A stretch of DNA of 64,000 bases from a virus. A program made the position numbers and the translations under genes. Below are positions 1 through 64,000 of the stretch, in pieces (the first letter of the stretch is position 1; every line of letters starts with the position of its first letter). Under the pieces are notes generated by a model. That model had not been told where the DNA came from, ran no database searches, and saw nothing but the letters and a program-made list of their open reading frames with translations. The stretch is from the IMG/VR virus record IMGVR_UViG_3300035698_018653, positions 32,001 to 96,000 of that record; one strand, written 5' to 3'.

Positions 1-1
1 T

Positions 2-328
2 GGAATTTCTGCTGGTGGGGTAACACCTTACTATGGGCTGGCCAGGGACACCTCTAAGGAGCACGCTAAGAGAAGAAAAAGAGAGGACTTTGACTTTATA
101 GTACAGGGTCATCTACATCACTTCGGAGTAGTTGAAGAGGAAAGGATTCTCTGTCCTTCGATGATTGGGGCAAATCAGTTCTCATCTTATAAGCTTCATA
201 TGATCTCTGACCCTGCGCAGCTTCTGATGCTTGTAAACGAAAAGCATAAGATTGGAAGCTTCCACCCTATCTTTTTAGATAAAGCAAATCATAATGATTT
301 TAATACTACGCACGCATGGGCAGAATAA
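2..328 (+). CDS. Partial (5'-truncated) calcineurin-like metallophosphoesterase, C-terminal part
   Basis: Open frame from base 2 to TAA at 326-328, absent from the ORF track; translation contains DFIVQGHLHH (GHxH motif) followed by CPSMIG. Confidence 0.6.
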   Translation, partial: GISAGGVTPYYGLARDTSKEHAKRRKREDFDFIVQGHLHHFGVVEEERILCPSMIGANQFSSYKLHMISDPAQLLMLVNEKHKIGSFHPIFLDKANHNDFNTTHAWAE

Positions 329-333
329 TATTT

Positions 334-362
334 TTCACTATAGTTAAAGGTTCGTATATTAT
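334..362 (+). promoter_or_regulatory. Putative phage promoter TTCACT-N17-TATTAT containing the CGTATATTAT motif
   Basis: Intergenic, upstream of the ORF at 381; the same 10-mer recurs at four other intergenic sites. Confidence 0.6.
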
Positions 363-380
363 CTAAAAGGGATAATTATT

Positions 381-842
381 ATGGGTAAGACAATTAAGCA
401 GAAATTTTTTTGGGATTGTACGGTGGCCTCTTGTTCTATGGCGCTTAATGCCGATTATAAAAAGACTTTTCAGGATATGGTAAATATTATAAATGAAAAT
501 CCACCTTATGATGATTTACAACTTGCTCAATATTTTGCTTTTAAAGGTTATTTCTACGGATTGTATTTTTCCCCTAAAGACGGAGAGAAAAAATATTTTG
601 ATATGAAGAAGTATATTAAGAGAAATAAGATAACTATTTCTTTTAGCGTAGACCAGCCCGCACTACTAACCGTAAAGTCAAAGCATTACAAAGATGATTA
701 TCATAGTGTCTATTGGGACGGAAAAGTTGTTCGTGATCCGTCGCAGAACTTCCAGGATGAACAATCATTAGATAACTATAAGATAATTGATTGGACACCT
801 ATAATTGAGGTTGAAGTTGAAGACGCTAAAATGGAGGACTGA
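381..842 (+). CDS. Papain-fold (C39-like) cysteine peptidase domain protein
   Basis: Q-x5-C near the N-terminus (KQKFFWDC), HSVYWDG and DPS; paralog at 40888. Confidence 0.55.
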   Translation: MGKTIKQKFFWDCTVASCSMALNADYKKTFQDMVNIINENPPYDDLQLAQYFAFKGYFYGLYFSPKDGEKKYFDMKKYIKRNKITISFSVDQPALLTVKSKHYKDDYHSVYWDGKVVRDPSQNFQDEQSLDNYKIIDWTPIIEVEVEDAKMED

Positions 843-848
843 TTTAAT

Positions 849-1115
849 ATGATATTATGGCAAGATATTGTATTTACAGTTTGTAGTATTTCGTTTTCTT
901 ATGCATTAATACCTCAGGTATTGAAACACCACAAAGAAAAGAAGGTGGGGATAGCTTGGCAGACCGTGATAGTTACTCCGATATCTTTATGGGTTTATAA
1001 TATAACAGCTTATACTCTTGGGTTATATTTCTCTGCAATAGTTGGAGTAGTAAGTTCTGCTTGTTGGACTACATTTTTAATACAAAAATTATATTATGGT
1101 AACCAAGAAATTTAA
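849..1115 (+). CDS. PQ-loop / SemiSWEET-like small membrane transporter
   Basis: 88 aa, three hydrophobic segments, ALIPQVLK PQ motif after the first TM. Confidence 0.7.
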   Translation: MILWQDIVFTVCSISFSYALIPQVLKHHKEKKVGIAWQTVIVTPISLWVYNITAYTLGLYFSAIVGVVSSACWTTFLIQKLYYGNQEI

Positions 1116-1156
1116 TAGTAACCAATAGATAGTCACAATAAAATTTAGAGGTTAAT

Positions 1157-1810
1157 ATGAGACCAGGATTCGATGTTGACGGAGTACTTGCTAATTTCTC
1201 AGAGGGTAATAGAAAGCTCTTTGAAAGTTATTATAAAATAAAGCTTCCAGATAAGTTATATGATAAAAAGACCGGCAGAGCAAAAGAGTGGTATTGGAAT
1301 ATGGTTGATCCTTTATACTCTAAGGAACTCGAAACAGAAAACCTTACAAGAGTGATACCGGGGCAGTATAGATTTTGGTGGAGCTTAAGGCCATTTTATG
1401 ATCTTGTAAAGAATAGAAAATTATTTGATAAGGTGGTTAGGAAAGTAAAGGATGTTTATTTTATATCCAATAGGATAGAGAATCCAACCTTGATCGATAC
1501 AAGAAATCAAACAGCTCTCTGGCTTTATAGCAATACAGGAGAGTCATACAGCTTCTATCAAGACAGAACTATTATAACCAAGAATAAAGTGCTTGTTGCA
1601 AAGCTTCTAAAGCTCGATTGTTACATAGAAGATAACTATAAGAATTTTGATAAGTTTAATAAAGCAGGGATAAAGTGTTTTCTTTTAAAGACTCCGTATA
1701 ATGAAAAGGAAAGAAATAGATTTAATCAATGGCCGCATTTATGGATAGATTCGATTTCTGAATATCTTAACTATATATTAAAATGCAAGGAGAATGATAA
1801 TGAAGCGTGA
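1157..1810 (+). CDS. HAD-family 5'(3')-deoxyribonucleotidase-like protein
   Basis: DVDGVL motif I, ISNR motif II, YIED motif IV, PYN near the C-terminus. Confidence 0.75.
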   Translation: MRPGFDVDGVLANFSEGNRKLFESYYKIKLPDKLYDKKTGRAKEWYWNMVDPLYSKELETENLTRVIPGQYRFWWSLRPFYDLVKNRKLFDKVVRKVKDVYFISNRIENPTLIDTRNQTALWLYSNTGESYSFYQDRTIITKNKVLVAKLLKLDCYIEDNYKNFDKFNKAGIKCFLLKTPYNEKERNRFNQWPHLWIDSISEYLNYILKCKENDNEA

Positions 1811-2126
1811 GAATTTTGAAATGTTTATTGATAAGGAGATGATACCCCTCTGCCTCAGAATACTAAAGGTAAAGGGAAAATCATATTCGGGTGACGAGGA
1901 TGCTTTTAAAAACTTTAAGGAAACCGCCAAGGAAGCCGGTATAACAGTTGAGCAATCGTGGCTTACACAGTATCTTAAGCATTACAACGCCATACGGTCG
2001 TTTTTAAACGATGAATATACCGATAGCGAACCTATTAAGCTGAGAATAGCGGACGCCATAAACTACCTCCTAATGCTTTCAGGCATACTGCGGGAACAAG
2101 GAAAGATAAAGGGAGAGATGAAGTGA
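1794..2126 (+). CDS. DUF1599 / Nmad1-like all-alpha nucleotide pyrophosphatase-related protein
   Basis: KGKSY...DAFKNF...KH...EPIKLRIADAINY pattern. Confidence 0.6.
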   Translation: MIMKRENFEMFIDKEMIPLCLRILKVKGKSYSGDEDAFKNFKETAKEAGITVEQSWLTQYLKHYNAIRSFLNDEYTDSEPIKLRIADAINYLLMLSGILREQGKIKGEMK

Positions 2127-2866
2127 TACCTGAAAATCTAATAGTTAGTTTTCAGAAGGCAGGACGTACGTTTTTGCGTACGCTTATTGGCAAGGTAATT
2201 GTAGATTCATATGATATAAATTTACCGGACAATAAAAAACACAGAATTTTGGAGATAGAAAAGTTAAACGAAATGAACAGTAAAGTTCCATCTATTAAAT
2301 TTATTCATTGGGACTTAACAAAAATGTGCACTAAAGAAACAAATATAATGATAATGACCAGGGATATAAGGGACTTGGTTGTATCGAATTATTTTGCAAT
2401 CAAGTACTGGGGCATAAAGAGAGAGGAAAGTATATCAGAACATATGAAAAAGACAAAAGGCAAAGCCAGCCCCATGGTTATAGTGAAATATTATAATAAT
2501 TATCTTTCATATAGCAATAAGTGTGAGAAAAGAGGTATAATAAGATATGAAGATCTAAATTTAAAAACAAATAAGACTATAAAGAGAGTATTAAACTTTT
2601 TTAATGTAGAATATACAGAGAAAGCGATAACAGAAGCTATTGAGTTTTGTAAGTTTGAGAATATGAGAAAGATGGAAGAGGAAAATTATTTTCATTCTCC
2701 CAGGATGATGCCGAGTAATCCGGCAGATAAGACATCTCTGAAAACAAGAAAAGGAAAGGTACATGGATTCAAAGAGTATTTAAGTGATAACGATACAGAT
2801 TATATAATGGATATATTACATAAGAACGGAAGTGACGAAACAAAGAAATATTTGGAATGGAGATAA
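2123..2866 (+). CDS. PAPS-dependent sulfotransferase
   Basis: 5'-PSB SFQKAGRTFL, 3'-PB RDIRDLVVSNY, IRYEDL, C-terminal RKGKVHG. Confidence 0.85.
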   Translation: MIPENLIVSFQKAGRTFLRTLIGKVIVDSYDINLPDNKKHRILEIEKLNEMNSKVPSIKFIHWDLTKMCTKETNIMIMTRDIRDLVVSNYFAIKYWGIKREESISEHMKKTKGKASPMVIVKYYNNYLSYSNKCEKRGIIRYEDLNLKTNKTIKRVLNFFNVEYTEKAITEAIEFCKFENMRKMEEENYFHSPRMMPSNPADKTSLKTRKGKVHGFKEYLSDNDTDYIMDILHKNGSDETKKYLEWR

Positions 2867-3345
2867 AAGATAAACCATTTATGCTTAGTAGTGCTATTAA
2901 GCATTTTGAAAGTATATTAAATAAGAAGCAATATGTTCTTGAGTTTGGTGGTGGTTCGTCAACTATCTGGCTTGCTAAAAGGGTAAATAAAGTAATATCT
3001 TTAGAGAATGATTTAAGATGGCAACACGCAATAAAAGAACAGGCGAGAGACGAAGAGGTAAACAATATTGATTTATACTATTATAATGTAATTGAATATC
3101 TTTCTAATTTAAGAACAAGTTTTGATATAATATTTGTAGATGGAAAAAGTAACAGGCGCCCCGAGTTTATATCTGAATCATACATGCTGTTAAGCGCTGG
3201 AGGGTACATGATATTAGACGATTCCGAGAGAGATAGGTATAAGAGCGCCATAGTCTTTCTGGACAACTTAGGCTGGACCAAAGAGGCAATAGGGAAACGA
3301 GGTAAAGCAAAACAAACTACTTTCTGGAGAAAGAATGGCAATTAG
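2857..3345 (+). CDS. Class I SAM-dependent methyltransferase
   Basis: VLEFGGGSST, DIIFVDG, GGYMILDD. Confidence 0.85.
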   Translation: MEIKDKPFMLSSAIKHFESILNKKQYVLEFGGGSSTIWLAKRVNKVISLENDLRWQHAIKEQARDEEVNNIDLYYYNVIEYLSNLRTSFDIIFVDGKSNRRPEFISESYMLLSAGGYMILDDSERDRYKSAIVFLDNLGWTKEAIGKRGKAKQTTFWRKNGN

Positions 3346-3964
3346 AAAAGATACAATTGATTTGATTTATAGGGCCATAGGATTAACAGATAAAAAGTTT
3401 AAAGATATTTCTATCTGTGAATTAGGAAATCAAAATATAAGACATATAGAAAATCTTGATTATCCACATAAAACTGTTCAGTTTCCCGAGTATAGCAAAA
3501 GATATTTTGAGAGATTAGGAATAGGAAAGGTAACTTCAATAGATTGGAATGGGAAAGATGGAGCATTAAAATGTGATTTATCAAAACCCTTAAAAATAGA
3601 GAGAGGGTTTGATATAATAACTAATTACGGAACCTCAGAGCATATATCAAATCAGTATGATGTATTTAATAATATACATAATCTAATTGGGTTTGATAGT
3701 TTCATGGTTCATTGTCTGCCTGGCAAAAGTAATGTTTGGAAAAGACATGGTTATTTTTATTATTCAACAGAATTTTTTGAGCACCTAGCAAACGCAATGG
3801 AGTATGAGATTGTTATAAATGAAGTCAGGAGAATTAAATCTTGTATATGCGTTTTGCTAATTAAAAAATATCATTCTCAATTTATGAATAGAGAAAAATT
3901 TAATTTACTATTTAGTACACATACAGAATTAAATGAAAAAGGAAAGAAAAAATGGAAGCTGTAA
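3335..3964 (+). CDS. SAM-dependent methyltransferase-like protein
   Basis: ICELGNQ, SIDWNG, FDIITNYGTSEH. Confidence 0.65.
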   Translation: MAIRKDTIDLIYRAIGLTDKKFKDISICELGNQNIRHIENLDYPHKTVQFPEYSKRYFERLGIGKVTSIDWNGKDGALKCDLSKPLKIERGFDIITNYGTSEHISNQYDVFNNIHNLIGFDSFMVHCLPGKSNVWKRHGYFYYSTEFFEHLANAMEYEIVINEVRRIKSCICVLLIKKYHSQFMNREKFNLLFSTHTELNEKGKKKWKL

Positions 3965-5169
3965 AATTTGTTAAGGTAGAAAATCCAGAGGAAGGAATAA
4001 AATTACTATTAGATGAGACGGGTAGCTGGCTAGATGAGCTATGTGAAAAGTATGAGAATGTAGAATGGCAAGGAGGACACGATGAAGCAAATTTTTTAAC
4101 AAGTTTTAAAGATTATTATGAGATAACAAAATCAAGTAAAGTATTGGATTTAGCAACTAAGTTTTTTCTTGCTTGGAGAAATTCAGAAGAAATGGATTTT
4201 GAAATAAAAGATATTCATCACGATACAGAGCACTATAGTATTTTTCTTAAATGGTATTATGATATAAGTAAAGATGATTTAGCAAAAGATATTTTAATTA
4301 GATATGCAGAATTTATAATGGAAAATTTTAACGAGAAATTTGGGAGTAATTCTAGCGAATGTGTTAGGTTAATAAAATGTGTTTTAAATGCTTACGAAGT
4401 AACAGAAGATAGAAAATATTATGAATGGGCAAATGAAAAATTACAAGCATATTTTTCTCATTTAGACAACGATATAATTTATTTAAATGAAATAGAAAAA
4501 TATATTGCAGATGGATTAGTAAATACAATGTTTAATGACTATAAAACAACTGGATTGAAATATAAAGAGACAATAAAAAAAATAATTAATCCTTTAATGT
4601 TTGAATTAGATAATTTTTATGCAAATGTAGCAGGGTATTTTATTTTAAAATATATAAAAAAATATAGCTGGAATTTTGAATTATCTAATTCAGTATATGG
4701 AATGATATTAGAGCAATTAGATAATATTAATTTTGGTGATTTAAGTGATTATGAGATGAAGTATGGCAATGAATTATATTTTCATTCTCAAACTGGAATG
4801 AATTTTATTACTTGGGGAAAGCTAGGAAATAGAAAGAAAATGAAATATACTGCTATATATAAAATAGAAGAGAAAAGTAAAGCATGGTTTGATCATTATC
4901 CTAGTGTAGGTGCTTTGATGCTTGGGCATTATATTTCTAAAGATGATAAATATTTAAACAATGCTCTTTCCATAGCTCTAACAAAACTAAAGTTATTTAG
5001 AATAAATAAAATGGATGATGGAAGAACCTCAGCTTGTAGTGCAAATACAATATCTACTGTTTTCAGAGGACACGGCCGAAGTGATGGAATAGGGGATATA
5101 AGTTGTATACTTTCAGATACTGGTGTAAGAAATATAATAAGTAAAGAATTTCAGAAACTAGGAGAATAA
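3952..5169 (+). CDS. Alpha/alpha-barrel protein (six-hairpin glycosidase or epimerase-like)
   Basis: Repeated helical-hairpin signatures YEVTEDRKYYEWA and YISKDDKYLNNA; lies inside the glycan cluster. Confidence 0.4.
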   Translation: MEAVKFVKVENPEEGIKLLLDETGSWLDELCEKYENVEWQGGHDEANFLTSFKDYYEITKSSKVLDLATKFFLAWRNSEEMDFEIKDIHHDTEHYSIFLKWYYDISKDDLAKDILIRYAEFIMENFNEKFGSNSSECVRLIKCVLNAYEVTEDRKYYEWANEKLQAYFSHLDNDIIYLNEIEKYIADGLVNTMFNDYKTTGLKYKETIKKIINPLMFELDNFYANVAGYFILKYIKKYSWNFELSNSVYGMILEQLDNINFGDLSDYEMKYGNELYFHSQTGMNFITWGKLGNRKKMKYTAIYKIEEKSKAWFDHYPSVGALMLGHYISKDDKYLNNALSIALTKLKLFRINKMDDGRTSACSANTISTVFRGHGRSDGIGDISCILSDTGVRNIISKEFQKLGE

Positions 5170-5982
5170 ATGAAAGTGTCAGTAATTATTCCAACATATA
5201 ATAGGCCAGAACTACTTCACAATACCCTCTTGTCTATTTATAATCAAAAAGATAAAGGTGATTATGAAGTAATAGTTCTCATTGACGACGATGACATGTA
5301 TATTAGAAACGCTACAAATGGTACTGTTATTAATTTTATGCTTATTTCAAAATTAAATATAAAAAATTATAACACCTATCTGTATAAAAAGAAAGGGTGG
5401 AGTGTAGAGACTTATCCCGTTAATGTAGGAATACAGAAATCAACAGGTGATATTATAATGCTTAATAGCGCCGATACTATGAGTATATCAAATACGATCA
5501 ATCAGCATAGAAAGTTGCATGAGGAATACGATAAAAAGATTGTAGTAAGCAGTGTATATGCTCAAAGGGAAGAATGTAAAGGAATGAAGCTAGATGAATA
5601 TAATACTTTATCCTTAAAGAAAAGTAGCAGGTGTATTTATTCTGGAATAGGGGTATTGAGCAAGAATGCAGAGATTCTTATAAGAAGAAGAAGATTATAT
5701 ACTTTTCAAATGAGTGTGAGGAAAAAATATCTAATGCAGATAGGTGGAATGGATGAAAGTATTACCGGTTTTTATTATGGTCGTGCAGGGGCAGACCGAG
5801 ATTTGGGCAATAGATTAAAGTTGATAGGGTTGAAACCTGTATTTAGTAAAGATATAATTGCAGTACATCAATATCATGAGTCAGCAACATCTGGGGCAGA
5901 AGCAGGGGAAAGAATGAAAGTAAATAATGATCCAGTAAGAAATAAAAATGTTAAATGGGGAGAGTATCCAAAAAATGTATAA
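5170..5982 (+). CDS. GT2-family glycosyltransferase
   Basis: VSVIIPTYNR, IDD, GGMDE, ADRDLG, HQYH. Confidence 0.85.
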   Translation: MKVSVIIPTYNRPELLHNTLLSIYNQKDKGDYEVIVLIDDDDMYIRNATNGTVINFMLISKLNIKNYNTYLYKKKGWSVETYPVNVGIQKSTGDIIMLNSADTMSISNTINQHRKLHEEYDKKIVVSSVYAQREECKGMKLDEYNTLSLKKSSRCIYSGIGVLSKNAEILIRRRRLYTFQMSVRKKYLMQIGGMDESITGFYYGRAGADRDLGNRLKLIGLKPVFSKDIIAVHQYHESATSGAEAGERMKVNNDPVRNKNVKWGEYPKNV

Positions 5983-6706
5983 CGAAAAACTATATGACAA
6001 TATAAATTACTTTATTGGTAAGCCTCAAAGTAAAGAGCAAAGACCCTGGGGGCATGGACAATTAAGATACGGAACACAATGCTGCGCTATTGGATATGCA
6101 TTAGGGTATCCTGATTTTGAAAGCGTAAGAGATATTTTAGGGTTTAAAAATAAAGGAAAGGGTATTAAACCAATAGTAGGAGCAAATAAACAAATTGAAA
6201 GATTATGTATGAATAGCAAATATTGTAATAGATTTCCAAATGGTGTTTTGGAAATCGGCGCAGGAAGAGGTGAAATCTCTGTATCAATTGCTTCAAAATG
6301 TTGTAATGTATATTCAATAGAACCAAATGAAAATGCCCTAATATTAGCTTATGATACGAGACAAATTTTTAAAATAGACCTTTATCATCTTGAAAAATAT
6401 TATAATTTAATAAATAAAGATTTAGCCAATGCATTAAAGTATATTGAATGGGATAAAATAGATACAATCATAATGGATGAAACAATAGAACATATTACAG
6501 AAGATGATTTTGAATATTTTCTTTTAGAAGTAAGAAGGAATTTTAAAGGATTGTTTATTATAACAAATTGGATAGATGCACACCCAATAGAATTAAAAGG
6601 TGATTTTCATATAAGAAAAATTGACGATGGCGTATATGATAGACTTTGTAAATATGGTAAAACAATTTATAGGAATGGAAGTCATCTAGTGGTGGAGTAC
6701 AAATGA
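5948..6706 (+). CDS. Class I SAM-dependent methyltransferase
   Basis: VLEIGAGRG, IEP, ETIEHI. Confidence 0.8.
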   Translation: MLNGESIQKMYNEKLYDNINYFIGKPQSKEQRPWGHGQLRYGTQCCAIGYALGYPDFESVRDILGFKNKGKGIKPIVGANKQIERLCMNSKYCNRFPNGVLEIGAGRGEISVSIASKCCNVYSIEPNENALILAYDTRQIFKIDLYHLEKYYNLINKDLANALKYIEWDKIDTIIMDETIEHITEDDFEYFLLEVRRNFKGLFIITNWIDAHPIELKGDFHIRKIDDGVYDRLCKYGKTIYRNGSHLVVEYK

Positions 6707-8109
6707 TAAGAAAAATATTTGATTTAAATAATCTAAAAGAATGTCAAGAAGTCGAAGGGATAACAGATCTTCTCTTTAAAGATAACCTAAACATAAAAGA
6801 TATAGAGAAGTCAAGGGGCGAGTTTGCAGGTTATTTTGTAAAGAACAATAAAGTATATCTATTTAGAGATAGAGTTGGTGCAAGAAATATTTATTATCGT
6901 TTAATAAAAAACAAGCTGTATGTTTCGACAGACATATGGTGGATAGCAAAACAAATTAAAGCAAAGATAAATGACCTGTATTTATCTTACGAGTATTTTG
7001 AATATCAGGTTCCATTCGGCGCAGCTACAGTTTATGAAGGTATTTTTAAAATTATGCCATCGATTATTAAAAGTTTTTATATTGATGGTGTTGATGAACA
7101 TAGATATTGGAGACTTGATTTTTGGGGAGAATGTGGAGAAGAGTTTAATTCGGGTAGCTTAAATATGATAATTGATGATGCAGTTAGATTTAGAAGAGGT
7201 ATTTTAGCAAGATTGGGGAAAAATTATACTTCATATTTAAGCGGTGGAATAGATTCTAGTTGTGTAACAGAATTATTAAATCCAGAAGAAAGTTTTTCGG
7301 GTATCTATAAAGACGAAGAGTATTCTGAAAAGAGTTTTATAAAAGCATTAAAAAGAAAAACAAATTATGTTGATATTACAGAAAAGGTATTTAAAAATTT
7401 TCTAAAAGATATTTCTAAAATAATGCCTGATCCAATGTGTGGACTAGGTGTTATTTCTCAAGCTATGGTTGCTTGTAAAGCAATGAGTAAGGGATATAAT
7501 TATGCTTTTACGGGAGAAGGTGGGGATGAAATTTTTGGTGGTTATATTTGGAATATGGTTGGAAGTAAATTAGATGAATATTTATTTTTATTAAATGACA
7601 ATAAATATTTTATAAGATATGAAAAAACATTGGAAAAATTTAATAAAGAATTGTTACCGTATTTTGTAGCTATAAGTTTAAATCGGGGAGCAAAAAGACA
7701 TATAGATAATATTCTTGATAGATGGAATTATAAATTGTCTCCTGCAAATAATATGATGAAAATAGCAATTGAAGTTAGTTTACCCGCTATATTAACGGTA
7801 GACGAATGTGTTGGAAAATATACTAGCGTAATGCCTGTATCTCCATTAGTAGACCATAAAATAATTGAGTATGTTGCTTCTGTTGATGATAAAGAAAGAA
7901 ATATAATTCCAAAATATTTTTTAAGGCAATCAATGCAAGGGTGTTTACCAAGTAAGATAATAAATAGATATGATAAGATGGGATTTCCAGTGCCTCACGA
8001 AAAGTGGGATTGGAGCGAGTTTGGATATGACAATATGAGAAGGGAAACGTGGGCCGAATTAAATATAAAAATGTTAAAGGAGAGATTAAATGAACCAGGA
8101 ATTTCTTGA
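6703..8109 (+). CDS. Asparagine-synthase-like amidotransferase with truncated glutaminase domain
   Basis: GEFAG/RDRVGAR remnant, LSGGIDSS PP-loop, TGEGGDEIFGGY, SPLVD, KMGFPVP; no N-terminal Cys. Confidence 0.85.
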   Translation: MIRKIFDLNNLKECQEVEGITDLLFKDNLNIKDIEKSRGEFAGYFVKNNKVYLFRDRVGARNIYYRLIKNKLYVSTDIWWIAKQIKAKINDLYLSYEYFEYQVPFGAATVYEGIFKIMPSIIKSFYIDGVDEHRYWRLDFWGECGEEFNSGSLNMIIDDAVRFRRGILARLGKNYTSYLSGGIDSSCVTELLNPEESFSGIYKDEEYSEKSFIKALKRKTNYVDITEKVFKNFLKDISKIMPDPMCGLGVISQAMVACKAMSKGYNYAFTGEGGDEIFGGYIWNMVGSKLDEYLFLLNDNKYFIRYEKTLEKFNKELLPYFVAISLNRGAKRHIDNILDRWNYKLSPANNMMKIAIEVSLPAILTVDECVGKYTSVMPVSPLVDHKIIEYVASVDDKERNIIPKYFLRQSMQGCLPSKIINRYDKMGFPVPHEKWDWSEFGYDNMRRETWAELNIKMLKERLNEPGIS

Positions 8110-8893
8110 TAAATATTGTAATTGGAATGGATTAAAAACAATATTTTTAACCTTTGATATAGATTGGGCACCAGACTATATGATAGAAAATGTAGTAAAA
8201 ATATTAAGCGAGTTTCCAGAGATAAAAGCAACATTTTTTATTACTCATTATGAACAAATATTACAAGAAATATATAAGAAATATGAAATTGGTTCTCATA
8301 TAAATCTAGGCAATAAACATTCAAGTGAATATTTCGAGAAAGCAAAAGAATATTTTGATTATCAACATGGCAGAGATATTCTGAAATATACTGGAAATAG
8401 ATTTCATAAATTAAACTACTCTTATGGTGATTTAATTAAATTAAAAAATCTAAACTATCTTTATGATGCTTCTAATTTGAGATTTGGTTGTGAGTATCTT
8501 ATTCCAAATTTAATGATCGAGACAGAACTTGTTTTAATTCCTTATTTTTGGGAAGATGGAATTCATGAAAACATAAAGACAAGAAATATTTATTGGAGTA
8601 GAAATAATATATGGGAAGGCAAAGGGTTAAGGGTTTTAAATTTTCATCCATTGAATTTATATTTAAATAATTCTGACAGTGGGTTAAGAGTGCAATTTTT
8701 AAAGGACATTAAAGATTGTAATATTAATTTATTAGATTGCCCTAAAGAATTAGCAGATCAATACGTTAATAACGAAAGTGTAACACATAAGATGTGTGAT
8801 AATTTTAAAGAGTGGTTACAAAAGATAAGGGATGAAAAAATTAATACTTATACTTTAGGCGAATTAGCAAAAGCCTTTAAGGAGAGTATATGA
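8090..8893 (+). CDS. WbmS-like polysaccharide deacetylase/deformylase
   Basis: LTFDIDWAPD, ATFFITH, EIGSH, PYFWED, NFHP. Confidence 0.75.
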   Translation: MNQEFLDKYCNWNGLKTIFLTFDIDWAPDYMIENVVKILSEFPEIKATFFITHYEQILQEIYKKYEIGSHINLGNKHSSEYFEKAKEYFDYQHGRDILKYTGNRFHKLNYSYGDLIKLKNLNYLYDASNLRFGCEYLIPNLMIETELVLIPYFWEDGIHENIKTRNIYWSRNNIWEGKGLRVLNFHPLNLYLNNSDSGLRVQFLKDIKDCNINLLDCPKELADQYVNNESVTHKMCDNFKEWLQKIRDEKINTYTLGELAKAFKESI

Positions 8894-9819
8894 ATTTAGC
8901 GGTAGCCGGTAATCAGTGGATAACGAAGTATTTAATTGATAGGTTAATAGAAGTAAATTTAAAACCTAGCCTTATAATTAATTTAGATTCTAATTTTAAA
9001 AATATAAGTGGCTATTGTGATTTTTCAGACGGTAGCCCATATATATCTATTTATGACGAAATAAAATTGTATAGTCCAAAAAGTTATTCTTTAAAAAACG
9101 ATAAAGAATTATTATCTTGCGATATTGATATACTACTTGTCTTTGGTTGGCAAAGATTAATTCCCGAATGGCTAATAGATCACTGTAAGCTTGGAGCGTT
9201 TGGAGTACATGGATCAATTCATGAATTACCAGACGGAAGAGGTAGAGCTGTGTTTAATTGGACATTAATAAATGAATGCTATGATTATTATCATACTTTT
9301 AAAATGTATATGTTAAAGCTTAATAAAAATATTGATGATGGAGAAATAGTTGACAAAAGAGAATTTGATCTTTTAGAAACAGACAATATTAAAACCCTTT
9401 ATCATAAAAATTGTATCGTATCGAGTGATATGTTTATAGAGAATATCCCAAAGATAATTAATAGTACAGTAAAATACAAAGAACAGCCAAAAAGAAAAAA
9501 AGAAAAGACACTTTATTATGAAAAAAGAACACCGGAACAAAGTCAAATAAATTGGGAAAATTCTGCCCATTCAATACTTTATTTTATAAAAGCATTAACT
9601 GACCCTTACCCTAATGCTTTTAGTTATATAAAGGACAACATAATAAAAATAAAAAAAGCGTCAGGTTTTGATAGCAGAATAAAGTTTAAGGGTAATGTTG
9701 GTGAAGTTGTAGATGTATTTCCAGATGGAGAATTTTTAGTAATAACAGAAGAGTTCCCTATTTATATAGAAGAGTATAGTTATAATGGTAAAATTAAAAA
9801 AGGAGATGTATTAAGGTGA
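8890..9819 (+). CDS. Sugar N-formyltransferase (Fmt/ArnA-like)
   Basis: GWQRLIP, GVHGS..LPDGRGRA, DDGEI, PYPNAF C-terminal domain. Confidence 0.85.
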   Translation: MNLAVAGNQWITKYLIDRLIEVNLKPSLIINLDSNFKNISGYCDFSDGSPYISIYDEIKLYSPKSYSLKNDKELLSCDIDILLVFGWQRLIPEWLIDHCKLGAFGVHGSIHELPDGRGRAVFNWTLINECYDYYHTFKMYMLKLNKNIDDGEIVDKREFDLLETDNIKTLYHKNCIVSSDMFIENIPKIINSTVKYKEQPKRKKEKTLYYEKRTPEQSQINWENSAHSILYFIKALTDPYPNAFSYIKDNIIKIKKASGFDSRIKFKGNVGEVVDVFPDGEFLVITEEFPIYIEEYSYNGKIKKGDVLR

Positions 9820-10745
9820 AAATATTGATTACCGGAAACGCTGGCTTCATCGGAAGTAATATAGCGGATAGATTAATAGAAGAAGTACATAAAGTTGCCG
9901 GAGTAGATAATTTTTTAACTGGCAATATTGAAAATATAAATGAAAAAGTACATCAATATTATTATTCTTTAACAGATGAAAAACAAATGGATATTGTTTT
10001 TAGAAATTTTAAACCGGAAATGGTTTTCCATTGTGCTGCCTCTTATAATGATGCAGATAATTGGAATAGAGATATAGAAACAAATTGTGTTGGAACTTCA
10101 AATATAGTAAAGTGTTGTCAGAAGTACAATGTTAAAAAATTAGTTTATTTCCAAACAGCTTTATGCTATGGGGATTTTATTGAGCAACCAATAACCTTAA
10201 GTCACCCAATCAATCCTACAAGATGTTCTTATGCTATCACTAAAACAACGGCAGAGCAAATAATTGATATGAGCGGAATACCTTGCCTTACTTTTAGAAT
10301 GGCAAATGTTTATGGGCCGAGGCATTTGAGCAGCTGTATTCCCACTTTCTATTTAAAGCTAAAGAATAGAGAAAAAACCATTATTACAAATACCAAAAGA
10401 TCATTCGTATATATTTCAGACTTAGTTGATTTAATCGTTAAAACAATGGACAGTAAGATTACTGGCGTTTATCATTTATCTACATTACAAGAGGTTTCTA
10501 TTAAATTTATATTTGAAGCTATGGCAGAATTGATGAATATAGACATAAGAGATATTGAAGTTAATTATCAAGAGCCAAAAGAAGATAATGTAAAAACAAT
10601 ATTGCTTGATAATTTAAAAACAAAAATGGATTTTTCTGACTGGTACCCTAAAGTTGGCATAATAGATGGGTTAAAAAGATCAATAGAGTGGTATAATAAA
10701 AATAAATTTGATAAAACATTTACTCATTTGAAGTTAGGGAAATAA
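9816..10745 (+). CDS. NAD-dependent epimerase/reductase, Bordetella WbmG/WbmH-like extended SDR
   Basis: ITGNAGFIG, HCAASY, YFQTALCYG, SYAITK, ANVYGPR, C-terminal FTHLK. Confidence 0.8.
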   Translation: MKILITGNAGFIGSNIADRLIEEVHKVAGVDNFLTGNIENINEKVHQYYYSLTDEKQMDIVFRNFKPEMVFHCAASYNDADNWNRDIETNCVGTSNIVKCCQKYNVKKLVYFQTALCYGDFIEQPITLSHPINPTRCSYAITKTTAEQIIDMSGIPCLTFRMANVYGPRHLSSCIPTFYLKLKNREKTIITNTKRSFVYISDLVDLIVKTMDSKITGVYHLSTLQEVSIKFIFEAMAELMNIDIRDIEVNYQEPKEDNVKTILLDNLKTKMDFSDWYPKVGIIDGLKRSIEWYNKNKFDKTFTHLKLGK

Positions 10746-10746
10746 A

Positions 10747-11217
10747 ATGGAAGGCTTATATTTTGGTTTGATGGACAACTTTGTTATGATAATTGGTGCT
10801 TTTTTTGGTTTGAATTTGGAGAGACTTTTTTCAAAAAGAGACAATGGATTGGGGGCGGTTATAGGTGCGGGGATAGGGAATGCTATTTCAGACTTTTTAG
10901 GTGGTGTAGTAGAGGGCAATATGTCACTAGCCTATGGAACTGCACTTGGGTGCATGCTTTGTTTAGCGATTATTCCACTTTTTGTTATTATTATTAGATT
11001 TAAAAAACCATCTGCGATAGCTGAATATAGATTTCAGTTAGATAAAGATTTATTTATAACGGCAAAAGAAAAAAGAATAAAAGGCAATGAAGGAAAAACA
11101 ATAGAGAACACTACAAGATACATTTTGTCAATTTTGTTTTCAAAAATATTGATACATAAAGAAAAGCATGAAAGAGTAAATGTATTAACCCTATGTCAAA
11201 AGGAGAAGATAAAGTGA
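10747..11217 (+). CDS. TMEM65-like membrane protein
   Basis: FGLMDNFVMI and GAGIGNAISDFLGG, three hydrophobic segments. Confidence 0.55.
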   Translation: MEGLYFGLMDNFVMIIGAFFGLNLERLFSKRDNGLGAVIGAGIGNAISDFLGGVVEGNMSLAYGTALGCMLCLAIIPLFVIIIRFKKPSAIAEYRFQLDKDLFITAKEKRIKGNEGKTIENTTRYILSILFSKILIHKEKHERVNVLTLCQKEKIK

Positions 11218-11465
11218 TATACTTGATAGGGTTTGGATGTTTTTTATTGGGGTATATACTTTCATCTATAAGGTGTATTATATGGTATAATAAATTAATT
11301 AATAAACAGGGAAAGCGCTTTGAAGGGGTAATGAAAAAAGTAGTTTGTCCACATATATCGCCAAGAATAGGTGATGGAGAACAATATTGTTGTGACCAAC
11401 AAAAGAAATTAACCGGAACACATCATATGCTTGATGATAATAAATGGATATATTTAATTAATTAA
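11193..11465 (+). CDS. Hypothetical membrane-anchored protein
   Basis: N-terminal hydrophobic helix; overlaps the upstream gene. Confidence 0.45.
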   Translation: MSKGEDKVIYLIGFGCFLLGYILSSIRCIIWYNKLINKQGKRFEGVMKKVVCPHISPRIGDGEQYCCDQQKKLTGTHHMLDDNKWIYLIN

Positions 11466-11477
11466 GGAGAAGATAAA

Positions 11478-11633
11478 ATGAGCAATAACGAAAAAGATTT
11501 AGAAAAGATTTTTGAAGGGCTTTGGAAGGATAAACTGTTTGATAAATGGTTTAATGGTGGAAATACAAAGGCAAAAGATATTTGTAAAAAGTCTTTTATG
11601 TTTGGTGTAAAATTAAAGGAGAAAAAAGAATAA
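11478..11633 (+). CDS. Small hypothetical protein (51 aa, not in ORF track)
   Basis: AAGGAG RBS, ATG at 11478, TAATG coupling to the next gene. Confidence 0.55.
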   Translation: MSNNEKDLEKIFEGLWKDKLFDKWFNGGNTKAKDICKKSFMFGVKLKEKKE

Positions 11634-12601
11634 TGAATTTTGTAAATGTCTCTGACACAATGGTTGGTGTAAAAGACGGAAAGAATATTACAAATTTTCC
11701 AGGCATATATCCGTTCTTTGACGAAAGAAATAAGTTTACTAACATAATTGGTGTCGGGAATAAAAACGGAATAGATAAAAATATTGATTTGCTAAAAATA
11801 AAAAAAGTATTTAAAGGGTGTAAGTTTGTTTTTAATGGTCGTCTTGCTTCTTACCTAATAAAGAACTGGGATTTTATAGTTTCTAATTTTGATGGTATTA
11901 TGGGTGCGGAGTTAAATAAAAATCATCCGAAGTCATTGAATATGGTTCATTCTTCCATGGCACGAAGCATGCCATATAAGGGTTTTTATTGGGAACCAAC
12001 AAACGAAAAAAAGGATTTTGATTTTAGTATCTTATCTAAAATAAATGATTATAAGAATAAGAGATGGGGGCGTTGTTTAAAATTAATTGATATTCTCTGC
12101 ACCTCCAAGCTTAAGGGCATACTTATAACGCAAAGTGGTGATTTAAATAAGGTTTCAGAGCTGAAACAGCACGTTAAGAGCGGATATTTAAAGATATCTA
12201 ATAATATAGACGAAAGAGAGTTTCACAGGCTTCACAACAGGGCTAGAGTCGGTATATTCCCAAATACACTGGATAGCTTTCCCAAGCATATGATAGAGAG
12301 TATACTTTCAAATAAGCCAATAATATTTTCGTCTGATTTAACTATGGGCAAAGAGATTGCGTTAGAGTTTGGTATAAAGCTAAATTTTGACAATAGAAGA
12401 TCTTATAAGAGAGTAAAGACTTTTTTGAGAGAGGGATATAAAGAATATACTACAAATAGGATAAAATATATTTGGAAGTATTCATTTGAAAGCGTATCTG
12501 CTTTTTGGGCTTCTGAAATTAATAGATTATTTAAAACAAAATTTAAAAGAGTTTATATGTTTAATCATTATCAAAGGTTAAAGGAAAATAAATTGATATG
12601 A
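11633..12601 (+). CDS. GT-B (GT4-like) glycosyltransferase
   Basis: C-terminal VGIFPNTLDSFPKHMIESILSNKPII signature. Confidence 0.65.
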   Translation: MNFVNVSDTMVGVKDGKNITNFPGIYPFFDERNKFTNIIGVGNKNGIDKNIDLLKIKKVFKGCKFVFNGRLASYLIKNWDFIVSNFDGIMGAELNKNHPKSLNMVHSSMARSMPYKGFYWEPTNEKKDFDFSILSKINDYKNKRWGRCLKLIDILCTSKLKGILITQSGDLNKVSELKQHVKSGYLKISNNIDEREFHRLHNRARVGIFPNTLDSFPKHMIESILSNKPIIFSSDLTMGKEIALEFGIKLNFDNRRSYKRVKTFLREGYKEYTTNRIKYIWKYSFESVSAFWASEINRLFKTKFKRVYMFNHYQRLKENKLI

Positions 12602-12834
12602 ACAAATTTAAAAAGTGTTGTGATTGCGGAACGTACGAGCATCAAGTATTAATGCCAATTAAGGGTAGGGTTCAGGGAATAGATTTATGTATATCTCATA
12701 TAGTTGCCGCCTTAAATGCCGGTAATGTAATAACAGAAGCTTCTTGTTGCGGACACGGTAAAATAGACGGAAGTATAATTTTAGAGGATGGAAGGGAATT
12801 AGTGATTAAGAAATGGAAAAAAGGAATAAATTAA
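12598..12834 (+). CDS. Small Tyw3-like SCCGH phage protein
   Basis: IDxCI..IV.ALN..G..T.ASCCGH pattern. Confidence 0.5.
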   Translation: MNKFKKCCDCGTYEHQVLMPIKGRVQGIDLCISHIVAALNAGNVITEASCCGHGKIDGSIILEDGRELVIKKWKKGIN

Positions 12835-12838
12835 TATT

Positions 12839-13657
12839 ATGGGAAAGAATTTTTTAGACAAAGATCACACTAAAGATTCGGACATAAAGAATTTTATACA
12901 AGAGAGTAGGATTGAGAATAGAAAGCCTTTCTCCCGTGACCTGATTTCCATTTGTGTATCCATAAAGAACAGAAGTAGATTTAAGATTGGCAAGAAAGAG
13001 TATAAGCCGTTTGTTCATTTTATCCATTCCATTGTTAGGCTCCCAAAGCATTTAATGAATATTGAATTGATCATAGCAGACTTCTTTTCTGATGATTATC
13101 CGTTAAAAGAATGGATTCCTTTCGAGTCTCAACACATTAAGTATAAGATAGTGTCTGTCCCTGGTCCATTTTCGAGAGGAAAGGGGCTAAATGCGGCCGC
13201 TAAGCAGTCTAAAGGCAAGTATCTATTCTTTACCGACGCAGACATGCTATTAAGCACACAGGTGATTGAGAGGGGCTTACATTATGCTAAGAAAAGTAAG
13301 GCTTTCTTTCCCATTGCTTTCCGCCATGTTGATGAGCAATTAAAAGTTGGAAGGTGGTTTCAAAGCGGATTCGGAAATATGTTTTTAAGGAGGAGTCAGT
13401 TTGAGAAACGTGGTGGATATATGGAGCACGATAGGTGGGGGCGAGAGGACTTTTATTTTCATAGACAACTTGTTCAGAAGAGTCAAGTAAAATGTGTAAG
13501 GGAACAAATACAAACCTTCTATCATCAATTCCACCCAGACGATGTTGTTTGGAAAAATAGATTTGTAGAAAAAAATGTTTTCAAAGAAATCCAGGCATCG
13601 TATACTATTAGTAAAGGAAATAAAGAGCATTTTGATAAAAATAGGAGCAAGAAATGA
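12839..13657 (+). CDS. GT-A glycosyltransferase, chondroitin GalNAc-transferase / GT7-C-like
   Basis: FSRGKGLN, FFTDADM (DxD), FFPIAF, GFG, GGY, WGRED. Confidence 0.75.
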   Translation: MGKNFLDKDHTKDSDIKNFIQESRIENRKPFSRDLISICVSIKNRSRFKIGKKEYKPFVHFIHSIVRLPKHLMNIELIIADFFSDDYPLKEWIPFESQHIKYKIVSVPGPFSRGKGLNAAAKQSKGKYLFFTDADMLLSTQVIERGLHYAKKSKAFFPIAFRHVDEQLKVGRWFQSGFGNMFLRRSQFEKRGGYMEHDRWGREDFYFHRQLVQKSQVKCVREQIQTFYHQFHPDDVVWKNRFVEKNVFKEIQASYTISKGNKEHFDKNRSKK

Positions 13658-14187
13658 ATATTAAAAACGACACCAAAAAGATAAGGAAGGCAGTAAGAGA
13701 TAATTTTACATTTAAGTCAGCTATACCGTATGTAAATTTTATGCAGACTATAGGGAAGGTTGCGACAGATAAAATAAGGATAGAGTTAAAGCTAAAGAAT
13801 GAGGGTAATTTAAATATTGGAACGTTGTATTTACATTATAGCATAAAAGACAAGAGTTATATAATAAGTTCAAAATCTGGGTGCTTTACCTATAAACATT
13901 TTAAGGATAAAATTTTTAGTGTTTTAAGTGAGGTAAATCATGGAACAAAAATAGTCAATAAGACAGATAATATTTTTATGGATAATAATTATTTAATTAA
14001 AAGAAGAGAAGCAAAAAAGTTAAATCAATTACAGTTAGCGAAATTATTAGGAAAGAATGTAAAGCAGATACAAAGATATGAAATAAGCGGAAGTGTTCAG
14101 AATCCTTATGGCAGAACATTAAGGGATTTAGCTATAATACTTGATCTTGATTTAAATAAGTTATTTATGTTAGGGAAAAAGAAATGA
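13654..14187 (+). CDS. XRE-family HTH protein (C-terminal HTH)
   Basis: KRREAKKLNQLQLAKLLG...IQRYE...P....L..LA. Confidence 0.75.
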   Translation: MNIKNDTKKIRKAVRDNFTFKSAIPYVNFMQTIGKVATDKIRIELKLKNEGNLNIGTLYLHYSIKDKSYIISSKSGCFTYKHFKDKIFSVLSEVNHGTKIVNKTDNIFMDNNYLIKRREAKKLNQLQLAKLLGKNVKQIQRYEISGSVQNPYGRTLRDLAIILDLDLNKLFMLGKKK

Positions 14188-14807
14188 TAGATAAAATATT
14201 ACTTGCTATATGGATAGGGGTAATTATATTTGCCTGGTGGTATCCACTTAGAAAAAGAAAAAAGAAAGGTGAGTTTCAAGACACAAGCGATTATCAAAAA
14301 TGTATAAAGAAAAATAAAGAAGGAAAATATTATCTTGATAAAAATGCCACAAAGATAATATTTGGTGATTATGATAAACCATTTAAAACTCCTCACTCTA
14401 AAATATGGGATGAAAAACCAATGAGTTTTGATAAATTTTTTAAAGAGCTAAACAATAATATAATAGATCACGGATGGGGAGTTGAGTTTAAATCCATTAA
14501 AGATGGAGAAGAGAAAAAATATATTCAATGTAAAAAATGTGGGTCAAAAAGACAAATAATAAGTACGGTTCCGGCTTTCTGTCTTAATTGTGATAATGGA
14601 TTATATGATCTTCCTTGTGAAGTTGATATAGAAAGTAAAATGGGTGATATATCACAAGCAATGATAGAGGATTTTGAAAAAAGAATATTAGATGGAGAAA
14701 GCGATATAAAGAATCCAAAAGGATTATTTAATAATCGTGAAATGATTGCTAATGCAATTAAAAACTCAAAAGAATTTAAGGAGAGATATGGGAAAGATCA
14801 AGATTAA
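14184..14807 (+). CDS. Hypothetical protein with N-terminal TM and Zn ribbon
   Basis: Hydrophobic N-terminus; CKKC...CLNC. Confidence 0.5.
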   Translation: MIDKILLAIWIGVIIFAWWYPLRKRKKKGEFQDTSDYQKCIKKNKEGKYYLDKNATKIIFGDYDKPFKTPHSKIWDEKPMSFDKFFKELNNNIIDHGWGVEFKSIKDGEEKKYIQCKKCGSKRQIISTVPAFCLNCDNGLYDLPCEVDIESKMGDISQAMIEDFEKRILDGESDIKNPKGLFNNREMIANAIKNSKEFKERYGKDQD

Positions 14808-15162
14808 TGAAGTTATGCTAGAGAGATTAAAGCTTAATCATTCGGTAATAATATCTAAAGACGCTATTGGTCAAGCAATGAAACCAATTTTTAATACATT
14901 ACCTGATCAGGACGCTATAAATATATTATTTAGAAATTACGTTGCTTCCGAAGTTCAAAAGAAAATTCAAATACAATACCCAAAGGATTGGTGGAATGCC
15001 TTTAAAGAAAGATGGTTTCCAAATTGGTTAAAATGGAGATATCCAGTTATATATAGAAAGCATGATTTTTCACCTAAAGTACTTTATCCTTTCATGAAAA
15101 TAAGTTTACCTAACGAAAGGCGGTTTCCAATAGTTATAGAATCAATAGAGGAGAAAGAATAA
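14746..15162 (+). CDS. Hypothetical phage protein
   Basis: PKDWWNAFKERWFP..L...YPV motif; coupled to its neighbours. Confidence 0.5.
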   Translation: MLMQLKTQKNLRRDMGKIKINEVMLERLKLNHSVIISKDAIGQAMKPIFNTLPDQDAINILFRNYVASEVQKKIQIQYPKDWWNAFKERWFPNWLKWRYPVIYRKHDFSPKVLYPFMKISLPNERRFPIVIESIEEKE

Positions 15163-15722
15163 TGACTTGTATAATTGGCTGGATTAAAAACAAAAAGATG
15201 TATATGGGTTGTGATAATATCGGCTCTAATGGGTCTATAGTTATACAAAGGAATGACAGTAAAATATTTACAAGAAATAACGAAATGATTTTTGGATATA
15301 CTTCATCTTATAGAATGGGTCAGCTTTTGAGATATTCGCTTAAGATTCCTTTGCATGATCCCAAGATACCTGATGACGAATATATGAGTACGAAGTTCAT
15401 CGATGAAGTTAGGAATTGCCTAAAAGATGGTGGCTATATGATTAGAGATAATAATGAGGAGTCTGGTGGAACATTTCTTGTTGGATATAAAGGTAAGCTA
15501 TATCTTATCTCTGATGATTTTCAAGTTGGAATTCCTTCTGATGGTTTTTTCTCCGTTGGTTGCGGAATGTATTATGCATTAGGGGCAATGAAAGTTCTTG
15601 TAAAATCAAATAAAAATCCAGTGGCGATAATAGAGGAGGCGTTGTCTATCGCAGAATATTATAGCCCCGGTGTTCGTGGACCATACCAGATAGATCACTT
15701 AGATATAGGGGAGAAAAAATAA
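15162..15722 (+). CDS. HslV / proteasome-beta-like Ntn hydrolase
   Basis: N-terminal MTCIIG (Thr nucleophile), GCD, SKIF, VGCG...ALGA. Confidence 0.8.
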   Translation: MTCIIGWIKNKKMYMGCDNIGSNGSIVIQRNDSKIFTRNNEMIFGYTSSYRMGQLLRYSLKIPLHDPKIPDDEYMSTKFIDEVRNCLKDGGYMIRDNNEESGGTFLVGYKGKLYLISDDFQVGIPSDGFFSVGCGMYYALGAMKVLVKSNKNPVAIIEEALSIAEYYSPGVRGPYQIDHLDIGEKK

Positions 15723-16693
15723 TGAAAAGAGTTTTAGTTACAGGTGCCAGCGGGTTCGTCGGGTCACACTTACTTGACTTACTTCTTGACGATATTGATT
15801 GTTCTGAATGTGAAGTTCACGGTACAATGAGGTACAGGAGCAATCTTGATAATATAAAACATAACATAGGAAAAGATTGCCTTAAGCTGCACACCTGCGA
15901 TTATACAGATCAGAAGTCTGTCGATGAGCTTATTAAGGAGGTTAATCCACATAAGATATTTCACCTGGCAGCTCATTCCTTTGTTCCTGATTCGTTTCAT
16001 ATGCCTCACTATATGCTTGATAATGTAAAGATGACTTTAAATATTTTGGAGTCGGTTAAAACGCACGCTCCAAATTGTAAGGTACATATCGCAGGTAGTT
16101 CCGAGGAGTATGGGATGGTAGAAGCAAGCGAATGCCCTATTGACGAAACGCAACCATTAAGGCCGATGTCACAATATGGTGTCTCTAAAATTGCTTGCGA
16201 GTATCTTGCTTTTCAATATCAAACAACTTATAATATAAAGGTAATAGTAACCAGGAGTTTTAATCATACTGGACCACGCAGAAATTCAAGATTTGTTTGT
16301 AGTCATTTTGCTCGTGAGCTTGCACTTATGAATATGGGCAAGAAAGCGTATTCGATAGAGCATGGCAATCTTGACGCTATACGTGACTATACAGATGTAA
16401 GAGATATAGTAAGGGCGTACTGGGATTTGTCTGAACTTGAAGAAGAAATTAAATATCCAATTAATCTTTGTAGCGGTAAAGGACATAAGATAGAAGAAGT
16501 ATTAAATATGCTTCAGAGTATGTCGGGCATTTCCCCTCAAAGGAATTGGGTTGAGAGCAGGATGAGACCCTCTGATGTTCCGTTGCTTGTTGGTAGTAGT
16601 GAGAAAGCAAAGATGCTTATAGGGTGGAAACCGGAAATTAATTTTAAGAAAACATTAGAAGATCTATATGATTATTGGCTTGAGAACGTATAG
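15722..16693 (+). CDS. GDP-mannose 4,6-dehydratase / GDP-6-deoxy-mannose reductase (Gmd/Rmd family)
   Basis: VTGASGFVG, HLAAHSFV, SSEEYG, YGVSK, FNHTGPRR, GNLDAIRD, RPSD. Confidence 0.9.
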   Translation: MKRVLVTGASGFVGSHLLDLLLDDIDCSECEVHGTMRYRSNLDNIKHNIGKDCLKLHTCDYTDQKSVDELIKEVNPHKIFHLAAHSFVPDSFHMPHYMLDNVKMTLNILESVKTHAPNCKVHIAGSSEEYGMVEASECPIDETQPLRPMSQYGVSKIACEYLAFQYQTTYNIKVIVTRSFNHTGPRRNSRFVCSHFARELALMNMGKKAYSIEHGNLDAIRDYTDVRDIVRAYWDLSELEEEIKYPINLCSGKGHKIEEVLNMLQSMSGISPQRNWVESRMRPSDVPLLVGSSEKAKMLIGWKPEINFKKTLEDLYDYWLENV

Positions 16694-16708
16694 TTAATAA
16701 AATAATTT

Positions 16709-16737
16709 TTCAACTTTTTAAATATAGTGTATATTGT
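16709..16737 (+). promoter_or_regulatory. Putative promoter TTCAAC-N17-TATTGT for the NAD/kinase operon
   Basis: Variant of the recurrent motif (TGTATATTGT), upstream of the AAGGAG RBS of 16777. Confidence 0.5.
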
Positions 16738-16776
16738 TTATAGATAACATTTAACCTTTTAAAAAGGAGAAGCAAG

Positions 16777-17577
16777 ATGAAAGAAAGTACTTGTTTGTTT
16801 GTAATTGACCCTCAAGTTGACTTCTGTGACCCCGTAGGAAACTTATTTGTACCGGGAGCAGACGAAGATATGAGGCGTTTATCGTCAATGGTAATAAATA
16901 ATAAGGGAGAGATAGATGATATTCAGTTGACTCTTGACTCCCATCACTATGTCCACGTGGCGCATCCTTGCTCGTGGATAGACAGTAAAGGAAAGCATCC
17001 TGACCCGTTTACAGTTATTACAGTAGAGGACGTTGAGAAAGGAACGTGGATGGCAACTAATCCTGGGTTCAGAGATAGATATAAGGAATACGTACAGAAG
17101 CTTCAGGACAATAATCGATACGTACTTTGTATCTGGCCTTATCATTGCCTTATTGGTAGCCCCCATGCCGCTATCTCTCCTGATTTTTACGCCTCCATGA
17201 TTTCCTGGGAACGTCTGTATGCTGTAGCCGGAAAGACCACTAAGGGTTCAAATATATTTACCGAGCATTACTCTGCTGTTAAAGCAGACGTACCGGATGA
17301 CGAAGATGTAGGAACTCATTTAAATACCGATGGGCTGATTAATGTTTTAAAGAAACACGATAGTATCCTTATAGCTGGAGAGGCACTGTCACATTGCGTG
17401 GCCTCTACCATTAGAGATATAGCTTCTGAGTTCTCTGACGAGCAGGTTAAGAAGTTTGTCTTGCTTGAGGATGCTTCGTCACCCGTTACCGGTTTTGAGA
17501 AGTTGGGAGAGGATTTTGTAAACGATATGGTTGCGAAAGGAATGAGAATTTCCAAAACAACTGAATATTTTAAATAG
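16777..17577 (+). CDS. pncA: Nicotinamidase (isochorismatase family)
   Basis: IDPQVDF, LDSH, WPYHC, TKG, AGEALSHCV catalytic and metal-binding motifs; next to NAD genes. Confidence 0.85.
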   Translation: MKESTCLFVIDPQVDFCDPVGNLFVPGADEDMRRLSSMVINNKGEIDDIQLTLDSHHYVHVAHPCSWIDSKGKHPDPFTVITVEDVEKGTWMATNPGFRDRYKEYVQKLQDNNRYVLCIWPYHCLIGSPHAAISPDFYASMISWERLYAVAGKTTKGSNIFTEHYSAVKADVPDDEDVGTHLNTDGLINVLKKHDSILIAGEALSHCVASTIRDIASEFSDEQVKKFVLLEDASSPVTGFEKLGEDFVNDMVAKGMRISKTTEYFK

Positions 17578-17581
17578 GAGA

Positions 17582-18352
17582 TTGACCATGAAATTAATGA
17601 ATGTAGATGCAAGCGAAGTGGCGAAGTCGGTACAGGGTTTTGATTATAGCCACATTGAGTTTGATAAGTTAGGCGCTCCAGAATATACCATTGTTGCTAT
17701 CGTTACAGATAAGTCAGGTTCAGTATCGGAATTTAAAACTGAGCTGGAGAATATTAATAAGACTTGCGTGGAGTCCTGCCAGAAATCTCCCAAAGCGGAG
17801 AACTTACTTATTCGGTCCACCGCTTTTAATGGTATTGACGGAATAGAGGAGCTTCACGGCTTTACATTACTTTCTGCTATTGATATTAATCAGTATGACG
17901 GAAGTATTGAGGCGGACGGTATGACTCCGCTCTATGACGCAACTCTTGACGGTATAGATACCGTTCTTGATTATTCAAAGAAGCTGTATGACCGTCAGTA
18001 CTTTTGTAACGCAATAGTATTTGTTATTACCGATGGCATAGAGAACAGTTCGCACTCTGGTTCTGTTTCTAAGATTAAAGATGCCATTAGTAAAATAAAG
18101 AAAGGAGAGATGCTTGAGTCTTTTACTTCTGTACTAATCGGAGTGGGGACGGAAGACGATCAGGTCAAAGATTTCCTGGAGAATTTTAATAAGGAAGCCG
18201 GCTTTGATCAGTATGTAGAAATTACAGAAGCAACCCCACAGAAGCTTGCCAAGCTTGCGAAGTTTGTAAGCCAAAGTGTTTCCAGTACGTCGCAAGCTCT
18301 TGGAACGCAAGGCCCGTCTCAGCCTATTGATATTAAAACCGTAACTATCTAA
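17582..18352 (+). CDS. vWA-domain protein (TerY/YegL-like); likely start ATG 17588
   Basis: MIDAS DKSGS, TPLYDA, ITDG.EN.S. Confidence 0.85.
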   Translation: MTMKLMNVDASEVAKSVQGFDYSHIEFDKLGAPEYTIVAIVTDKSGSVSEFKTELENINKTCVESCQKSPKAENLLIRSTAFNGIDGIEELHGFTLLSAIDINQYDGSIEADGMTPLYDATLDGIDTVLDYSKKLYDRQYFCNAIVFVITDGIENSSHSGSVSKIKDAISKIKKGEMLESFTSVLIGVGTEDDQVKDFLENFNKEAGFDQYVEITEATPQKLAKLAKFVSQSVSSTSQALGTQGPSQPIDIKTVTI

Positions 18353-19152
18353 TGAATTCTAATTCGTATTTTGAGATTGGATCTTCTCACCTGATCTGCC
18401 AGGACTATGCTCTTTCTGGTAGGTCAGGTGATGGGGGTCTTCAGTATGGGATTATATCTGATGGTTGTAGTTCGTCAAAGCATTCGGAAGTGGGCGCTCA
18501 GATATTATCTTTTGTAGCAAAGTATTGCGTAACACTTTTATACCCACGTATGGATTTCTTAGGGGAGACACTAAGAGATTTTATAATTGATAGGGTAGAA
18601 AAGTTAAGAGCGCTTTATGGTTTACCGGAAGAAGCTCTTGACGCAACTTTATTTATTGTTATTTATGCCGATGGTTTCTGGAGTGTATTTGGTTGGGGTG
18701 ACGGTACAGTTATAATTGAAAAACCATTTGGCGTAGTCAATATTGAAATGATAGAGTACAAACAAAACGCACCTTACTATCTTTCTTATTTGAGAAATTG
18801 CGACAGAAAAGAAAGATATATGAAAGAGTTTAATGATAACAATATAATTCAATCTAGTTATGGTACCTTAAGTACTCCCAGTAAAGTTGAAAGACATGTT
18901 GAAGCTCCATTCTTTTATTCGACTGCTGACGACGAAATTAAATCGATAACTGTTTGCTCAGATGGAATATCAAGTTATATAGACGAATTTGCAAATCCTG
19001 TTGGTATTTTTAAGATGGCCCATGAATTTATTGGTTTTAAAAGAACTAACGGAGAATTTGTTAAATCAAATATGATGTTTCTTAAAAGAAAGATGGAGAG
19101 GGAAGGGATTCAGCATTATGACGATATAAGTTGCGCAACGGTAACGTTATGA
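18352..19152 (+). CDS. PP2C-like protein phosphatase (YegK-like)
   Basis: CQD, ISDGCSS, GDG, CSDG, DDIS. Confidence 0.85.
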   Translation: MNSNSYFEIGSSHLICQDYALSGRSGDGGLQYGIISDGCSSSKHSEVGAQILSFVAKYCVTLLYPRMDFLGETLRDFIIDRVEKLRALYGLPEEALDATLFIVIYADGFWSVFGWGDGTVIIEKPFGVVNIEMIEYKQNAPYYLSYLRNCDRKERYMKEFNDNNIIQSSYGTLSTPSKVERHVEAPFFYSTADDEIKSITVCSDGISSYIDEFANPVGIFKMAHEFIGFKRTNGEFVKSNMMFLKRKMEREGIQHYDDISCATVTL

Positions 19153-20846
19153 GCAAATCAATAAAAGTATTCCGTAAGGGTAAGCAACCATTAACGCTTA
19201 CCGAGAATCACTATAAGGGTGGTGGTGGAGAGGGAGCAGTATACAAAAGAGATAGATATGCTTATAAAATATATCATGATCCTTCAAAGATGATTTCGGA
19301 AGATAAAATAAAAGAACTTAAAAAGATAAAGAGAAAGAATGTTTTAAATCCTATTGATATTTTATACAATAGCAAAAATAAGCCTATTGGGTTTATGATG
19401 AATTATGTCAAAGATACAGAATATCTTTGTAAATTATTTGTTAAGAACTTTAAAGATCAAAATGGAATTTCAACATCTAATATAACAAATATAGTAATCG
19501 AGATGGAAAAAACATTATCCGATATACATAAATATAATATGCTGGTAGTTGATTATAATGAAATGAATTTTCTGATAGATAAGAAATTTAGTATTCCTTA
19601 TTATATAGATGTAGATTCGTGGCAGACTAAAGATCATAAAGCAAAAGCTTTGATGGAGACAGTTAGGGATAGGGTAACGAAGTATGGAGAGTTTACCGAG
19701 CTGACTGATTGGTTTTCGTTCGCTGTAGTAACGTTCCAGCTTTATACTGGTCTTCACCCTTATAGGGGCGGCAGACACCCTAATTATAAGCCTAGAGACT
19801 GGTCAAAGAGGATGGATGACAACGTATCGGTATTTAATAAAGATGTAGCGCTTCCAAAATTTATACCAAGCTTTTCTTTTATACCAAAGAATTATCTTGC
19901 ATGGTATCAGGAGATATTTGAAAAGAAAGTAAGAAGCGCACCCCCTTCTGTAGCTGGGACAGTTTCTATGCCTTCGATAGTGGTAAAGGTTTCTGGAAAT
20001 GATATATTTGATATTGAGTTATTAGGAAGCTTTACCGGAAATATAAAAGGCGTTTATTATATCGATGGAAATAGATATATAATGACAAATAAGAATGTAT
20101 ATTTTAATACTGACAATAAAACAATATTTACTTTCGGTAGCGATATAAAAAACATAAGGGTGGGAATGGCTTCTATATTTAATGATACATCTCCCGTTAT
20201 CGCATATATAAAAGATACTCAATGTATTTTTCTTGACCTACGGAGAACTTATCAGACCGCTATATTGGCAGATGATTTTATGGAAGCTAACAATGCAATA
20301 TATACGGTACATGGTGGCAAGCTTATAGAGAATACGTTTGAGAAGTTTGGAAAGATAATTCATAAGACCAAGAATGTATGCAATATATATGAGAGCGCAT
20401 ACAAAGTATTTGACAGTATTGTATCTCAAGATATTATGGGTACATGTTGGCTTGCGATTCCGTATGATATAGGTAAATGTGCTCACGTAAGAATGAAAGA
20501 GCTAGACGGATATAGAATTATTGACGCTAAGTATTGTAATCGAACTGCCGTTATTATCGGAGAGAAAGCAGGACTTTATAATCTCTTTACAATATTCTTT
20601 TCTAAAGATGGTCATTCTGTATATGATATAAAGAAAGATGATGTAAGTTATCATTCAATAAATTTTGTAAGAAAAGATGAAGCTTGTGTACTTATAGACA
20701 ATGAAAAGATGACTTTATTTGTTGATAATATAGGCAGGAAGGAACTAAAAAATCCACCACTTGATCTTTCAATGAAAATGTATTGTGAAAATAGCGACGT
20801 TATGTTTGCTAATGAAAATAAACTTTATAAAGTGAGGATGAAATGA
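19131..20846 (+). CDS. Ser/Thr protein kinase (YegI/TerY-P-like) with beta-rich C-terminal domain; likely start ATG 19149
   Basis: GGGGEGAVY, AYKIY, VVDYNEMN, IDVDS, DWFSFAV, GLHPY. Confidence 0.85.
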   Translation: MRNGNVMSKSIKVFRKGKQPLTLTENHYKGGGGEGAVYKRDRYAYKIYHDPSKMISEDKIKELKKIKRKNVLNPIDILYNSKNKPIGFMMNYVKDTEYLCKLFVKNFKDQNGISTSNITNIVIEMEKTLSDIHKYNMLVVDYNEMNFLIDKKFSIPYYIDVDSWQTKDHKAKALMETVRDRVTKYGEFTELTDWFSFAVVTFQLYTGLHPYRGGRHPNYKPRDWSKRMDDNVSVFNKDVALPKFIPSFSFIPKNYLAWYQEIFEKKVRSAPPSVAGTVSMPSIVVKVSGNDIFDIELLGSFTGNIKGVYYIDGNRYIMTNKNVYFNTDNKTIFTFGSDIKNIRVGMASIFNDTSPVIAYIKDTQCIFLDLRRTYQTAILADDFMEANNAIYTVHGGKLIENTFEKFGKIIHKTKNVCNIYESAYKVFDSIVSQDIMGTCWLAIPYDIGKCAHVRMKELDGYRIIDAKYCNRTAVIIGEKAGLYNLFTIFFSKDGHSVYDIKKDDVSYHSINFVRKDEACVLIDNEKMTLFVDNIGRKELKNPPLDLSMKMYCENSDVMFANENKLYKVRMK

Positions 20847-21583
20847 AAACTAAAGATCAAATAGTTTTTTGGCTTAAACAAATGTTAATTAAAACAAAGA
20901 AAGATGGGTATGTAGTGGGTTTAAGTGGCGGTATTGATTCGGCGGTTGTTGCTTGTTTAATAAAGGAAGCCGTTCCTGAAAATAGCCTTGGAATTATAAT
21001 GCCATGTTTAAGCGATATATTAGATAAAAATTATGCAGTAAAATTAGCAAATCAAATAAATTTAAGGTATTCAATAAAAGATTTAGAAAGTACCTATTAT
21101 CATTTTATAGGAGAAATCGAAGGAGATGGATTAAGGTCCGATGGGTATAATACAATGCTTGGCAATATAAAAGCAAGATTAAGGATGACAACATTATATC
21201 ACACCGCTTCTCTACATAATTATCTTGTGGTTGGCACCTCTAATAAAACAGAAATTTATCTTGGTTATTATACTAAGTATGGAGATGGTGGAGTTGACCT
21301 TGAGCCGATAGGGGATTTATTAAAGAGAGAAGTATATGAACTTGGTAATTATTTTAATATACCTCCCGAAATACAAATAAGAAAACCTTCTGCTGGATTA
21401 TGGGAAGGACAAACAGATGAAGATGAGTTAGGCTTAAGTTATGAGATAATGGATAAGTTTGTAGAGAAACATCCAACAAGAGAATTAAAAGAATGTGATA
21501 GTATAAAGCTTTGTAATTTAAGAATGAATTCAATTCATAAAAGAAATACGCCTGAAATTTGTACCATTAAAAAGGAGTTATAA
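20843..21583 (+). CDS. nadE: NH3-dependent NAD+ synthetase
   Basis: LSGGIDS, NIKARLRM, GYYTKYGDG, PSAGLWEGQTDEDELG; no glutaminase domain. Confidence 0.95.
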   Translation: MKTKDQIVFWLKQMLIKTKKDGYVVGLSGGIDSAVVACLIKEAVPENSLGIIMPCLSDILDKNYAVKLANQINLRYSIKDLESTYYHFIGEIEGDGLRSDGYNTMLGNIKARLRMTTLYHTASLHNYLVVGTSNKTEIYLGYYTKYGDGGVDLEPIGDLLKREVYELGNYFNIPPEIQIRKPSAGLWEGQTDEDELGLSYEIMDKFVEKHPTRELKECDSIKLCNLRMNSIHKRNTPEICTIKKEL

Positions 21584-21584
21584 A

Positions 21585-22703
21585 ATGATTATGCCTGATG
21601 ATCACAAACCGTATATTGATTTATATTTCTTAAGGGCAAAAGAGATACTACAGAAGGAGGGATTAAACCCAATAGTAAGGGCTAAAGTATTTATTAGAAA
21701 AGTAAAAGATGGAAGTAATCAGGTTTATGGAATAAATGAAGCAGTTGATATTATAGATAGATATAGTAATTTATTTAAGAATGGCGGTAAGGTTTATGCT
21801 CTTGCCGAAGGGTCTGAGTATTACTCTAAAGAAACTATTATGATTTTAGAGGGAAGGATACAAGATTTTATTGATTTAGAAACAATGTATTTGGGGGTTA
21901 TTAGCTATAATACAACAATGAAGAATGACAGCAGACATGTTGATATAGATAAAGTAAAAACAAACGCAAAAGAAATAGTTGACGTTGTTGAAGGTAGACC
22001 AATTACGTATATGGGGCCAAGGCACTGGCATTATATTTACGATTATGATATTACAGAAGCCGCTTTAAGTGGTGGATTTACAAATTGTTCTACGTATAAT
22101 GGTTCAAGAGAAAAAGTTGTTGGAACAATTCCCCACGCTCTCGAAAATATTTATGCCTGGAAGTACGGAAAAGAAAATGCAGTATTAACTTCCACACTTG
22201 CTTTTGATAGACATATGAATATAGATATCCCCAGAATAGCGTTAGTTGATTATAACAACCGGGAAATAACAGATTCATTGGTTTGTGCTTATGTTTTAAA
22301 AGATAGACTATCCGGTGTAAGGGTCGACACTTGCGGCGAGAATCACATGGAAGATATTGGCGCTGGCCCTGACGAACTCGCTATTACTAGTGGAGTTTCT
22401 GTAAGGGGAGTATATCAGTTAAGAAAGAAATTAAATGAAGTAGGTTTTAAAAATATTAAAATAACTCTTTCAAGTGGATTTGGAGATATTGAAAAGGTAA
22501 AAAGTTTTATAGAGGCAGAAAAGTATTTTGGGGTTAAGCTATTCGATTCTTTAGGGGTTGGTGGATTGTTCGAATCAAGAATGGCTACCATGGACATATT
22601 TGAAGTGGGGGAAAATCTTAATCGCATGAAATTGATAAGCAAAGAAGGCAGAGAGATAAATGATCCTAGTATTCCTTCAGAATTAAAGGAAGTAAAAATA
22701 TAA
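21585..22703 (+). CDS. pncB: Nicotinate phosphoribosyltransferase (type II PRTase)
   Basis: DLYF, GPRH, GTIPHAL, ALVDYNN, GVRVDT, SSGF. Confidence 0.75.
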   Translation: MIMPDDHKPYIDLYFLRAKEILQKEGLNPIVRAKVFIRKVKDGSNQVYGINEAVDIIDRYSNLFKNGGKVYALAEGSEYYSKETIMILEGRIQDFIDLETMYLGVISYNTTMKNDSRHVDIDKVKTNAKEIVDVVEGRPITYMGPRHWHYIYDYDITEAALSGGFTNCSTYNGSREKVVGTIPHALENIYAWKYGKENAVLTSTLAFDRHMNIDIPRIALVDYNNREITDSLVCAYVLKDRLSGVRVDTCGENHMEDIGAGPDELAITSGVSVRGVYQLRKKLNEVGFKNIKITLSSGFGDIEKVKSFIEAEKYFGVKLFDSLGVGGLFESRMATMDIFEVGENLNRMKLISKEGREINDPSIPSELKEVKI

Positions 22704-22883
22704 GTTTTATGTTACTAAAATATATACATTGTATTATAAATAGAGAATAAAAAATCATGATAGATGACAGAGATTCAAATGAGGATAGTCACGAAGATCA
22801 TAAATCATTTTATAAAAGAATTGGTTTTACTTTTGGTTTAATTTTATTAATTCTATTTATATTAAAAATAACAGGTTGTTAAA

Positions 22884-23291
22884 ATGTCTTTAAAGATTCA
22901 AAGAAAAATAAATAGATGGAATAGAAGTAATGTTAGCTTAAGTGTGCTCTGCCCTTCTGATTTAAAAAAAGATACTCGTATATATAAACCTCAAAAAGCA
23001 ACACTATTAGATAAATGTATTATACCAAAATTAAATTCCTCTTTATTTGATTGGCAGAAGTGGAGAGCAAATTCAATACATTCTCTTGGATTTATAGCAT
23101 GCAGATATAGATTTATAGTTTCTGTTTACGGTAAGTATATATTAAAGAAACATGCTGTTGGATATTGTGAGGGAGAGAATCTTGCATGTCGTCCAAAGCT
23201 TTATGAAATAGCCTTAATGTGTTTTAAAGATGGAGGGGAGTTTTGGTTTCATATGAGAAGCAATGAATTCGAAGAGGTATTTTGTAATTAG
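22884..23291 (+). CDS. Hypothetical phage protein
   Basis: 135-aa ORF with AVGYC...RPK...FWFH. Confidence 0.5.
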   Translation: MSLKIQRKINRWNRSNVSLSVLCPSDLKKDTRIYKPQKATLLDKCIIPKLNSSLFDWQKWRANSIHSLGFIACRYRFIVSVYGKYILKKHAVGYCEGENLACRPKLYEIALMCFKDGGEFWFHMRSNEFEEVFCN

Positions 23292-23304
23292 GAAAAATAT
23301 GAAA

Positions 23305-23377
23305 CGGGGTGTAACTCAGCGGTTAGAGTGCCTGTCTGATATACAGGTGGTCGGTGGTTCAATTCCATCCATCCCGA
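23305..23377 (+). tRNA. tRNA-Ile(GAT)
   Basis: Cloverleaf: acceptor CGGGGTG/CATCCCG, anticodon arm CCTGT-CTGATAT-ACAGG, T-loop TTCAATT; CCA not encoded. Confidence 0.9.
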
Positions 23378-23398
23378 TTATTTTAATGAGGAGTTGAT

Positions 23399-24370
23399 AT
23401 GAAGTTAGAGGATATAGGGTTTTATACATTATCGGATCAGAGGGCAAAGGGGGCTTCCGAAGTTTCTAACTTAAAGCGCTGTGAGCTTATACTTACAGAT
23501 AGATGTAATTTTAAGTGTACTTATTGCCGAGGCATAAAGAAAGAATATCAGGGTGATCTTGACTTTAAAGAAGCAGAAAGAATTGTAAGTTATTGGCTGG
23601 ATAACGAATTAGAGAATATCCGGTTCAGCGGTGGAGAGCCAACACTGTATCAGGGGCTGAATGAGCTTGTTGAGAGGTGTAAATTCTGTGGGGTTAAGAA
23701 TATAGCCGTGTCCACTAATGGATATTCTGAAATGGACGTATATGAAAGATTAATAAAAGATGGAGTAAATGATTTTTCAATATCTTTAGATGCTTGTTGT
23801 TCTGTTATAGGAAACGAAATAAGTAATACTAAGGGTAGCTGGGAGAAAGTTGTTGATAATATAAGGAAGCTTTCAAAGCTAACATATGTTTCTGTCGGTA
23901 TGGTATTTACAGAAGAGAATATTGACTCTTGTGTTGAGAGTGCATTATTTGCAGATGGTCTTGGTGTTTCCGATATTCGTATTATTCCTTCTGCTCAATA
24001 TAACGAAGCTTTAATAATGCTTGCAAAATTACCAGAGGATATATTAAATAAATATCCTATTTTAAAATACAGAATAAACAATATAAGAAACGGAAGACAC
24101 GTAAGGGGAATACAAGAAAGCGATTGTAATAAATGTTGGTTAATGATGGATGATATGGCTGTAATGAAAGGATTTCATTTTCCATGTATTATATATTTAA
24201 GGGAAGGTGGAGAGCCAATAGGGAAGGTGGGCGAGAATTGCAGGAAAGAAAGAGTCAAATGGATAATGGATAACAACACAAAAGAAAATATTATATGTAA
24301 AAATAATTGCCTTGATGTTTGTATTGATTATAATAATAAAGTTGAATCTTTTAACAAGGAGTTAGTATGA
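23399..24370 (+). CDS. Radical SAM enzyme of unknown substrate
   Basis: CNFKCTYC, FSGGEP, STNG, ISLD, Cys-rich C-terminus (possible auxiliary cluster). Confidence 0.9.
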   Translation: MKLEDIGFYTLSDQRAKGASEVSNLKRCELILTDRCNFKCTYCRGIKKEYQGDLDFKEAERIVSYWLDNELENIRFSGGEPTLYQGLNELVERCKFCGVKNIAVSTNGYSEMDVYERLIKDGVNDFSISLDACCSVIGNEISNTKGSWEKVVDNIRKLSKLTYVSVGMVFTEENIDSCVESALFADGLGVSDIRIIPSAQYNEALIMLAKLPEDILNKYPILKYRINNIRNGRHVRGIQESDCNKCWLMMDDMAVMKGFHFPCIIYLREGGEPIGKVGENCRKERVKWIMDNNTKENIICKNNCLDVCIDYNNKVESFNKELV

Positions 24371-24870
24371 AAGATACGATTTTTATTCATTATGGTCATA
24401 ATGAATTTAATAAGAGTAAATTTCAAAATATAAGTAATGATGGTGCTTGGATAAAGCCCAAAGGGGGGCTATGGGGTTCTCCCATTAACTCTAGTTGGGG
24501 TTGGAAAACTTGGTGTAAAGAAAATAATTTTCAAGATGATGATTTTTCTATTTATTTTGAATTTAAATTAAATATAATATATAGCAATGTTCTTGTTATA
24601 AATTCTTATGGCGATATGCTTAAACTTCCTTGGAAAAATGTCAAATACAGTGATAAAATTAAACGTATTGATTTTGAAGAAATAAATCGATGGTATGATG
24701 CTATTTATTTAACAGAAAATGGACAAAGAGAAACACACTTACCTAAATTTACAGTTAAAGACTATAAGATTGATCATTTTAAAAATCTTTACGGGTGGGA
24801 TTGTGAAAGTGTATTAGTTATGAATCCAAATATAATAGAGGAGTTAAAAAATGAAAAGTGTTATAAGTGA
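24367..24870 (+). CDS. Hypothetical protein, possibly ADP-ribosyltransferase-like fold
   Basis: FIHYG, KPKGGLWGSP, YDAI, YGWDCES. Confidence 0.4.
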   Translation: MKDTIFIHYGHNEFNKSKFQNISNDGAWIKPKGGLWGSPINSSWGWKTWCKENNFQDDDFSIYFEFKLNIIYSNVLVINSYGDMLKLPWKNVKYSDKIKRIDFEEINRWYDAIYLTENGQRETHLPKFTVKDYKIDHFKNLYGWDCESVLVMNPNIIEELKNEKCYK

Positions 24871-26071
24871 TGTTGTAAATGGAAGTCATCTTCCAATAAA
24901 ATTATGGTTAGATAAAGACAAGATAGAAGAAAAAGCATTAGAGCAAGCAAAGAATTTAGCAAGACTCCCTTTTGCTTTTCGTCATATAGCAATTATGCCT
25001 GATGCTCATGTTGGTTATGGAATGTGTATTGGCGGTGTCGTAGCATGCAAAGGTGTAATAATTCCCTATGCTGTTGGTTATGATATTTCATGTGGTATGA
25101 TAGCTGTTAAAACTTCTTTAAAAGAAATAGATAAAGAAACCATAAAGAAAATATTTGGAGGAAGTAGTAAGTATAAGGGAGGGATAAGAAGTTGTATTCC
25201 GGTAGGTAGGGGTCATCATAGTAAAGCACAAGATGAAAGATTTATGCCCAGTGAAGAAATGTTTATGCCTGATTTTCATAACGAAAGAAGTATTTGCGAA
25301 GAGCAATATCAATCTGCTAGAAAACAAGTAGGCACTATGGGGTCAAATAATCATTTCATAGAAATACAAAAAGGAGATGATGGATATATTTGGATTATGA
25401 TTCATTCTGGAAGTAGAAATATAGGATATAGAGTTGCTGATCATTATAATAAAATTGCCGTTAAGTTAAATGAAAAATATTATTCTCAAGTTCCTAAGAG
25501 TTGGCAATTAGCTTACCTTCCTTTAGATTCAAAAGAGGGGCAAAGGTATAAAAAAGAAATGGAGTACTGTATCGAGTTCGCTAATTGTAATAGACAATTA
25601 ATGATGGAAAGAGCAAAAGAATGTTTTAATGAAATAGTTCCAGAAGTAGAATTTACAAATATAACAAATATAGATCATAATTATGCTTCTATGGAGAATC
25701 ATTTTGGTGAAAACGTAATGGTTCATAGAAAGGGGGCTACATTAGCGAGAGCAGGAAAGACCGGAATTATACCTGGTAGTATGGGCACGAAAAGTTATAT
25801 AACCGAAGGACTTGGTAATCCAGAAAGTTTTATGAGTTGCTCTCATGGTGCTGGTAGGGTTTTAAGTAGAACTAAGGCAAAGGAAGATTTAAATTTAAAT
25901 GAAGAAAAAAAGAAGATGGACGATAAGGGAATTATACACAGTATAAGAAATATAAAAGATTTAGAAGAAGCGTCATCAGCTTACAAGAATATTGACGAGG
26001 TAATGGAGAATCAAAAAGACCTCGTAAAGATACTAGTAACTTTAAGTCCACTAGCAGTTATAAAAGGCTAA
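24851..26071 (+). CDS. rtcB: RtcB RNA ligase
   Basis: PDAHVG, DISCG, NHFIE, HSGSR, HNY, HRKGA, PGSMG, SHGAGR, AYK, IKG. Confidence 0.95.
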   Translation: MKSVISDVVNGSHLPIKLWLDKDKIEEKALEQAKNLARLPFAFRHIAIMPDAHVGYGMCIGGVVACKGVIIPYAVGYDISCGMIAVKTSLKEIDKETIKKIFGGSSKYKGGIRSCIPVGRGHHSKAQDERFMPSEEMFMPDFHNERSICEEQYQSARKQVGTMGSNNHFIEIQKGDDGYIWIMIHSGSRNIGYRVADHYNKIAVKLNEKYYSQVPKSWQLAYLPLDSKEGQRYKKEMEYCIEFANCNRQLMMERAKECFNEIVPEVEFTNITNIDHNYASMENHFGENVMVHRKGATLARAGKTGIIPGSMGTKSYITEGLGNPESFMSCSHGAGRVLSRTKAKEDLNLNEEKKKMDDKGIIHSIRNIKDLEEASSAYKNIDEVMENQKDLVKILVTLSPLAVIKG

Positions 26072-26095
26072 TGCTAATGAGAACAATAAATAAAT

Positions 26096-26167
26096 TGTCA
26101 GGTACCCAAGTGGTAAGGGGACTGATTGTTAATCAGTTTGTCGCAAGTTCGAATCTTGCCCTGACAG
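26096..26167 (+). tRNA. tRNA-Asn(GTT)
   Basis: Acceptor TGTCAGG/CCTGACA, anticodon arm ACTGA-TTGTTAA-TCAGT, T-loop TTCGAAT, G73. Confidence 0.9.
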
Positions 26168-26175
26168 TAAAAATA

Positions 26176-26249
26176 ACCCGATTGGTCTATTGGATGGGCG
26201 CATGGCTACGGACTATGTTAGAGGGGTTCGATTCCTCTATCGGGTACCA
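26176..26249 (+). tRNA. tRNA-Arg(ACG)
   Basis: Acceptor ACCCGAT/ATCGGGT, anticodon arm CATGG-CTACGGA-CTATG, T-loop TTCGATT, encoded CCA. Confidence 0.85.
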
Positions 26250-26257
26250 AATTTAAT

Positions 26258-26333
26258 CGTGGTGTGGCGAAGCCTGGTTCAACGCACCGGATTTTGGGTC
26301 CGGCACTCGCAGGTTCGAATCCTGTCACTACCG
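26258..26333 (+). tRNA. tRNA-Gln(TTG), atypical
   Basis: Anticodon arm CCGGA-TTTTGGG-TCCGG, T-arm GCAGG-TTCGAAT-CCTGT, acceptor CGTGGTG/CACTACC with C1:C72 mismatch, G73. Confidence 0.75.
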
Positions 26334-26357
26334 AACAATTTAACAGAGGGGGAATAA

Positions 26358-26684
26358 TTGGCAGCACCGAAATCAAAGAATTTTCAAGAAGCGTTTGACC
26401 GCTGTGGTGGTTTTCTTGCGAAACTTGGAACAGATATAGCTTTAATGAAAAATATTGACCGTGCCTTTGAAAAGAATTATGATTTTGTAGAGAAAGATAT
26501 ACCTGTTGATGAGTTAAATAAAGAACAGCTACAGGGCTATTTACAAAAGCACTTAGTTAATATGAGTATGGAGATTAGGCTTGGTATAAGTAATCTGATG
26601 GCGCTCCTCTATCACGTTAAGACCGATAATAAAATTGAGATAGTTAAAGGAAATTTAGAAAACCAAAATTTAAGTGGGAAATAA
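26358..26684 (+). CDS. Hypothetical protein
   Basis: GAGGGGG RBS, TTG start, 108 aa. Confidence 0.5.
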   Translation: MAAPKSKNFQEAFDRCGGFLAKLGTDIALMKNIDRAFEKNYDFVEKDIPVDELNKEQLQGYLQKHLVNMSMEIRLGISNLMALLYHVKTDNKIEIVKGNLENQNLSGK

Positions 26685-26844
26685 AAATGGGTGATCATAT
26701 CCAAGAAATGCTTGCTAAATATTTTAGTAAACTTACGCTTCAAATAGAAAGTGGAAAGTATGGAAATGGAGATCGTGTTGATACAATTGCTTTAAAAAAC
26801 GATGTTGAAGAAAATATAAATACAATAGAGATAGGAGAATAAAG

Positions 26845-27009
26845 ATGGAGAAAGAAAACAATCCAAATAGTTTTAACAAAAAAGAAAAAGAGGAGGGAAA
26901 GGATTTAAAGAAAGAAAATACAGTAACCTGTAATAATTGTAAAGCAAAGTTTGTACTTGAAGGTGAAGAAGATAATTGTCCAAATTGTGGATTAGTGTAT
27001 AGGAGATAA
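26845..27009 (+). CDS. Small Zn-ribbon protein (54 aa, not in ORF track)
   Basis: AGGAG RBS; CNNC...CPNC. Confidence 0.55.
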   Translation: MEKENNPNSFNKKEKEEGKDLKKENTVTCNNCKAKFVLEGEEDNCPNCGLVYRR

Positions 27010-27013
27010 TAAA

Positions 27014-27625
27014 ATGGTTCCAAAAATAAGTAAATGGAAAATAGCGTTTTATATTATTGGTAGTCTTATTGGAATAATAGGAGTTGTTTTTATTCTTGAA
27101 TTAGCAGGACTTGGCTTCATGAAATTCTTTGAACCAAAGAAAGAAAACATTAGGAGGGAAATATTTGAGAATACAAAGTCATACAGTCATGGCAAGATGC
27201 AGGATTTAGCAAAACAGGCACTAAGTGAAGCACAGAGACAAATTGGAATGCCCAATATAGTTAATTTTCAACAAAGAAAATTACTAAAGGGAATTCTTGA
27301 GCTTTGCGACAAAGAGAAACTTATTTGTTTTGCTTATTTGAAAAGTGATTATACCGGTAAATTAATCTTTATTGGAAAATGTATTGGTTACGGAATTCCT
27401 TTTAGTGCTCAGTTTACAAATCCAGATAAAGTTAAAACTGTAGACGGCGGACAATACAGGGCGAGAAACCCATATACGCTTCCGCAAGCAGATCCTAATG
27501 GATTATTTATGCCCACTTCCAGTAGTGCTACCTGGCTTATTATGATTGACCCCAAAACAAGTAAGCCACGAGCAGTATATATTGAACCCGAAATTGTAGT
27601 GTCACCTTTCCCTCTTCATAAATAA
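27014..27625 (+). CDS. Membrane-anchored phage protein, apparent two-gene fusion
   Basis: N-terminal TM plus RREIFENTKSY; C-terminal GMPNI...YGIP...TNP...PQADPNGLF. Confidence 0.55.
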   Translation: MVPKISKWKIAFYIIGSLIGIIGVVFILELAGLGFMKFFEPKKENIRREIFENTKSYSHGKMQDLAKQALSEAQRQIGMPNIVNFQQRKLLKGILELCDKEKLICFAYLKSDYTGKLIFIGKCIGYGIPFSAQFTNPDKVKTVDGGQYRARNPYTLPQADPNGLFMPTSSSATWLIMIDPKTSKPRAVYIEPEIVVSPFPLHK

Positions 27626-27634
27626 GGAATAAAT

Positions 27635-29788
27635 ATGAAGTGTCCGCTTTGTACAAAAGAAAAGGATTATGAAGAGGAATCTCTTTGTTGTGACGATTGC
27701 AGCACTAAGATAATAAAAGCAGCCAAAGATGTATCGCCATCTACCGATACAGATGAAGTCAGCCCATTGATAAATGATTTAAGGGAACTTTATAATCAAA
27801 TAAAGAATAGCGGAGAGTCAGTAGATGATCAGATGATAGAATTGCTTAAATTACGTGTTGAGATGATTACTTTAATTTGGTAAGGAGAAATATAATGCCA
27901 AAGAAAATAGTAAAAGACAAAGAAAAGAAAGCGATTTCAAAAGAGCAGAAGGAAATCAATAATCTCAAGGTAGAACTTCAGGAAGCAAACGACAAGATAG
28001 AAGATCTATATAAAAGGTATAAAAAGTTTGACGTTATTGAAGAGCGCCTTTATAAAAACGACAAACTTGACAATAAGATGATGGAAGCCATTAATGAATT
28101 CTGCCATCACTTAGGCAAGTATGAGTTTGCAGTAAAGAGGGAGAAATAAGTTATGGAAATAAGGTATTATAATTCAAATGGAGCTATTGAAAAGACTGAA
28201 ATTACTTCCAAGCGTGAGGCAGCAGCGTTCCTTTCCATCCTTTCATTAGAGGTTAAGGAACTTTCTTCTCAGGTAGATTTAGAAGAGGTATTTCAAAAGA
28301 TCATGGAAGCTGTTGGCAAGAATAGTTTAATGCTTAATCAGAATGTTGAAATACTTAGTATATTGACCGACTATGTTAATGGTGACGCCGAAGTCCTCTC
28401 ACTCCTTGAGGAGATAGACAAGAAAATAGATTTGCCTCAAGAGAAAGTAAAAAAGGAAAAAGCTGCCGATGATGATTTTCTTGACGAGGACGAAGATGAA
28501 GATCCACCACCTAAAAAGCAAGCCAAGAAAAAGGCAAAAGAGGAAGATGATGATTTCGAGGAAGAAGAGGAAACGGGTGGTGCTGCAGATGCCGATGACG
28601 ACGTAACGAATCAGGCTAATGCTGTTGATGTCGCAGAAGATAGGAGAGCTAATTTACATAGGAAAAAGACAGAAGCGGCAACTCATCGTTTTGAAACAGA
28701 ACTTAAGAATAAAAAAAAGAAAGGTAAGAAAAAATGATTACTGTAATTGAAGTAAAAGGGATAGATGAAGGTTGTGTTAGTTTTCAAGTAGTAGGTATAA
28801 TTACAATGGGAAAATTGAAGGGGGTAGCATATAGTTCAAATTCAACGGGAAATGAAGAAGGGAAAAGAAGTAAATATAAAAATATAGAAAACGGCAGAGG
28901 ATTTATACTTTCATATCCAATTCAAATAGCTTCTTTATTTAAAATAAAAGATAGACTGTATACAGAAAAGACAGAGCAAGAAATTGTGGATGCCATAAAC
29001 AATAAAGAAGTTCCTTTTGAATTGAAATTGGAGATAAGAGAATAATGCCTAAATCAAAAGCAGCAAGGATATTTGATGAGTATAAGGAACTTGAAAGATT
29101 TCTTAAATTAGAAGAGGTTCCGCTTAAGCTTGTCAATATTGAAATGACAATTACCGAAAGAATAAAGTGGGTGATAGGTAGAAAAAGAGGTGTTGAATTT
29201 ACTATTGGTGAGTTAATGAAAGAGAGAGTTGAAGATTATGAATTAAGAAATAAGAAAATGAAGGAAGGTGTAAGTTCGACTACCGGTGGAGAGGAAGTAA
29301 AACAAGTTGGGGTAAAGGAAGAAAAGAAAGAGCTTACAGAAGAAGAAATAGAAAAACTCCCCATAATACAAAGACCAGATAAAAAACCAGAAGAGAAAGT
29401 TGAATTTCTTTTTAAAGAAATAATGAATAACTTAGAATTTCCACAACAACGTGGTTTTGATTATATTAATATTATTTTTGGTGTATTTATGGCAGATGAT
29501 GGAAATTTATTTCTAGTTATGGCCAAAGAAAATTATTATAAACATGGTGTAAAGGAAGTAAGTTTTAATATTGGAAGTTTTCTTACGTTTTGGAAGTTAG
29601 ATAAAATTGCAGAAATGTTTCGACATACCGTTATTAAAAAGGATGATTTTTCTTCCCTTGAAGGAATGTGGTTTGACAAAGAGGGTGGTGATATAAAAAT
29701 GATAATATCGTGTTTTACAAATCCTGATCAAAATGATCCACAGGACTTAGGTGAAGAAGATGATTATGGGACTACAAAATTTATTTAA
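27635..29788 (+). other. Run of hypothetical CDS (27635, 27877, 28153, 28734, 29045); 28153 has acidic/basic low-complexity tracts
   Basis: Closely packed co-oriented ORFs; no recognisable catalytic motifs. Confidence 0.55.
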
Positions 29789-29797
29789 AATATATAA

Positions 29798-29826
29798 TTC
29801 AATTGTAAAATAACAGCGTATATTAT
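29798..29826 (+). promoter_or_regulatory. Putative promoter TTCAAT-N17-TATTAT
   Basis: CGTATATTAT at 29817-29826, intergenic. Confidence 0.6.
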
Positions 29827-29887
29827 TAATAACGGGCTACCTCAGAGAGGTTGGCTGAAGTACAGTAAAGAAGTACAGAAGTAAGTT

Positions 29888-29959
29888 GTTCTTTGAAAAG
29901 CGGGGAGAAACAAAATAGTATTTAATTTAGCTATTTTGATTGCCTATTTCTCCCCGCTT
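29888..29959 (+). ncRNA. boxA-like element followed by a long hairpin
   Basis: GTTCTTTGAAAA at 29888-29899; 13-bp stem AAGCGGGGAGAAA/TTTCTCCCCGCTT plus 8-bp inner stem CAAAATAG/CTATTTTG. Confidence 0.55.
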
Positions 29960-30110
29960 CTTAATCTTTAAAAAAGGGACTGAATTTGATAATGACTATG
30001 AAGCGAAATAAGGAGTTTTCCTTACAATGAGCAATAAACTACTAGAAAGTACATATAATCGCTTAAACCGTCCTGTTTGGCGCTCAAAACAGCTATAATA
30101 AGGAGTTGAT

Positions 30111-30356
30111 ATGTCTAAAGTGAAGGTATTTGTTACCTGTACTGTTCCGAAGTTAGGGGATATGGAAGTAAGTGAACGAATTTTAGTTAATAAAAAGGAT
30201 GTTGAATTTTTTACTTTACAAAAGATATTAAGGGAAAAATACAAAGACAAAAGAACGGTAATTGGAATTGGAGTATATAATAAAGCAGGCGATAAACAAG
30301 TGCCGCTTGAAGAAGTGAAGAAAATACAAAAGAAAAAGAAAGCATTAATATTATAA
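30111..30356 (+). CDS. Hypothetical protein
   Basis: AAGGAG RBS, 81 aa. Confidence 0.55.
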   Translation: MSKVKVFVTCTVPKLGDMEVSERILVNKKDVEFFTLQKILREKYKDKRTVIGIGVYNKAGDKQVPLEEVKKIQKKKKALIL

Positions 30357-30708
30357 ACAATTGAAACTATACAAAATCAGGAAAGTAGCATTTAAACTAA
30401 ATAAGGGAGGTTGTAATGGCTAATAAAAAAGAAGCATCAATAAAGAGAGAAAAAATAACCTTAAGAGTATGTACTTTAGATTTAAACGATGATGAGTTTT
30501 GGGGCCAACTTGTGAGCGTAGGGGCAAAATAGACTTTATATTTGACAATAAGAACCTCCAGCCACAATGGGGTGCATGTAATTCACCGGATACGTGTAAA
30601 TATAGTGCATATAAAAAAGGAGTGTTAGTGTTACGGGTAGGGGAAGTATAAGTAAATTTACAATTATAATTGAGAAAAATGTTCTTAAAGATATAAGCTC
30701 TTTGAAAA

Positions 30709-31035
30709 TTTATGTGGGAGGCGCCGTACTATAGGTGAAAGTGATGAATTTGTCTATAGCACAACGCCCCCGAACTTGTGATTCGGGGTAGCAACTAAAC
30801 CGTAACCTGTTCTGAATTTCTAAAAGTATAGTGGTAATCACCCACCAGGGGCTTTTAAAGCTATATGTTTTTTCAGCGACGTATTCCAACGTCATTATAC
30901 ATATGGCCAGTTCAGTCATTGGCTACGATAAAGTAAGCGCCATTCAGTCAAGAGGTTTGTCAATAAATACTGCATGATTGGCCTCCTTTGCATTATTAGT
31001 ACGGTGACGGAAAGCGTCTGCGCCTCCCACATAAA
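30709..31035 (+). ncRNA. Unassigned 327-nt multi-stem structured RNA preceded by boxA-like GCTCTTTGAAAA
   Basis: Perfect 16-bp terminal stem TTTATGTGGGAGGCGC/GCGCCTCCCACATAAA, nested stem CCGTACTA/TAGTACGG, several internal hairpins, no + strand ORF. Confidence 0.7.
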
Positions 31036-31064
31036 AATTTTATAAAAAAACAGGAGAAATTAAC

Positions 31065-32865
31065 ATGAAATTATCTAGAGAAGAAAATTATAAGAGATAT
31101 AAAAAGGTAACAATGTTAGCGAGAATAATTAGGTCTGGTAGAAAATTGAGTAAAGATAATTTAAAGTTTTACGACAAAGAAGTAGAAAGAATAAGAAAAC
31201 ATAGGGAAGAATCAGATAAGATTAAGTGGGAAAATTACGATAAAGACATAAAAGGGCTTTCAAAAAAGTTTAAAAGATTAGATAGGGCAATATCAAAAAA
31301 TGACGCATTAGAGTCTATAAAAATAATACGAGATATACTAGTGATCGATGTAGATTTTGGAGGTTTTTGTGAAAGATGAACAGTTAGATAAAGCGATTAA
31401 TTAATATTATAAATAATACAAAGGAGCGTATTAAATGAATCAAAACGACCTGATCAACATGAACAAAGAAATAATTTCTGTAATGAAGGATATGTTAACC
31501 TTTATAAATCATAGATCAAATTGCCAGATGGTTATGTATGCTGCATTCGAAGGTCAGAAGTGCGATTGTGGATATGACAATCTCATTAATCAATTAAAGA
31601 AATTGAAAAAGGAAGCCGAGTAATGAGCAGAACAAAATTTATTAAGATAGACTATACTTGCGATGTAGATGCACTAGGGCATAAAGAGTGTGATGAGAAA
31701 TTAGAAACCGCTTGTAATACCTCATCGAAGTGTGACAAGGAAGCGAAAGAGAAAGGGTGGTATCTGGGATATAAGTATACTGGGGGCGAAAGAGTGCCGG
31801 TGACGTTATGCCCTAAACATGCAAATTTAATTCATGTGCCCAAAAGAGTAAATAGAGAGGGAAATATATATCTTTATGAAGAGGGAGATTATCTTGCCAA
31901 GGTAAAGGTAATTGATGATCTAAGCAATAGAACATCTGACAATAACTTTTCTTTCTGTTTAAAGATTCTTGTTATCATAAGGCAAGTAAAAGATATGAGT
32001 CATTTGGGACCAGGAGATATGTTTAATGTAATAAAGAGAGTAAAAGACAGAAAGAGTTGGAAGCTTAAACCGATAAAAATATTTAGCAGAAGACAGAACC
32101 CGTCAAAGGAAGGTGCCATAATATGATAAAGGATATAATTTTTAATACGCTATATAATGAGCTTAGAGATATAGAGGCCAATAAAACATTATGTCTTTTG
32201 GCCTTAAAAGAAAAAGCTAAGTTAGCGGCAAAGAAAATAGAGATTGCTATTTGGAAGGAATTCTTTTCTGATAATATAGACGAAAGAATTAAAAGTCAGT
32301 TTGATGAATCATGGAGCTACCTTAACAAGCATAATGTACCCGCTCAAGTATTCTATCCGAAAGAGGGATATAAGAGTCTGACATTAAGGGAAAGGATTGA
32401 GTGGTTTATTATAACAGAAGGACTGGAAGAGCATCAGTTAGATATAAAAAACAAAAAAGACTTAAACAATTTAATTGATAAAGTAAGAAGCAAGATAAAG
32501 GAGAATGAAAAGTGAAAATGGATTGGAAGAAAAGTGAAGCAGAGAATTATTTTGATATTTCTTTAGATGGTAGTTTTTGCCTAGCTGGAACAATTATTCT
32601 TAATAAAAAAGAAGTTGTAGAGATGATGAAAATCTGTAATTATATAATTAATGAAGAGCATAAAGGAACAAGAAATAAAATTGGAGAATGTTTTGGATTT
32701 AATGTAAGGGAGCTAATAGATGATGTTATTGAATATAAAGAAAATCAAAACGTAAAGGTAACAGGGCATATTGAATGTAAGTGTGGAAAATCACAATTTA
32801 TCGAAAGAACAATTTATAAATCAGAACAAGATATAAACGAAACAGAAATTTATTTGTATACGTAA
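31065..32865 (+). other. Run of small hypothetical CDS (31065, 31435, 31623, 32123, 32512)
   Basis: Co-oriented ORFs with AGGAG RBS or overlapping start/stop codons. Confidence 0.55.
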
Positions 32866-33041
32866 GGAGAATGAGAAATGGCTAAAAAAATAATGAGGTG
32901 GAAAAAGAGCGACTGGCCAAAACGCTTTGAAATAGCCCTTGAGGGTAGTTTTAATATAGTGCCTAGCACTATAATTCTTACAAAATTAGATGTAAAACTT
33001 TTAAGAAATATTTGTAATGAAATACTTAAAAAGGCAAACAA

Positions 33042-33362
33042 ATGAAAAAACTATTCTTAATATTTTTAGCCTGTATAATTTTTAATTGCGCTGCGATAAA
33101 CAATCAAAGGAGAACAACCTATATAAATACGCATCCAAATACCCCTGCTGTTTTTAAAGACGCAATTATCAGAGGGGCAATTAAAGTAGGTATGACCAGG
33201 AACGAAGTAAGGGCTGCATGGGGTAGCCCAAGTATAACCTCAAGTAACACCTGGATATACGGTGGCTGTTGCGAACTTGGCTGCACCTATGAGCATGTTT
33301 ATTTTAGAAACGGAAAAGTAATTGACTGGGAGTCAACCGATAGCGGAATATTTGTTGATTAA
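33042..33362 (+). CDS. Lipoprotein with SmpA/BamE-like (DUF2845-like) domain
   Basis: MKK-hydrophobic-FNC lipobox; GMTRNEVRAAWGSP; YFRNGKV. Confidence 0.65.
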   Translation: MKKLFLIFLACIIFNCAAINNQRRTTYINTHPNTPAVFKDAIIRGAIKVGMTRNEVRAAWGSPSITSSNTWIYGGCCELGCTYEHVYFRNGKVIDWESTDSGIFVD

Positions 33363-33454
33363 GGAGATAAGATGAAGAATAGATTTTATAATTTAAGTGA
33401 AAATAAAACGAAAGAAAAATATACCAAGATAGATGCCAATAAAGGAGCTAACAA

Positions 33455-34869
33455 ATGAAAAAGAAAGCAAAAGCAAAGCCTAAGAAAAAGCAGATTGAAT
33501 ATCAGGTAGTAGATGCCGATGGTAATGGAAACGCATATGATACGCTGGAAGGACTGATAGAGGATATAGAGAAAGGTGATTTAGTGCCTATAGAGGAGTC
33601 GCATAGTAATAGTGCGACAATAACTAAGGTAGAGGTGCTAGAGCGCATTAGTATACGTGTACTAGACGAGATGCGCTATAAGGTGGAGATAATCGAAAGG
33701 AATAAACCGTGTAAAAGGAGAATAAAGATGGAGATAAAACAAACTAAAAAGATAGAGAAAGTATTTCAGCCATATTCTATTAAGATAGATATTGGTAGCG
33801 AACCGGAAAACGAACAGATAAATACATTAATGGATAGGGTAATGAGGCTTATTGGTAGCGGAGAGATAAATAGTTCAGATGATAGGGAAGATTTTATTAA
33901 CGACATAATAGAAATAACTAACTCTAATGCTACAGACGAATATAAAGCAGATGAATAAAAGGAGAAATAACAAATGAATATTAGATTAGACTTAAAACAG
34001 GATAAGGAATTGAGAAAGGAAATTAACGAAATAATTAAGGGGCAAGTCAAAGCAATTGCCAGGGAAGATGTAAAGGAAACGGTATTGGGAGAGATTAAAA
34101 GTCATGTAGATAATTTTTTAGCTTGTAATCCACATGAGATATTTGAAAGGATTATAGAAAAGACAATAATGAATATATTAGCAAAGGATTTTGGTATCAC
34201 TCAATGGGGTAGAAAGTATATTGCCCCTATTGTAAAGGAAAGGCTTGATTCTGTATTGACAGATGGACAAGTAATAAAATCGGTTAAGGAACAAGTTCAA
34301 GTAAAAATAAACAAGATGATAAAATCATTAAAGGATATAGGATTATAAAAAGGAGAACTAAAACCATGATTGCAATAGTATATGAGCATGGCAAAGCAAC
34401 TAATATATATTCATCTGTTGAATGTATAATGTCATACCTGGACAATAACCAATACAAGATAGTATTTAAGCATACGGAAGAACGATCAGATGTTGCAGTA
34501 GAGTTAAAGGAAGGATATTGTATTAGAGCGATTAATAAATTGAATAATGAAACGATAGAGATGATTAATTATATAGAGCAAGATGTTGCCTGGGAAAAAC
34601 TAGATGTACCAGAGCCAAAGGTAAAGATAACAGATGATAAAGTTGAGTATCAGATAATAGATCAGTCCGGCGCTCTATGTGTATTTGCTTCTCTTGCTAC
34701 ACTCAAGCACTCCATAGAGACGGGCAATATAAGCCCCTATGTTCTCTACAATAAAGCTGTCGTCACCTGTGTAGAGAAGCGAGAGGTGCTTACTATTGCT
34801 ATTAGAAAGAATACCGAAGTAACCGACAGATACACCGTTGATGTATTAGAACAAAAGATATATCCATAA
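33455..34869 (+). other. Hypothetical CDS 33455, 33974 and 34366; 33455 and 34366 share a paralogous domain
   Basis: IEYQVVD...RYKVEIIE versus VEYQIID...RYTVDVLE. Confidence 0.55.
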
Positions 34870-34909
34870 TAACTGCCCAATAACACCTATAAATATTAGT
34901 TTATTAGCA

Positions 34910-34967
34910 TATTCGAATAACCTATTATTATATTATAAGAATATTCTAATATTCGAATATTCGAATA
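34910..34967. repeat. Clustered palindromic 10-mer TATTCGAATA
   Basis: Exact copies at 34910, 34950 and 34958; one-mismatch copy at 34942. Confidence 0.8.
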
Positions 34968-35641
34968 ACCTAATACAGAATGAGAATTAACAGATTAATA
35001 ATCTCCCGTTTAAATAATTTGCCATATGTAAATAACAAACAAGGAAGTCTCTATATAATAAAAAGGAATAGTAATAGTAAATTAGATAACAAATAGTCAA
35101 GGAAAGATTAATAAGCAAGAGAGAAAGGATAACAAAGAGATAGCAAGGGAAAGGTGAGTGATAAGAATAAAAGGAAAAGAGTTAAGAGAGTTCAAAGGGA
35201 AAGGAAGTAGGAGAATACAATAAGGAAAAGTATTAGGTAGAGAATCAAGAGAGGAAAGCATATAGGAGCGATAAGGAGCGATGTATGATAGTGATAGGGT
35301 ATATAGAGCGGATAGGTATCCAGTGCATGAGAGTAGTATTAAATAAATAAAAGAATAAGTAAGAGAGTTAAGAGAAGATTTAAATAGCTGAGTAGTATTG
35401 GGATAGTAAGGAGCGGTATATGATAGGATATAAGGTGCAATGGTGGGATAGTACAGGGTGTATAGTAGAGTGTAGTATACTCTATGAACTCTTTATGCAC
35501 CCTTTGCCCTGATCGTCAAATGTTGCCTATCGAGACGCTAAAGAGACTATATGCTGAAACTTACGGAGCGACATATGTAAGACACTATTGATAACAACGT
35601 CCCGCCCCCATAACTCTATATAGATATAGACACTTATAGTT

Positions 35642-35669
35642 ACTTCGTATAATAGTTATTACGTAAACT
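35642..35669 (+). other. XerCD dif-like recombination site
   Basis: ACTTCGTATAA-TAGTTA-TTACGTAAACT, an 11-6-11 architecture close to B. subtilis dif (ACTTCCTAGAA-TATATA-TTATGTAAACT); lies in the largest non-coding gap. Confidence 0.7.
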
Positions 35670-36055
35670 TAGCAAGGTAAGAATGATGTAAGTTACTATT
35701 AATATATACACTTACGAGAGGTAAGGGACATTATTGAGACACACAAAGCAGTGCGCCGTCCGGTAAATATTACACATAAGAGGATTGAGAAACAAGTATT
35801 TAGGTAGAATCAAAAAACGCCGTAAGTCTAATAGAATGGATTTAAAACTTACAAAACTTACAAAAGTTACACGTCGTAAGTCCTTTATATATAAGTACTT
35901 AGGGGGGGGGTACCAAAAACGGATAGGGGTATATCAATTTTATATCGATTACTCACCTTCTCCCTACAAACTATTTTGACATTCAAAACACTTTTCCGGG
36001 GTGTTGTTGATAAAAGGAACCCCAATAAAAGGAATCCCCACAACAAAACAAAAAA

Positions 36056-39000
36056 ATGTATGCCAAACAAAACAACTCATCGTATATTATAATAAAGGAA
36101 GGAATAATCAATAACAAAAAGGAGTTAATTATGAAAGCAATAATAGTAAAGGAAAATAAGTTTAATGATTTATTTGAAAGATTTAGAAATGAATTAGATT
36201 TAATAAAGCTGTCAAGAAAAGAAGATCCAAATTATGATATTGAAAGGGCAATAAACTATCATGTATGTAAATTAAAAACTAATCTAGTAAGTTCTGATTA
36301 AAGGAACCCATAATGAAACTAGACAAAACACAAATAGGAAAGAAGTAAAAATACGGAAAGATAAAGTATTTGAATATGCTAAAATTAGATAAAGGAGTTG
36401 AATGATATGATAAAAATAATAACTACCTTTAGGGCTATAAAAGTAATTTGTATCTTTAGAGATAAGCAAGATTGTATAGATGGCAACAATGTAAGGAGTG
36501 ATGGTTGTAATAAAAAATGCTGTGAAAAGAATTGCCCAATAATAAAGAATAGTGAAAAACTAGATAACCATACAGAAAAAATGATAGGTATAGGGCGTAC
36601 AACCGGAATAAAGAATTATTTAAAGGAGCTTAAAAATGTTAAAGGAAATCAAAGAAATAGTTTTAAGTCATAGTAATTATAACGTAATGTATGATACGCT
36701 AATAGGTATAAACAATAATAGTAAATTTGGGGTATTAATTGCTTTAAATAATTTTAAGTTACCGGGAGAAGTAAAGAGCGAAATCTTAAATATAAAAGAA
36801 AGACAACTGATACCGATTATAATTGAATATAATATTATAGAGATTTTCTGTGATGACGAATCAAATACTTCTGTCTGGGCAGAACTGTATCCTGCAGAAG
36901 TAGAAATACTATTTGAAAACTGTAGCGTTATGATATAGGAAATAGTAATGAAAATCAAACTAGAAAATCAAGCAAGGAGAGAAATTTTAAAATCTAAGAA
37001 TAAAGCCAGGCAAGCAATTGACTTGCTGGGCGGTATCATAGGGCATATAGCGCTGAATGATAAACTGACCTATACAGAATTTATAAGACACTACAGAGAC
37101 AAATGGTATGAGATAGTAGAATAAAAACAAAAGGAGCAAGTAAAATGATAACCATATTTACCCGAGATGACCTAAAAGAAAATTGTAAAGATATTGCTAC
37201 ATCGGAAGTATGCACAGATCATTTAATGATTCATTGCCGAGAAACAATTAATGTATCTAGCCTTATAATTTTTATAAGCGAAGAAATAAAGATATTGAAA
37301 AATAGATACGGTAGTGGAAGCGGACGGGTATTTAGCTTAAATGAATTTATAATTAATTTATTGAAATAGGGAGCCACTAAATGAAAGAGCCAACCAAAAA
37401 GCAACACGATATTCTATATGAAGTTAATGAAAACTATTCCGTACAGATGATAAATAGTAATGAGAAGATAGATAAATATTGGGAGCTGGTAAGAATGGGG
37501 TATTTAAAAAATCTAGTGTCCTTGGGGCTGATGTATGATTGGAAATTTGTATTAAGCGAAGAGGGCGAAAAGTATATTAATCAATAGGAGCTAACAAATG
37601 TTCAAAGAAGACGAAGTAACTTTTTTAATAGCAAATACTTTTCAAAGATTAGATATTGGATTTAATTGTTATTATGAAAAAGTAAAAGATAAATATGATA
37701 GAATAGAAAAATATAAATTAATCAATAAAGAAAACGGAAGTATGATAAAAGGACTTGTAATACATATTAACAGTAGCTACAAGAATGACTTAAGAGATGT
37801 CTATCAAGTGGAGGGTTGGAATATAAAAAAAGTAATTCTTTTAGAGCGCTGTATTTTAGAGATAAAAACAAGATGTATATTAGATAATATAATGAATAGC
37901 AGATTTGGAAAAACTAAATGGGAACAATTTTCAGATAGGTAGGGGTATAATAAATGAACGTAATCCAATGCCCGAAGCATAAGGAAACGCCAACCTGTCC
38001 GTATAGGGACTGGAGCAATAAAGTGGGCTGCGGAGAAAGCCCCTGCCAGATGGCTACGGATATTGAAGATAAGGAATCTAAGCCCCTCCATGATTATGGA
38101 AAGTGTCTCCACGGCATTTCTATAATGGAAGATTGTAAAAAGTGCGGAAGAGATTATAAAAAATTTACTTAAAAGGAGCATAAATGACATTCGAAGAGTT
38201 TTGTGAATTTCATAGGATGCTAGAGCATAGGGCATATATTATATTAGGTTTTATATATGATAATTTTAACGTTAATGAAGAATATATAAAACAAATATTA
38301 ACTGACACCACAATAGAATCTCAGCTTACCCTCGAAATGATTTATGATGGACTTGTGGAGTTTAAGAAATACAATAGCGATAAAAAAAATCGTGTTGCTT
38401 TTTATAGTTTAATTTATATGCTTAAAGATATGTCAAATAAAGGTTTTCATGGAGCAGCGGCCGGAGTGGAGCTTAGAAAAATATTATTAAACAAAGGAGC
38501 TAAGATGAAAGACAAAAAACATTTAGGGTCCAATAAAAGACTCTTAGAGGTTGGTAAAAAATATAAAGCAATAAAAGAATTTTTTACTGCATATTGTGTT
38601 ATTGTTTATAAGGGTGAGATTTTGTATATAGAAGAAACACATAAAGGAAATAATAAATTATTAAGCGCCAACAATGAAAAATATTTATTGCGTAAAAATA
38701 AAAGCTATATTGATTGCTTAGAATTAATTACGGACGAAAATAAAAAATGCACTACTGGTCATCTATTAAAATCAATAACAGAGGAGTTAAAAGTGAAAGA
38801 GGAAAACAAAGCATTGGATTTACTATGGCAGTCATATGAAAAATGGAATCAGGCAGATGAAGTGCTGAGAGATAATTTAGGAAAGGAATGTGACAAGAAA
38901 ATGAATTTAGCGTTACGTATTGGTGGTACCGTATTAATAAAACATGGAACAAGCAATTGCCCGTTATGCAGAAGCTTTATAGAAGAAGATAATTGTTCAA

Positions 39001-39940
39001 CTTGCCCCATAAGAAATAAAGTTGGGAGTCCAGGTTGCGCCGGCACACCATTTGATAACTGGAGTGAATATACAACCAAAGCAATAAGTATAAATACCTT
39101 AAGGATACACAAAGCAATGACAGACTTCCTTTATGATCTCTGGATTGAATTGAAAGAGGAAGAAAAGGAAGAAGAGGATTTAAAGATGGGAGATTTTGTA
39201 GTTACTCCCTGGAATAAATCATTGCGTTTAGTTTGCAGAGAGAAAGAAAATTCAGGAAACTTATTTACTGTAGATATGTGTGGAGTAACACAAGTTGTTG
39301 GTAAAGAAAATTTTAAACGTAATAACTATAAAAAAATCTCAAAGCAAGAAGCACTAGAAATGCTTAAAAAAGAATGGAGTTGAATAAATGAACCAAAGAG
39401 AAAAGGGATTTACTCAAGGTGTTGGATGCGCAATACATTATGTAGCTGCTTATGATAAAAATGTGGCAGAGAGATTATTCCTTGATATGAATTTACCTTT
39501 AAAAGATTACGAGGAAGTGTATGATGAGATTGATTTACCCTATATACGTAAAAGCAGCAGAGGAGTAAAAAATGAAACCACATAAGCCAGACTTTCCAGA
39601 TTATAATTGTACAGTAGAGCTACCAAAGAATCCAGATAAAAACGCAAATCCTTTTGGTACAACATCTTCTTTTAAGGGCGAAGAGTTGACAGCTGATAAG
39701 TTAAAAGAAATGTTTGGGCTTTTAAAAAAGAACCCAAAGCCAAAAGCAATTGTATTAATTCCTATAGGGCTGGAGGGGAGATATATGATTAAAGAATATC
39801 CGGCAGAATATTTTACTCCATCTTTTTTTAAACCAAACTCGCTTCAGCCAGATGGGTTTATCGAAAGATTAACCCCACCTAAAGGTGAGCTAAGAAAAGA
39901 TGGTCAGTTTCCCGGCGAAGGAAGACCTGAACTAGTTTAA
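36056..39940 (+). other. Run of small hypothetical CDS (36056, 36398, 36636, 37145, 37381, 37598, 37954, 38184, 39388, 39572), several Cys-rich
   Basis: Co-oriented ORFs, most with GGAG RBS; typical of a phage accessory region. Confidence 0.55.
36062..36090 (+). promoter_or_regulatory. Putative promoter (CGTATATTAT at 36081-36090)
   Basis: Recurrent motif upstream of a small-gene block. Confidence 0.5.
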
Positions 39941-39949
39941 ATAATTAAT

Positions 39950-39959
39950 CGTATATTAT
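39950..39959 (+). promoter_or_regulatory. CGTATATTAT promoter motif
   Basis: In the 35-bp gap before 39976; the -35 half is not conserved. Confidence 0.45.
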
Positions 39960-39975
39960 ATATAAAGGAAAGATA

Positions 39976-40236
39976 ATGAAACTTATTTACTGTCCCGAGT
40001 GTGGTGATATATTTAGCTTAAGGGAAGATGTTAGATTTTGTTATTGTAAGAAATCATATGGTAATTATTTAGATGATGGTTTAAATGCGGTAATAGGTGG
40101 AGAAGCAATTCCTATCGGATTTAATAATTTTAGTTTTACAGGCGCACTAAATAATATTCCAGAGAGTGGCAAGGGAATAACTTTTGAAGCTTTCTTTATT
40201 CCAAAAAAATGTGATCACATAAAAAGGATAACATGA
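39976..40236 (+). CDS. Small Zn-binding phage protein
   Basis: CPECGD...CYC. Confidence 0.55.
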   Translation: MKLIYCPECGDIFSLREDVRFCYCKKSYGNYLDDGLNAVIGGEAIPIGFNNFSFTGALNNIPESGKGITFEAFFIPKKCDHIKRIT

Positions 40237-40922
40237 AACCATACTGGCTGGACCTATATAAACAAACAGATTTATTCGGAACAGATAAGCTCAATAGAAT
40301 CCCCTCACGCACTGAAGTCTATGTTATCATAGGTCAATTCTTTGAGGTACTTGCAAGAGAGATACTGGGTGGAGAGTTGGGCGATGTTGACCCTGTTAAT
40401 AACTTCCAACCAGACCTTATAATATGGAATAAGAACGGCGAGAGTGATATTATCGTAGAAGTAAAAGGATGTAATCACAAGACCGGATATGGGGCCTTAA
40501 TAGACGATGATCAGATAGAGTTCTATGAGAAGCTTGAAACATCTACTTTTCCATATAATAATCCGAATGCGTTATACTGTATCTTTTATTATCAGTGTGA
40601 TGGTATACGAGATAAAGGATATTCTGTTAATAAAATATTAAGTATACTTGCTGGTGGAATAATAGATTCATTTCTTGTTAGTGTTTTATATATGAGAGAA
40701 ATATGTTCTCCACTTAAATCAAAAAAATATCATGGATGGAAGACCAGGGAAGATCAAACATACAAAAGGCTTTCTTATTCTGCTATATCAAAACATAGAA
40801 AAGGAAGCTACACAATACAAATGAAAAATGTAAAGATAGGAAATTTAAAAATAAATAATTTTCCACTTTGTTTTTTGAGAAAGGAGTTTGATAATGGAGA
40901 CGATAAAACAAAAAAGCAATAA
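40233..40922 (+). CDS. PD-(D/E)XK nuclease-like protein
   Basis: GQFFE helix, PD, EVK, downstream Q. Confidence 0.65.
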   Translation: MKPYWLDLYKQTDLFGTDKLNRIPSRTEVYVIIGQFFEVLAREILGGELGDVDPVNNFQPDLIIWNKNGESDIIVEVKGCNHKTGYGALIDDDQIEFYEKLETSTFPYNNPNALYCIFYYQCDGIRDKGYSVNKILSILAGGIIDSFLVSVLYMREICSPLKSKKYHGWKTREDQTYKRLSYSAISKHRKGSYTIQMKNVKIGNLKINNFPLCFLRKEFDNGDDKTKKQ

Positions 40923-41346
40923 TGATTGTTTAGCTGCAGTAACCGCCATGATATTAAAAATTACCTATGAAGAAGCCCTCGATATTTTAAAAAAGCAAAA
41001 CAAAGAAGGCCCACCCTTTAATGACATTGATTTAATATTAGTTGCGCTTAAGAAAGAAATTTATATTGGTATTTTAGGAATAGACTATAAAGGAATGAAG
41101 TTTTCAATCCCTAATGCTTCGATAGGTAAGATTGGCTTTGAACAAGAATTCTGGAAAAATGAATATTATATCGGAGTTAAATCATTGAACTTTCCAGATA
41201 AAACTCATGCAATTTATTTTGATGGAGAAATATTACACGACCCCTCTTCTAATAAAAGATTTAAAGATTTGGGGGCGTATGAGGTTCAAGCTTTTTATCC
41301 TATATCGAGAGAAAGATTAATAAATAAAAAAGGGGATATAAAATGA
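40888..41346 (+). CDS. Papain-fold (C39-like) cysteine peptidase domain protein, paralog of 381
   Basis: KQKSNNDCLAA, THAIYFDG, HDPS. Confidence 0.55.
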   Translation: MIMETIKQKSNNDCLAAVTAMILKITYEEALDILKKQNKEGPPFNDIDLILVALKKEIYIGILGIDYKGMKFSIPNASIGKIGFEQEFWKNEYYIGVKSLNFPDKTHAIYFDGEILHDPSSNKRFKDLGAYEVQAFYPISRERLINKKGDIK

Positions 41347-42181
41347 TAATAACAATTTGTATTCTTTCTATGTTATTACTTCTCTATTTAAAATTAAGAA
41401 TGTTTTGGTTTTATAAAGAGAACTGGAAAAGAGCAAGACAATATGGTAAATACTGGCGTCAATACAAATGTTGGAATAGAAAGAAAGTGCTTCTAAGATT
41501 TTGGAATTGGAGTTATGATGAAATGTATTTTCCTAAAACATTTGAAGAATTAGAAGCGGAAGGATTATCAGATGCCTTCGGAGACAAAAAACAAAAAGCA
41601 AAATTAAAGTCATTTAGGAAAAAGAAAAAATGATTGGTCGTGGTGGAGTAGATTTAAAAGAGAAGTATAGTAAAGCTCAAAAGGAAATCTTTCCAATGCT
41701 TCTTAAGCTTGTGCCTAAAGAACTAAAGGACAGAGTGCATATCGACTTGTCATCTGGGTCATGGAATTATACCGGAACGATTTGTATCAAGGGTCGTATT
41801 AATGAAATAAAAAATAGATGGAAATCAAAATACATTCGTATCTGGCAACTGGATAATCTTTATGATATAGCAAGACCGATAATGGAAGAGATAATTGAAG
41901 TTACATTCGAGGGGTACCACGATGATATTATTAATAGAGGCGAGAGAAAAGAATGGGAAGAGAGGGTAAGAAAGAAGCTTGGAAATGATTTTAAAATAGG
42001 ATACTGGGATTGGCGAGACGAATACAAGATTGATTATAAAGGTTTAAGCGCAAATGTAAGTAGAGATAAAAAGGAATATACTATTGGCATTTCAATTACT
42101 TGTCCGCTTAAATATTTAAGAAAGACATTTGATTACATATTAAAATTGAAAAAGTTTTTAGGAGATTATTATGAGAAATAA
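41343..42181 (+). other. Two hypothetical CDS (41343 membrane-anchored; 41630)
   Basis: ATGA-coupled ORFs. Confidence 0.55.
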
Positions 42182-42260
42182 AAGGAGGTGTTGCGATGAA
42201 ATAAAACAAAACAATTTGTTATCCAAGCAAGCTCTCATAACTGAGAGTGTCAATCAAGGG

Positions 42261-42302
42261 AAAGTACTCTCTGATCTATTTTCGGTCAGGGAGTACTTTT
42301 TT
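42261..42302 (+). terminator. Intrinsic terminator
   Basis: 16-bp stem AAAGTACTCTCTGATC/GGTCAGGGAGTACTTT (two G-U pairs) running into a T tract. Confidence 0.75.
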
Positions 42303-42304
42303 AC

Positions 42305-42333
42305 ATCAAAACAATAATTATATCGTATATTAT
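42305..42333 (+). promoter_or_regulatory. Putative promoter (CGTATATTAT at 42324-42333)
   Basis: Directly after the terminator and 8 nt before ATG 42342, so possibly a leaderless mRNA. Confidence 0.55.
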
Positions 42334-42341
42334 AAGTAGAG

Positions 42342-44892
42342 ATGAATAACTTTAAATATAAAACTTTAGAAATAAAATCTTTAATTAGAAAATATAATTC
42401 AAAGTTAAAAGAGTATCACGAAAAATACCCTTTAAAATTAAATGACACTACAGAAAGGATTCAAGAGAAAAAAGATGTAAGAGAAAATATTATAAAGGGG
42501 TTTCTAAAGGAGATAAAAGAACTTGGGGGATATCAAAGAGTTGTTACTGATTTAAAAATGAAGCACCCAAATACTTTAATTATAGATTATAATGAAAGCC
42601 AAAAATGTTTTACTTACTTAAGAAGGTGCGATATTGTTTTTCCAAGGGGATCATTTACGCCAAGTAAAAGCTCTACTATAGAATTTTATAAGCACGGAGC
42701 CGATAAGATTAGAGATGAATATATATCAATAGAAAACAAATTAAACAAAATCAAAAATAAAATGCTGATAAGGAGTTAATGATGAGAAATGTATTTGACC
42801 CTATTGACAGATGTCAGTTAAGCGCAGAAGAGGTAAAGATAGTTGGAAATACACTCAAGAAATATACTTTAGAAAAATTAAATCTTATCTCTAGTAAACC
42901 AATGGTGACTAGAGAATTTCATCTTCAAGGTATATTTACTATTTGTATTATTCGATATAATATAGATATTTATGTTGGGGTATCCGTTTGGCATCCAAAG
43001 GAAGATAAGTTTGATGCTCAAAGTGGTATGATGCGCAGCTTTATAAAAGCGGTTAAAATAATGATGGTTGAAAAACAACTATCAAAAAGATGTACGGCTA
43101 TTCTTGATGGAGGACAACAGTGCACTCACTCTATACCCTTAAAGGATATTAGAAATGATCCTGCGCTTGAAGGATATGATATTATAGATGAGTTATTTTG
43201 TAGATATCATAGGGGCAGAAGGATGAGAAAGAAAAGGATTAAAAAAGTATATAAAAATATTTTAGATAAAAAGACCCTTAATAAAAAAATCGGTAAACTT
43301 AAAGATATAACTAATGAATTAAATAAAGTTTCTGCGCCCGTTTTATCAGATTCAAAATAAGGCGCACGGAGAGCGGGGTGTACTGTGTGAGTTGGTTCTC
43401 TAACTCCTTCCAACTGTGACAGATGGCCCCTCTCTCCTAAATTATAATTGGAGAATAAAATGAATTGGACACCGGAATTAATTATTATATTGGTTGCTTG
43501 GGTTGCGTCAACTATAGTAGCAATATGGAGAAAAGATGCCGAGGTGTTGTGGCTTCCACTTATACTTACGGTATTGCTTTTTGTTTGTAAATAATGAAAA
43601 TACCGTTTAAGAAATTAACGTTGTCCGACTATAGGCATTATGCTGCGAATCAAATGGAGATACCGGATTACAAGAATAGAAGACGGTATATATTTAAACA
43701 TAGAAAGAAAAAGATAAGAAGCAGATATGCATTTCACTTTAGAGATAAAGATATAATAAGGATAGCTATATTTTTTCATGAAAAGAATAAAGACTTTTTT
43801 GAAAGGTATGGAATAATTTGTTACGATTTAAAATCATTCAAAAAACAATGGAGGTTTATTGGTATTGACAAAGAAATTTTAGAGGTTAAAAAGAGAAAGA
43901 AAAAAACATTAATACTTTAAGGAGAAATAAAATGAATACTGAATTTGAGTTTGAGTTTGGAGACAAAGTAAAACATATAGTTTTAGAATTTGAAGGTATT
44001 ATTCGCGCAATGGATACTTGGTATACGGGGTGTAAAAGATGTGCTGTTCAGCGACCAATAAAAAAAGATGAAAGCGTACCTGATTTATATTGGGCCGAAG
44101 AGGTTGATTTAAAGTTAATTAAAAAAAGTACAGACAAAATAGATGTTCCCAGAAGTGGTCCTCACGATAACGTTAAAAAACTTGGTGTAAAATAAAATTT
44201 ATATTTAATTTTAAGGAGAAATAAAATGGCAAAGAAAAAGAAAATTATTGAAGAAGAAGTAGAATCAAAGGAAGAGAAAAAGAAAGAGCCTATTCAGTAT
44301 TGGATTCAGAATTTCTTTGTTGAGAACCCCAACCAAGGCGGCAAGAAAAAAGTATTGTCGATTAGAACTTTTGCGCCGATTATTATTGATAGCGAAACTA
44401 ATACCAATACAACTTTCAAAAAGAGAGTTGAAACCGTTATGGGTCTTAATGAGAACAATGAGCAAATAACAGAACCGAAACTGGAAGTTCTTAATGCAGC
44501 TGAAAATGAAATCAATCTTGATAAGATGATTGTAAATACTATTTTGAAAAAGGTACGCTGATATGATCCCGACCAAAATAAACGATATAGAAATCTTAAA
44601 TGAACAAGAGCGTGATGAGTTAAGGGAAGATCTAAAGAACCAAGACCTTGAATTTATAAAAGAGGGGGATTCAATACACGTTCTAATAGCCTCCCTTGAT
44701 CCGGTTAAGGATATACTAGTAATTGATGAGAACGAAGCTCAGAACAGGTATATGCAGTATTGTGATAGTAAGAAAAACGAATGTGGTGACTTCTTTATAT
44801 CCGTTATATTATATCACGAATCAATCAAGATATTAAACAACGAACTAGGGTACAGTTTTAACGAAGATAAAAGGATATTCTTAAGGGGGTAA
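42342..44892 (+). other. Hypothetical CDS 42342, 42779, 43594, 43932, 44226, 44563 upstream of the terminase
   Basis: Co-oriented ORFs; a small terminase subunit could be among them but is not recognisable. Confidence 0.5.
43368..43437 (+). ncRNA. Small structured intergenic RNA element
   Basis: GGAGAG-C-GGGGT pairs with GCCCC-T-CTCTCC; inner CTGT/ACAG and GAGTTGG/CTAACTC. Confidence 0.45.
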
Positions 44893-44899
44893 ATAAAGC

Positions 44900-46615
44900 T
44901 TGGCCAGAAGTAACCAAGACAAAAGGTTGCTTCAGGAATATGACGATGACATAAGTGTTTTTTTGAAAAGAAGTCTTGTTAAAGGATTTGAAGACATTCC
45001 TGATCTCTCCTCCAGTATCTGGAAGGAGAAGCCTGTAAGTATAGAAGTCTTTTGCAGAGACTTTATAGGTGAAGAACTATATCCTTTGCAGCTTGAGGAT
45101 GCAGAAAAATGCTATGGTAAGAATCCATTGGTGTGGGATGAAACATATGATTGGTTAATACTATTTATCGGTAAGGGTGGCGGTAAGGATAGAACTGTTG
45201 CCAAGCTCTTTGCTTACGGAGCCTATAAGATTGCTTGTTTAAAAAATCCTCATAAGTTCTTTGAGGGGATCGGCGCTGGCTCAATGATAGACTTTATTAA
45301 TTTGAGCTTTAACGCACAGCAAGCAACTGATGTATTCTTTACAGAACTTAAGACTATTATTAAGATGGTTAAGAATCCACGAACCAAAAAGAATTGGTTT
45401 GAGGAAAGGGGTGCAGATCTTCGAGAGCATGAGGATATGCAAAAGAATAAAATTGTTCTTTTAAAAGGAGTGAGATGTCATTCGCTTAATAGTGAACATT
45501 ATTCTGCTGAAGGATATAATGTTTTTATGGGTGTCGTTGATGAGAAAGGAGCTTTTAAAGCAGGGCAGGGAATAAAGGCTACAGATACATTAATGAATTG
45601 TATGAAAAGTAGGTTTCCAAAATGTGGAAAAGTAATTGATATTAGCAAGATGTATCACCATAATGATGATATGGATATAGCGTATAAAGAAACCAAGGGA
45701 ATGGACAACGTTTATCGAATAAGGAGAAAGAGCTGGGAGTATAATTTAAAAATTAAAAAAGAAAATTTTGCAATGCAGTATTCAAGAAATAAGTATAAAG
45801 CAATGCAAGATTTTGAATGCGAAGGTGGCGCACTTGGTGGCGATGCAGTATCAGACAAACTCTCTATAGACGAATGTTTTAATAATGAAAATTGGAACAA
45901 GAATCCGGTTAAAGGTAATCTTTCTTTTACCAGAAATCTGTTTCAACTTAGATTTCATGATTGGTTTAAGGATGACGGAAAAAAACATACACTTCATATA
46001 GATTTAGCAAAAGGCAAGGAGAGCGGATGTGATGCCGGAATAGCAATGGGGCATTCAGAGTGGATGTTTCCGAAGTATACCAGAAAGAAAAACGATATAC
46101 TAACTGAGGAAGAACTTAAATCTTTTGAGAAGCAACAAAAGATGGGTGTGGTAATAGACTTCTATATTCAATTGAGAGGCCCAGACAAGGGTGAGATTAG
46201 GATATCAGACGTAAGGAGGTTTGTAGTTGAGATACTGAAAAAAAGATTTGGATTTAACATTGTACTTGTGACCTATGATGGGTATGCTTCCGCAGAAAGT
46301 ATTCAGGAATTTCCCAGAGAGGGAATACGTTCTGAGAAACGAAGCGTGGAAGATAATGATAGTCAGGAAACGCTGATCACCGATTTTATGGGAGAGCGTA
46401 GATTTAAGACTTATAGGAATGATGTCTGGCATCGTGAAGCACGAAGCCTTATAAGGGAAGTGGACACTGGAAGGATTAATCATCCTGAGCTTGATTATGA
46501 GAGGAGCATAGCAGAAAATAAAAATGCTGGCTCCGATGACGTTTGGAAAGCAACAGTTGGTGTAACCATGAACTGCATGGAGAAATTGAGACTTGGCGGC
46601 GGTATAGTCTTTTAA
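44900..46615 (+). CDS. terL: Terminase large subunit
   Basis: Walker A GKGGGKD, Walker B VVDE, RNase H-like HIDLA / VTYDG / SDDV; upstream of the portal. Confidence 0.9.
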   Translation: MARSNQDKRLLQEYDDDISVFLKRSLVKGFEDIPDLSSSIWKEKPVSIEVFCRDFIGEELYPLQLEDAEKCYGKNPLVWDETYDWLILFIGKGGGKDRTVAKLFAYGAYKIACLKNPHKFFEGIGAGSMIDFINLSFNAQQATDVFFTELKTIIKMVKNPRTKKNWFEERGADLREHEDMQKNKIVLLKGVRCHSLNSEHYSAEGYNVFMGVVDEKGAFKAGQGIKATDTLMNCMKSRFPKCGKVIDISKMYHHNDDMDIAYKETKGMDNVYRIRRKSWEYNLKIKKENFAMQYSRNKYKAMQDFECEGGALGGDAVSDKLSIDECFNNENWNKNPVKGNLSFTRNLFQLRFHDWFKDDGKKHTLHIDLAKGKESGCDAGIAMGHSEWMFPKYTRKKNDILTEEELKSFEKQQKMGVVIDFYIQLRGPDKGEIRISDVRRFVVEILKKRFGFNIVLVTYDGYASAESIQEFPREGIRSEKRSVEDNDSQETLITDFMGERRFKTYRNDVWHREARSLIREVDTGRINHPELDYERSIAENKNAGSDDVWKATVGVTMNCMEKLRLGGGIVF

Positions 46616-46639
46616 CTTGATTTTGAACGAGGAGAAATT

Positions 46640-46900
46640 ATGATGGAAGAAAGAAAGTCGAATAAGCCTGGGACAATGTGTCCTCACAGAAAGTCCTATA
46701 AGTTTTTGGGTAAAACTGGTGAAAAAGATGCTAGTGGAAAAGCTACGTTTGGTGATTTATCTCTCCAGAAGTGGCAGAATATTTCCATAGTTGTTGAGAG
46801 ATTCAATGATTGTTTAGGTAAGAAATGTGAAGGATGGAGCAAAGAATATAATTGTTGCGTTATTGATAAAGTACAAGTAGAAAAAAAGAAGGGGAAATAA
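46640..46900 (+). CDS. Small Cys-rich protein
   Basis: CP...CLGKKC.GW....C. Confidence 0.55.
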   Translation: MMEERKSNKPGTMCPHRKSYKFLGKTGEKDASGKATFGDLSLQKWQNISIVVERFNDCLGKKCEGWSKEYNCCVIDKVQVEKKKGK

Positions 46901-46901
46901 T

Positions 46902-47138
46902 ATGTCGTCAATAAATGATTCTATGAAGTTTTATACAGAAGGAAATCAGGGTGTACCGGTTAAAAATAGTAAGATTAAAGTAATAAATCATTATGGCAAA
47001 TCTGTTTCTGGTCTCTGTGTTGCTCATGATCTTCATGTGCTTAAGCTTATGGGTGACGATGGCGAACCTATGATTATTCCGTATACAGGAGTATTTTGTA
47101 TTAAACCCTTTAGTGAAAAAAAGAAAAAAGGTAAGTGA
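46902..47138 (+). CDS. Sm/LSm (Hfq-like) fold protein
   Basis: Sm1-like IKVINHYGKSVSGLCVAHDLHVLKL and Sm2-like MIIPYTGVFCIKP; 78 aa. Confidence 0.55.
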   Translation: MSSINDSMKFYTEGNQGVPVKNSKIKVINHYGKSVSGLCVAHDLHVLKLMGDDGEPMIIPYTGVFCIKPFSEKKKKGK

Positions 47139-47668
47139 TGGCTAAAAAAGAAACCCTCGATGATGACGACAGCTTCCTGGATGATGAGGAATCTGGCGAC
47201 AAAATAGACGCTGAAGAAATCGAGGAGTCAACAGAAGAGACTGCCCCTAAAAATAAAGGGGTGGTCTCTAGGGGAAGGAAAGGCGTCCAGATTGATAATT
47301 CAGGATATTTATTTATAAGAAAAGAACAGGAAGTAAAGAAAGAGGAAAAAAGAAAAAAGGATAAAGAACGCAGAGAGAAAAAGAGGCTGGAGAAGACAAA
47401 GAAAAAGAATGAAAGCAAGATAAAAAGCCTCAGGCGTACGGAGAGGACCAAAACTTTTTTAGTCTCTATTTTCAGTTATCCCTTTAATATACTGTTTAAT
47501 TTTATTAAGTTATTTACTAAAGTAAAAGATACTTTACAGTTTTTAGGATTAATTATTGTATGTATTTTAATTTATCGTCTAATAATGAATCCAGAGTTGT
47601 ATCAGACTGTCTGGTCTGGAGTAGCTTTAGTTTTTATTGTTTTCCTGGCAGCTCACTTTGATAAATAG
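47135..47668 (+). CDS. Membrane protein with acidic N-terminus, basic coiled region and C-terminal TMs
   Basis: Composition and hydropathy pattern. Confidence 0.5.
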   Translation: MMAKKETLDDDDSFLDDEESGDKIDAEEIEESTEETAPKNKGVVSRGRKGVQIDNSGYLFIRKEQEVKKEEKRKKDKERREKKRLEKTKKKNESKIKSLRRTERTKTFLVSIFSYPFNILFNFIKLFTKVKDTLQFLGLIIVCILIYRLIMNPELYQTVWSGVALVFIVFLAAHFDK

Positions 47669-47696
47669 GTTAACAGATTAACGGGGTATAAATATT

Positions 47697-49145
47697 ATGG
47701 CTTGGAGCTTTGAGAAACAAAGATCACCTGGAAGTACTATAACAACCGGTGGTAGAACTGGCGAAATTGATAATGAAAATGAAATAACGGGAACACTGAT
47801 TAAGAAACTTACATTCCAGGAAATGAATGCAATGTATCATGCAAATGTATGGGTACGTGCAATTATTGATAGGGAAGTAACGAGGGTTGTTGATATCCAG
47901 CCAAAAGTCAAGCCCCTTATATCGAAAGGAAAAAAGGAAGCTTCCAAGAAACAGATGAATCGTGTTGAAAAAATAGAGCGTCTGTTTCAAAAACCAAATA
48001 GAGAGAATGAAACATTTGATAATCTGCGTAGAAAGATGACAGCCGATAATTTAAAGTATGACGCAGGGGCTATTGAATTAGTAAAAGATAAAGCTCCAAA
48101 TGATTCTAATGGTCATGACGTTGTTGAAATGTATTCACTTCCAGGAGATCAGATTAGACACAATATAGATAAGCACGGATACAGGGATCTTAAAAGAGCA
48201 TATTATCAACAGAATAACGAAGGAAAGAAAATTGCTTTTTTCGATATTGGAGAAGTACTTTATTTTATGCTTCATCCTCAATCTAATTCATACTACGGAC
48301 TTTCAAATCTTGAAAGCTTAAATCAGACGGTAACTGCAGAGCTTTATTCTTCAAAGTATAATCTCGATTTCTTTGCCAATAATGCACGGCCAGACATAGC
48401 TCTTATGTTTGAGGACTTAGGCTTTGGTGCGGTAGAAGCGATAGAGCGTGCAAAGAAATATTGGAATCAGGAGCTACAGGGTAAACCTCATAAACCACTT
48501 ATTCTTGGTACCGATGAAGGGAAAGTAAAGATAGCAACATTTAAAGTGCCGAATCGTGATATGGAATTTCAGGCGTATAGTGAATGGTTGCTTATGAAAA
48601 TTATGGCAATGTTTGGTATGCAGCCTTTCGTACTTGGAATTATTCTCAATACAACCGGCAAGCTGAATTCGGAAATGCAGACAGAACAGTTTAAGATTGA
48701 TGCCATTAAACCTCAGCTAAGAGAATTTAGTAATCATTTTAATATGGAAGTAATTTGGAATGATAGAGGATTTAATTATGTTGATCCTGATTCTGTTTTT
48801 ATTGATTGGACTTTCGACGTAAGGGATCAGGATAAAGTTGCTAAAGTAAATCAGACAAATCTTGAAAGCGGTATTGTAACGATTAACGAAGTAAGACGTG
48901 CCGCCGGAGAAGAGCCAGTGCCCTGGGGTGATATTCCTTATCTTAAGAGCGGTGTTCAGCCCTTTGGCGGTCTTTTAAATTCTCCTGGCGCTAACGTACC
49001 TCCTGGAGTAACCGTGCCTACGGGGCTTGAAGGAGAGCTTGATGGAGCCAAAAAGACATACGTTTATAAAGCGTTAAGAGAAGCCAGAAAGAATCTCTCA
49101 AAGTTCTACATCGATATGACGAAAAACTTAAACAAAGCATCATGA
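47697..49145 (+). CDS. Portal protein (HK97 family)
   Basis: KPN..ET, YYGLS, FFANNARP, FGMQP..LG, GIVTINEVR...G..PVPWGD. Confidence 0.92.
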   Translation: MAWSFEKQRSPGSTITTGGRTGEIDNENEITGTLIKKLTFQEMNAMYHANVWVRAIIDREVTRVVDIQPKVKPLISKGKKEASKKQMNRVEKIERLFQKPNRENETFDNLRRKMTADNLKYDAGAIELVKDKAPNDSNGHDVVEMYSLPGDQIRHNIDKHGYRDLKRAYYQQNNEGKKIAFFDIGEVLYFMLHPQSNSYYGLSNLESLNQTVTAELYSSKYNLDFFANNARPDIALMFEDLGFGAVEAIERAKKYWNQELQGKPHKPLILGTDEGKVKIATFKVPNRDMEFQAYSEWLLMKIMAMFGMQPFVLGIILNTTGKLNSEMQTEQFKIDAIKPQLREFSNHFNMEVIWNDRGFNYVDPDSVFIDWTFDVRDQDKVAKVNQTNLESGIVTINEVRRAAGEEPVPWGDIPYLKSGVQPFGGLLNSPGANVPPGVTVPTGLEGELDGAKKTYVYKALREARKNLSKFYIDMTKNLNKAS

Positions 49146-49353
49146 TAATAGTTAATGAGAGTTTTTTTAAAGTGTGTAACGAAGACGTTGTTATTAGTTG
49201 TGCAAAAATAGTTAACAATACATATGACGTTTGGTTGGAAAATCATTTGGTTAGAGAGTTTAGATTTAAAAGATATGTTCGTGTACTCGATACCTTATCG
49301 AGTTGCCTAAATAAAGCCGGACCAATTATTTGCCATAACTAAAGGGATAGAAT

Positions 49354-51648
49354 GTGGCTCAAAGACGACAATTTAAATCGATTGAACGCCAGCTTCTTAC
49401 AAATGAAGTATTGCTGGAGAAAGATACATTTCAATTTCTACAGCGCTCTGAAAAATCTGTTTTAAAAAAGTTCGACAAACTTTTTACTCCCTCCTATTTA
49501 AATACACTCCGTAGTAAAACAAAAAGCACAAAAAAAAGTATTGTTGACAGAATAGATGTTTCTGAAATTCATTGCGCTTCTGTAATATATTCTTTTAGTA
49601 TTCCCCATATAGCCAAAGAGTTTTTAAAGGCAGAAGATAAACTTTCTGTAATTGCCTCTATAGATACAGATTTGTTTAGAGAAGATCTGGATAAAGCTTT
49701 TATTGATAATTATAATCTTGGTGGAACAGAGGTATATAAAGAATTTGATATTGGTTTTAATTTTAATCTTGTAGATAAAGATGCCATTGCTTTTGGTGAA
49801 GCATATAATCTTCAAATTTCTAATCAAATAGGAGATCAATTAAGTGGACAGATAAAGGAAAGTGTACTTGAAGGCGTTAAAGAAGGTGAAGGAATACCAA
49901 AGATAAGAAGAAGAATACAAGAGTCATATAATAAAGGGCTTCAAGTAAAAGTTCCCGCTACCGAAATTCCAGCTAAGTTAGATGCTAATGGAAAAGTAAT
50001 TAGAGCTGGTTTTACCAGAAGCGCATATACTTTTGATATTCCCCCAAGTATGTATGCCTCTATGATAGCAAGAAGTGAAACATCACGCTGGTATAATGAA
50101 GGAAGAATTATTGCGTACGAACAAAGCGGAGTAGTTAAGGGTGTTGAATTAGCTACTGCCGGGGATGATCGCGTTTGTGAAGATTGTTCAGAGTATGAAG
50201 GGCAAAGATATTCTTTAGAAGAATCGAGGGGAATAATTCCATTACACGCACTATGTTTTATTGATGGGCAAGCAAAAGTTGAAACTCTTAATGGTAAAAA
50301 GAAAATAATGGATATAAAGGTTGGAGATAAAGTGCTCACTCATAAAGGGAGATATAAAAAGGTATTAAGAGTTTATAATCAATATCAATTAGGTAAAGAT
50401 GACCCTTATGTTAAAATACATTATAATTTTAGTAATTGGAAAGAGAGTAGAAAAAAACCTATATCTGTAACCGAAGAGCACCCATTTTTAGTTTTGAGAA
50501 ACGGCAAGAAACAGTGGGTTCATGCTGGATGTTTAAAAGAGACAGATGAGGTAACTATGCTTGCTAAAAAGTGTAGGGGCTGCGATAAATTAATTCCAGA
50601 GATTGCCAGAAATGAATATTGTACACAATCTTGTGGGAGTAATAAAACAACTAAGGAACAATATAAAGACCCTAATCAAAGGATTTTGAGAAGAGAAAAT
50701 GCAAAGAGGCAAATGAAAAGAGAAGATAGAAAGAATAATTGGAGTAAAGAAAAGAAAGCGGCAGGAACAGCTGCGGCAAGAAAGGTTGTTGAGGGGAAAT
50801 ACGCAAGAGGTGAGATGTGGTGTCAAAACGAGGGGAGATATTTTTTAGGCGAGTATATGAAAAATGAATGGAAAAATAATAAAGAGTATCGAGAGAAAAT
50901 GATGGATTACCTAAAGAATAGAAATCCATCATATACAAAAGAGAGTAGGAAAAAACATAGTAAGTTTATGAAAGAATACTATAAAAAGTATCCAGAAAAA
51001 CACCCCAACAGAAGTTTTTATAAAAATAAATTAAACAAGTTAGAGAAGAAATTTTATGACGCATTAGTTGACAGAGGGTATTTCTGGGCAGAGCATAACT
51101 ATGGAGTTCTTAATTGTCATATTGATTTTGCCTTACCTGATTTAAAAATAGGAATTGAATGTGACGGAAGGTATTGGCATCAGGATAAAAATGGAAAACT
51201 AAAGAAGATCGATATTGATAGGCAGAAAAAAATAGAAAAAGAAGGTTGGACAATTTTAAGGTTTTGGGATGACGAGATAAACGAAGACGTTTCAAAGTGT
51301 ATAGATAAAGTTGAAAGGTTGGCTACAAATCATTCTAATGAATATAAATTTATTAATTGTAAAATAACAAAGATAGAATACCTTAAGATTAAAAAAACAA
51401 AAAAAATATATAACTTAGAAGTTGAAGATGACAATAGCTATATTATAAACGGTATGGTTGTTCATAATTGCAGATGCACTTGGCTTCCAATATTGATTGG
51501 CGAGACAAATCCAAGAACATTTAGGGGTAATAAATTGACAATGCCAAGCAGGGTAAGAACCAAAGCGCAAAAGAATATTAACGATGCAGTTAAGAAAGCA
51601 ACCACAAAAGTTGAAACAAAAACCAAAAAATCCCGCCCGGTTTTATAG
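49354..51648 (+). CDS. MuF / SPP1 gp7-like head morphogenesis protein with intein
   Basis: IARSET, DDRVCEDC, IPLH..CRC split by the intein; follows the portal. Confidence 0.9.
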   Translation: MAQRRQFKSIERQLLTNEVLLEKDTFQFLQRSEKSVLKKFDKLFTPSYLNTLRSKTKSTKKSIVDRIDVSEIHCASVIYSFSIPHIAKEFLKAEDKLSVIASIDTDLFREDLDKAFIDNYNLGGTEVYKEFDIGFNFNLVDKDAIAFGEAYNLQISNQIGDQLSGQIKESVLEGVKEGEGIPKIRRRIQESYNKGLQVKVPATEIPAKLDANGKVIRAGFTRSAYTFDIPPSMYASMIARSETSRWYNEGRIIAYEQSGVVKGVELATAGDDRVCEDCSEYEGQRYSLEESRGIIPLHALCFIDGQAKVETLNGKKKIMDIKVGDKVLTHKGRYKKVLRVYNQYQLGKDDPYVKIHYNFSNWKESRKKPISVTEEHPFLVLRNGKKQWVHAGCLKETDEVTMLAKKCRGCDKLIPEIARNEYCTQSCGSNKTTKEQYKDPNQRILRRENAKRQMKREDRKNNWSKEKKAAGTAAARKVVEGKYARGEMWCQNEGRYFLGEYMKNEWKNNKEYREKMMDYLKNRNPSYTKESRKKHSKFMKEYYKKYPEKHPNRSFYKNKLNKLEKKFYDALVDRGYFWAEHNYGVLNCHIDFALPDLKIGIECDGRYWHQDKNGKLKKIDIDRQKKIEKEGWTILRFWDDEINEDVSKCIDKVERLATNHSNEYKFINCKITKIEYLKIKKTKKIYNLEVEDDNSYIINGMVVHNCRCTWLPILIGETNPRTFRGNKLTMPSRVRTKAQKNINDAVKKATTKVETKTKKSRPVL
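50254..51468 (+). mobile_element. Intein (405 aa) carrying a Zn finger and a Vsr/DUF559-type endonuclease
   Basis: Block A CFIDG, block B VTEEHPF, block F YNLEVED, terminal HN followed by C+1; internal IDFALPDLKIGIECDGRYWH...GWTILRFW. Confidence 0.9.
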
Positions 51649-51954
51649 TATTCCCAGTTAGAGTTTCAAAACTTCTTTAGTCTCTATGATATCATTTTTA
51701 TTTAAAATCAGTGTGTCTATTACTATATTTATCATCGTACTTAAAACAAGGATAAATAAAAAATTTATAAATTTCCAATTAATATACCAAAGGAAGTCGG
51801 ACAGTGTTCTGTTGGACTTCAGAAAAGATATATAGTTGCAATAAATGTTTTTCTTAGAGATGGAAAAGAACAGAAGCAAGCTTCAGAACTTGCGTTTAAA
51901 CAGATTGAAAAATATTATTATAAAAAAGAAAACGATGAAGGAGAAACTAGGTGG

Positions 51955-53283
51955 TTGCCTATTAAAACAAAGGAGCCACTTAAAAAGAGTTATTCAAAAA
52001 TTTCTGAATGTCCGCTTGACGTTCAGGATCTTCCAGACTGGACCATACAAAGAATATGGATTATACAATATAACAACGCAGTAGTTGAAAAAAGTACATA
52101 TGAAAAAGCAAAAGATATTGCCTGGGAGGCGGTTAAGAAATTTGTTTATTATGACACTAATACATGTCAGTGGAAAAGAAAGCAGAAAAGAAATACATTC
52201 GCAATTGAACTTCAGAAAGCATTAAAGAGAAAACTTTTAAAAAATAATATGGTTTTAAGTAAATCCCAAGGAGAAGGAAAAATGAGCGAAGAGACATTAA
52301 ATTTCCATAAGAAGTTTGAATGTTTTGTTCCATTAAAAGAAAATGGCGATGGATTGATTCTTTATAAAGTAAAGAGAGAAAATGAAGAAGGGGAAGATTG
52401 GTTTATCGAGGGGGAAGCCTCAAACAATAAAATAGATAAAGAGAATGACCGTGTAAGTAAAAGCTTCCTTAAAAAGATGGCTAAGAATTCTACAGGGCTT
52501 ACTATTTACGCAGAGCACGAACATGACCTGGAACATGCTTTAGGTGTTATTGTAAAGTCTGATTATGCTGATGGGAGCTTTTCTATTAAAGCAAAATTAG
52601 AACCTGAAGAAAATAATGATCTTGTAAAAAAGATTGTTTCTAAAATTCAAACCGGTATCAATCTTGGATTTAGTGTCTTTGGTGCATTAACTAAGGTTGC
52701 TTTTACTCAAGCAAAAAATAGTGGAGCAGAAATCAGAGAGTTACTTGATGGTATGATAGATGAAATATCAGTAACCTCCAGGCCAGCCGGTAACGTTGCC
52801 TCTATAGGATTATCTCAAAGTGTATCGAAAAGTTTTAATGATATGATAGAGGATATTAAAAAGAGCAATAAAGAACAGGAAGATACAAAGGAATATGAGG
52901 AAGATATAAAAGAAAAAATTGAAAAGGAGATTGATGTGGAAGATTTAACCACTAAACAGTTTATATCCGAGATAAGCAAAAAGCTTGGAAGTATAAAAGA
53001 AGATGCTTCATATGATTTGTTTATGTCTGCTCTTTCTGCTACGTTCTGGAGCTTTAGGAAATTATTTAGAAATATCATGCGAGATGAGAAAATTGGTGTT
53101 GCCGACAAAAAGAAAAAAATTAATATTTTAAAAAATGAATATGTAAGTTTATTTCAAAGTCAAATAAAAATTTTATTTTCTAACTTACTTAAACCAGGTC
53201 AGTCTACCATAGATGTATCTAATGTTATTTTTGGTATGTCAAAAAAAGATAAAAAGGATGATACTTTTGAAGAGGAGAAATAG
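51955..53283 (+). CDS. HK97-type prohead protease with N-terminal ChaB-like domain
   Basis: LP...QRIW...YN......A..IAWEAVKK (ChaB-like); EGEAS...DKEND, EH, GFSVFG, EISVTSRPA (protease); internal RBS and ATG at 52282. Confidence 0.8.
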   Translation: MPIKTKEPLKKSYSKISECPLDVQDLPDWTIQRIWIIQYNNAVVEKSTYEKAKDIAWEAVKKFVYYDTNTCQWKRKQKRNTFAIELQKALKRKLLKNNMVLSKSQGEGKMSEETLNFHKKFECFVPLKENGDGLILYKVKRENEEGEDWFIEGEASNNKIDKENDRVSKSFLKKMAKNSTGLTIYAEHEHDLEHALGVIVKSDYADGSFSIKAKLEPEENNDLVKKIVSKIQTGINLGFSVFGALTKVAFTQAKNSGAEIRELLDGMIDEISVTSRPAGNVASIGLSQSVSKSFNDMIEDIKKSNKEQEDTKEYEEDIKEKIEKEIDVEDLTTKQFISEISKKLGSIKEDASYDLFMSALSATFWSFRKLFRNIMRDEKIGVADKKKKINILKNEYVSLFQSQIKILFSNLLKPGQSTIDVSNVIFGMSKKDKKDDTFEEEK

Positions 53284-54219
53284 TTGCCGCTCAATACAGA
53301 ACATTCTTGCGTGGTCAATACCTCTGTTAAAAGTAAGTTAAGGAGATTAGGTAAAAAAGATTTAGTAACTGGAAAAACATTTTACATATTATATGGAAAA
53401 GATAGCAAAGGAAAAGTACTAACCAGATCATATAGGTATAAAAAAGATGAATGGACAAACGCAGAAGCGAAAAATCATTGCAAGTCCCACAAGGGAAAAT
53501 TTGAACCTGCTAGAAAAAACGCAAAGTCACTATCAAGAGGAGGTGAACTATCAATGAGCGACAAAAAGAAAAAAGAAGATGAGAAGAAAGACGAACAGGA
53601 ATTTGACCTGAGCGATTTCTCCAAAAATCTTGCTGAGGATATTGTAGGTGCTTTAAGCAAGAGTGCTCCTGAGGATGAAGATGAGGAAGAGAAGAAAGAT
53701 GATGAAAAAGTTGAGGATAAAGAAGAGAAAGAAGACGCTTCTGATTCCGATGCCGATGATGATGCCGATGAGGATGAGAAGGACGAAGACGAGAAACCTG
53801 ACGGTGAAGTTTCCAAACGACTTGATGGTGTTGAGAAATCTTTGCTTTCTATAGTTAAGACTTTTCAGAAGAAAGAAAAAGCTGAGAATGACAAGCTGGC
53901 GAAAGAAAAGCTTATTTCTACCACTGAGCAGATGCTGAAAGACAAGTTAAAGGAGTTGGGTATCACTCCCGAGACTGTAGCGAAGCGGAAAGGCCAGGTG
54001 GATGACAAAGACAATCCTGATGACGATACTGATGAGGAAGGCGATGATCCTATGGCCATTCTTAAACGGTACGACATTGGCAAGATGAAAATGAGGAAAT
54101 GGAATACTTTGAGCGATGACGACAAGCGTGACCTGTCGAACGCTACCTGGAGAAAGCATATGGGTATCGGTTCCCGTGATGAGTTACTGAAACAGATTGC
54201 TGCACTTGACGAAGAATAA
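53284..54219 (+). CDS. Capsid scaffolding protein with N-terminal extra domain
   Basis: Highly acidic and coiled, between protease and capsid genes; GAGGAGGTG RBS and in-frame ATG at 53554. Confidence 0.65.
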   Translation: MPLNTEHSCVVNTSVKSKLRRLGKKDLVTGKTFYILYGKDSKGKVLTRSYRYKKDEWTNAEAKNHCKSHKGKFEPARKNAKSLSRGGELSMSDKKKKEDEKKDEQEFDLSDFSKNLAEDIVGALSKSAPEDEDEEEKKDDEKVEDKEEKEDASDSDADDDADEDEKDEDEKPDGEVSKRLDGVEKSLLSIVKTFQKKEKAENDKLAKEKLISTTEQMLKDKLKELGITPETVAKRKGQVDDKDNPDDDTDEEGDDPMAILKRYDIGKMKMRKWNTLSDDDKRDLSNATWRKHMGIGSRDELLKQIAALDEE

Positions 54220-54311
54220 ATCAGTTTAAAAAAAGGAATACTTAGTGGGTTTATTTTGTTTTTACTTTAGTATAAAAAAAAGATTCCAATTATAAGGAGG
54301 TGGAAAATTAT

Positions 54312-55295
54312 ATGAGCAAAGTATCTTTGAAAAATATTCTGGCAGAACTTTCTAAACAGCAAACTACTGCTAGTGGTCTAGGTGGCGATTTCTTACCCCT
54401 GCCGATTGCTAACAGGTTTATTGACTTTGTCAATGACGCTAATTATTGTAGACAGTTGTTTAAGGTTCTGACTATGACCTCTAAGACTCTAGACATGCCC
54501 AAGATTCTCTCACGGGCCTCTGTTTATTATGAGCCTACTGAAACTACCGCTGCGGTACGTACCACTTTCTCTACCGGTAATATCCGCTTCACCGCTAAGA
54601 AATTGTTCTCGAAGCTTGAGGCCAGTTCCGAAGTGTTGGAAGATGCGGCTTTTGATATGGAGCAGATAATTCGGGACCAGGCTGCCGAAGCTACGGGTCA
54701 GGCCGAAGAAGAGGCAATGATGGTCGGTAACACGGCTGCCACTGCCAACGCTACGACTCCGAACAATGCTACTGCTACTAACTGGTACCAGAAGGACCAT
54801 CGACTCATCTTTGATGGGTTGTTTACTATCGGTGGAGCTTCCGGCGCTGCTACGTCTGTAAATGCTGGTGGAGTGGTTGCTTCGTCTTCCATTCTACGTC
54901 AGGTGATGTATAACCTTGGCAAATATGGCCGGGTAATGTCCAGGCTGGTTGCTTTCTTGAACCCCTGGAGCGCTAACCAGATGCTTGACGATGACAAGGT
55001 TGTAACCATGGATAAGGCTGGAAACCGTGCCACTATCTTTACCGGCGCTTTATTCCTGCTCTATGGTAAGATCAACGTTATCGATGAAGTTTATGCCCCT
55101 GATGGTCAGGGTTGCATGACCCCCAAGAATAACCCCATCATAGCTGACCGGAGAAAGATTCGGGTAGAGCGTGAGAAGGAAATTCAGCAGGACATGTGGC
55201 GTTGGGTTGTTAGTGAACGCATCGACTTTAAAGTTGAGCATAATGACGCAGTCGCCTTGGTGACTAACCTTGACCTTCCTGACGCTGCAAGTTAA
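54312..55295 (+). CDS. Major capsid protein (HK97 fold)
   Basis: AAGGAGGTG RBS favours ATG 54312; GGDFLP, SSEVLED, EEEAMMVG, ERIDF...AV; followed by a terminator. Confidence 0.92.
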   Translation: MSKVSLKNILAELSKQQTTASGLGGDFLPLPIANRFIDFVNDANYCRQLFKVLTMTSKTLDMPKILSRASVYYEPTETTAAVRTTFSTGNIRFTAKKLFSKLEASSEVLEDAAFDMEQIIRDQAAEATGQAEEEAMMVGNTAATANATTPNNATATNWYQKDHRLIFDGLFTIGGASGAATSVNAGGVVASSSILRQVMYNLGKYGRVMSRLVAFLNPWSANQMLDDDKVVTMDKAGNRATIFTGALFLLYGKINVIDEVYAPDGQGCMTPKNNPIIADRRKIRVEREKEIQQDMWRWVVSERIDFKVEHNDAVALVTNLDLPDAAS

Positions 55296-55311
55296 GATTT
55301 TGTTCTTAACC

Positions 55312-55348
55312 AAAAGGGGGCAGGGCTTTAACTGTCCTGCTCCCTTTT
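55312..55348 (+). terminator. Intrinsic terminator after the capsid gene
   Basis: AAAAGGGGGCAGGGC/GTCCTGCTCCCTTTT stem. Confidence 0.85.
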
Positions 55349-55369
55349 AATATTTAAAGGGAAAATAAA

Positions 55370-57646
55370 ATGAGTCTAAAAGATAGCGAAATAAAAAACT
55401 TTCAAGATGGAAGCACGAGTGTTAAAGACGGTGACATAAAGAACACTAGTGATTACCCAGTTGATCCTATTACAGCTGACCTGAACGTCCCAGACACCCT
55501 TGAGCAGTCATTTGGAAAGCAGTTCAGTAAGATTCCCTACGTTAAAAGAAAAAAGATGCTTGCAGACAAAAGGAATTTATATGCTCCTACCCAGGGAGTA
55601 ATGATTAGACAAGATGAAACCAACTTATATTTAGCGATTGATAAGAAATTTCTCAAGAACCTACAGCCGAGAGATATTGCCGCTTACGTATCTATTGCCG
55701 CTTCAGGATTCTTTACAAATAGTTTTAGCGATATATCGAAGTATAAAGTAAATAACAGAGATGGTTGTGCAATATTCATGAAAAATGTAGTTCACTATAG
55801 TGGTGGCAGATATTGCGCTTTACTCTGGGCACACATAATGGCTTCGCTCATGAAGGTGACAATCTTTACAAATATGAAGCCACCTTTTATAAAAGATTTT
55901 GAGCATATGCCATTTAAAGAAAATATACAGTGGGCTGTTGACGGAAGACTTGGAATGCATCTAAAGAAAAATGATTTTAAATTTACTTTAGGGATTCCTA
56001 ATGATGTAGGACAAGCGGCAATTACTTATTCTGAGAAATGGAATATACCTTGCTATATGACAATATTTGAATCACCCAATTTTGTAAGAGAGTATCGCAG
56101 AGGAATAGATTCAGAGGAAAAGTTTTGGGTTGAGTATAAAAAATGTATGAAAAAAGCAGATGGTATTATAGGAATATCCAATATAAGTGGAAGTAAGGCA
56201 AAAGAATGGATAGAGGCCGATGGAGTAAAGTGTCCGCCTGTTGAAATTATATATCCACCACTTAATCAGCCTATCGCAGATATGGTTGTAGATAAAGATA
56301 TTCACGAAGCAAATGAGATTTGTTATATAAGTAGAATGACCGGATATAAAAACCCTCTTTTAATGATAAAGGATATATGCAAACTAAGACAACCGCCTGA
56401 CGTAATTAATCTAATAGGGCGTGCAGCCGGAGGTACGGTCAATGAAATAAATAAAATGAATAAGCAATACAAGGGTAGAGTAAAGATAAAAATATATGAA
56501 GCGGTAAGCGATATAGAAAAATTTATTATCCTTAAGAGAAGTAAGTTGATTGTATTTCCTTCGACATTTGAGGGCTTTGGAATGTCGCCAATGGAAGGAT
56601 TTTATATGAGTAAGCCGGTTATCGCTTATGACCTGCCAGTACTTAGAGAGGTATATGGTAATCATATAAATTATGTTCCGGTAAACGATTCTAAAAAATT
56701 AGCGAAAGAAGTTGAAAAACTTTTGGAAGATAAAAAAGAGAGAGAGAGATTGGGCGAAGCAGGAAGAGCTCACGTAATAAGATGGTGTTTATATGATATG
56801 TGTCGTGACAGAATAAAGGAAGTATTTCCTATATCTAAAAAGCTTTCCTTATCTGTTGGCACTATCGTACTTAATGGCGCTGAGTGGATTAAACTAGGAT
56901 TGAAAACTATCTATCCAAAAGCAAAAGAAATCATAATTGTTGAGGGCGCTGTTGAGGACTACGCAAAGAATAATCCAGATATGGTAAAAGACGGATGTCA
57001 TTCTATAGATAATACTGTTGAGATAATTAAGAATTTTCCTGACCCTGAAAATAAGATAAAGTTTTTTGCTTGTAACGGAAGTCCTTGGCAGAACAAACAA
57101 GAGATGCAGAATAAGATAGCAGAAAATATAACTGGTGACATATTCCTCAAGCAAGATAGTGACGAATGTTATCTACATAAAGATGTTGATAGAATTGTAA
57201 ATGAATTCGAAAGTGACCCTGACCTTTTTATATTTAGGTATAAGTTCAATCACTTCTGGCATAGCTTTAAACAAATAGCGATAGGCGGACAATGGGAAAG
57301 CAAGATGGTCAGGTGTTGGAGATGGAGAGATGACTTCAGATATCAGGGTAGAAGTTTTAATGTTATGGTAGATAAGGAAGGCAAGTCAGTTGATAGGCCA
57401 AATTATAAAGTAAAAGAAGTTGACGATAGACTTGTATTTCATATGTCATATGTAAGCAAGAAACCAGAAATGATTCGTGCAAAATTAAATTACTATAAAA
57501 ATAGAGGAATAGAAACAAACGTAAAAGATACTTACACCGGATGGAAGCGGGGCAATCCCACACAGCCCACGGCCGGAGGTGGTACCGTTAAGGCTTTTGC
57601 CGGAGAGATGCCGAAACTTTTAACAAGGATAGCTGATGAATACTAA
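55370..57646 (+). CDS. Bifunctional glycosyltransferase (GT4 + GT2 fusion)
   Basis: FPSTFEGFGMSPMEG...PVIAYD (GT4); SVGTIVLN, IVEGA, QDSDE (GT-A). Confidence 0.88.
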   Translation: MSLKDSEIKNFQDGSTSVKDGDIKNTSDYPVDPITADLNVPDTLEQSFGKQFSKIPYVKRKKMLADKRNLYAPTQGVMIRQDETNLYLAIDKKFLKNLQPRDIAAYVSIAASGFFTNSFSDISKYKVNNRDGCAIFMKNVVHYSGGRYCALLWAHIMASLMKVTIFTNMKPPFIKDFEHMPFKENIQWAVDGRLGMHLKKNDFKFTLGIPNDVGQAAITYSEKWNIPCYMTIFESPNFVREYRRGIDSEEKFWVEYKKCMKKADGIIGISNISGSKAKEWIEADGVKCPPVEIIYPPLNQPIADMVVDKDIHEANEICYISRMTGYKNPLLMIKDICKLRQPPDVINLIGRAAGGTVNEINKMNKQYKGRVKIKIYEAVSDIEKFIILKRSKLIVFPSTFEGFGMSPMEGFYMSKPVIAYDLPVLREVYGNHINYVPVNDSKKLAKEVEKLLEDKKERERLGEAGRAHVIRWCLYDMCRDRIKEVFPISKKLSLSVGTIVLNGAEWIKLGLKTIYPKAKEIIIVEGAVEDYAKNNPDMVKDGCHSIDNTVEIIKNFPDPENKIKFFACNGSPWQNKQEMQNKIAENITGDIFLKQDSDECYLHKDVDRIVNEFESDPDLFIFRYKFNHFWHSFKQIAIGGQWESKMVRCWRWRDDFRYQGRSFNVMVDKEGKSVDRPNYKVKEVDDRLVFHMSYVSKKPEMIRAKLNYYKNRGIETNVKDTYTGWKRGNPTQPTAGGGTVKAFAGEMPKLLTRIADEY

Positions 57647-58720
57647 AAGCACTAATGGGAGATGTATATTTCTTTATGACTTACATAACCCTGCTTCAAG
57701 GTGCTCTAATTTACATAAAAGAAAAAGTGTGTTTTGCGACATTCATGAAAAGAAAGCAAGAGAAGATAAAGTGGCCGTATTGGTTGTTCCAGAGATATTT
57801 AATTTGGTGCCGGATGATTACCCTCATCCAACCATTATGATAAGTCTTAAAAATAAGGAGAAAGAAGATGCCTAGCTCTATAAGTGGAATAAATCCAAAT
57901 CATATTGGAAATGCCGATAAGATTTTATGTGCTTATGATTTGAATACTACCGTTATTAGCAGAAATATAAATAGTGATATAATCGCTATTGACTATCAAG
58001 CTGCTTCTGCTAGTGGCGTGTATAAATTAAGAGAAACAATCACTTATGATAGTGACGGTGAATTTTATAGTTCAATTTTTGAATATATGTTAATAGCGTC
58101 TTTAGATTAGGGGAATAAAAATGAATTGTGAAAATATTAAAAATTCAATGGCAATACATTTAAAAGGAAAACATAGACACCCAGATTTTGAGTATGATTT
58201 TCCTGCTGGTAGTTTTGATTATCCCACTTCTGCCCCTTTCGATCAGCCAGCCCCCCTCGATACCGATACTGGTGGCAATGGTCAGATTAAAAGACAGTTG
58301 ATGGATGACACTACAGAGGAATTTGTAATGAGGCAGTTTAAGCTTCATTCTCAATTTACCGAAAGACAAAGTCAAACTGTAATGTTTGCAGTGGTAGGTT
58401 ATTCTGTTACTGCTGCTGGTGGAAGTAATGTAAGATTTAATTTCAGGCATAGCGCAAGAAATAATGTAAGAGGATTAGACGAAAGAAATTGGGACTTTCC
58501 TTTTGCTTCAGTTGAATCTCCTGATTTTGAATGCAGTAGTGATCAGGATTATTTGGATTATTTTTTCTGGACTGAAACGGTTGAGAATCTTGAATGGGTT
58601 GCGAGAGATGACATAAGAATTATGTTAAGTAGAATAGCAACAGACGATAGTGGAAATTTAACTGGAGATTATGGGCTTGTTGATTTTAAAATTATTGTTC
58701 CGCTTCAAAGGATGAATTAA
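57636..58720 (+). other. Three hypothetical CDS (57636, 57868, 58121), possibly virion-associated
   Basis: Located between capsid and neck genes; 58121 is beta-rich. Confidence 0.45.
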
Positions 58721-58722
58721 TT

Positions 58723-59418
58723 ATGGGTTGTTTATTCGAAACAGCTAGTGCAGAATATCTTAAAAGAAATTCTGCAACTTTTAATGACGCACAAGGAATG
58801 ATGTGTGCTTGGATATATTTAAATTCAGTTGGCACTTTTATGATAATGTCAAGTAGTGATGAACTTGTCAATGATACATTTGTTAATTTTTTTGTTACTG
58901 CAAGTATTTTAAGAATTGGTCAAAGAAACGCTGACATTCTTGATTATTTAAGAGCAACAACTGTATTTATAATTAATAGATGGTATCATGTAGCTATTGT
59001 TTCAGATGGAACAACTTATTATTTTTATATAAATGGAAATCTTGAAACTCCCGTAATTCTTGGTGGAGCTAATACTGGTGATTGGTTTGCAGATACTGCA
59101 GGCAGAGATAATTTTATAATAGGAGCAAATGAACATAGTGGTGGTTTATTAAATTCTTTTGATGGAATTATATTTGACGCAAGAGTTTATAATAATTCAA
59201 ATAATCATGCAAATAGAATAAAATATATTTGTGAACATAGGGGTTGTGATAATGATACTGATGGGCTTATTGGAAGATGGAAACTTGATGAAAGACCTGA
59301 AGGAACAGTGGTTGATATTGATTCTGTAAGAGATATTTCAGGACAAGATTTTCATATGAATGGGGTAATAGGTGGAACACCTGAATATAGAGCAGTACCA
59401 ATGAAAATTATAAAGTAA
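58723..59418 (+). CDS. LamG / concanavalin A-like lectin domain protein
   Basis: AWIY, WYHVAIV, FYING, IGA, FDGIIFDARVYN, LIGRWKLDE. Confidence 0.85.
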   Translation: MGCLFETASAEYLKRNSATFNDAQGMMCAWIYLNSVGTFMIMSSSDELVNDTFVNFFVTASILRIGQRNADILDYLRATTVFIINRWYHVAIVSDGTTYYFYINGNLETPVILGGANTGDWFADTAGRDNFIIGANEHSGGLLNSFDGIIFDARVYNNSNNHANRIKYICEHRGCDNDTDGLIGRWKLDERPEGTVVDIDSVRDISGQDFHMNGVIGGTPEYRAVPMKIIK

Positions 59419-59430
59419 GGAGAAAGTAAA

Positions 59431-59835
59431 ATGGGAATTACAATTAATAAAACTACTTTTAATGTAAATAGAAGTGGAGATACTGCAAAGGCATTAAGAG
59501 ATTCAAATATGCTTGTAGTTGAAGGAATAATTAATGGAGAAAGAAAAGTAAATTTTAAACTTCCCTCTTGTACTAAAAAGTATTGGAAACTAAATGGAGC
59601 AAGAAGCAAAGTTATTGAAATGAATGCAGATGAAAAACAAGTAGTGGATAATACTGAAGCTCAAGCAATAGAGGACACCAAAGACATTACTATTTCTTTA
59701 GATAAATTAACTAAGGCACTTGCGCTTATTATTCTAACAGAAATAAATATCTTAAGGGTCAAAGCTGGATTAACAGAAAGAACAGTTACTCAATTAAAAA
59801 ATGCAGTTAAAACAAAATATAACTCATTATCATGA
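59431..59835 (+). CDS. Hypothetical virion-associated protein
   Basis: RBS; KYWK...VIEM..EK..VD and EINILR motifs; follows the LamG gene. Confidence 0.5.
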   Translation: MGITINKTTFNVNRSGDTAKALRDSNMLVVEGIINGERKVNFKLPSCTKKYWKLNGARSKVIEMNADEKQVVDNTEAQAIEDTKDITISLDKLTKALALIILTEINILRVKAGLTERTVTQLKNAVKTKYNSLS

Positions 59836-60006
59836 TCAGGGATATACTTGAAAAGTTTTCTAATAATATTAATTACATAGAAAGCAAAGAGGAATTAGAT
59901 TTGTTAATTATAAATACAGAAACAGAAATATTAATATCGATGGCAGATGCAACAATGCCAAAAGATAAAAATACTTTTTATCCAGATGTGTTAAGGGGAT
60001 AATATC

Positions 60007-60609
60007 ATGAGCGTTCCTTTTACAAATTATACTACAAAGAGTTATACCGCCAATGTAAAGGATGCGGTTGATCAGTATATCAATGGACTGATTGATGGAG
60101 ATTTCTGGAAGCACGTTAATGAGCCTCAGATATTTAATATAAACGATATTACAACTGATTCTTTATTGCTTAAATATTATCCTATACTTCAAATCATTTC
60201 TGTTACTGATAATATTACCGCCGATACCGCAGATGATGATTCCGGTCCAGAACTATTGGATGCGCTTAATTATGAGTTTGATGATAAGGCCGGAATACTT
60301 TATTTAATAAATACACACGCAGCAAGTACTACTGGTCTTATTTATTTTAGTGAAGGGCCACAAAATGTTGAGATAGAATTTGATTGGGGATTTGATGACG
60401 TGCCGACAGATGTTATAAGATTTGCCGATGCGAATGCAGATAGAATTAATGATGCTATTAACGCAGGTACTGCTTCGGGCAATAAGATAAGCGAGAGAAT
60501 AGGAAATTATTCATATCGTTATGATATTAGTAAAACGCTTGATGGAAAGTACGCTCATCTTGCTAATTGGGAAACAGCTTTCATAAGAAAGTATAAGAGA
60601 GTTATATAA
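60007..60609 (+). CDS. Head-tail connector (gp6/gp15-like)
   Basis: LKYYPI..I.SV, GFDDVPTDV, SERIGNYSYRY. Confidence 0.75.
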   Translation: MSVPFTNYTTKSYTANVKDAVDQYINGLIDGDFWKHVNEPQIFNINDITTDSLLLKYYPILQIISVTDNITADTADDDSGPELLDALNYEFDDKAGILYLINTHAASTTGLIYFSEGPQNVEIEFDWGFDDVPTDVIRFADANADRINDAINAGTASGNKISERIGNYSYRYDISKTLDGKYAHLANWETAFIRKYKRVI

Positions 60610-60974
60610 TGACAATATCTCCAGTACAATTAAATTTACTAGTATCTATAAGTAGAAAGGTAACCACGACTATTTCAGCGGGTCTGGAGCCGTCTGCGAG
60701 GCCATCTGTGATAGCAACTGACGTACCTATAAGAATAACCACTAAAGTGAATGAAGTGGCTGGCTATCAGGAGAAGGGCTGGAATTCGTCAGATGAGCTG
60801 ATAGGGTTTACTAATGTTGGAATTGACGTACAGCCGAATGACGTATTAACCAGAAATGATAATGGAAAAACATATGTAGTACAAAATGTAGATAAAGAAC
60901 CAGGTGGAGTAGTTGATAATCATTACGAAATGGAAATAATGGAAAAAGATTTTACTAAAAGCGGGAACCCATAA
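60609..60974 (+). CDS. Head closure / head-tail adaptor
   Basis: Position; DVQPND.L.....Y.V..V, HYE. Confidence 0.7.
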   Translation: MTISPVQLNLLVSISRKVTTTISAGLEPSARPSVIATDVPIRITTKVNEVAGYQEKGWNSSDELIGFTNVGIDVQPNDVLTRNDNGKTYVVQNVDKEPGGVVDNHYEMEIMEKDFTKSGNP

Positions 60975-61363
60975 TGGCTGGATTCGGAGCTAAATTGATA
61001 GGGGCAAAAGTTGTTGCAAATACATTTAAAAGAATGAGCGATAATGCTATGCCAAATCTTACTATCGCTATGAAAAAAATAGTTTTAATGATCGAGAGAA
61101 GAGCAAAACAATTAGCCCCTGTTGATAGTGGACGTTTAAGAAATTCAATAAAAGGAATAGTTGAAAGAATTGCTTTAACCGCTATAAAAGGAGAGGTAGG
61201 AACTGACGTTGATTATGCAATATTTGTTCATGAGGGGCATACTTCTGGGGGAACTTTTATTTCAGCAAAGCCTTTTTTAAGACAAGCCTTAAGAGAACTG
61301 AGACCACAAATTCACATCATGCTTAAGAAAGCTATATTTTTAGATTTTGGAAAGGTAATATAA
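60974..61363 (+). CDS. HK97 gp10-like tail component
   Basis: AKQLAPVDSGRLRNSI, YAIFVHEG, AKPFLRQA. Confidence 0.88.
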   Translation: MAGFGAKLIGAKVVANTFKRMSDNAMPNLTIAMKKIVLMIERRAKQLAPVDSGRLRNSIKGIVERIALTAIKGEVGTDVDYAIFVHEGHTSGGTFISAKPFLRQALRELRPQIHIMLKKAIFLDFGKVI

Positions 61364-61839
61364 TGGCAAATCCAGATACCCCTCAAATGGAGTTGATTAA
61401 AACGCTTGGGTATATTTTTACAAATGATACGGATTTAGATAGTAATACCATAGGGAATCCAGGGCAGAGAGTTTATAGAGAGGCGAGCATAAATTATAAT
61501 GACGAAACAGTACCATATATAACTATAGAAATAGATGACAATCCAGATATGATTGGAATGCCAACCGTTGATATGAACTTAAGAATAAGTATTTGGAATA
61601 GTAAAGAAAGAGCAGGAGATAAACAAGAGTCAAATATAATAGCTCAGATAATAGTAAACTTAATTGAGGGAGATAAGAATGACGAAGGAAAAGATTTTAT
61701 AAATACTCAAGGGTTAAGTCAGAACTATCACCCAAAAGTAAGATTGATAAATAAAATAAACGGGGCTTTTGCTCCCACTAATTTAAAAAATATGACAAGA
61801 TATTTAATGAATTTTAATGTTACTTCAGGTAAAGTTTAA
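61363..61839 (+). CDS. Tail terminator protein
   Basis: Position; RVY...PYIT pattern. Confidence 0.6.
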   Translation: MANPDTPQMELIKTLGYIFTNDTDLDSNTIGNPGQRVYREASINYNDETVPYITIEIDDNPDMIGMPTVDMNLRISIWNSKERAGDKQESNIIAQIIVNLIEGDKNDEGKDFINTQGLSQNYHPKVRLINKINGAFAPTNLKNMTRYLMNFNVTSGKV

Positions 61840-61861
61840 TTTTTAAGGAGGTGAGAAAAAT

Positions 61862-62314
61862 ATGGCTATACAGTTCGGGCAAGGTGTATTGGTTGGGTCA
61901 GGCCAGGAGTTTGGTTATCTTCAAGATGTAACGTTAGATTTTGAATTTGAAGATGCAGAACTTCACGCAGGTAACGGCTTATATCCCATTGATGTCAGAA
62001 TCCATAGTGCCAGTATTTCTGGTAACGCAGGATTTGCTGATATTGATGTAGAAGCTTTCCAACATATTGTTGGGGGCACTAAGAGCGGTACTTCGCTTTT
62101 ACTGACCGGCACGTCACGTCCCAGTTATTTTCAGCTGGTGTTTACGTTGACTACTGACAGTATTAGTTTTATCGTAACACTGTATAGAGTCAAGTCAACT
62201 AAGTTGTCTATGGCTTTTAACAGAACAAATCACTTTATTCCCAATTTTGATTTTAAAGCGTATGCCAGATCAGATGGTAATGTCGGCATAATTGACTGTG
62301 GTGATGTAAGTTAA
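61862..62314 (+). CDS. Major tail (tube) protein
   Basis: Strong AAGGAGGTG RBS, beta-rich 150 aa, precedes chaperones and tape measure. Confidence 0.7.
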   Translation: MAIQFGQGVLVGSGQEFGYLQDVTLDFEFEDAELHAGNGLYPIDVRIHSASISGNAGFADIDVEAFQHIVGGTKSGTSLLLTGTSRPSYFQLVFTLTTDSISFIVTLYRVKSTKLSMAFNRTNHFIPNFDFKAYARSDGNVGIIDCGDVS

Positions 62315-62396
62315 TTTTTAATTTCATTTATTGTCTTTTGTAATTAAAAGTTAATTGACTTTGAAATGTTTGTAGAGACTATAAAGGAGAAATATT

Positions 62397-62777
62397 ATGA
62401 ATAAGAAAGAAGATAAAGAAGTAGAGGAAAGACAAACAGCTGATGCAGCAATTGAAGAGATGAGCAAGCTTACCAATAAAGAAACAAGCGTTATTATTGG
62501 GGAAGATGGAAAGGAATATAAATTAGCTCCTTGCACTATATCTCAAATTCCAAGGTTAATAAAATTGTCTAATGAGATTGATGGTGAGAAGCTGAATGAA
62601 CATCCTGACCAAGCAGCGGATAATATGGCGGAAATAATTAAGATAGGATTGAAAAAAAATCATCCAAACTTAAAAATAAAATTTATAAAAGATAATTTTA
62701 CTTTTATGAATTTAGCAACTGTCATAAAGGAGATACTTAACCTCAATTCTTTTTACGAGATGATGGCAGGGAGGTGA
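62397..62777 (+). CDS. Tail assembly chaperone (G-like)
   Basis: Position between tail tube and tape measure. Confidence 0.7.
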   Translation: MNKKEDKEVEERQTADAAIEEMSKLTNKETSVIIGEDGKEYKLAPCTISQIPRLIKLSNEIDGEKLNEHPDQAADNMAEIIKIGLKKNHPNLKIKFIKDNFTFMNLATVIKEILNLNSFYEMMAGR

Positions 62778-63223
62778 TAAGAAAAGACTCTAAGGGAATT
62801 AATACAAACAAAGGGACATTTACATGGAGTCAGATATTTGATTTTCTAGCAGAGAGATATAGTTGGACAATAGAGTATATTGCAAACTTAACCAATACTC
62901 AAGTTGTTCAGCTTATAGAAAAGGGTTTTCTTACTACTAAAAAACAAGAGAGGGATTATCAAAAAGAACATCAGCATGATAACCCAGATTATTCTAATGA
63001 GGAAAAGCCAACCGGAAAAATGAGAAAAGCTCAGATTAATTTACTTGAGATTGCAGGTAGTCTTAAGGCCAGAGAGAAGAGGGGTAAGAAAGAGATTAAG
63101 GGTGGCCCAATGACCGGTACAATAAATAAAGGTAACTTTGGGGAAAAATTTAATAAGAATAGAAAAGTAATTAAGAAATGGCAAGAGATAGCAAGAAAAA
63201 ATAATCCTGACAAGGACTTATAA
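62774..63223 (+). CDS. Tail assembly chaperone extension (T-like), probably reached by -1 frameshift
   Basis: In the -1 frame relative to 62397; YSWTIEYIANLT motif. Confidence 0.6.
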   Translation: MIRKDSKGINTNKGTFTWSQIFDFLAERYSWTIEYIANLTNTQVVQLIEKGFLTTKKQERDYQKEHQHDNPDYSNEEKPTGKMRKAQINLLEIAGSLKAREKRGKKEIKGGPMTGTINKGNFGEKFNKNRKVIKKWQEIARKNNPDKDL

Positions 63224-63226
63224 ATT

Positions 63227-64000
63227 ATGGCTCTTGAAACAGATCGCATTATAACAAGAATTATTGCTGACGCTAAAGGATATACTGCCGGTATAAATAA
63301 GGCAGTACGTGGAACTAAAAAGCTCGATAAAGATGTTAATAAGTTAAATGAATCTTTATTGAAGTTTGCGAAGATATCTGGACTTGCTGGTGCCGCTATT
63401 GCCGCCGGAGTTGGGGTTGGTGTTGCTATGTTTGCAAAGTTTGAAAGAAGTATGACAAATGTAGGAGCTGTACTTGGTCAGTCTTTTAGTCAGATGACAG
63501 AGCTTGCCGGGAAAGCGAGAGACTTAGGAAAAGCAACTGAGTTTACCGCAACTGAGGCTGGAGATGCTATGTACTTCTTAGCTTCTGCTGGTTTTGCAGT
63601 AAACGATATTATGGATTCTGTTGATGCCACCCTTAAACTTGCTTCTGCAACTCAGTTTGATCTTGCCGAAACTACCAGAATAGTTGTTTCTAATATTAAT
63701 GCTTTCGGTCTCGAAGCTTCCGATGCCGATAAAATAGCAAATGTATTTGCAGCTACTATCGCTGGCTCACAAGCAACTATGGAAAAGCTAGGAATAGCAA
63801 TGGGATTTTTAGCGCCTGTTGCAAATCAGCTGGGGATTTCTATAGAACAAACATCAGCTATGCTTGGAATACTTTTTAATAACGGCATAAGAGCGAGTAC
63901 TGCTGGAACTCAGTTAAGGGCTGCTATGTCTAAGCTCCTTAAGCCTTCAAAAGAAGCGGTAGGAGTATTTAAGGATATGGGATTAACTATTGCAGAAATG
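63227..64000 (+). CDS. Tape measure protein, TP901 family (3'-truncated by the window)
   Basis: Open frame from ATG 63227 to the window end; FERSMTNVGAV, ARDLGKATEFTATEAGDAMYFLASAGF, AGTQLR. Confidence 0.92.
   Translation, partial: MALETDRIITRIIADAKGYTAGINKAVRGTKKLDKDVNKLNESLLKFAKISGLAGAAIAAGVGVGVAMFAKFERSMTNVGAVLGQSFSQMTELAGKARDLGKATEFTATEAGDAMYFLASAGFAVNDIMDSVDATLKLASATQFDLAETTRIVVSNINAFGLEASDADKIANVFAATIAGSQATMEKLGIAMGFLAPVANQLGISIEQTSAMLGILFNNGIRASTAGTQLRAAMSKLLKPSKEAVGVFKDMGLTIAEM

Follow-up and report, generated by a model that had tools for sequence, protein, structure and literature searches.

A conserved nicotinamidase-vWA-PP2C-kinase tetrad joined to NAD+ salvage genes in an uncultured salt-lake phage

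The window analysed here is a DNA stretch of 64,000 nucleotides (positions 32,001 to 96,000) of the IMG/VR virus record IMGVR_UViG_3300035698_018653, which stems from an uncultured salt-lake phage, comprises 126,906 bp (~127 kb) at 74% completeness and encodes portal, capsid and terminase proteins as well. Six open reading frames (O1 to O6, Table 1) follow one another on the plus strand in the order nicotinamidase-type hydrolase, MIDAS vWA protein, PP2C phosphatase, Ser/Thr kinase with β-propeller, NadE and NAPRTase-like enzyme. A previous, sequence-only reading had described them as an operon behind one candidate promoter with gaps or overlaps of at most 10 nt. While order and coordinates hold, the largest junction measures 22 nt: O1 and O2 are separated by 4 nt (10 nt with the ATG at 17588 as the O2 start), O2 and O3 overlap by 1 nt, O3 and O4 by 22 nt when O4 begins with TTG (4 nt for the ATG at 19149) and O4 and O5 by 4 nt, and a gap of 1 nt precedes O6. 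Moreover, the region is not richer in promoter-like sites than shuffled sequences are (25 vs 33.6 ± 5.7 expected), so that a single promoter for the operon is unproven. No terminator-like site was found 3' of 22703, and none of the RNA runs searched contains the stretch. In four public salt-lake DNA runs, short contigs match it with 100% identity and span every gene junction; hence, the six-gene arrangement is not an assembly chimera.

Table 1 Features of the six-gene region (positions refer to the window)
Feature	Position	Strand	Length	Basis
Candidate sigma-70-like promoter, weak	16707-16735	+		TTTTCA, 17 nt, TATATT; 9/12 positions match
Shine-Dalgarno motif AAGGAG	16764-16769	+		7 nt 5' of O1 start codon; direct sequence reading
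O1, metal-dependent nicotinamidase-type amidohydrolase, isochorismatase-like fold; first tetrad gene	16777-17577	+	266 aa	Orthologue residues
O2, vWA protein with complete MIDAS motif and conserved Ser-rich C-terminal tail	17582-18352	+	256 aa	Orthologue alignment
O3, PP2C-type protein phosphatase	18352-19152	+	266 aa	PP2C_2, E 1.8e-11, 44.4 bits vs cut-off 24
O4, kinase with β-propeller, entire	19131-20846	+
O4 N-terminal half, Ser/Thr protein-kinase-like domain	19131-19976	+		Pkinase, E 8.4e-6, 25.8 bits, cut-off 31.7 missed
O4 C-terminal half, β-propeller domain	19977-20846	+	289 aa	AlphaFold2 model all-beta, mean pLDDT 94.4
O5, single-domain ammonia-type NAD+ synthetase NadE	20843-21583	+	246 aa	PF02540, 221 bits; TIGR00552, 225 bits vs 63.65
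O6, type II phosphoribosyltransferase, archaeal NAPRTase-like group; candidate substrate nicotinate	21585-22703	+	372 aa	Profile matches and model

Only NadE and the PP2C phosphatase reach their own curated profile cut-offs, the other four proteins of the window scoring below. The identities of O1, O2, O4 and O6 were derived from orthologue alignments, conserved residues and structure models, which together with the profile matches bear out the earlier gene assignments and establish them as far as fold and catalytic residues are concerned. O1 on its own falls short both in Pfam (17.8 vs 27 bits) and at the NCBIfam PncA equivalog (18.1 vs 174 bits), and, compared with classical nicotinamidases of 180-215 aa, it contains some 50-80 inserted residues. 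Its residues D11, D54, H56, H123, K156 and C207 are invariant in 19 sequences and align with the catalytic and metal-binding residues D8, D51, H53, H94, K122 and C167 of yeast Pnc1 (HMMER, 2h0r, E 1e-15). Additionally, nine of its 13 PDB matches, including the top five, carry nicotinamidase or pyrazinamidase as their deposited name.

The three proteins that follow likewise show invariant sets of catalytic and metal-binding residues. Among 21 orthologues of O2, the MIDAS residues D43, S47, T115 and D151 as well as the tail serines S230, S232 and S234 are strictly conserved; seven of these orthologues match Pfam VWA_2 and five VWA, the window protein itself gives no Pfam match, and the O2 profile finds the vWA domain of ITIH4 with an E-value of 0.002. 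For O3, invariance over 21 sequences extends to D18, D37-G38, G116-D117-G118, D204-G205 and D257-D258, and for the kinase half of O4, over nine sequences, to G32, G33, E34, K46, H133, D141, N143, N146 and D160. The model of the C-terminal half of O4 retrieves β-propellers such as BamB, the PALB2 WD40 domain and Nup133 in Foldseek (E ~3e-7, TM 0.4-0.59), and a propeller of this type stands C-terminal in all of the best 150 of 1,297 representatives.

O5 matches the PHROG family 'NAD synthetase' (E 3e-56), and a domain profile search found no CN_hydrolase domain in it. The earlier suggestion that ammonia released by PncA feeds such a glutaminase-less NadE does not carry over to related loci as a general feature, since eight of their 20 NadE proteins are long (544-726 aa) and both long ones scanned contain the CN_hydrolase glutaminase domain. 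O6 stays below the cut-offs of NF006415 (146 bits) and NF005529 (135 bits), reaches 27.8 bits with PF02749, and has relatives named 'nicotinate phosphoribosyltransferase' by their sources. Its AlphaFold2 model (pLDDT 92) gives NAPRTase titles in eight of the ten best Foldseek rows, with P. furiosus 2i14, titled 'nicotinate-nucleotide pyrophosphorylase', on top and with QAPRTase and NAMPT weaker than the NAPRTases. Enzymes of the O6 type are confined to loci without PncB (4/4 loci, a number too small for significance).

A viral scan with the kinase alignment yielded 141 contigs, 80 of which were kept and fell into 66 distinct groups. The exact order O1-O2-O3-O4 was found in 42 of these 66 viral loci, O1, O2 and O3 are all present in 50, and O1 occurs alongside the triad of vWA protein, phosphatase and kinase in 52; in a scan started from O1, the triad appeared in the same order in nine of ten viral loci. 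The same tetrad is also encoded on bacterial and archaeal MAG contigs, including chromosome-sized bacterial ones, while O1-PncB pairs without the triad were seen on Armatimonadota-type MAG contigs (L118, L121, L141, L154) and a Deferribacterales contig (L155). Synteny of all six genes, for which the sequence-only reading had proposed a search in other genomes, was found in none of the 66 viral loci, NadE and the phosphoribosyltransferase being variable neighbours. The conserved unit is the tetrad and not the six-gene operon. Pairwise distances of the four tetrad proteins co-vary (Mantel r 0.50-0.70, with 0/500 permutations as high), to which shared descent of the carriers may contribute; flanking genes are not common to the carriers.

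Linkage of the triad to NAD genes, whose absence from related genomes had been named beforehand as a possible refutation, recurs: at least one NAD-synthesis gene lies within 10 kb in 42 of the 66 viral loci. The commonest neighbours are PncB in its canonical form (PF04095 and PF17767; 22 loci, directly adjoining O1 in several), Nudix proteins (21, a heterogeneous class including NadM-Nudix fusions and NrtR), NadE (18), NadD-like proteins (16), the NAD-dependent DNA ligase LigA (9) and NADAR (8), and PARP occurs in four. The distance to the tetrad is smaller for NAD genes than for other ORFs (median gap 1,115 vs 2,888 bp; one-sided Mann-Whitney p = 6.5e-7), and NAD genes share the strand of the tetrad in 80 of 83 cases and are interleaved with its genes in ten loci; the closest relative (L014) shows the unbroken series PncB-O1-O2-O3-O4-NadE-NadD-x-LigA. 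In 24 loci no NAD-synthesis gene is found within that distance, and in 16 the tetrad stands without any other NAD gene nearby. Hence, the tetrad does not need phage-encoded downstream enzymes in its vicinity.

The earlier proposal of a partial deamidating route lacking its adenylyltransferase step agrees with the gene set. NadD/NadM, already noted as lacking in the window, was sought in the whole 126,906-bp record, 74% complete, where PF01467 gave no match (control search positive in 14/14 genomes), so that the route needs host NadD. Searches of the record for Prs-like proteins, PnuC and PF04095 were also without match, HMMs found no LigA, PARP or NADAR, and no Nudix or NrtR gene was found.

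In the reading that we favour, with a probability of roughly 0.55, the locus combines a phage-borne version of a widespread four-gene module with two additional enzymes of NAD+ salvage, and the triad would act as a phosphorylation switch on the nicotinamidase step. As predicted from fold and residues, O1 would deamidate nicotinamide to nicotinate, O6 would combine nicotinate with PRPP to NaMN, host NadD would convert NaMN into NaAD, and NadE would form NAD+ from NaAD and ammonia, together amounting to the Preiss-Handler route. The vWA protein, phosphatase and kinase most likely form a reversible switch dedicated to the first of these steps, with the propeller as putative sensor or docking domain and the Ser-rich vWA tail as candidate phospho-acceptor, a phosphoserine of which could fill the MIDAS site of the same protein or of a partner. 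The benefit to the phage might lie in a general provision of NAD+ while it infects or in rebuilding NAD+ after cleavage by defence systems.

Tentatively, the module might merely raise NAD+ for phage replication, on which NAD-dependent ligases and sugar-nucleotide enzymes, for instance, could draw, as has been proposed for the 'NAD-jumbo phages', and have nothing to do with defence. Jumbo phages indeed carry pncB-nadD-nadE clusters together with NAD-consuming enzymes (PMC11662467), infection with the jumbo phage PA5oct raises expression of the pncA-pncB1-nadE operon of the host (PMC7318152), and both the LigA, NADAR and PARP neighbours and the presence of the same module in bacteria would fit. 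However, none of these three consumers was found in the record by HMM search, and the retention of a dedicated kinase, phosphatase and vWA protein with the first enzyme is left unexplained.

A role in counter-defence, compatible with the favoured reading, is possible but slightly less probable. Here, the module would be a fourth phage NAD+ reconstitution pathway that reuses nicotinamide released by TIR/SIR2-type defences, the triad sensing the attack and turning the pathway on. The predicted O1 substrate is just this defence product, and NrtR lies beside the module in one viral locus, whereas nicotinamide removal could also free NADases from product inhibition, the route costs PRPP and several ATP besides depending on host NadD, LigA, PARP and NADAR neighbours suit a general NAD+ economy equally well, and counter-defence makes no sense on chromosome-sized bacterial contigs. 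As NARP1-3, phages are described to rebuild NAD+ to evade such defences (10.1101/2024.02.11.579819; PMC13464706; PMC12774641), and since all three gene sets are absent from the record, the route would be a distinct one.

It is improbable that the triad is an independent TerY-P-like cassette with a function in defence, host takeover or superinfection exclusion and lies together with the NAD genes in one accessory-gene island by mere coincidence. Such triads can be stand-alone anti-phage systems (PMC11090510, citing Gao et al. 2020), and the tetrad-only loci as well as a weak PADLOC match of the kinase to PD-T4-6 (E 1e-4) would agree; the recurrence of O1 with the triad in fixed order and the proximity and interleaving of NAD genes argue against it, as do the absence of any PADLOC match for O2 and O3, the lack of further matches for the kinase and a kinase C-terminus unlike that described for TerY-P. 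Least probable is a different chemistry, with O1 acting on another pyridine or amide (e.g. a signalling nucleotide derivative) and/or O6 on nicotinamide or quinolinate and hence no Preiss-Handler route, for although the O1 insertion, the missed cut-offs of O1 and O6 and a type II fold common to QAPRTase and NAMPT would allow it, the six Pnc1-equivalent residues are invariant, canonical PncB is the commonest tetrad partner, O6-type enzymes occur only where it is lacking (in the same four loci), and NadE acts on the deamidated dinucleotide only.

Compared with known systems, the recurrent tetrad of enzyme, metal-binding adaptor, phosphatase and sensor-type kinase, present in numerous large phages as well as in some bacteria, found no description in the literature searched. 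Three of the four Preiss-Handler enzyme types (PncA, PncB, NadD, NadE) are clustered here, NadD being absent. Phage pncB-nadD-nadE clusters have been published for 'NAD-jumbo phages', with mention of phage pncA (PMC11662467), so that phage carriage of the route, which had been regarded as novel, is not new. Those clusters comprise a PF04095 PncB instead of the archaeal-type phosphoribosyltransferase, O1 belongs to a longer nicotinamidase subfamily paired with the triad in most viral loci found through it, and the words kinase, phosphatase, vWA and von Willebrand do not occur in the main text of that source. NARP1 (Adps and Namat), NARP2 (Nampt and Nmnat) and NARP3 (PnuC and NadR) are likewise phage-encoded enzyme sets that could rebuild NAD+ from breakdown products, but the present route runs via deamidated intermediates and depends on NadE. 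Bacterial NrtR-regulated NAD salvage operons contain the same enzyme set, and although the record lacks such a regulator, a protein with NUDIX and NrtR_WHD domains adjoins the module in one viral relative (L016), the only viral locus with NrtR. The earlier assignment of the triad to the TerY-P type, to which the E. coli set YegL-PphC-YegI is akin, holds for its layout but neither for the PADLOC models nor for the kinase C-terminus. As described for TerY-P, the same three protein types are encoded by tightly coupled genes, with a MIDAS vWA and two seemingly catalytically competent enzymes, yet the TerY-P kinase bears a zinc ribbon or OB-fold in place of the propeller, and its genes are linked to tellurite resistance or restriction (PMC11090510), while the triad of the tetrad is linked to a metabolic enzyme and NAD+ salvage genes.

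The six window genes represent another phage-borne instance of a widespread module in which a putative TerY-P-like phospho-switch is coupled to a nicotinamidase and NAD+ salvage. This module is centered on a tetrad of a nicotinamidase-type enzyme (O1), a vWA protein (O2), a PP2C phosphatase (O3) and a kinase with a beta-propeller (O4), the last three making up the triad; in the window, the tetrad is followed by a NadE (O5) and an NAPRTase-like phosphoribosyltransferase (O6). Searching IMG/VR with O1 yielded ten loci; in nine of them O1 is followed by O2, O3 and O4, ordered as in the window. A NadE lies close by in just two of the ten, and none has an O6. A search using a kinase alignment found 141 contigs. 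Eighty of these were retained, and merging loci that share at least four proteins at ≥95% identity reduced them to 66 distinct groups. O3 is present in 63 of these, O4 in 62, O2 in 54 and O1 in 52; the exact order O1-O2-O3-O4 is found in 42 groups, and the order O2-O3-O4 is recurrent. The sequence-only reading had interpreted the locus as an NAD+ salvage operon joined to the triad with a possible anti-defence role, and this stands in part: at least one NAD-synthesis gene lies within 10 kb in 42 of the 66 groups, so the linkage of triad and NAD genes recurs, whereas the exact six-gene order sought in relatives occurs in none of the 66. The order in which the window combines the tetrad, NadE and an NAPRTase-like enzyme of archaeal type is thus unseen elsewhere among the sampled loci.

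After the tetrad genes themselves, the next commonest neighbor families in the 66 groups are all NAD-related, comprising PncB (22 groups; canonical, with PF04095 and PF17767), Nudix proteins (21; a mixed class with a NadM-Nudix fusion, simple Nudix proteins and a single NrtR), NadE (18), NadD-like cytidylyltransferases (16), NAD-dependent DNA ligase (9), NADAR (8) as well as O6-type phosphoribosyltransferases and PARP (4 each). The distance from the tetrad is smaller for NAD genes than for other ORFs (median 1,115 versus 2,888 bp, p = 6.5e-7), 80 out of 83 NAD genes point the same way as the kinase gene, and in ten groups they are interleaved with the tetrad genes, e.g., as O2-PncB-NadE-O3-O4. 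PncA, a phosphoribosyltransferase, a NadD-like enzyme and NadE occur together in five groups, and in a sixth a Nudix-class gene takes the place of NadD. No NAD-synthesis gene is nearby in 24 of the 66 groups, and in 16 the tetrad stands alone. The nearest relative of the window module is locus L014, with a kinase 48% identical to O4; its block combines a full Preiss-Handler set with an NAD+ consumer. Mutual exclusion of O6-type and PncB-type phosphoribosyltransferases was also considered, but an overlap of 0 of 4 against about 1.3 expected comes from too few loci and is not taken as evidence.

Outside the module, almost nothing is common to these phages and the window's record. At the same time, pairwise distances of the four tetrad proteins are correlated (Mantel r 0.50-0.70, 0 of 500 permutations) across 62 loci, 52 viral and ten from MAGs, with plausible lengths for all four proteins. 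This correlation fits a tetrad that is inherited and transferred as a unit, but shared descent of the carriers would also yield it. In the concatenated tree of the same loci, MAG copies appear at several places among the viral ones. Using the O1 alignment, at least 558 O1 relatives were found in species-representative bacterial and archaeal genomes. Among 80 MAG loci kept, a triad gene is located beside O1 in at least 41 and an NAD gene in at least 18, both numbers being lower bounds with many contigs short; moreover, real genes were displaced in GC-rich DNA by spurious antisense ORF calls, of which the 'unk392' hits overlapping O1 are examples. Some of these loci sit on long contigs of 0.8 Mb or more, the largest being a 6.2-Mb chromosome, and five MAG loci hold plain O1-PncB pairs without the triad. 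A single apparent O2-O3 fusion on MAG contig L113, possibly an artefact of crude ORF calling, was not used as 'Rosetta stone' evidence.

The layout of the locus itself bears out the six tightly packed genes noticed at first reading, with successive junctions of +4, -1, -22 (or -4), -4 and +1 nt. In four public DNA runs from salt lakes, contigs match the window without a difference and span every gene junction; no RNA runs containing the stretch are listed. Promoter-like sites are not above chance (25 versus 33.6 expected in shuffles), and neither are terminator calls; no terminator-like site follows O6, and transcription may therefore run on past this gene. Carriage by a phage is credible because the window encodes portal and capsid-like proteins, a weak terminase match and RtcB. 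The window covers positions 32001-96000 of an IMG/VR virus record of 126,906 bp, which has a CheckV completeness of 74%. At DNA level, cultured or deposited phages gave only short NadE matches covering at most 3% of the query, and megablast with the structural region gave zero matches. Features of the window and of related loci are compiled in the table. Beside the module, the TnpB/Cas12f-like family is found in five distinct loci, and a radical SAM of another family than that of the window recurs in seven.

Features of the window and of related loci (L handles) carrying module genes
Feature	Location	Strand	Remarks
186-aa ORF	window 15162-15722		proteasome-subunit-like match, weak and sub-threshold (E 7e-4); viral locus L068 has a homologue at 40% identity
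Proposed promoter	window 16707-16735		9/12 positions matched
Shine-Dalgarno-type AAGGAG	window, 7 nt before first start codon	+	read from sequence
Six ORFs, O1 to O6	window 16777-22703	+	
Small ORF	window 22758-22883		about 41 codons; acidic first half, hydrophobic second half; spans most of the interval from O6 to the ORF that follows
135-aa ORF	window 22884-23291		just downstream of operon; homologues at 39-53% identity
Radical SAM gene	window 23399-24370		just downstream of operon; homologues at 39-53% identity
Four tRNA genes (Ile-GAT, Asn-GTT, Arg-ACG, Gln-TTG)	window 23305-23377 and 26095-26334		flank radical SAM and RtcB genes
RtcB	window, just downstream of operon		encoded gene
Portal protein	window		PHROG E 7e-44
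Capsid-like protein	window		PHROG E 9e-21
Terminase, weak match	window		PHROG E 8e-7
Two nicotinamidase-type paralogues	L012:10001-10831 and L012:15478-16398		389-kb jumbo-phage contig; one at head of tetrad, the other 1 kb past kinase
Unbroken PncB-O1-O2-O3-O4-NadE-NadD-(132 aa)-LigA	L014:6258-15520		LigA, NAD-dependent ligase
NrtR-type regulator (NUDIX + NrtR winged-helix)	L016:5788-6531		at end of viral module; only viral locus with NrtR confirmed
TnpB/Cas12f-like gene (OrfB_IS605 + TNB domain)	L017:11697-12854	-	abuts kinase gene
Homologue of window radical SAM	L053:13625-14620		2 kb past kinase
Homologues of window 135-aa ORF and radical SAM	L072:8354-9635		between PP2C and kinase genes

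The family of O1 comprises 1,529 hits, many of which are called nicotinamidase-related by JGI. O1 itself scores below curated cut-offs (17.8 versus 27 bits for the isochorismatase model PF00857, 18.1 versus 174 bits for the PncA model NF008623), while PF00857 is precomputed for many of its orthologues. A profile built from 19 O1 sequences matched 13 PDB sequences, nine of which, including the top five, were deposited as nicotinamidases or pyrazinamidases; the best match is yeast Pnc1 (E 1e-15). In Pnc1, D8, K122 and C167 form the Asp-Lys-Cys catalytic triad, and D51, H53 and H94 the metal site. According to the HMMER alignment (2h0r), these residues correspond to D11, K156 and C207 as well as D54, H56 and H123 of O1, all of which are invariant in the 19 sequences. 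Judged by this alignment, O1 possesses both the Asp-Lys-Cys triad of nicotinamidases and their metal site, made up of Asp-x-His and the WPxHC-motif His.

For the triad, O2 lacks a Pfam match of its own, with VWA_2 found in 7 and VWA in 5 of 21 orthologues; its MIDAS residues D43, S47, T115 and D151 are invariant, as are S230, S232 and S234 in a conserved, Ser-rich C-terminal tail. O3 is a PP2C (E 1.8e-11), the metal-binding Asp and Gly motifs of which are invariant in 21 orthologues. The Pkinase match of O4 is sub-threshold (25.8 versus 31.7 bits), and glycine loop, Lys, catalytic Asp and Asn as well as a DFG-like Asp are kept in all nine aligned sequences. Its last 289 residues are modelled as an all-beta domain (pLDDT 94.4) with beta-propellers as structural matches. 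A profile of this propeller found 1,297 representatives at 50% clustering; among the best 150 of these, the domain is C-terminal in every case, with 97 proteins of at least 540 aa and 53 shorter, possibly truncated calls. Viral members account for 52-91% of the ESM Atlas clusters of O4.

O5 is a single-domain NadE of 246 aa well above the TIGR00552 cut-off (225 versus 63.65 bits; PF02540, 221 bits) and carries no CN_hydrolase domain, i.e., no glutaminase, as expected for an NH3-dependent enzyme. Ammonia from PncA had been suggested to feed this glutaminase-less NadE, which may hold for the window phage but does not apply across the module: among 20 related NadE proteins, 8 have lengths of 544-726 aa, with CN_hydrolase present in both that were scanned. 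O6 is less clear by profile, as PF04095 has no match in the record and O6 remains below the NAPRTase equivalog cut-offs (NF006415, 146 versus 243 bits; NF005529, 135 versus 378). Its model (pLDDT 92) displays a type II phosphoribosyltransferase fold closest to solved NAPRTases, with Foldseek E-values of 1e-21 for P. furiosus 2i14, 2e-17 for the E. faecalis and 4e-17 for the T. acidophilum NAPRTase, while matches to QAPRTase and NAMPT are weaker (2e-11 or worse). Relatives of O6 are called nicotinate phosphoribosyltransferase by their sources. The available text of the Namat paper describes a Nampt-like enzyme; an assignment of O6 as Namat or phage Nampt was rejected because tblastn gave no match in 50,697 phage records.

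This analysis establishes the gene identities at fold level, the presence of intact catalytic residues and a linkage that is conserved. Building on them, O1 would convert nicotinamide into nicotinate, the putative NAPRTase O6 would form NaMN, NadD of the host would yield NaAD, and O5 would complete NAD+ using ammonia. The host would have to contribute NadD because neither PF01467 nor the NadD profile has a match in the record. The sequence-only reading had already found no adenylyltransferase in the window, and a search of the whole record agrees; PncB, Nudix, LigA, NADAR and PARP profiles likewise gave no match there, and no NrtR was found. As the constant partner of the triad is O1 and not any later enzyme, a phosphorylation switch acting at this entry step is suggested. 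Hypothetically, the O4 propeller might serve as sensing or docking domain and the Ser-rich O2 tail as candidate phospho-acceptor. The module may serve NAD+ supply or counter-defence. It is unlikely, at roughly one chance in eight by our estimate, that the tetrad acts as a sensor/effector which detects NAD+ cleavage in infected cells and activates a deamidating NAD+ reconstitution pathway, the fourth such type in phages, that defeats TIR/SIR2-type immunity; if true, a TerY-P-type phospho-switch would for the first time have a metabolic output assigned to it.

NAD+ depletion and its reversal form a central front of the phage-bacteria conflict. Three phage pathways rebuilding NAD+ have been described since 2024, and a deamidating route would be another. 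More unusually, the enzyme at the start of the route is accompanied by a kinase, a phosphatase and a vWA protein dedicated to it, a partnership seen in numerous large phages that are otherwise unrelated and also in some cellular genomes. What TerY-P-type triads do remains hypothetical, and a fixed partnership with one assayable enzyme offers a concrete output by which such a switch can be tested. This raises the question whether nicotinamidase activity or complex formation is gated by phosphorylation. Even if the link is regulatory housekeeping only, it affords a useful annotation rule for a family of more than 1,000 members now labelled 'hypothetical'.

Compared with known systems, PADLOC, which presumably holds TerY-P models, gave no match for O2 or O3, and O4 matched only PD-T4-6 (E 1e-4). 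The published NARP1-3 pathways rely, in the available text of their descriptions, on other enzymes (Adps+Namat, Nampt+Nmnat and PnuC+NadR, respectively), and these gene sets are absent from the record (zero matches each for Prs-like PF13793, PnuC PF04973, PF04095 and PF01467). The terms nicotinate, NadE, PncA and deamid- are all absent from the main text of 10.1101/2024.02.11.579819. NAD-jumbo phages, including salt-pond phages, combine pncB-nadD-nadE Preiss-Handler clusters with NAD-consuming enzymes according to the available text of PMC11662467, the main text of which makes no mention of kinase, phosphatase or vWA. The main texts searched report no prokaryotic or phage nicotinamidase joined to a vWA/PP2C/kinase set, and the tetrad module is apparently undescribed in print. 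TerY-P triads, as presented in the available text of PMC11090510, comprise a vWA protein, a PP2C and a kinase that carries a fused zinc ribbon or OB-fold, and are linked to tellurite resistance, restriction systems and stand-alone defence. The window likewise encodes a MIDAS vWA, a PP2C and a Ser/Thr kinase together; in place of the C-terminal zinc ribbon, or the OB-fold of the defence variant, its kinase is predicted to end in a beta-propeller.

What the first reader, a model, noticed from the sequence alone, without database searches (positions are those of the whole stretch)
30697..31035. Unassigned 327-nt structured RNA with a boxA-like leader and a 16-bp closing stem
Seen: GCTCTTTGAAAA (30697-30708) is followed at once by a perfect 16-bp helix (30709-30724 with 31020-31035). 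This encloses a nested helix CCGTACTA/TAGTACGG, a 3' hairpin GACG-GAAAG-CGTC, and internal hairpins CCCCGAA/TTCGGGG, GACGT/ACGTC, GGCCA/TGGCT and TAAAAGT/GCTTTTA. The region is more GC-rich than its flanks and has no + strand ORF. I could not find tmRNA, RNase P, SRP, 6S or group I/II intron hallmarks. Inference: a stable phage ncRNA, transcribed with rrn-like antitermination and cut out at the long stem, possibly a new class.
Basis: partly seen in the sequence, partly recalled or inferred. Interest (0 to 1): 0.8.

Follow-up and report, generated by a model that had tools for sequence, protein, structure and literature searches.

The report
Orphan phage RNA with rRNA-style leader
A gene-free 340-base stretch of an uncultured salt-lake phage is laid out like a miniature ribosomal-RNA precursor (a keep-transcribing signal followed by a long helix joining both ends), so it is probably a non-coding RNA, but it has no known relatives and its job is unknown.

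Summary
The sequence features are real. A perfect 16-bp helix (30709-30724/31020-31035) stacks on a 7-bp helix and closes about 265 nt. No helix this long and GC-rich arose in 0 of 100 simulated genomes.

The 12-mer in front matches published rrn boxA consensuses. The 5' arm carries a boxC-like GUGGG, as in the E. coli 16S leader.

The element is non-coding by codon usage. It is GC-enriched. It matches no Rfam family.

The "ornate" interior is not shown. Without the closing helices the + strand folds no better than shuffles (z -0.92).

No homologue exists anywhere searched, and three of three neighbouring proteins tested by homologue search are orphans. Covariation, expression and processing are therefore untested.

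Best reading (about 50%): a + strand RNA module made with rrn-type antitermination and a leader-trailer helix, probably cut out there. Rivals are a purely cis-acting processing or leader element, an invertible promoter switch, minus-strand micro-ORFs, and a mobile-DNA relic.

This scan has noted boxA-plus-closing-stem phage RNAs before on other DNA. I found two more such phages.

The parts
29887..29899 (+). First boxA-like motif (TGTTCTTTGAAAA) of the same gene-poor stretch
   Evidence: It is one of only two + strand YTCTTTGAAAA copies in the 127-kb record.
29898..29959 (+). 62-nt hairpin directly abutting boxA-1: a 13-bp GC-rich stem plus an 8-bp inner stem, followed by a U-rich tail
   Evidence: One search found the 13-bp perfect repeat. 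In one search the 29830-29985 stretch folds with z -3.53, and 0 of 200 shuffles do as well.
30670..30697 (+). Sigma-70-like site TTGAGA-16-TATAAG whose -10 box ends on the first base of boxA-2
   Evidence: one of 3 sites scoring at least 10 of 12 in 27 intergenic gaps (4861 nt). It is a consensus match only. If used, the transcript would start about 4-6 nt before the helix and would lack boxA.
30697..30708 (+). boxA-like motif GCTCTTTGAAAA
   Evidence: It matches the E. coli consensus UGCUCUUUAACA and the B. subtilis consensus AUGAUCUUUGAAA (PMC13753749 passages). It matches the E. coli rrsH leader boxA at 15 of 17 and the spacer boxA at 12 of 13.
30709..30724 (+). 5' arm of the 16-bp closing helix; contains UAUGUGGG, which resembles boxC (UCUGUGUGGG)
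   Evidence: pair probability 0.92; the arm is unique in the genome. The boxC sequence and its place in the 5' strand of the leader-trailer helix come from PMC10250234 passages.
30725..30731 (+). 5' arm of the stacked 7-bp helix (CGTACTA)
   Evidence: pair probability 0.84.
30732..30996 (+). Enclosed interior of 265 nt; GC-enriched, non-coding, with several local hairpins
   Evidence: z -0.92; composition; codon log-likelihood -0.01 for the + frame and -0.03 for the - frame, against 0.18 +/- 0.12 for real small genes.
30982..30989 (+). CCTCCTTT, an anti-Shine-Dalgarno-like 8-mer. Read on the - strand it is a Shine-Dalgarno site 6 nt before an ATG.
   Evidence: this is the only + strand CCTCCTT in 127 kb (15 on the - strand); 0.0045 copies are expected from the element's own composition. 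The motif was picked post hoc.
30997..31003 (+). 3' arm of the 7-bp helix (TAGTACG)
31006..31018 (+). Small hairpin GACG-GAAAG-CGTC inserted between the two 3' arms, making a three-way junction
   Evidence: pair probability 0.93.
31020..31035 (+). 3' arm of the 16-bp closing helix
31052..31379 (+). Shine-Dalgarno site AGGAG and the 104-codon lysine/arginine-rich gene that begin 17 nt after the helix
   Evidence: The codon score of 0.20 is gene-like. It has no homologue apart from itself and no Pfam family.

Best explanation
The element is a non-coding RNA module read on the + strand. It forms part of the polycistronic transcript that crosses the gene-poor stretch 29.8-31.1 kb.

Proposed mechanism:
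1. The boxA-like 12-mer at its 5' edge loads the host NusB-S10 / Nus-factor antitermination complex onto RNA polymerase.
2. As proposed for pre-16S rRNA, the tethered leader keeps the boxC-like 5' arm near the RNA exit. It pairs with the 3' arm as soon as that arm is made.
3. [quoted passage not shown]
4. The roughly 23-bp duplex is then a natural substrate for a double-strand RNase (RNase III type). Cleavage would release an RNA of about 300 nt and separate the upstream and downstream messages.
5. What the released RNA does is unknown.

Shown: the sequence anatomy, its non-chance nature, non-coding status, the resemblance to rrn leaders, and the absence of any catalogued family or relative.

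Inferred: strand, Nus loading, helix formation in vivo, cleavage, stability, and any trans function.
For: - The helix is beyond chance. 0 of 100 simulated genomes had a repeat of at least 16 bp with at least 9 G-C pairs. A further 7 perfect pairs stack on it.
- boxA-like 11-mers are rare and placed alike. There are 2 + strand copies in 127 kb, 810 nt apart, and each directly abuts the G-rich 5' arm of a long GC-rich stem.
- The motif fits published boxA consensuses for E. coli and B. subtilis (passages of PMC13753749).
- The run boxA-TTTAT-GTGGG parallels the E. coli rrsH leader read. The two best multi-base matches of the element to the whole rrnH operon are its two boxA sites.
- boxC lies in the 5' strand of the leader-trailer helix. 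The tethering model is described in PMC10250234 (passages).
- The exact 12-mer occurs 5 times, all forward, in two other phage records (controls: 0 forward, 1 reverse). By my reading of the printed flanks, 4 copies lie 17-28 nt after sigma-70-like promoters. In 3 of the 5, a 13-23-pair long-range helix enclosing 75-129 nt follows, next to tRNA genes.
- Orientation: 139 ORFs of at least 100 aa lie on + and 20 on -. No + strand terminator-like site occurs in 29700-31500.
- Non-coding: the frames score like spurious ORFs, and the 69-aa frame has no relatives.
- Composition: GC is in the top 3.0% of windows, and the purine excess typical of this phage's genes is absent.
Against: - The interior alone is not more stable than shuffles on the + strand (z -0.92, 33 of 200). 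The - strand folds somewhat better (z -2.17; whole element -6.38 against -4.28).
- All 23 closing pairs are Watson-Crick with no G-U. They therefore carry no strand information and fit a DNA-level repeat equally well.
- The best promoter-like site nearby (30670-30697) would start transcription inside boxA.
- boxA touches the helix with no spacer. E. coli has 18-19 nt between boxA and boxC, and the other phages have 50-128 nt.
- No relative was found in any collection, so there is no covariation test.
- The host is unknown, so its own boxA could not be compared.
- No RNase III gene lies in the 127 kb held, so the host enzyme would have to act.
Confidence: 0.5

Rival explanations
1. The element is a purely cis-acting RNA element on the + strand. 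The long helix would be an intercistronic processing, stability or translation-control site, or a nut-like antitermination site, for the 104-codon basic protein gene that starts 30 nt downstream. The interior would have no function of its own. This resembles the RNase III sites between phage T7 early genes, or the large RNase III hairpin between nutL and the N gene of lambda (both recalled from the literature, not checked here).
For: - The interior is not more structured than shuffles.
- The helix ends 17 nt before a good Shine-Dalgarno site and a gene-like ORF.
- There is no + strand terminator after the helix, so transcription continues into the gene.
- boxA-1 is likewise followed by a plain hairpin and then by genes.
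Against: - A processing site does not need a 265-nt, GC-enriched interior in a phage whose genes are otherwise tightly packed.
- Known sites of this kind are simple hairpins of about 50-100 nt (recalled).
- The three-way junction with an extra hairpin is unexplained.
Confidence: 0.17
2. The element is an invertible DNA switch. The 16-bp perfect inverted repeats would be recombination sites flanking a 295-bp segment. A promoter-like site on the - strand (TAGACA-17-TATAGT, 30756..30728) would, after inversion, face the downstream genes just ahead of the right repeat. The assembled orientation would be OFF.
For: - A perfect 16-bp repeat with no G-U pairs flanks 295 bp directly upstream of a gene.
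- A 10-of-12 promoter-like match lies inside on the opposite strand.
Against: - No serine or tyrosine recombinase was found in the 127 kb held. The record is about 74% complete, and a host enzyme could act.
- Promoter-like matches are not enriched here: 12 found against 7.8 +/- 3.1 expected.
- Contigs of four runs show only the assembled orientation. One 1004-nt contig spans the whole element, others cross each repeat, and no joints were reported. Depth is only about 4, and contigs drop rare variants.
- The switch model does not explain the boxA/boxC-like leader, the second nested helix or the junction hairpin.
Confidence: 0.08
3. The element is a minus-strand expression unit. AAAGGAGG-N6-ATG would open a 19-codon frame (30975..30916), joined by an ATGA overlap to a 69-codon frame (30919..30710). 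This would be a small antisense gene pair, such as a toxin-like or moron cassette, bracketed by the repeats.
For: - It holds the only - strand AAGGAGG of the whole record.
- The site has good spacing to an ATG, the two frames overlap stop to start, and together they fill most of the interior (my reading of the sequence).
- The - strand folds slightly better.
Against: - The codon score of the 69-codon frame is -0.03. This is like spurious - strand ORFs (0.03 +/- 0.11) and unlike real small genes (0.18 +/- 0.12).
- A search of 1.84 billion representatives gave one marginal 20-residue match (E 7.2e-4) and nothing else.
- The second frame has no Shine-Dalgarno site of its own.
- Nearly all coding is on the + strand.
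- The only candidate - strand promoter lies 370 nt away, inside or behind the 104-codon gene.
Confidence: 0.06
4. The element is a relic of mobile or foreign DNA: a MITE-like element with 16-bp terminal inverted repeats, inserted in an intergenic region and now functionless.
For: - It has terminal inverted repeats, a GC content unlike its flanks, and a possible short AAAATTT-like duplication at both edges.
Against: - It is single-copy. The arms are unique in the 127-kb record.
- There is no further copy in the phage, plasmid, viral-contig or metagenome collections. All 3 viral and all 69 metagenome pattern hits were unrelated DNA matching only 16-19 nt.
- The apparent duplication is itself palindromic and simply extends the helix (pair I6).
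- No contig lacks the element.
Confidence: 0.05

Closest known systems
Bacterial rrn operon leader and spacer: boxA (with boxC) plus the leader-trailer helix that brackets pre-16S and pre-23S rRNA (rrn antitermination complex of NusA/B/E/G, SuhB and S4; RNase III processing)
   Same: - A boxA-type 12-mer sits on the transcribed strand. It shares GCUCUUU with E. coli and CUUUGAAA with B. subtilis.
- A G-rich boxC-like GUGGG lies in the 5' strand of a long helix formed with sequence several hundred nt downstream.
- The motif recurs twice in one transcription unit, as in leader plus spacer.
   Different: - It encloses 265 nt of unknown RNA, not rRNA. There are no rRNA hits, and blastn-short matched only short motifs.
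- The helix is 16+7 bp, against 25-40 bp.
- boxA abuts the helix with no spacer.
- It sits in a phage, between protein genes.
- Nus binding, antitermination and cleavage are untested.
Phage stable-RNA arrays headed by the same boxA 12-mer
   Same: - An identical GCTCTTTGAAAA lies on the forward strand in non-coding leaders.
- Long-range closing helices of 13-23 pairs surround small RNAs.
   Different: - Those arrays sit next to tRNA genes and contain T-loop-like mini-RNAs.
- Their helices start 50-128 nt after boxA and enclose only 75-129 nt.
- There is no sequence similarity to this element (one 14-nt match, E 0.67).
Large phage- or prophage-associated non-coding RNAs without known function: GOLLD, ROOL (Rfam) and the two RNA-seq-supported long non-coding RNAs of Staphylococcus phage K (PMC9241854, passages)
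   Same: - An intergenic, non-coding, GC-enriched island in an AT-rich phage of the broad group whose portals resemble Herelleviridae.
- The phage K RNAs also lack any Rfam family.
- One phage K RNA also carries sense-strand CCTCCTTT motifs that are otherwise absent from the minus-transcribed left arm of that genome, by my reading of the hit positions.
   Different: - This element is much smaller (about 330 nt, against about 600-1150 nt).
- It has no Rfam hit to GOLLD or ROOL even at E up to 10.
- It has no sequence similarity to the phage K RNAs.
- The phage K RNAs have no boxA of this type.
- Expression is shown for phage K and not here.
Lambda nut sites and the N-leader RNase III hairpin
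   Same: boxA is followed by a hairpin, then a small basic protein gene. Processing of a large leader hairpin by RNase III is plausible.
   Different: - There is no small boxB-type hairpin.
- The 104-codon protein has no detectable relation to N or any other family.
- The helix encloses hundreds of nt.

Membership tests
rrn-type antitermination leader with leader-trailer helix | boxA sequence matching the consensus on the transcribed strand | tested here: met
   GCUCUUUGAAAA compared with E. coli UGCUCUUUAACA and B. subtilis AUGAUCUUUGAAA. It matches the E. coli leader boxA region at 15 of 17 and the spacer boxA at 12 of 13.
rrn-type antitermination leader with leader-trailer helix | Long helix between sequences flanking the enclosed RNA, with a boxC-like element in its 5' strand | tested here: met
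   16+7 perfect pairs, with 0 of 100 simulated genomes matching. UAUGUGGG compares with boxC UCUGUGUGGG. The helix is shorter than the 25-40 bp reported for Enterobacteriaceae.
rrn-type antitermination leader with leader-trailer helix | boxA lies downstream of the promoter, within the transcript | tested here: inconclusive
   The nearest promoter-like site would start inside boxA. An upstream site at 29784-29811 scores only 9 of 12. There are no transcript data.
rrn-type antitermination leader with leader-trailer helix | Encloses ribosomal RNA | tested here: not met
   No rRNA family hit in the window or in 30500-31200 at E up to 10. Only motifs of 7-17 nt are shared with E. coli rrnH.
rrn-type antitermination leader with leader-trailer helix | NusB-S10 binding, antitermination, RNase III cleavage | not testable with these tools
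   These need biochemistry or transcript-end mapping. The host is unknown.
Any Rfam 15 family (including tmRNA, RNase P, 6S, SRP, group I/II introns, GOLLD, ROOL, OLE, Y RNA, riboswitches) | Covariance-model score at or near the gathering threshold | tested here: not met
   One search returned only four tRNAs, all elsewhere in the window. One search returned one match, U7 at 19.5 bits against a threshold of 34 (E 0.1), on the boxA region. ARAGORN found no tRNA or tmRNA there.
Invertible promoter switch (inverton) | Inverted repeats flanking a promoter-bearing segment | tested here: inconclusive
   The repeats are present. The internal - strand promoter-like site scores 10 of 12, but such sites are not enriched.
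Invertible promoter switch (inverton) | Site-specific recombinase, and both orientations present in reads | tested here: not met
   There is no Resolvase or Phage_integrase match in the 127 kb held. Only one orientation and no joints appear in the contigs of 4 runs. These were low-depth contigs rather than raw reads, so this is weak.
MITE / small non-autonomous transposon | Multiple copies with the same terminal repeats; target-site duplication | tested here: not met
   It is single-copy in the record. No real copy was found in the viral, metagenome, phage or plasmid collections. The flanking AAAATTT-like match is itself palindromic.
Retron msr-msd RNA | Adjacent reverse transcriptase | tested here: not met
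   No RVT_1 match in the record. The downstream gene encodes a 104-aa protein of no known family.
Bacterial Y RNA (Ro60-associated, often near RtcB) | Ro60/TROVE partner and the Y RNA model | tested here: not met
   No TROVE match and no Rfam hit. RtcB is present 4.6 kb upstream.

The most novel reading that the evidence does not exclude
The element is a phage-made decoy of a 16S rRNA precursor. It has a boxA/boxC leader, a leader-trailer helix, and a CCUCCUUU anti-Shine-Dalgarno sequence placed just before the trailer strand. That placement matches the 16S 3' end (GGAUCACCUCCUUA, then trailer).

Once processed, the RNA would either present a free anti-SD tail that soaks up Shine-Dalgarno-led messages, or it would occupy the factors that mature the 16S 3' end.

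Two observations keep this open:
- The motif is the only sense-strand copy in the 127-kb genome.
- An abundantly expressed long non-coding RNA of Staphylococcus phage K carries the only two sense-strand copies in its own transcription arm.

This hints at a wider class of anti-SD-bearing phage RNAs.
Probability: 0.06. Interest if true: 0.85.

Novelty: new variant of a known kind. Interest (0 to 1): 0.42.

Why it matters
If the reading holds, this is one more case of a phage borrowing the cell's rRNA-making signals (boxA and a leader-trailer helix) to make an RNA that is not ribosomal. It comes from a very isolated phage lineage in a salt lake.

I found no description of that design in print. 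Two full-text searches returned only work on cellular rrn operons, lambdoid phages and CRISPR or suhB boxA sites.

The design would give a simple, searchable signature for finding phage non-coding RNAs that covariance-model libraries miss.

On its own, this example adds little. It has no relatives, no expression data, and an interior whose fold is not statistically distinguishable from chance.

Tried and rejected
Known RNA families
- Rfam at gathering thresholds over the whole window returned only four tRNAs elsewhere.
- Rfam at E up to 10 on 30500-31200 returned only a sub-threshold U7 match on the boxA region.
- ARAGORN found no tRNA or tmRNA there.

Search for relatives (all negative)
- blastn of 30600-31100 against 50,697 phage records: no match.
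- blastn of the element against 72,556 plasmids: no match.
- Neighbouring 247-aa protein and the portal protein in viral contigs: 27 and 2 pattern hits, none confirmed.
- Homologue searches with the 104-aa, 247-aa and 81-aa neighbours: each found only itself.
- Exact patterns from the left end of the element: 3 viral loci and 69 metagenome loci. All matched only 16-19 nt, and by my reading of the printed flanks almost all lay in coding DNA of high-GC organisms.
- Pattern from boxA-1 plus its stem: 24 viral loci, all unrelated.
- RtcB in genome contigs: 10 loci. Of the 3 I compared (L005, L006, L014), no other protein of this phage's core genes matched: RtcB itself, plus one short match of the intein-bearing 764-aa protein to L006. 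They are not relatives, and no host could be inferred.
- DNA and pattern searches of those three genomes gave only chance or coding hits.

Sequencing runs
- 8 salt-lake DNA runs hold the stretch, and no RNA holder is listed.
- Contigs of 4 runs are identical to the window. No variants, gaps or joints were seen, and parts of the stretch had no cover in some runs.

Partner enzymes
- No RVT_1, TROVE, RNase III, Resolvase or Phage_integrase match in the 127 kb held.

Other checks
- Interior compared with the E. coli rrnH operon: only short motifs are shared.
- Element compared with the phage K long non-coding RNA regions: no similarity.
- The upstream spacer 30533-30708 is unstructured (z +0.42).
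- Pfam and PHROGs on ten neighbouring proteins gave nothing above threshold.
- I did not build a covariance model.
- A full-text search for the 11-mer returned 37 papers; none of the 20 listed bears on boxA by title or abstract.

Papers and how much I saw
- Read as passages through the find mode only: PMC13753749, PMC10250234 and PMC9241854.
- All other papers were seen only as search listings.
- Supplements are closed. Fig. S1 of PMC13753749 (B. subtilis leader alignment) and Tables S3/S4 of PMC10250234 (boxC conservation and spacing) could refine the comparison.
- The lambda nut / N-leader and T7 RNase III comparisons are recalled, not checked.
Full report
**Setting.** The window is bases 32001-96000 of a 126,906-bp IMG/VR phage record, estimated 74% complete and 33% GC.
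- Coding is almost entirely on the + strand: 139 ORFs of at least 100 aa on +, 20 on -.
- The window carries a portal, a capsid protein, an intein-bearing Mu-F-like protein, RtcB and four tRNAs.
- The portal is only about 24% identical to portals of cultured phages. Most hits are Staphylococcus and Bacillus phages: 501 records, all under 60% identity.
- DNA runs labelled salt lake metagenome hold the stretch.

**Observation.**
- The 5' side is one unbroken 23-nt strand, 30709-30731.
- The 3' side is split into TAGTACG (30997-31003) and the 16-nt arm (31020-31035) by a 16-nt insert holding the hairpin GACG-GAAAG-CGTC. The closure is therefore a three-way junction.
- Four more weak pairs with one bulge can extend the helix outward (pair I6).
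- The helix is not a chance event. Of 100 first-order-Markov copies of the genome, 8 had some perfect repeat of at least 16 bp within 600 nt, and 0 had one with at least 9 G-C pairs. A first run of 20 copies gave 5 with any repeat of at least 16 bp. The arms occur nowhere else in the record.
- The element has 43.1% GC against a genome mean of 33.1% (top 3.0% of windows). It lacks the purine excess of this phage's coding strand (0.498 against 0.591, lowest 1.7%).

**The claimed rich internal structure does not pass the control.**
- The whole 349 nt folds far better than shuffles on both strands (z -4.28 and -6.38).
- With the closing helices removed, the + strand interior gives z -0.92, and 33 of 200 shuffles do as well. 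The - strand gives z -2.17, with 5 of 200.
- The internal hairpins exist but are what a 43%-GC sequence gives by chance.
- Many real RNAs also fail this test, so it weakens the "ornate RNA" picture without excluding it.

**Non-coding status.**
- The + strand 48-codon frame and the - strand 69-codon frame score -0.01 and -0.03 on a codon-usage log-likelihood trained on 100 long genes of this phage.
- That is like spurious - strand ORFs (0.03 +/- 0.11, n=128) and unlike real small genes (0.18 +/- 0.12, n=92).
- The flanking 81-, 38- and 104-codon genes score 0.19-0.26.
- The 69-aa frame has one marginal partial match (E 7.2e-4) among 1.84 billion representatives.

**The leader.**
- YTCTTTGAAAA occurs three times in the window against 0.33 expected. 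On the + strand it occurs only twice in the whole record, at 29889 and 30698.
- Both copies lie in the one gene-poor stretch. Each directly abuts the G-rich 5' arm (GGGAG) of a long GC-rich stem. The first stem is a 62-nt hairpin (13+8 bp) followed by a U-rich tail; the stretch 29830-29985 that holds it folds with z -3.53.
- A 2026 paper gives the boxA consensuses as UGCUCUUUAACA for E. coli and AUGAUCUUUGAAA for B. subtilis rrn leaders, and shows NusB binding for the latter (PMC13753749, passages). The phage motifs AGCUCUUUGAAAA and UGUUCUUUGAAAA share GCUCUUU with the first and CUUUGAAA with the second.
- I read the E. coli rrsH leader directly. It runs TGCTCTTTAACAA-TTTAT-(12 nt)-GTGGGCAC, against the phage's AGCTCTTTGAAAA-TTTAT-GTGGGAGGCGC.
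- In a short-word BLAST of the element against the whole rrnH operon, the two longest matches are the leader boxA (15 of 17) and the 16S-23S spacer boxA (12 of 13). The E-values themselves are uninformative.
[quoted passage not shown] They describe the model in which boxA, held by NusB, keeps boxC at the RNA exit until the trailer appears (PMC10250234, passages).
- The phage element reproduces that layout in miniature.

**Independent examples.**
- Scanning viral contigs for the exact 17-mer (boxA plus TTTAT) gave five loci. By reading the flanks, three look like coding-region coincidences. Two (L104, L108) lie just after consensus promoters at the head of tRNA and small-RNA arrays.
- The two records behind them carry GCTCTTTGAAAA five times, always forward. 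The reversed control pattern matched 0 times forward and once in reverse.
- By my reading of the printed flanks, four copies sit 17-28 nt after TTGACA-type promoters and one sits after a tRNA.
- In three of the five, a long-range helix of 13-23 pairs enclosing 75-129 nt follows.
- This supports the view that the 12-mer is a working signal of phage stable-RNA units. It agrees with earlier, unchecked notes of this scan on other genomes.
- It does not show that the present element is one of them. The element shares no sequence with those records.

**What it is not.**
- It matches no Rfam family, even at E up to 10, and is not a tRNA or tmRNA.
- There is no reverse transcriptase, Ro60/TROVE, RNase III or serine/tyrosine recombinase gene in the 127 kb held.
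- It is not a repeated mobile element. It is single-copy in the record, and every pattern hit elsewhere was unrelated DNA.
- It is not derived from rRNA.

**No comparative test is possible.**
- The three neighbouring proteins I searched have no homologue but themselves among 5.8 billion proteins.
- Related-locus scans with two proteins found nothing.
- The contigs of four runs are letter-identical to the window.
- Covariation, the test that would settle both reality and strand, therefore cannot be run with present data.

**Strand.**
- For +: the orientation of boxA and boxC, the orientation of essentially all genes, and the absence of any + strand terminator-like site between 29700 and 31500. 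Transcripts entering from upstream should therefore run through the element into the 104-codon gene.
- For -: a slightly better fold, and a lone Shine-Dalgarno-like AAAGGAGG followed 6 nt later by an ATG. That ATG opens 19 codons, joined by an ATGA overlap to the 69-codon frame.
- The same 8-mer read on + is CCUCCUUU. It is the only + strand CCTCCTT in the genome (0.0045 expected in the element; chosen post hoc).

**A parallel seen in passing.**
- One of the two abundant, RNA-seq-supported long non-coding RNAs of Staphylococcus phage K (PMC9241854, passages) carries two sense-strand CCTCCTTT copies. One reads TCACCTCCTTTC, which resembles the 16S 3' end printed.
- These are the only sense-orientation copies in the minus-transcribed arm of that genome.
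- This underlies the speculative "pre-16S decoy" reading. I rate it low.

**Verdict.**
- The element is real, non-coding and laid out like an rrn leader-trailer unit.
- The most likely mechanism is Nus-assisted transcription of a + strand RNA whose ends are brought together in a 23-bp duplex and probably cut there. I put this at about 0.5.
- A further 0.17 goes to the same RNA acting only in cis.
- An invertible switch (0.08), - strand micro-ORFs (0.06) and a mobile-DNA relic (0.05) remain open.
- It belongs to no catalogued family. As a single orphan sequence it cannot yet be called a new class.

Noticed in passing
window 29784-29985: The sequence runs: promoter-like site, small hairpin (CCTC-AGA-GAGG), a GAAGTACAG repeat, an exact TGTTCTTTGAAAA, then a 62-nt GC-rich hairpin followed by a U-rich tail. 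It looks like an rrn-type or nut-type leader with a terminator-like hairpin at the head of the same transcription unit. The hairpin stretch folds with z -3.53.
   Followed up: partly
L104/L112/L114/L115 (one 28.5-kb viral record) and L108/L111/L113 (one 194.6-kb viral record): Two other phages have consensus promoters followed by the identical GCTCTTTGAAAA and a shared leader of about 75 nt. After that come 13-23-pair closing helices around T-loop-like mini-RNAs, and then tRNA genes (6 in L104, 8 in L108).
   Followed up: partly
Staphylococcus phage K NC_005880.2, 37679-38832 (L142): The published abundant long non-coding RNA has no Rfam family. It holds the only two sense-strand CCTCCTTT motifs of the minus-transcribed arm, and one of them resembles the 16S 3' end. 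This may point to anti-SD-bearing phage RNAs.
   Followed up: partly
window 49354-51648: A 764-aa Mu-F-like head protein is interrupted by an intein with a DUF559/MTES_1575-type endonuclease domain.
   Followed up: no
window 30387-30421: A 35-nt ribosome-binding-site stretch ahead of the 38-codon gene matches, with 5 differences, unrelated contigs of about 6.4 kb that are much more abundant in the same runs (depth 64 and 35). It overlaps a 29-nt stretch (window 30308-30336) that matches a contig of a MAG labelled Paceibacterota.
   Followed up: no
window 24851-26071: The phage RtcB is 57-58% identical to genes on contigs of MAGs labelled Paceibacterota and Pacearchaeota. No other phage gene is shared with the Paceibacterota locus; the Pacearchaeota locus also has a short match to the phage's intein-bearing 764-aa protein.
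   Followed up: partly
record bases 27087-27156 (about 4.9 kb before the window start): This is the only other GC-rich perfect inverted repeat of the record: 14 bp with 8 G-C pairs and 42 nt between the arms.
   Followed up: no
window 55370-57646: A 758-aa protein next to the capsid gene combines family 1 and family 2 glycosyltransferase domains.
   Followed up: no

Follow-up and report, generated by a model that had tools for sequence, protein, structure and literature searches.

On balance, a two-domain glycosyltransferase encoded directly behind the major capsid gene of an uncultured, low-GC phage appears to O-glycosylate the phage's own capsid and tail tube, most likely at the C-terminal serine of each protein. 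The DNA comes from IMG/VR record IMGVR_UViG_3300035698_018653 (127 kb, 74% complete), of which we analyzed positions 32,001 to 96,000, a stretch of 64,000 nt that we refer to as the window. An earlier note on this DNA had raised the general idea of a phage enzyme that glycosylates its own virion, and this idea is supported by synteny in multiple capsid families and by serine ends resembling those of mycobacteriophage Che8.

In the window, the capsid gene is followed by a 74-base gap, by the glycosyltransferase gene, and then by head-tail adaptor, neck, tail-tube, and tape-measure genes (Table 1). ORF calls and Pfam matches confirm that a 758-aa two-domain glycosyltransferase sits between the capsid and neck genes, as had been noted before. 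The capsid ORF starts at a GTG, and the ATG at 54312 is in frame with it as codon 5. Its product matched the Phage_capsid profile PF05065 (3.4e-19, 69.7 bits, cut-off 24.2) and TIGR01554 (7.9e-21, 74.6 bits, cut-off 27.5), with the match ending at residue 150-162, the start of a loop insertion discussed below. An AlphaFold model of the protein (pLDDT 78, pTM 0.75) found its best solved match in the DT57C/T5 capsid (Z 19.3, rmsd 3.2 over 245 residues) and matched HK97 1ohg at Z 17.5. Profile and predicted fold (N-arm, E-loop, spine helix, P and A domains) both identify the product as an HK97-type major capsid protein. Five unrelated ORFs are also inserted behind the capsid gene in the window. 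The hairpin in the gap behind the capsid gene is a weak call as an attenuator, because the number of terminator-like sites in the region (3) was not above that in shuffled sequences (4.0 +/- 2.1). The tRNAs and middle genes of the window gave no clue to the phage host. One enzyme homologue, on an 18-kb contig, carries a Hodarchaeales bin label, and we treated this contig as a binned viral contig, not as a host assignment.

Table 1. Features of the window, in window coordinates
Feature	Position	Strand	Basis or remark
Sugar-nucleotide and glycan-tailoring locus	2123..17577	+	Context only
Major capsid protein, HK97 fold, 331 aa	54300..55295	+	PF05065, TIGR01554, AlphaFold model, DT57C/T5 fold match
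Thr/Asn-rich loop, capsid residues 143-162	54726..54785	+	Directly after spine helix
Capsid tail LDLPDAAS, last residue Ser331 (codon 55290-55292), proposed O-glycosylation acceptor	55269..55292	+	
Terminator-like hairpin and T-run, possible attenuator	55317..55347	+	In 74-base capsid-enzyme gap
GT4 + GT-A glycosyltransferase, 758 aa	55370..57646	+	PF00534 and PF00535 matches
Enzyme N-terminal region, residues 1-130	55370..55759	+	No family match
GT4-type GT-B domain, ~residues 131-485	55760..56824	+	PF00534, EX7E, Foldseek
Divergent GT-A (GT2-like) domain, ~residues 490-758	56837..57643	+	PF00535, DxD motif
Probable major tail (tube) protein, 150 aa, end ...CGDVS, proposed second acceptor	61862..62314	+	phrog_88, weak

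The first 75 residues of the enzyme are variable and predicted to be disordered, and a small beta/alpha unit follows at about residues 77-116. PF00534 (Glycos_transf_1) was matched at residues 313-467 (4.6e-24, 85.3 bits, cut-off 26.4), and the glutamates E401 and E409 of the EX7E motif of retaining GT4 enzymes were invariant in 22/22 aligned homologues. Foldseek matched this domain to GT4 enzymes at 3e-14 and below, with TM scores (target) of 0.63-0.76. TarM was found as a PDB profile match (4.5e-13), and the best solved relatives include TarM, PglA, PimA, and BshA. The Pfam score, the modeled GT-B fold, and the EX7E motif agree in assigning this domain to GT4. Its best sequence matches are generic, far below family cut-offs, and include teichoic-acid and lipid-linked glycan enzymes. 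The top NCBIfam match, SdgA (4.3e-12), scored 45.4 bits against a cut-off of 800, and we rejected membership in the SdgA/SdgB family on this basis. The C-terminal domain matched PF00535 (Glycos_transf_2) at residues 545-627 just below the cut-off (1.5e-4, 22.2 bits, cut-off 23.3), and a precomputed table lists the same family for 15 of the 21 close homologues (P0003-P0023). Its DxD motif (D596-x-D598-E599) was invariant in the aligned homologues (D596 and D598 in 22/22) and aligns with the DADE of GmaR, the best solved relative of this domain (6.5e-5 for a profile of the whole protein, 0.002 for one of the domain). The GT-A domain family comprised 104 cluster representatives at E<=1e-30. The model of the enzyme is globular, and no transmembrane or lipid-carrier features were seen in it. 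Our literature search found no paper describing a fused GT4 + GT-A family or a terminal-serine rule.

A tblastn search with the capsid protein and the enzyme gave no match in 50,697 phage records, and single-protein scans of IMG/VR found nothing; relatives surfaced through alignments. Enzyme relatives were located at 78 loci, 75 of which were assessable, the other three having too little upstream DNA. A major-capsid gene lay just upstream at 63 of the 75, and these capsids belong to at least four families. The upstream gene was of the window type and on the same strand at 30 loci, with a capsid-enzyme gap of <=143 bases at 16 of them. At 32 more, the upstream ORF was assigned at E<=1e-5 to a PHROG family of major head proteins (21 phrog_10/617, 3 phrog_1623, 7 phrog_283/267, and 1 capsid-protease fusion), and the 63rd capsid, at locus L048, was recognized by a custom capsid profile. 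No capsid gene was seen upstream at 8 of the 75 loci. Among 185,579 species genomes, a single full-length copy of the enzyme was found, on a 6.5-kb contig also carrying the capsid gene, and all full-length copies that we found were on contigs of viral type. We conclude that conserved synteny across several capsid families lends strong comparative support, at the level of gene order, to the idea of capsid glycosylation.

The last residue of the capsid was associated with the enzyme. Where a GT4-type fusion adjoins a window-type capsid gene, 37 of 38 distinct capsids end in serine and the exception ends in threonine; 16 further metagenome loci with the fusion gave 15 serines and one threonine. 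In the same family, a final serine is also present in 6/13 capsids that lack the GT4 fusion. The second capsid family had a terminal serine at 25/25 loci with the enzyme vs. 0/5 without it. For background, 9.2% of 1108 other ORFs end in serine. Exceptions occur beside other enzyme relatives, the phrog_1623 capsids ending in ...YTG and the phrog_283 capsids being mixed. The tree of the second family revealed three separate losses and none in the opposite direction, and the metagenome scan of the window-type family yielded no additional independent gain or loss of the enzyme. Independent-pair sign tests of terminal serine against enzyme (p = 1 in the window-type family, p = 0.5 in the second) have no power, since enzyme presence changes only three times per capsid family. 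The coat protein of P22, which also has the HK97 fold, is described in the published account as having an outward-facing C-terminus (PMC9962691). We also considered the portal, which ends in serine in the window, as a further acceptor and rejected it, as this residue is not conserved in relatives.

The probable tail-tube protein matched phrog_88 at 3.1e-4 and is encoded between the neck and tape-measure genes. Its homologues in 11 relatives all end in (G/E/D)DxS, making 12/12 with the window. A homologue was found in 0/10 records of relatives without the enzyme; these relatives have another tube family, so the 12/12 count stands without a negative control.

We envisage the 758-aa protein as a soluble, virus-specific, bifunctional enzyme that pairs a retaining GT-B domain of the GT4 type with a DxD-containing GT-A domain and would be made late, together with the structural proteins. 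We infer that, in the host cytoplasm, it most likely O-glycosylates the major capsid protein and the tail tube, the two repetitive proteins of the virion surface. The first sugar would be attached by one domain and then extended by the other, the order of the domains and the sugar being part of the proposal. The acceptor would most likely be the last serine of each protein (...PDAAS in the capsid, ...GDVS in the tube), and that of the capsid would sit on a short tail whose counterpart in other HK97-fold capsids lies on the exterior.

The enzyme could instead act outside the virion, for example on a polymer of the host envelope, such as teichoic acid, LPS, or capsule, in superinfection exclusion, the post-capsid junction merely tolerating insertions. 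The solved relatives of the GT4 domain named above would fit such a role, the large glycan locus of this virus could serve cell-surface modification, and the five unrelated ORFs share the insertion junction of the window. However, a chance site would not be expected to keep one enzyme family beside at least four capsid families at 63/75 loci, and an envelope target leaves unexplained why a terminal serine follows the enzyme. The lack of transmembrane or lipid-carrier features in the model, as well as the lack of full-length copies in cellular genomes, also argues against an envelope target, which we consider unlikely.

The earlier note had placed the glycan elsewhere on the capsid, proposing that the enzyme primes or extends a glycan on a Thr/Asn-rich loop at residues 143-162, GNTAATANATTPNNATATNW; the bonds would be O-links on threonine or N-links on N-A-T. 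The segment, with six Thr and two N-A-T, is present exactly as claimed. It is an insertion of ~20 residues relative to the canonical GDG...GIL turn, and it is not a chance low-complexity run, since its position and its core motif, GDxxH(T/L)ATAx-TxxxATxx-NW(Y/F), are kept in every member of the capsid family that we aligned. Its richness in threonine, the good conservation of its Thr/Ser positions, and the recurrence of an N-x-T where the second sequon lies in several relatives (found in L006, L007, L021, L025, and L026) could all be taken to favor it as an acceptor. Almost all members of the capsid family also have some glycosyltransferase beside the capsid gene, be it the GT4 fusion, a longer fusion of 845-942 aa, or a member of a separate GT2-like family of 380-470 aa, so the loop and "a glycosyltransferase" cannot be separated cleanly. 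The co-occurrence of loop and enzyme nevertheless failed in both directions: L183, L196, and L207/L208, which have no glycosyltransferase within 4-5 kb after the capsid gene, retain the loop, as do five records (16-76% complete) without a detected enzyme family, whereas the second capsid family adjoins related enzymes yet has a plain NGDGxGQPLGI turn and no loop. The loop is also predicted to be ordered (pLDDT 83-90), unlike typical flexible acceptor tails, and its near-invariant His147 is missing from the window capsid. The position of the two N-A-T sequons is not conserved in the capsid family, being window-specific or sporadic, and Pfam scans of the window genes revealed no oligosaccharyltransferase or NGT-type enzyme; the N-linked chemistry that the sequons implied was thus not borne out. 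Being ordered, family-wide, and untied to the enzyme, the loop is not supported as the glycan acceptor, and we regard its glycosylation as distinctly improbable. In these sequence comparisons, the feature that tracks the enzyme is the C-terminal serine, not the loop. The terminal serine is the likelier attachment site because the serine ends of capsid and tail tube match those of sugar-coating mycobacterial phages. Glycosylation of modified bases of the phage DNA can be largely dismissed: although DNA-hypermodifying phage glycosyltransferases have been described in a preprint (bioRxiv 10.1101/2023.12.21.572611), the 127-kb record, which is 74% complete, yielded no gene of the thymidylate-synthase/dCMP-hydroxymethylase family, a Tet_JBP search was silent, as were its controls, and the head-operon position and capsid linkage would be unexpected for DNA modification.

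Returning to the proposed glycosylation of terminal serines, we also looked at where the sugars might come from. The locus at 2-17 kb encodes a sulfotransferase, methyltransferases, two GT2 enzymes, an asparagine-synthase-like protein, a WbmS-like deacetylase, a formyltransferase, an epimerase, and a GDP-mannose 4,6-dehydratase, and the record contains additional GT4-like genes upstream of the window. The locus genes are real, but the role of sugar supplier that had been suggested for them is not supported: the locus does not constantly accompany the enzyme, as only 1 of 5 complete relatives with the capsid-enzyme pair had any NDP-sugar epimerase/dehydratase gene. It is possible that the locus supplies the virion glycan in this particular virus. 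More speculatively, and in our view less likely than not, the virus-restricted GT4 + GT-A fusions may read a minimal, portable last-residue serine tag on capsid and tube, and may have moved with this tag between at least two sequence-unrelated capsid families of uncultured tailed viruses. In this virus, the 35-kb locus for sulfo-, formyl-, methyl-, and amido-tailoring would then turn the primed sugar into a complex acidic glycan coat.

Glycan coats matter for how particles adsorb, how stable they are, and how host or animal defences recognize them. In those parts of the literature that our search covered, self-glycosylation of phage virions is chemically shown only for a few mycobacteriophages. 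The present case suggests that the same outcome, sugar on capsid and tube, is reached by a large group of uncultured low-GC phages via a single-gene enzyme of unrelated origin, and that the targets may be marked by a C-terminal tag of one residue. If this is true, virion self-glycosylation would be a widespread modular trait of environmental phages and not a mycobacteriophage curiosity, a simple sequence rule could predict glycosylated virions in metagenomes, and tag and enzyme together might serve as a two-part tool for decorating HK97-type protein cages.

The closest parallel is virion O-glycosylation in mycobacteriophages, described for Che8, through gp108-110, and also for Corndog and Myrna (PMC11256854, PMC12363180, PMC13445384). 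Che8 is an HK97-fold siphovirus in which, according to the published accounts, soluble phage-encoded glycosyltransferases modify the capsid and the tail tube (PMC12363180, PMC13445384), the same two proteins that are the predicted targets here. Both Che8 proteins end in Gly-Ser (capsid gp6 in ...TGS, major tail protein gp11 in ...SDGS), and the window proteins end in ...AAS and ...DVS. Freeman et al. reportedly located the Che8 glycan at the C-terminus in 2023; the structural papers covered by our search say nothing about the acceptor site in Che8. The enzymes differ, those of Che8 being a GT2+methyltransferase, a GT2-like protein, and a GT25, all unrelated to the window enzyme (hhalign probabilities of its family against gp108, gp109, and gp110 of 0.2%, 1.0%, and 0.2%). 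Che8 carries these genes at the far end of its genome, whereas the window has a single fused gene adjoining the capsid gene, and host and virus lineage are different, the window virus being low-GC, over 127 kb, and uncultured.

Among bacterial enzymes, the staphylococcal Ser-Asp repeat O-GlcNAc transferases SdgA and SdgB, as well as TarM, have the GT4 GT-B fold in common with the window enzyme, and SdgB and TarM were among its fold or profile matches. SdgA and SdgB glycosylate protein serines in the cytoplasm. Unlike them, the window enzyme showed no match to a DUF1975-type trimerisation domain, and its proposed acceptor differs. GmaR, the GT-A O-GlcNAc transferase of Listeria flagellin to which the C-terminal domain is related, modifies Ser/Thr residues of a surface protein that self-assembles. 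The similarity to GmaR is weak and confined to the nucleotide-binding half, and a TPR or anti-repressor part is missing from the window enzyme. Autonomous capsid glycosylation has also been described for chloroviruses and other giant viruses (PMC4691112). As that source presents them, these viruses likewise decorate their own major capsid protein with their own cytoplasmic glycosyltransferases and sugar-nucleotide enzymes, but they do so in eukaryotic hosts, on a double jelly-roll capsid, with N-linked glycans at atypical sites and with unrelated enzymes.

The capsid protein and the 758-aa GT4/GT-A glycosyltransferase encoded directly 3' of its gene resembled nothing in 50,697 deposited phage genomes. 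The protein collection contained 30 homologues of the enzyme, and a profile built from 22 enzyme homologues matched 77 IMG/VR loci. Across 185,579 species genomes there was one full-length copy, whose 6.5-kb contig includes the capsid gene as well; the remaining cellular matches to the profile covered only part of the GT4 domain. We assessed 75 of 78 enzyme loci (L-numbers denote metagenome or IMG/VR loci with relatives of the enzyme or capsid), leaving out L062, L077, and L078, in which the upstream DNA was too short. A capsid gene of the window-type family, comprising relatives of the window capsid, lay upstream on the same strand in 30 loci. In 32 further loci, an upstream ORF was assigned at E≤1e-5 to one of the PHROG major-head families (21 phrog_10/617, 3 phrog_1623, 7 phrog_283/267, and 1 capsid-protease fusion), the comparison having taken 61 of the 119 listed upstream ORFs, those nearest the enzyme. 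The upstream capsid gene of L048 was recognized by a capsid-profile match, and L040, L045, L061, and L070 were outside the PHROG scan, with match statistics duplicating those of L039, L044, L060, and L069. No capsid gene was found upstream in eight of the 75 loci (L028, L030, L044, L056, L058, L063, L066, and L075); L075 has portal and Mu-F genes there. The capsid-enzyme gap was ≤143 bases in 16 of the 30 window-type loci, most of the others having a single 150–230 aa ORF between the two genes, and L259, the closest relative recovered, whose capsid is 68% identical, shares the gene order of the window. Given this recurrence, we conclude that the capsid gene and the enzyme form a conserved module and are no accident of the window genome.

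The module lies within a late operon in which every gene is on the + strand. GC content is ~32% across the window and peaks locally at 42% over the capsid gene (54001–56000). The five ORFs between the enzyme and head-tail adaptor had zero homologues in any related locus examined, and the adaptor gene comes directly after the enzyme gene in the nearest IMG/VR relative. The Laminin_G_3 protein is a possible lectin-like decoration of the head or neck; L182 likewise encodes a Laminin_G_3 protein downstream. The intein in the Mu-F-like protein bears a DUF559/MTES_1575 endonuclease domain. Elsewhere in the window, at 23305–26334, a tRNA-Ile is followed by an RtcB ligase (24851–26071) and a tight tRNA-Asn/tRNA-Arg/tRNA-Gln cluster.

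Late-operon features in window coordinates
Feature	Position	Strand	Remarks
Large terminase	44900–46615	+	
Portal	47697–49145	+	
Mu-F-like minor head protein	49354–51648	+	Split by intein; Intein_splicing and Hint matches
Probable scaffold/protease-like protein	51955–53283	+	
ORF of unknown product	Between scaffold/protease-like and capsid genes	+	
Major capsid protein	54300–55295	+	
Glycosyltransferase	55370–57646	+	758 aa
Five small or unknown ORFs	57636–59835	+	Include Laminin_G_3 protein
Concanavalin-like Laminin_G_3 protein	58723–59418	+	231 aa
Head-tail adaptors and neck protein	After the five ORFs, before tube gene	+	
Probable tube protein	61862–62314	+	
Tape measure	Downstream of tube gene	+	

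The predicted structure of the enzyme (pLDDT 83) begins with a disordered, variable N-terminus (residues 1–75) and a small unit, continues with a GT-B domain matching GT4 enzymes, and closes with a C-terminal GT-A domain whose best solved relative, weakly similar, is GmaR. Residues E401/E409 and D596/D598/E599 were invariant in all 22 homologues, and both halves therefore appear active. Against 1.84 billion representatives, the GT-A domain had 1601 matches at E≤1e-3, 104 of them at E≤1e-30, which makes its family a sizeable one; members occur fused as in the window, alone at ~250–300 aa, or within very long proteins. For this domain, the window protein matches no Pfam family above cut-off. The homologue in L016 (1112–4276), at 1054 aa, is ~300 aa longer than the rest.

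The earlier note proposed that the enzyme glycosylates a Thr/Asn-rich capsid loop (residues 143–162), and its quoted sequence, with two N-A-T sequons and six Thr, matches the window exactly. The capsid model (pLDDT 78, pTM 0.75) has an HK97 fold, nearest to the T5-like DT57C capsid (Z 19.3, 23% identity), and places the loop directly after the spine helix (120–142) as a predicted ordered segment (block pLDDT 90, 83, and 88). Starting from the capsid protein, we recovered 57 IMG/VR loci, and every complete member carries the loop motif. Nine loop-bearing loci (L176, L182, L183, L189, L196, L197, L200, L207, and L208) lack the enzyme family in 3.3–5 kb of downstream DNA, and the enzyme profile matched none of the five whole records, 16–76% complete, behind L183, L200, L196, L182, and L211. 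The second capsid family, which also adjoins enzyme relatives, has an ordinary NGDGxGQPLGI turn in place of the loop. Because the loop is kept without the enzyme and the enzyme without the loop, the loop is a structural trait of a single capsid family, one that the enzyme does not need and that does not depend on the enzyme. Loop and this enzyme family did not always co-occur; the loop is an unlikely acceptor but may be an additional one. Residue 147 (54738–54740) is Ala in the window and His in at least 90% of close relatives; the window loop, with Asn where close relatives have acidic residues, is the most Asn-rich version seen.

Most enzyme-free loop loci carry a different, unnamed GT2-like enzyme of ~380–470 aa directly after the capsid gene, in place of the GT4 fusion; this replacement was seen in L176, L182, L184, L187, L189, L193, L197, L198, L200, and L210. 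A UDP-glucose-dehydrogenase-like NAD-binding protein follows it in L176 and L182. Members of this GT2-like family also make up the C-terminal portion of 845–942-aa GT4 fusions in L178, L181, L185, L188, L194, and L204. No glycosyltransferase follows the capsid gene in L183, L196, or L207/L208.

The capsid C-terminus did vary with the enzyme. Counting distinct window-type sequences, we found a terminal Ser in 37 of the 38 capsids adjoining a GT4-type fusion (the exception being Thr) and in 6 of 13 without one; dropped rows (L166, L172, L177, L191, L201, L202, L203, L206, L209, L210, and L211) had a cut or frameshifted capsid or <1 kb of downstream DNA, or were duplicates. Fusion-free tails often keep the Ser plus an extra residue (...TTVSF and ...TVSFS vs. 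...TTIVS). Further metagenome loci gave 15 Ser and 1 Thr among 16 with the fusion, and 3 Ser among five without. For the second family, the terminal residue was Ser at 25/25 loci with the enzyme and 0/5 without (≥2.8 kb downstream each; one more locus was undecidable). Its tree has three changes of enzyme state, with L227 nested in an enzyme-bearing clade, and serine changed in the same direction as the enzyme every time, never the opposite. Against a link between enzyme and serine, independent-pair tests, with at most three pairs each, gave p = 1 (window-type) and p = 0.5 (second family). The probable major tail (tube) proteins of the window and 11 homologues, all from enzyme-bearing viruses, end in (G/E/D)DxS (12/12), against a background of 102/1108 other ORFs (9.2%) ending in Ser; among 10 records of enzyme-free relatives, none had a homologue of the tube protein to compare. 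Two other capsid families beside enzyme relatives also speak against the reading, as they do not follow the pattern. The C-terminus of the P22 coat protein, also HK97-fold, faces outward (PMC9962691), making the capsid tail a plausible exposed site. Our literature search found no paper on serine-end tags with neighboring glycosyltransferases.

We consider it most likely, with moderate confidence, that the fused enzyme would act late, in the cytoplasm, carrying out two steps in the O-glycosylation of two virion proteins, capsid and tube, at their terminal serines. What the earlier note observed is confirmed, and its interpretation is supported in part: the conserved enzyme-capsid pairing favors capsid glycosylation, with the loop an unlikely acceptor. 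The main rival is that the enzyme targets the host envelope. Glycosylation of phage DNA has no support, and no thymidylate-synthase-family gene was found in the 126.9-kb IMG/VR record (estimated 74% complete), of which the window is bases 32001–96000; a Tet_JBP search gave no match, nor did its controls.

The 2–17 kb locus previously assigned to sugar supply does contain such genes; it is not a constant partner of the module, as an NDP-sugar epimerase/dehydratase gene occurs in only one of five complete relatives with the capsid-enzyme pair, so the module must normally draw on host sugar nucleotides. Three more GT4-like matches at 14641–18380 of the whole record, ~14–17 kb before the window start, extend the glycan locus to roughly 35 kb. 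This large locus may elaborate the virion glycan or serve another purpose.

In mycobacteriophage Che8, a known case of virion glycosylation, the glycans reportedly lie at protein C-termini, a placement attributed to Freeman et al. in 2023. The Che8 capsid protein ends in ...NKTGS and the major tail protein in ...YSDGS, the same terminal-Ser pattern as in the window. Glycosylation of both capsid and tail proteins of the Che8 virion is described in passages of three reports (PMC11256854, PMC12363180, PMC13445384). The Che8 enzymes (a GT2+methyltransferase, a GT2-like protein, and a GT25) have no specific relation to the window enzyme family. By analogy, shared serine ends and unrelated enzymes suggest that the window system works like that of Che8 yet is not a member of it.
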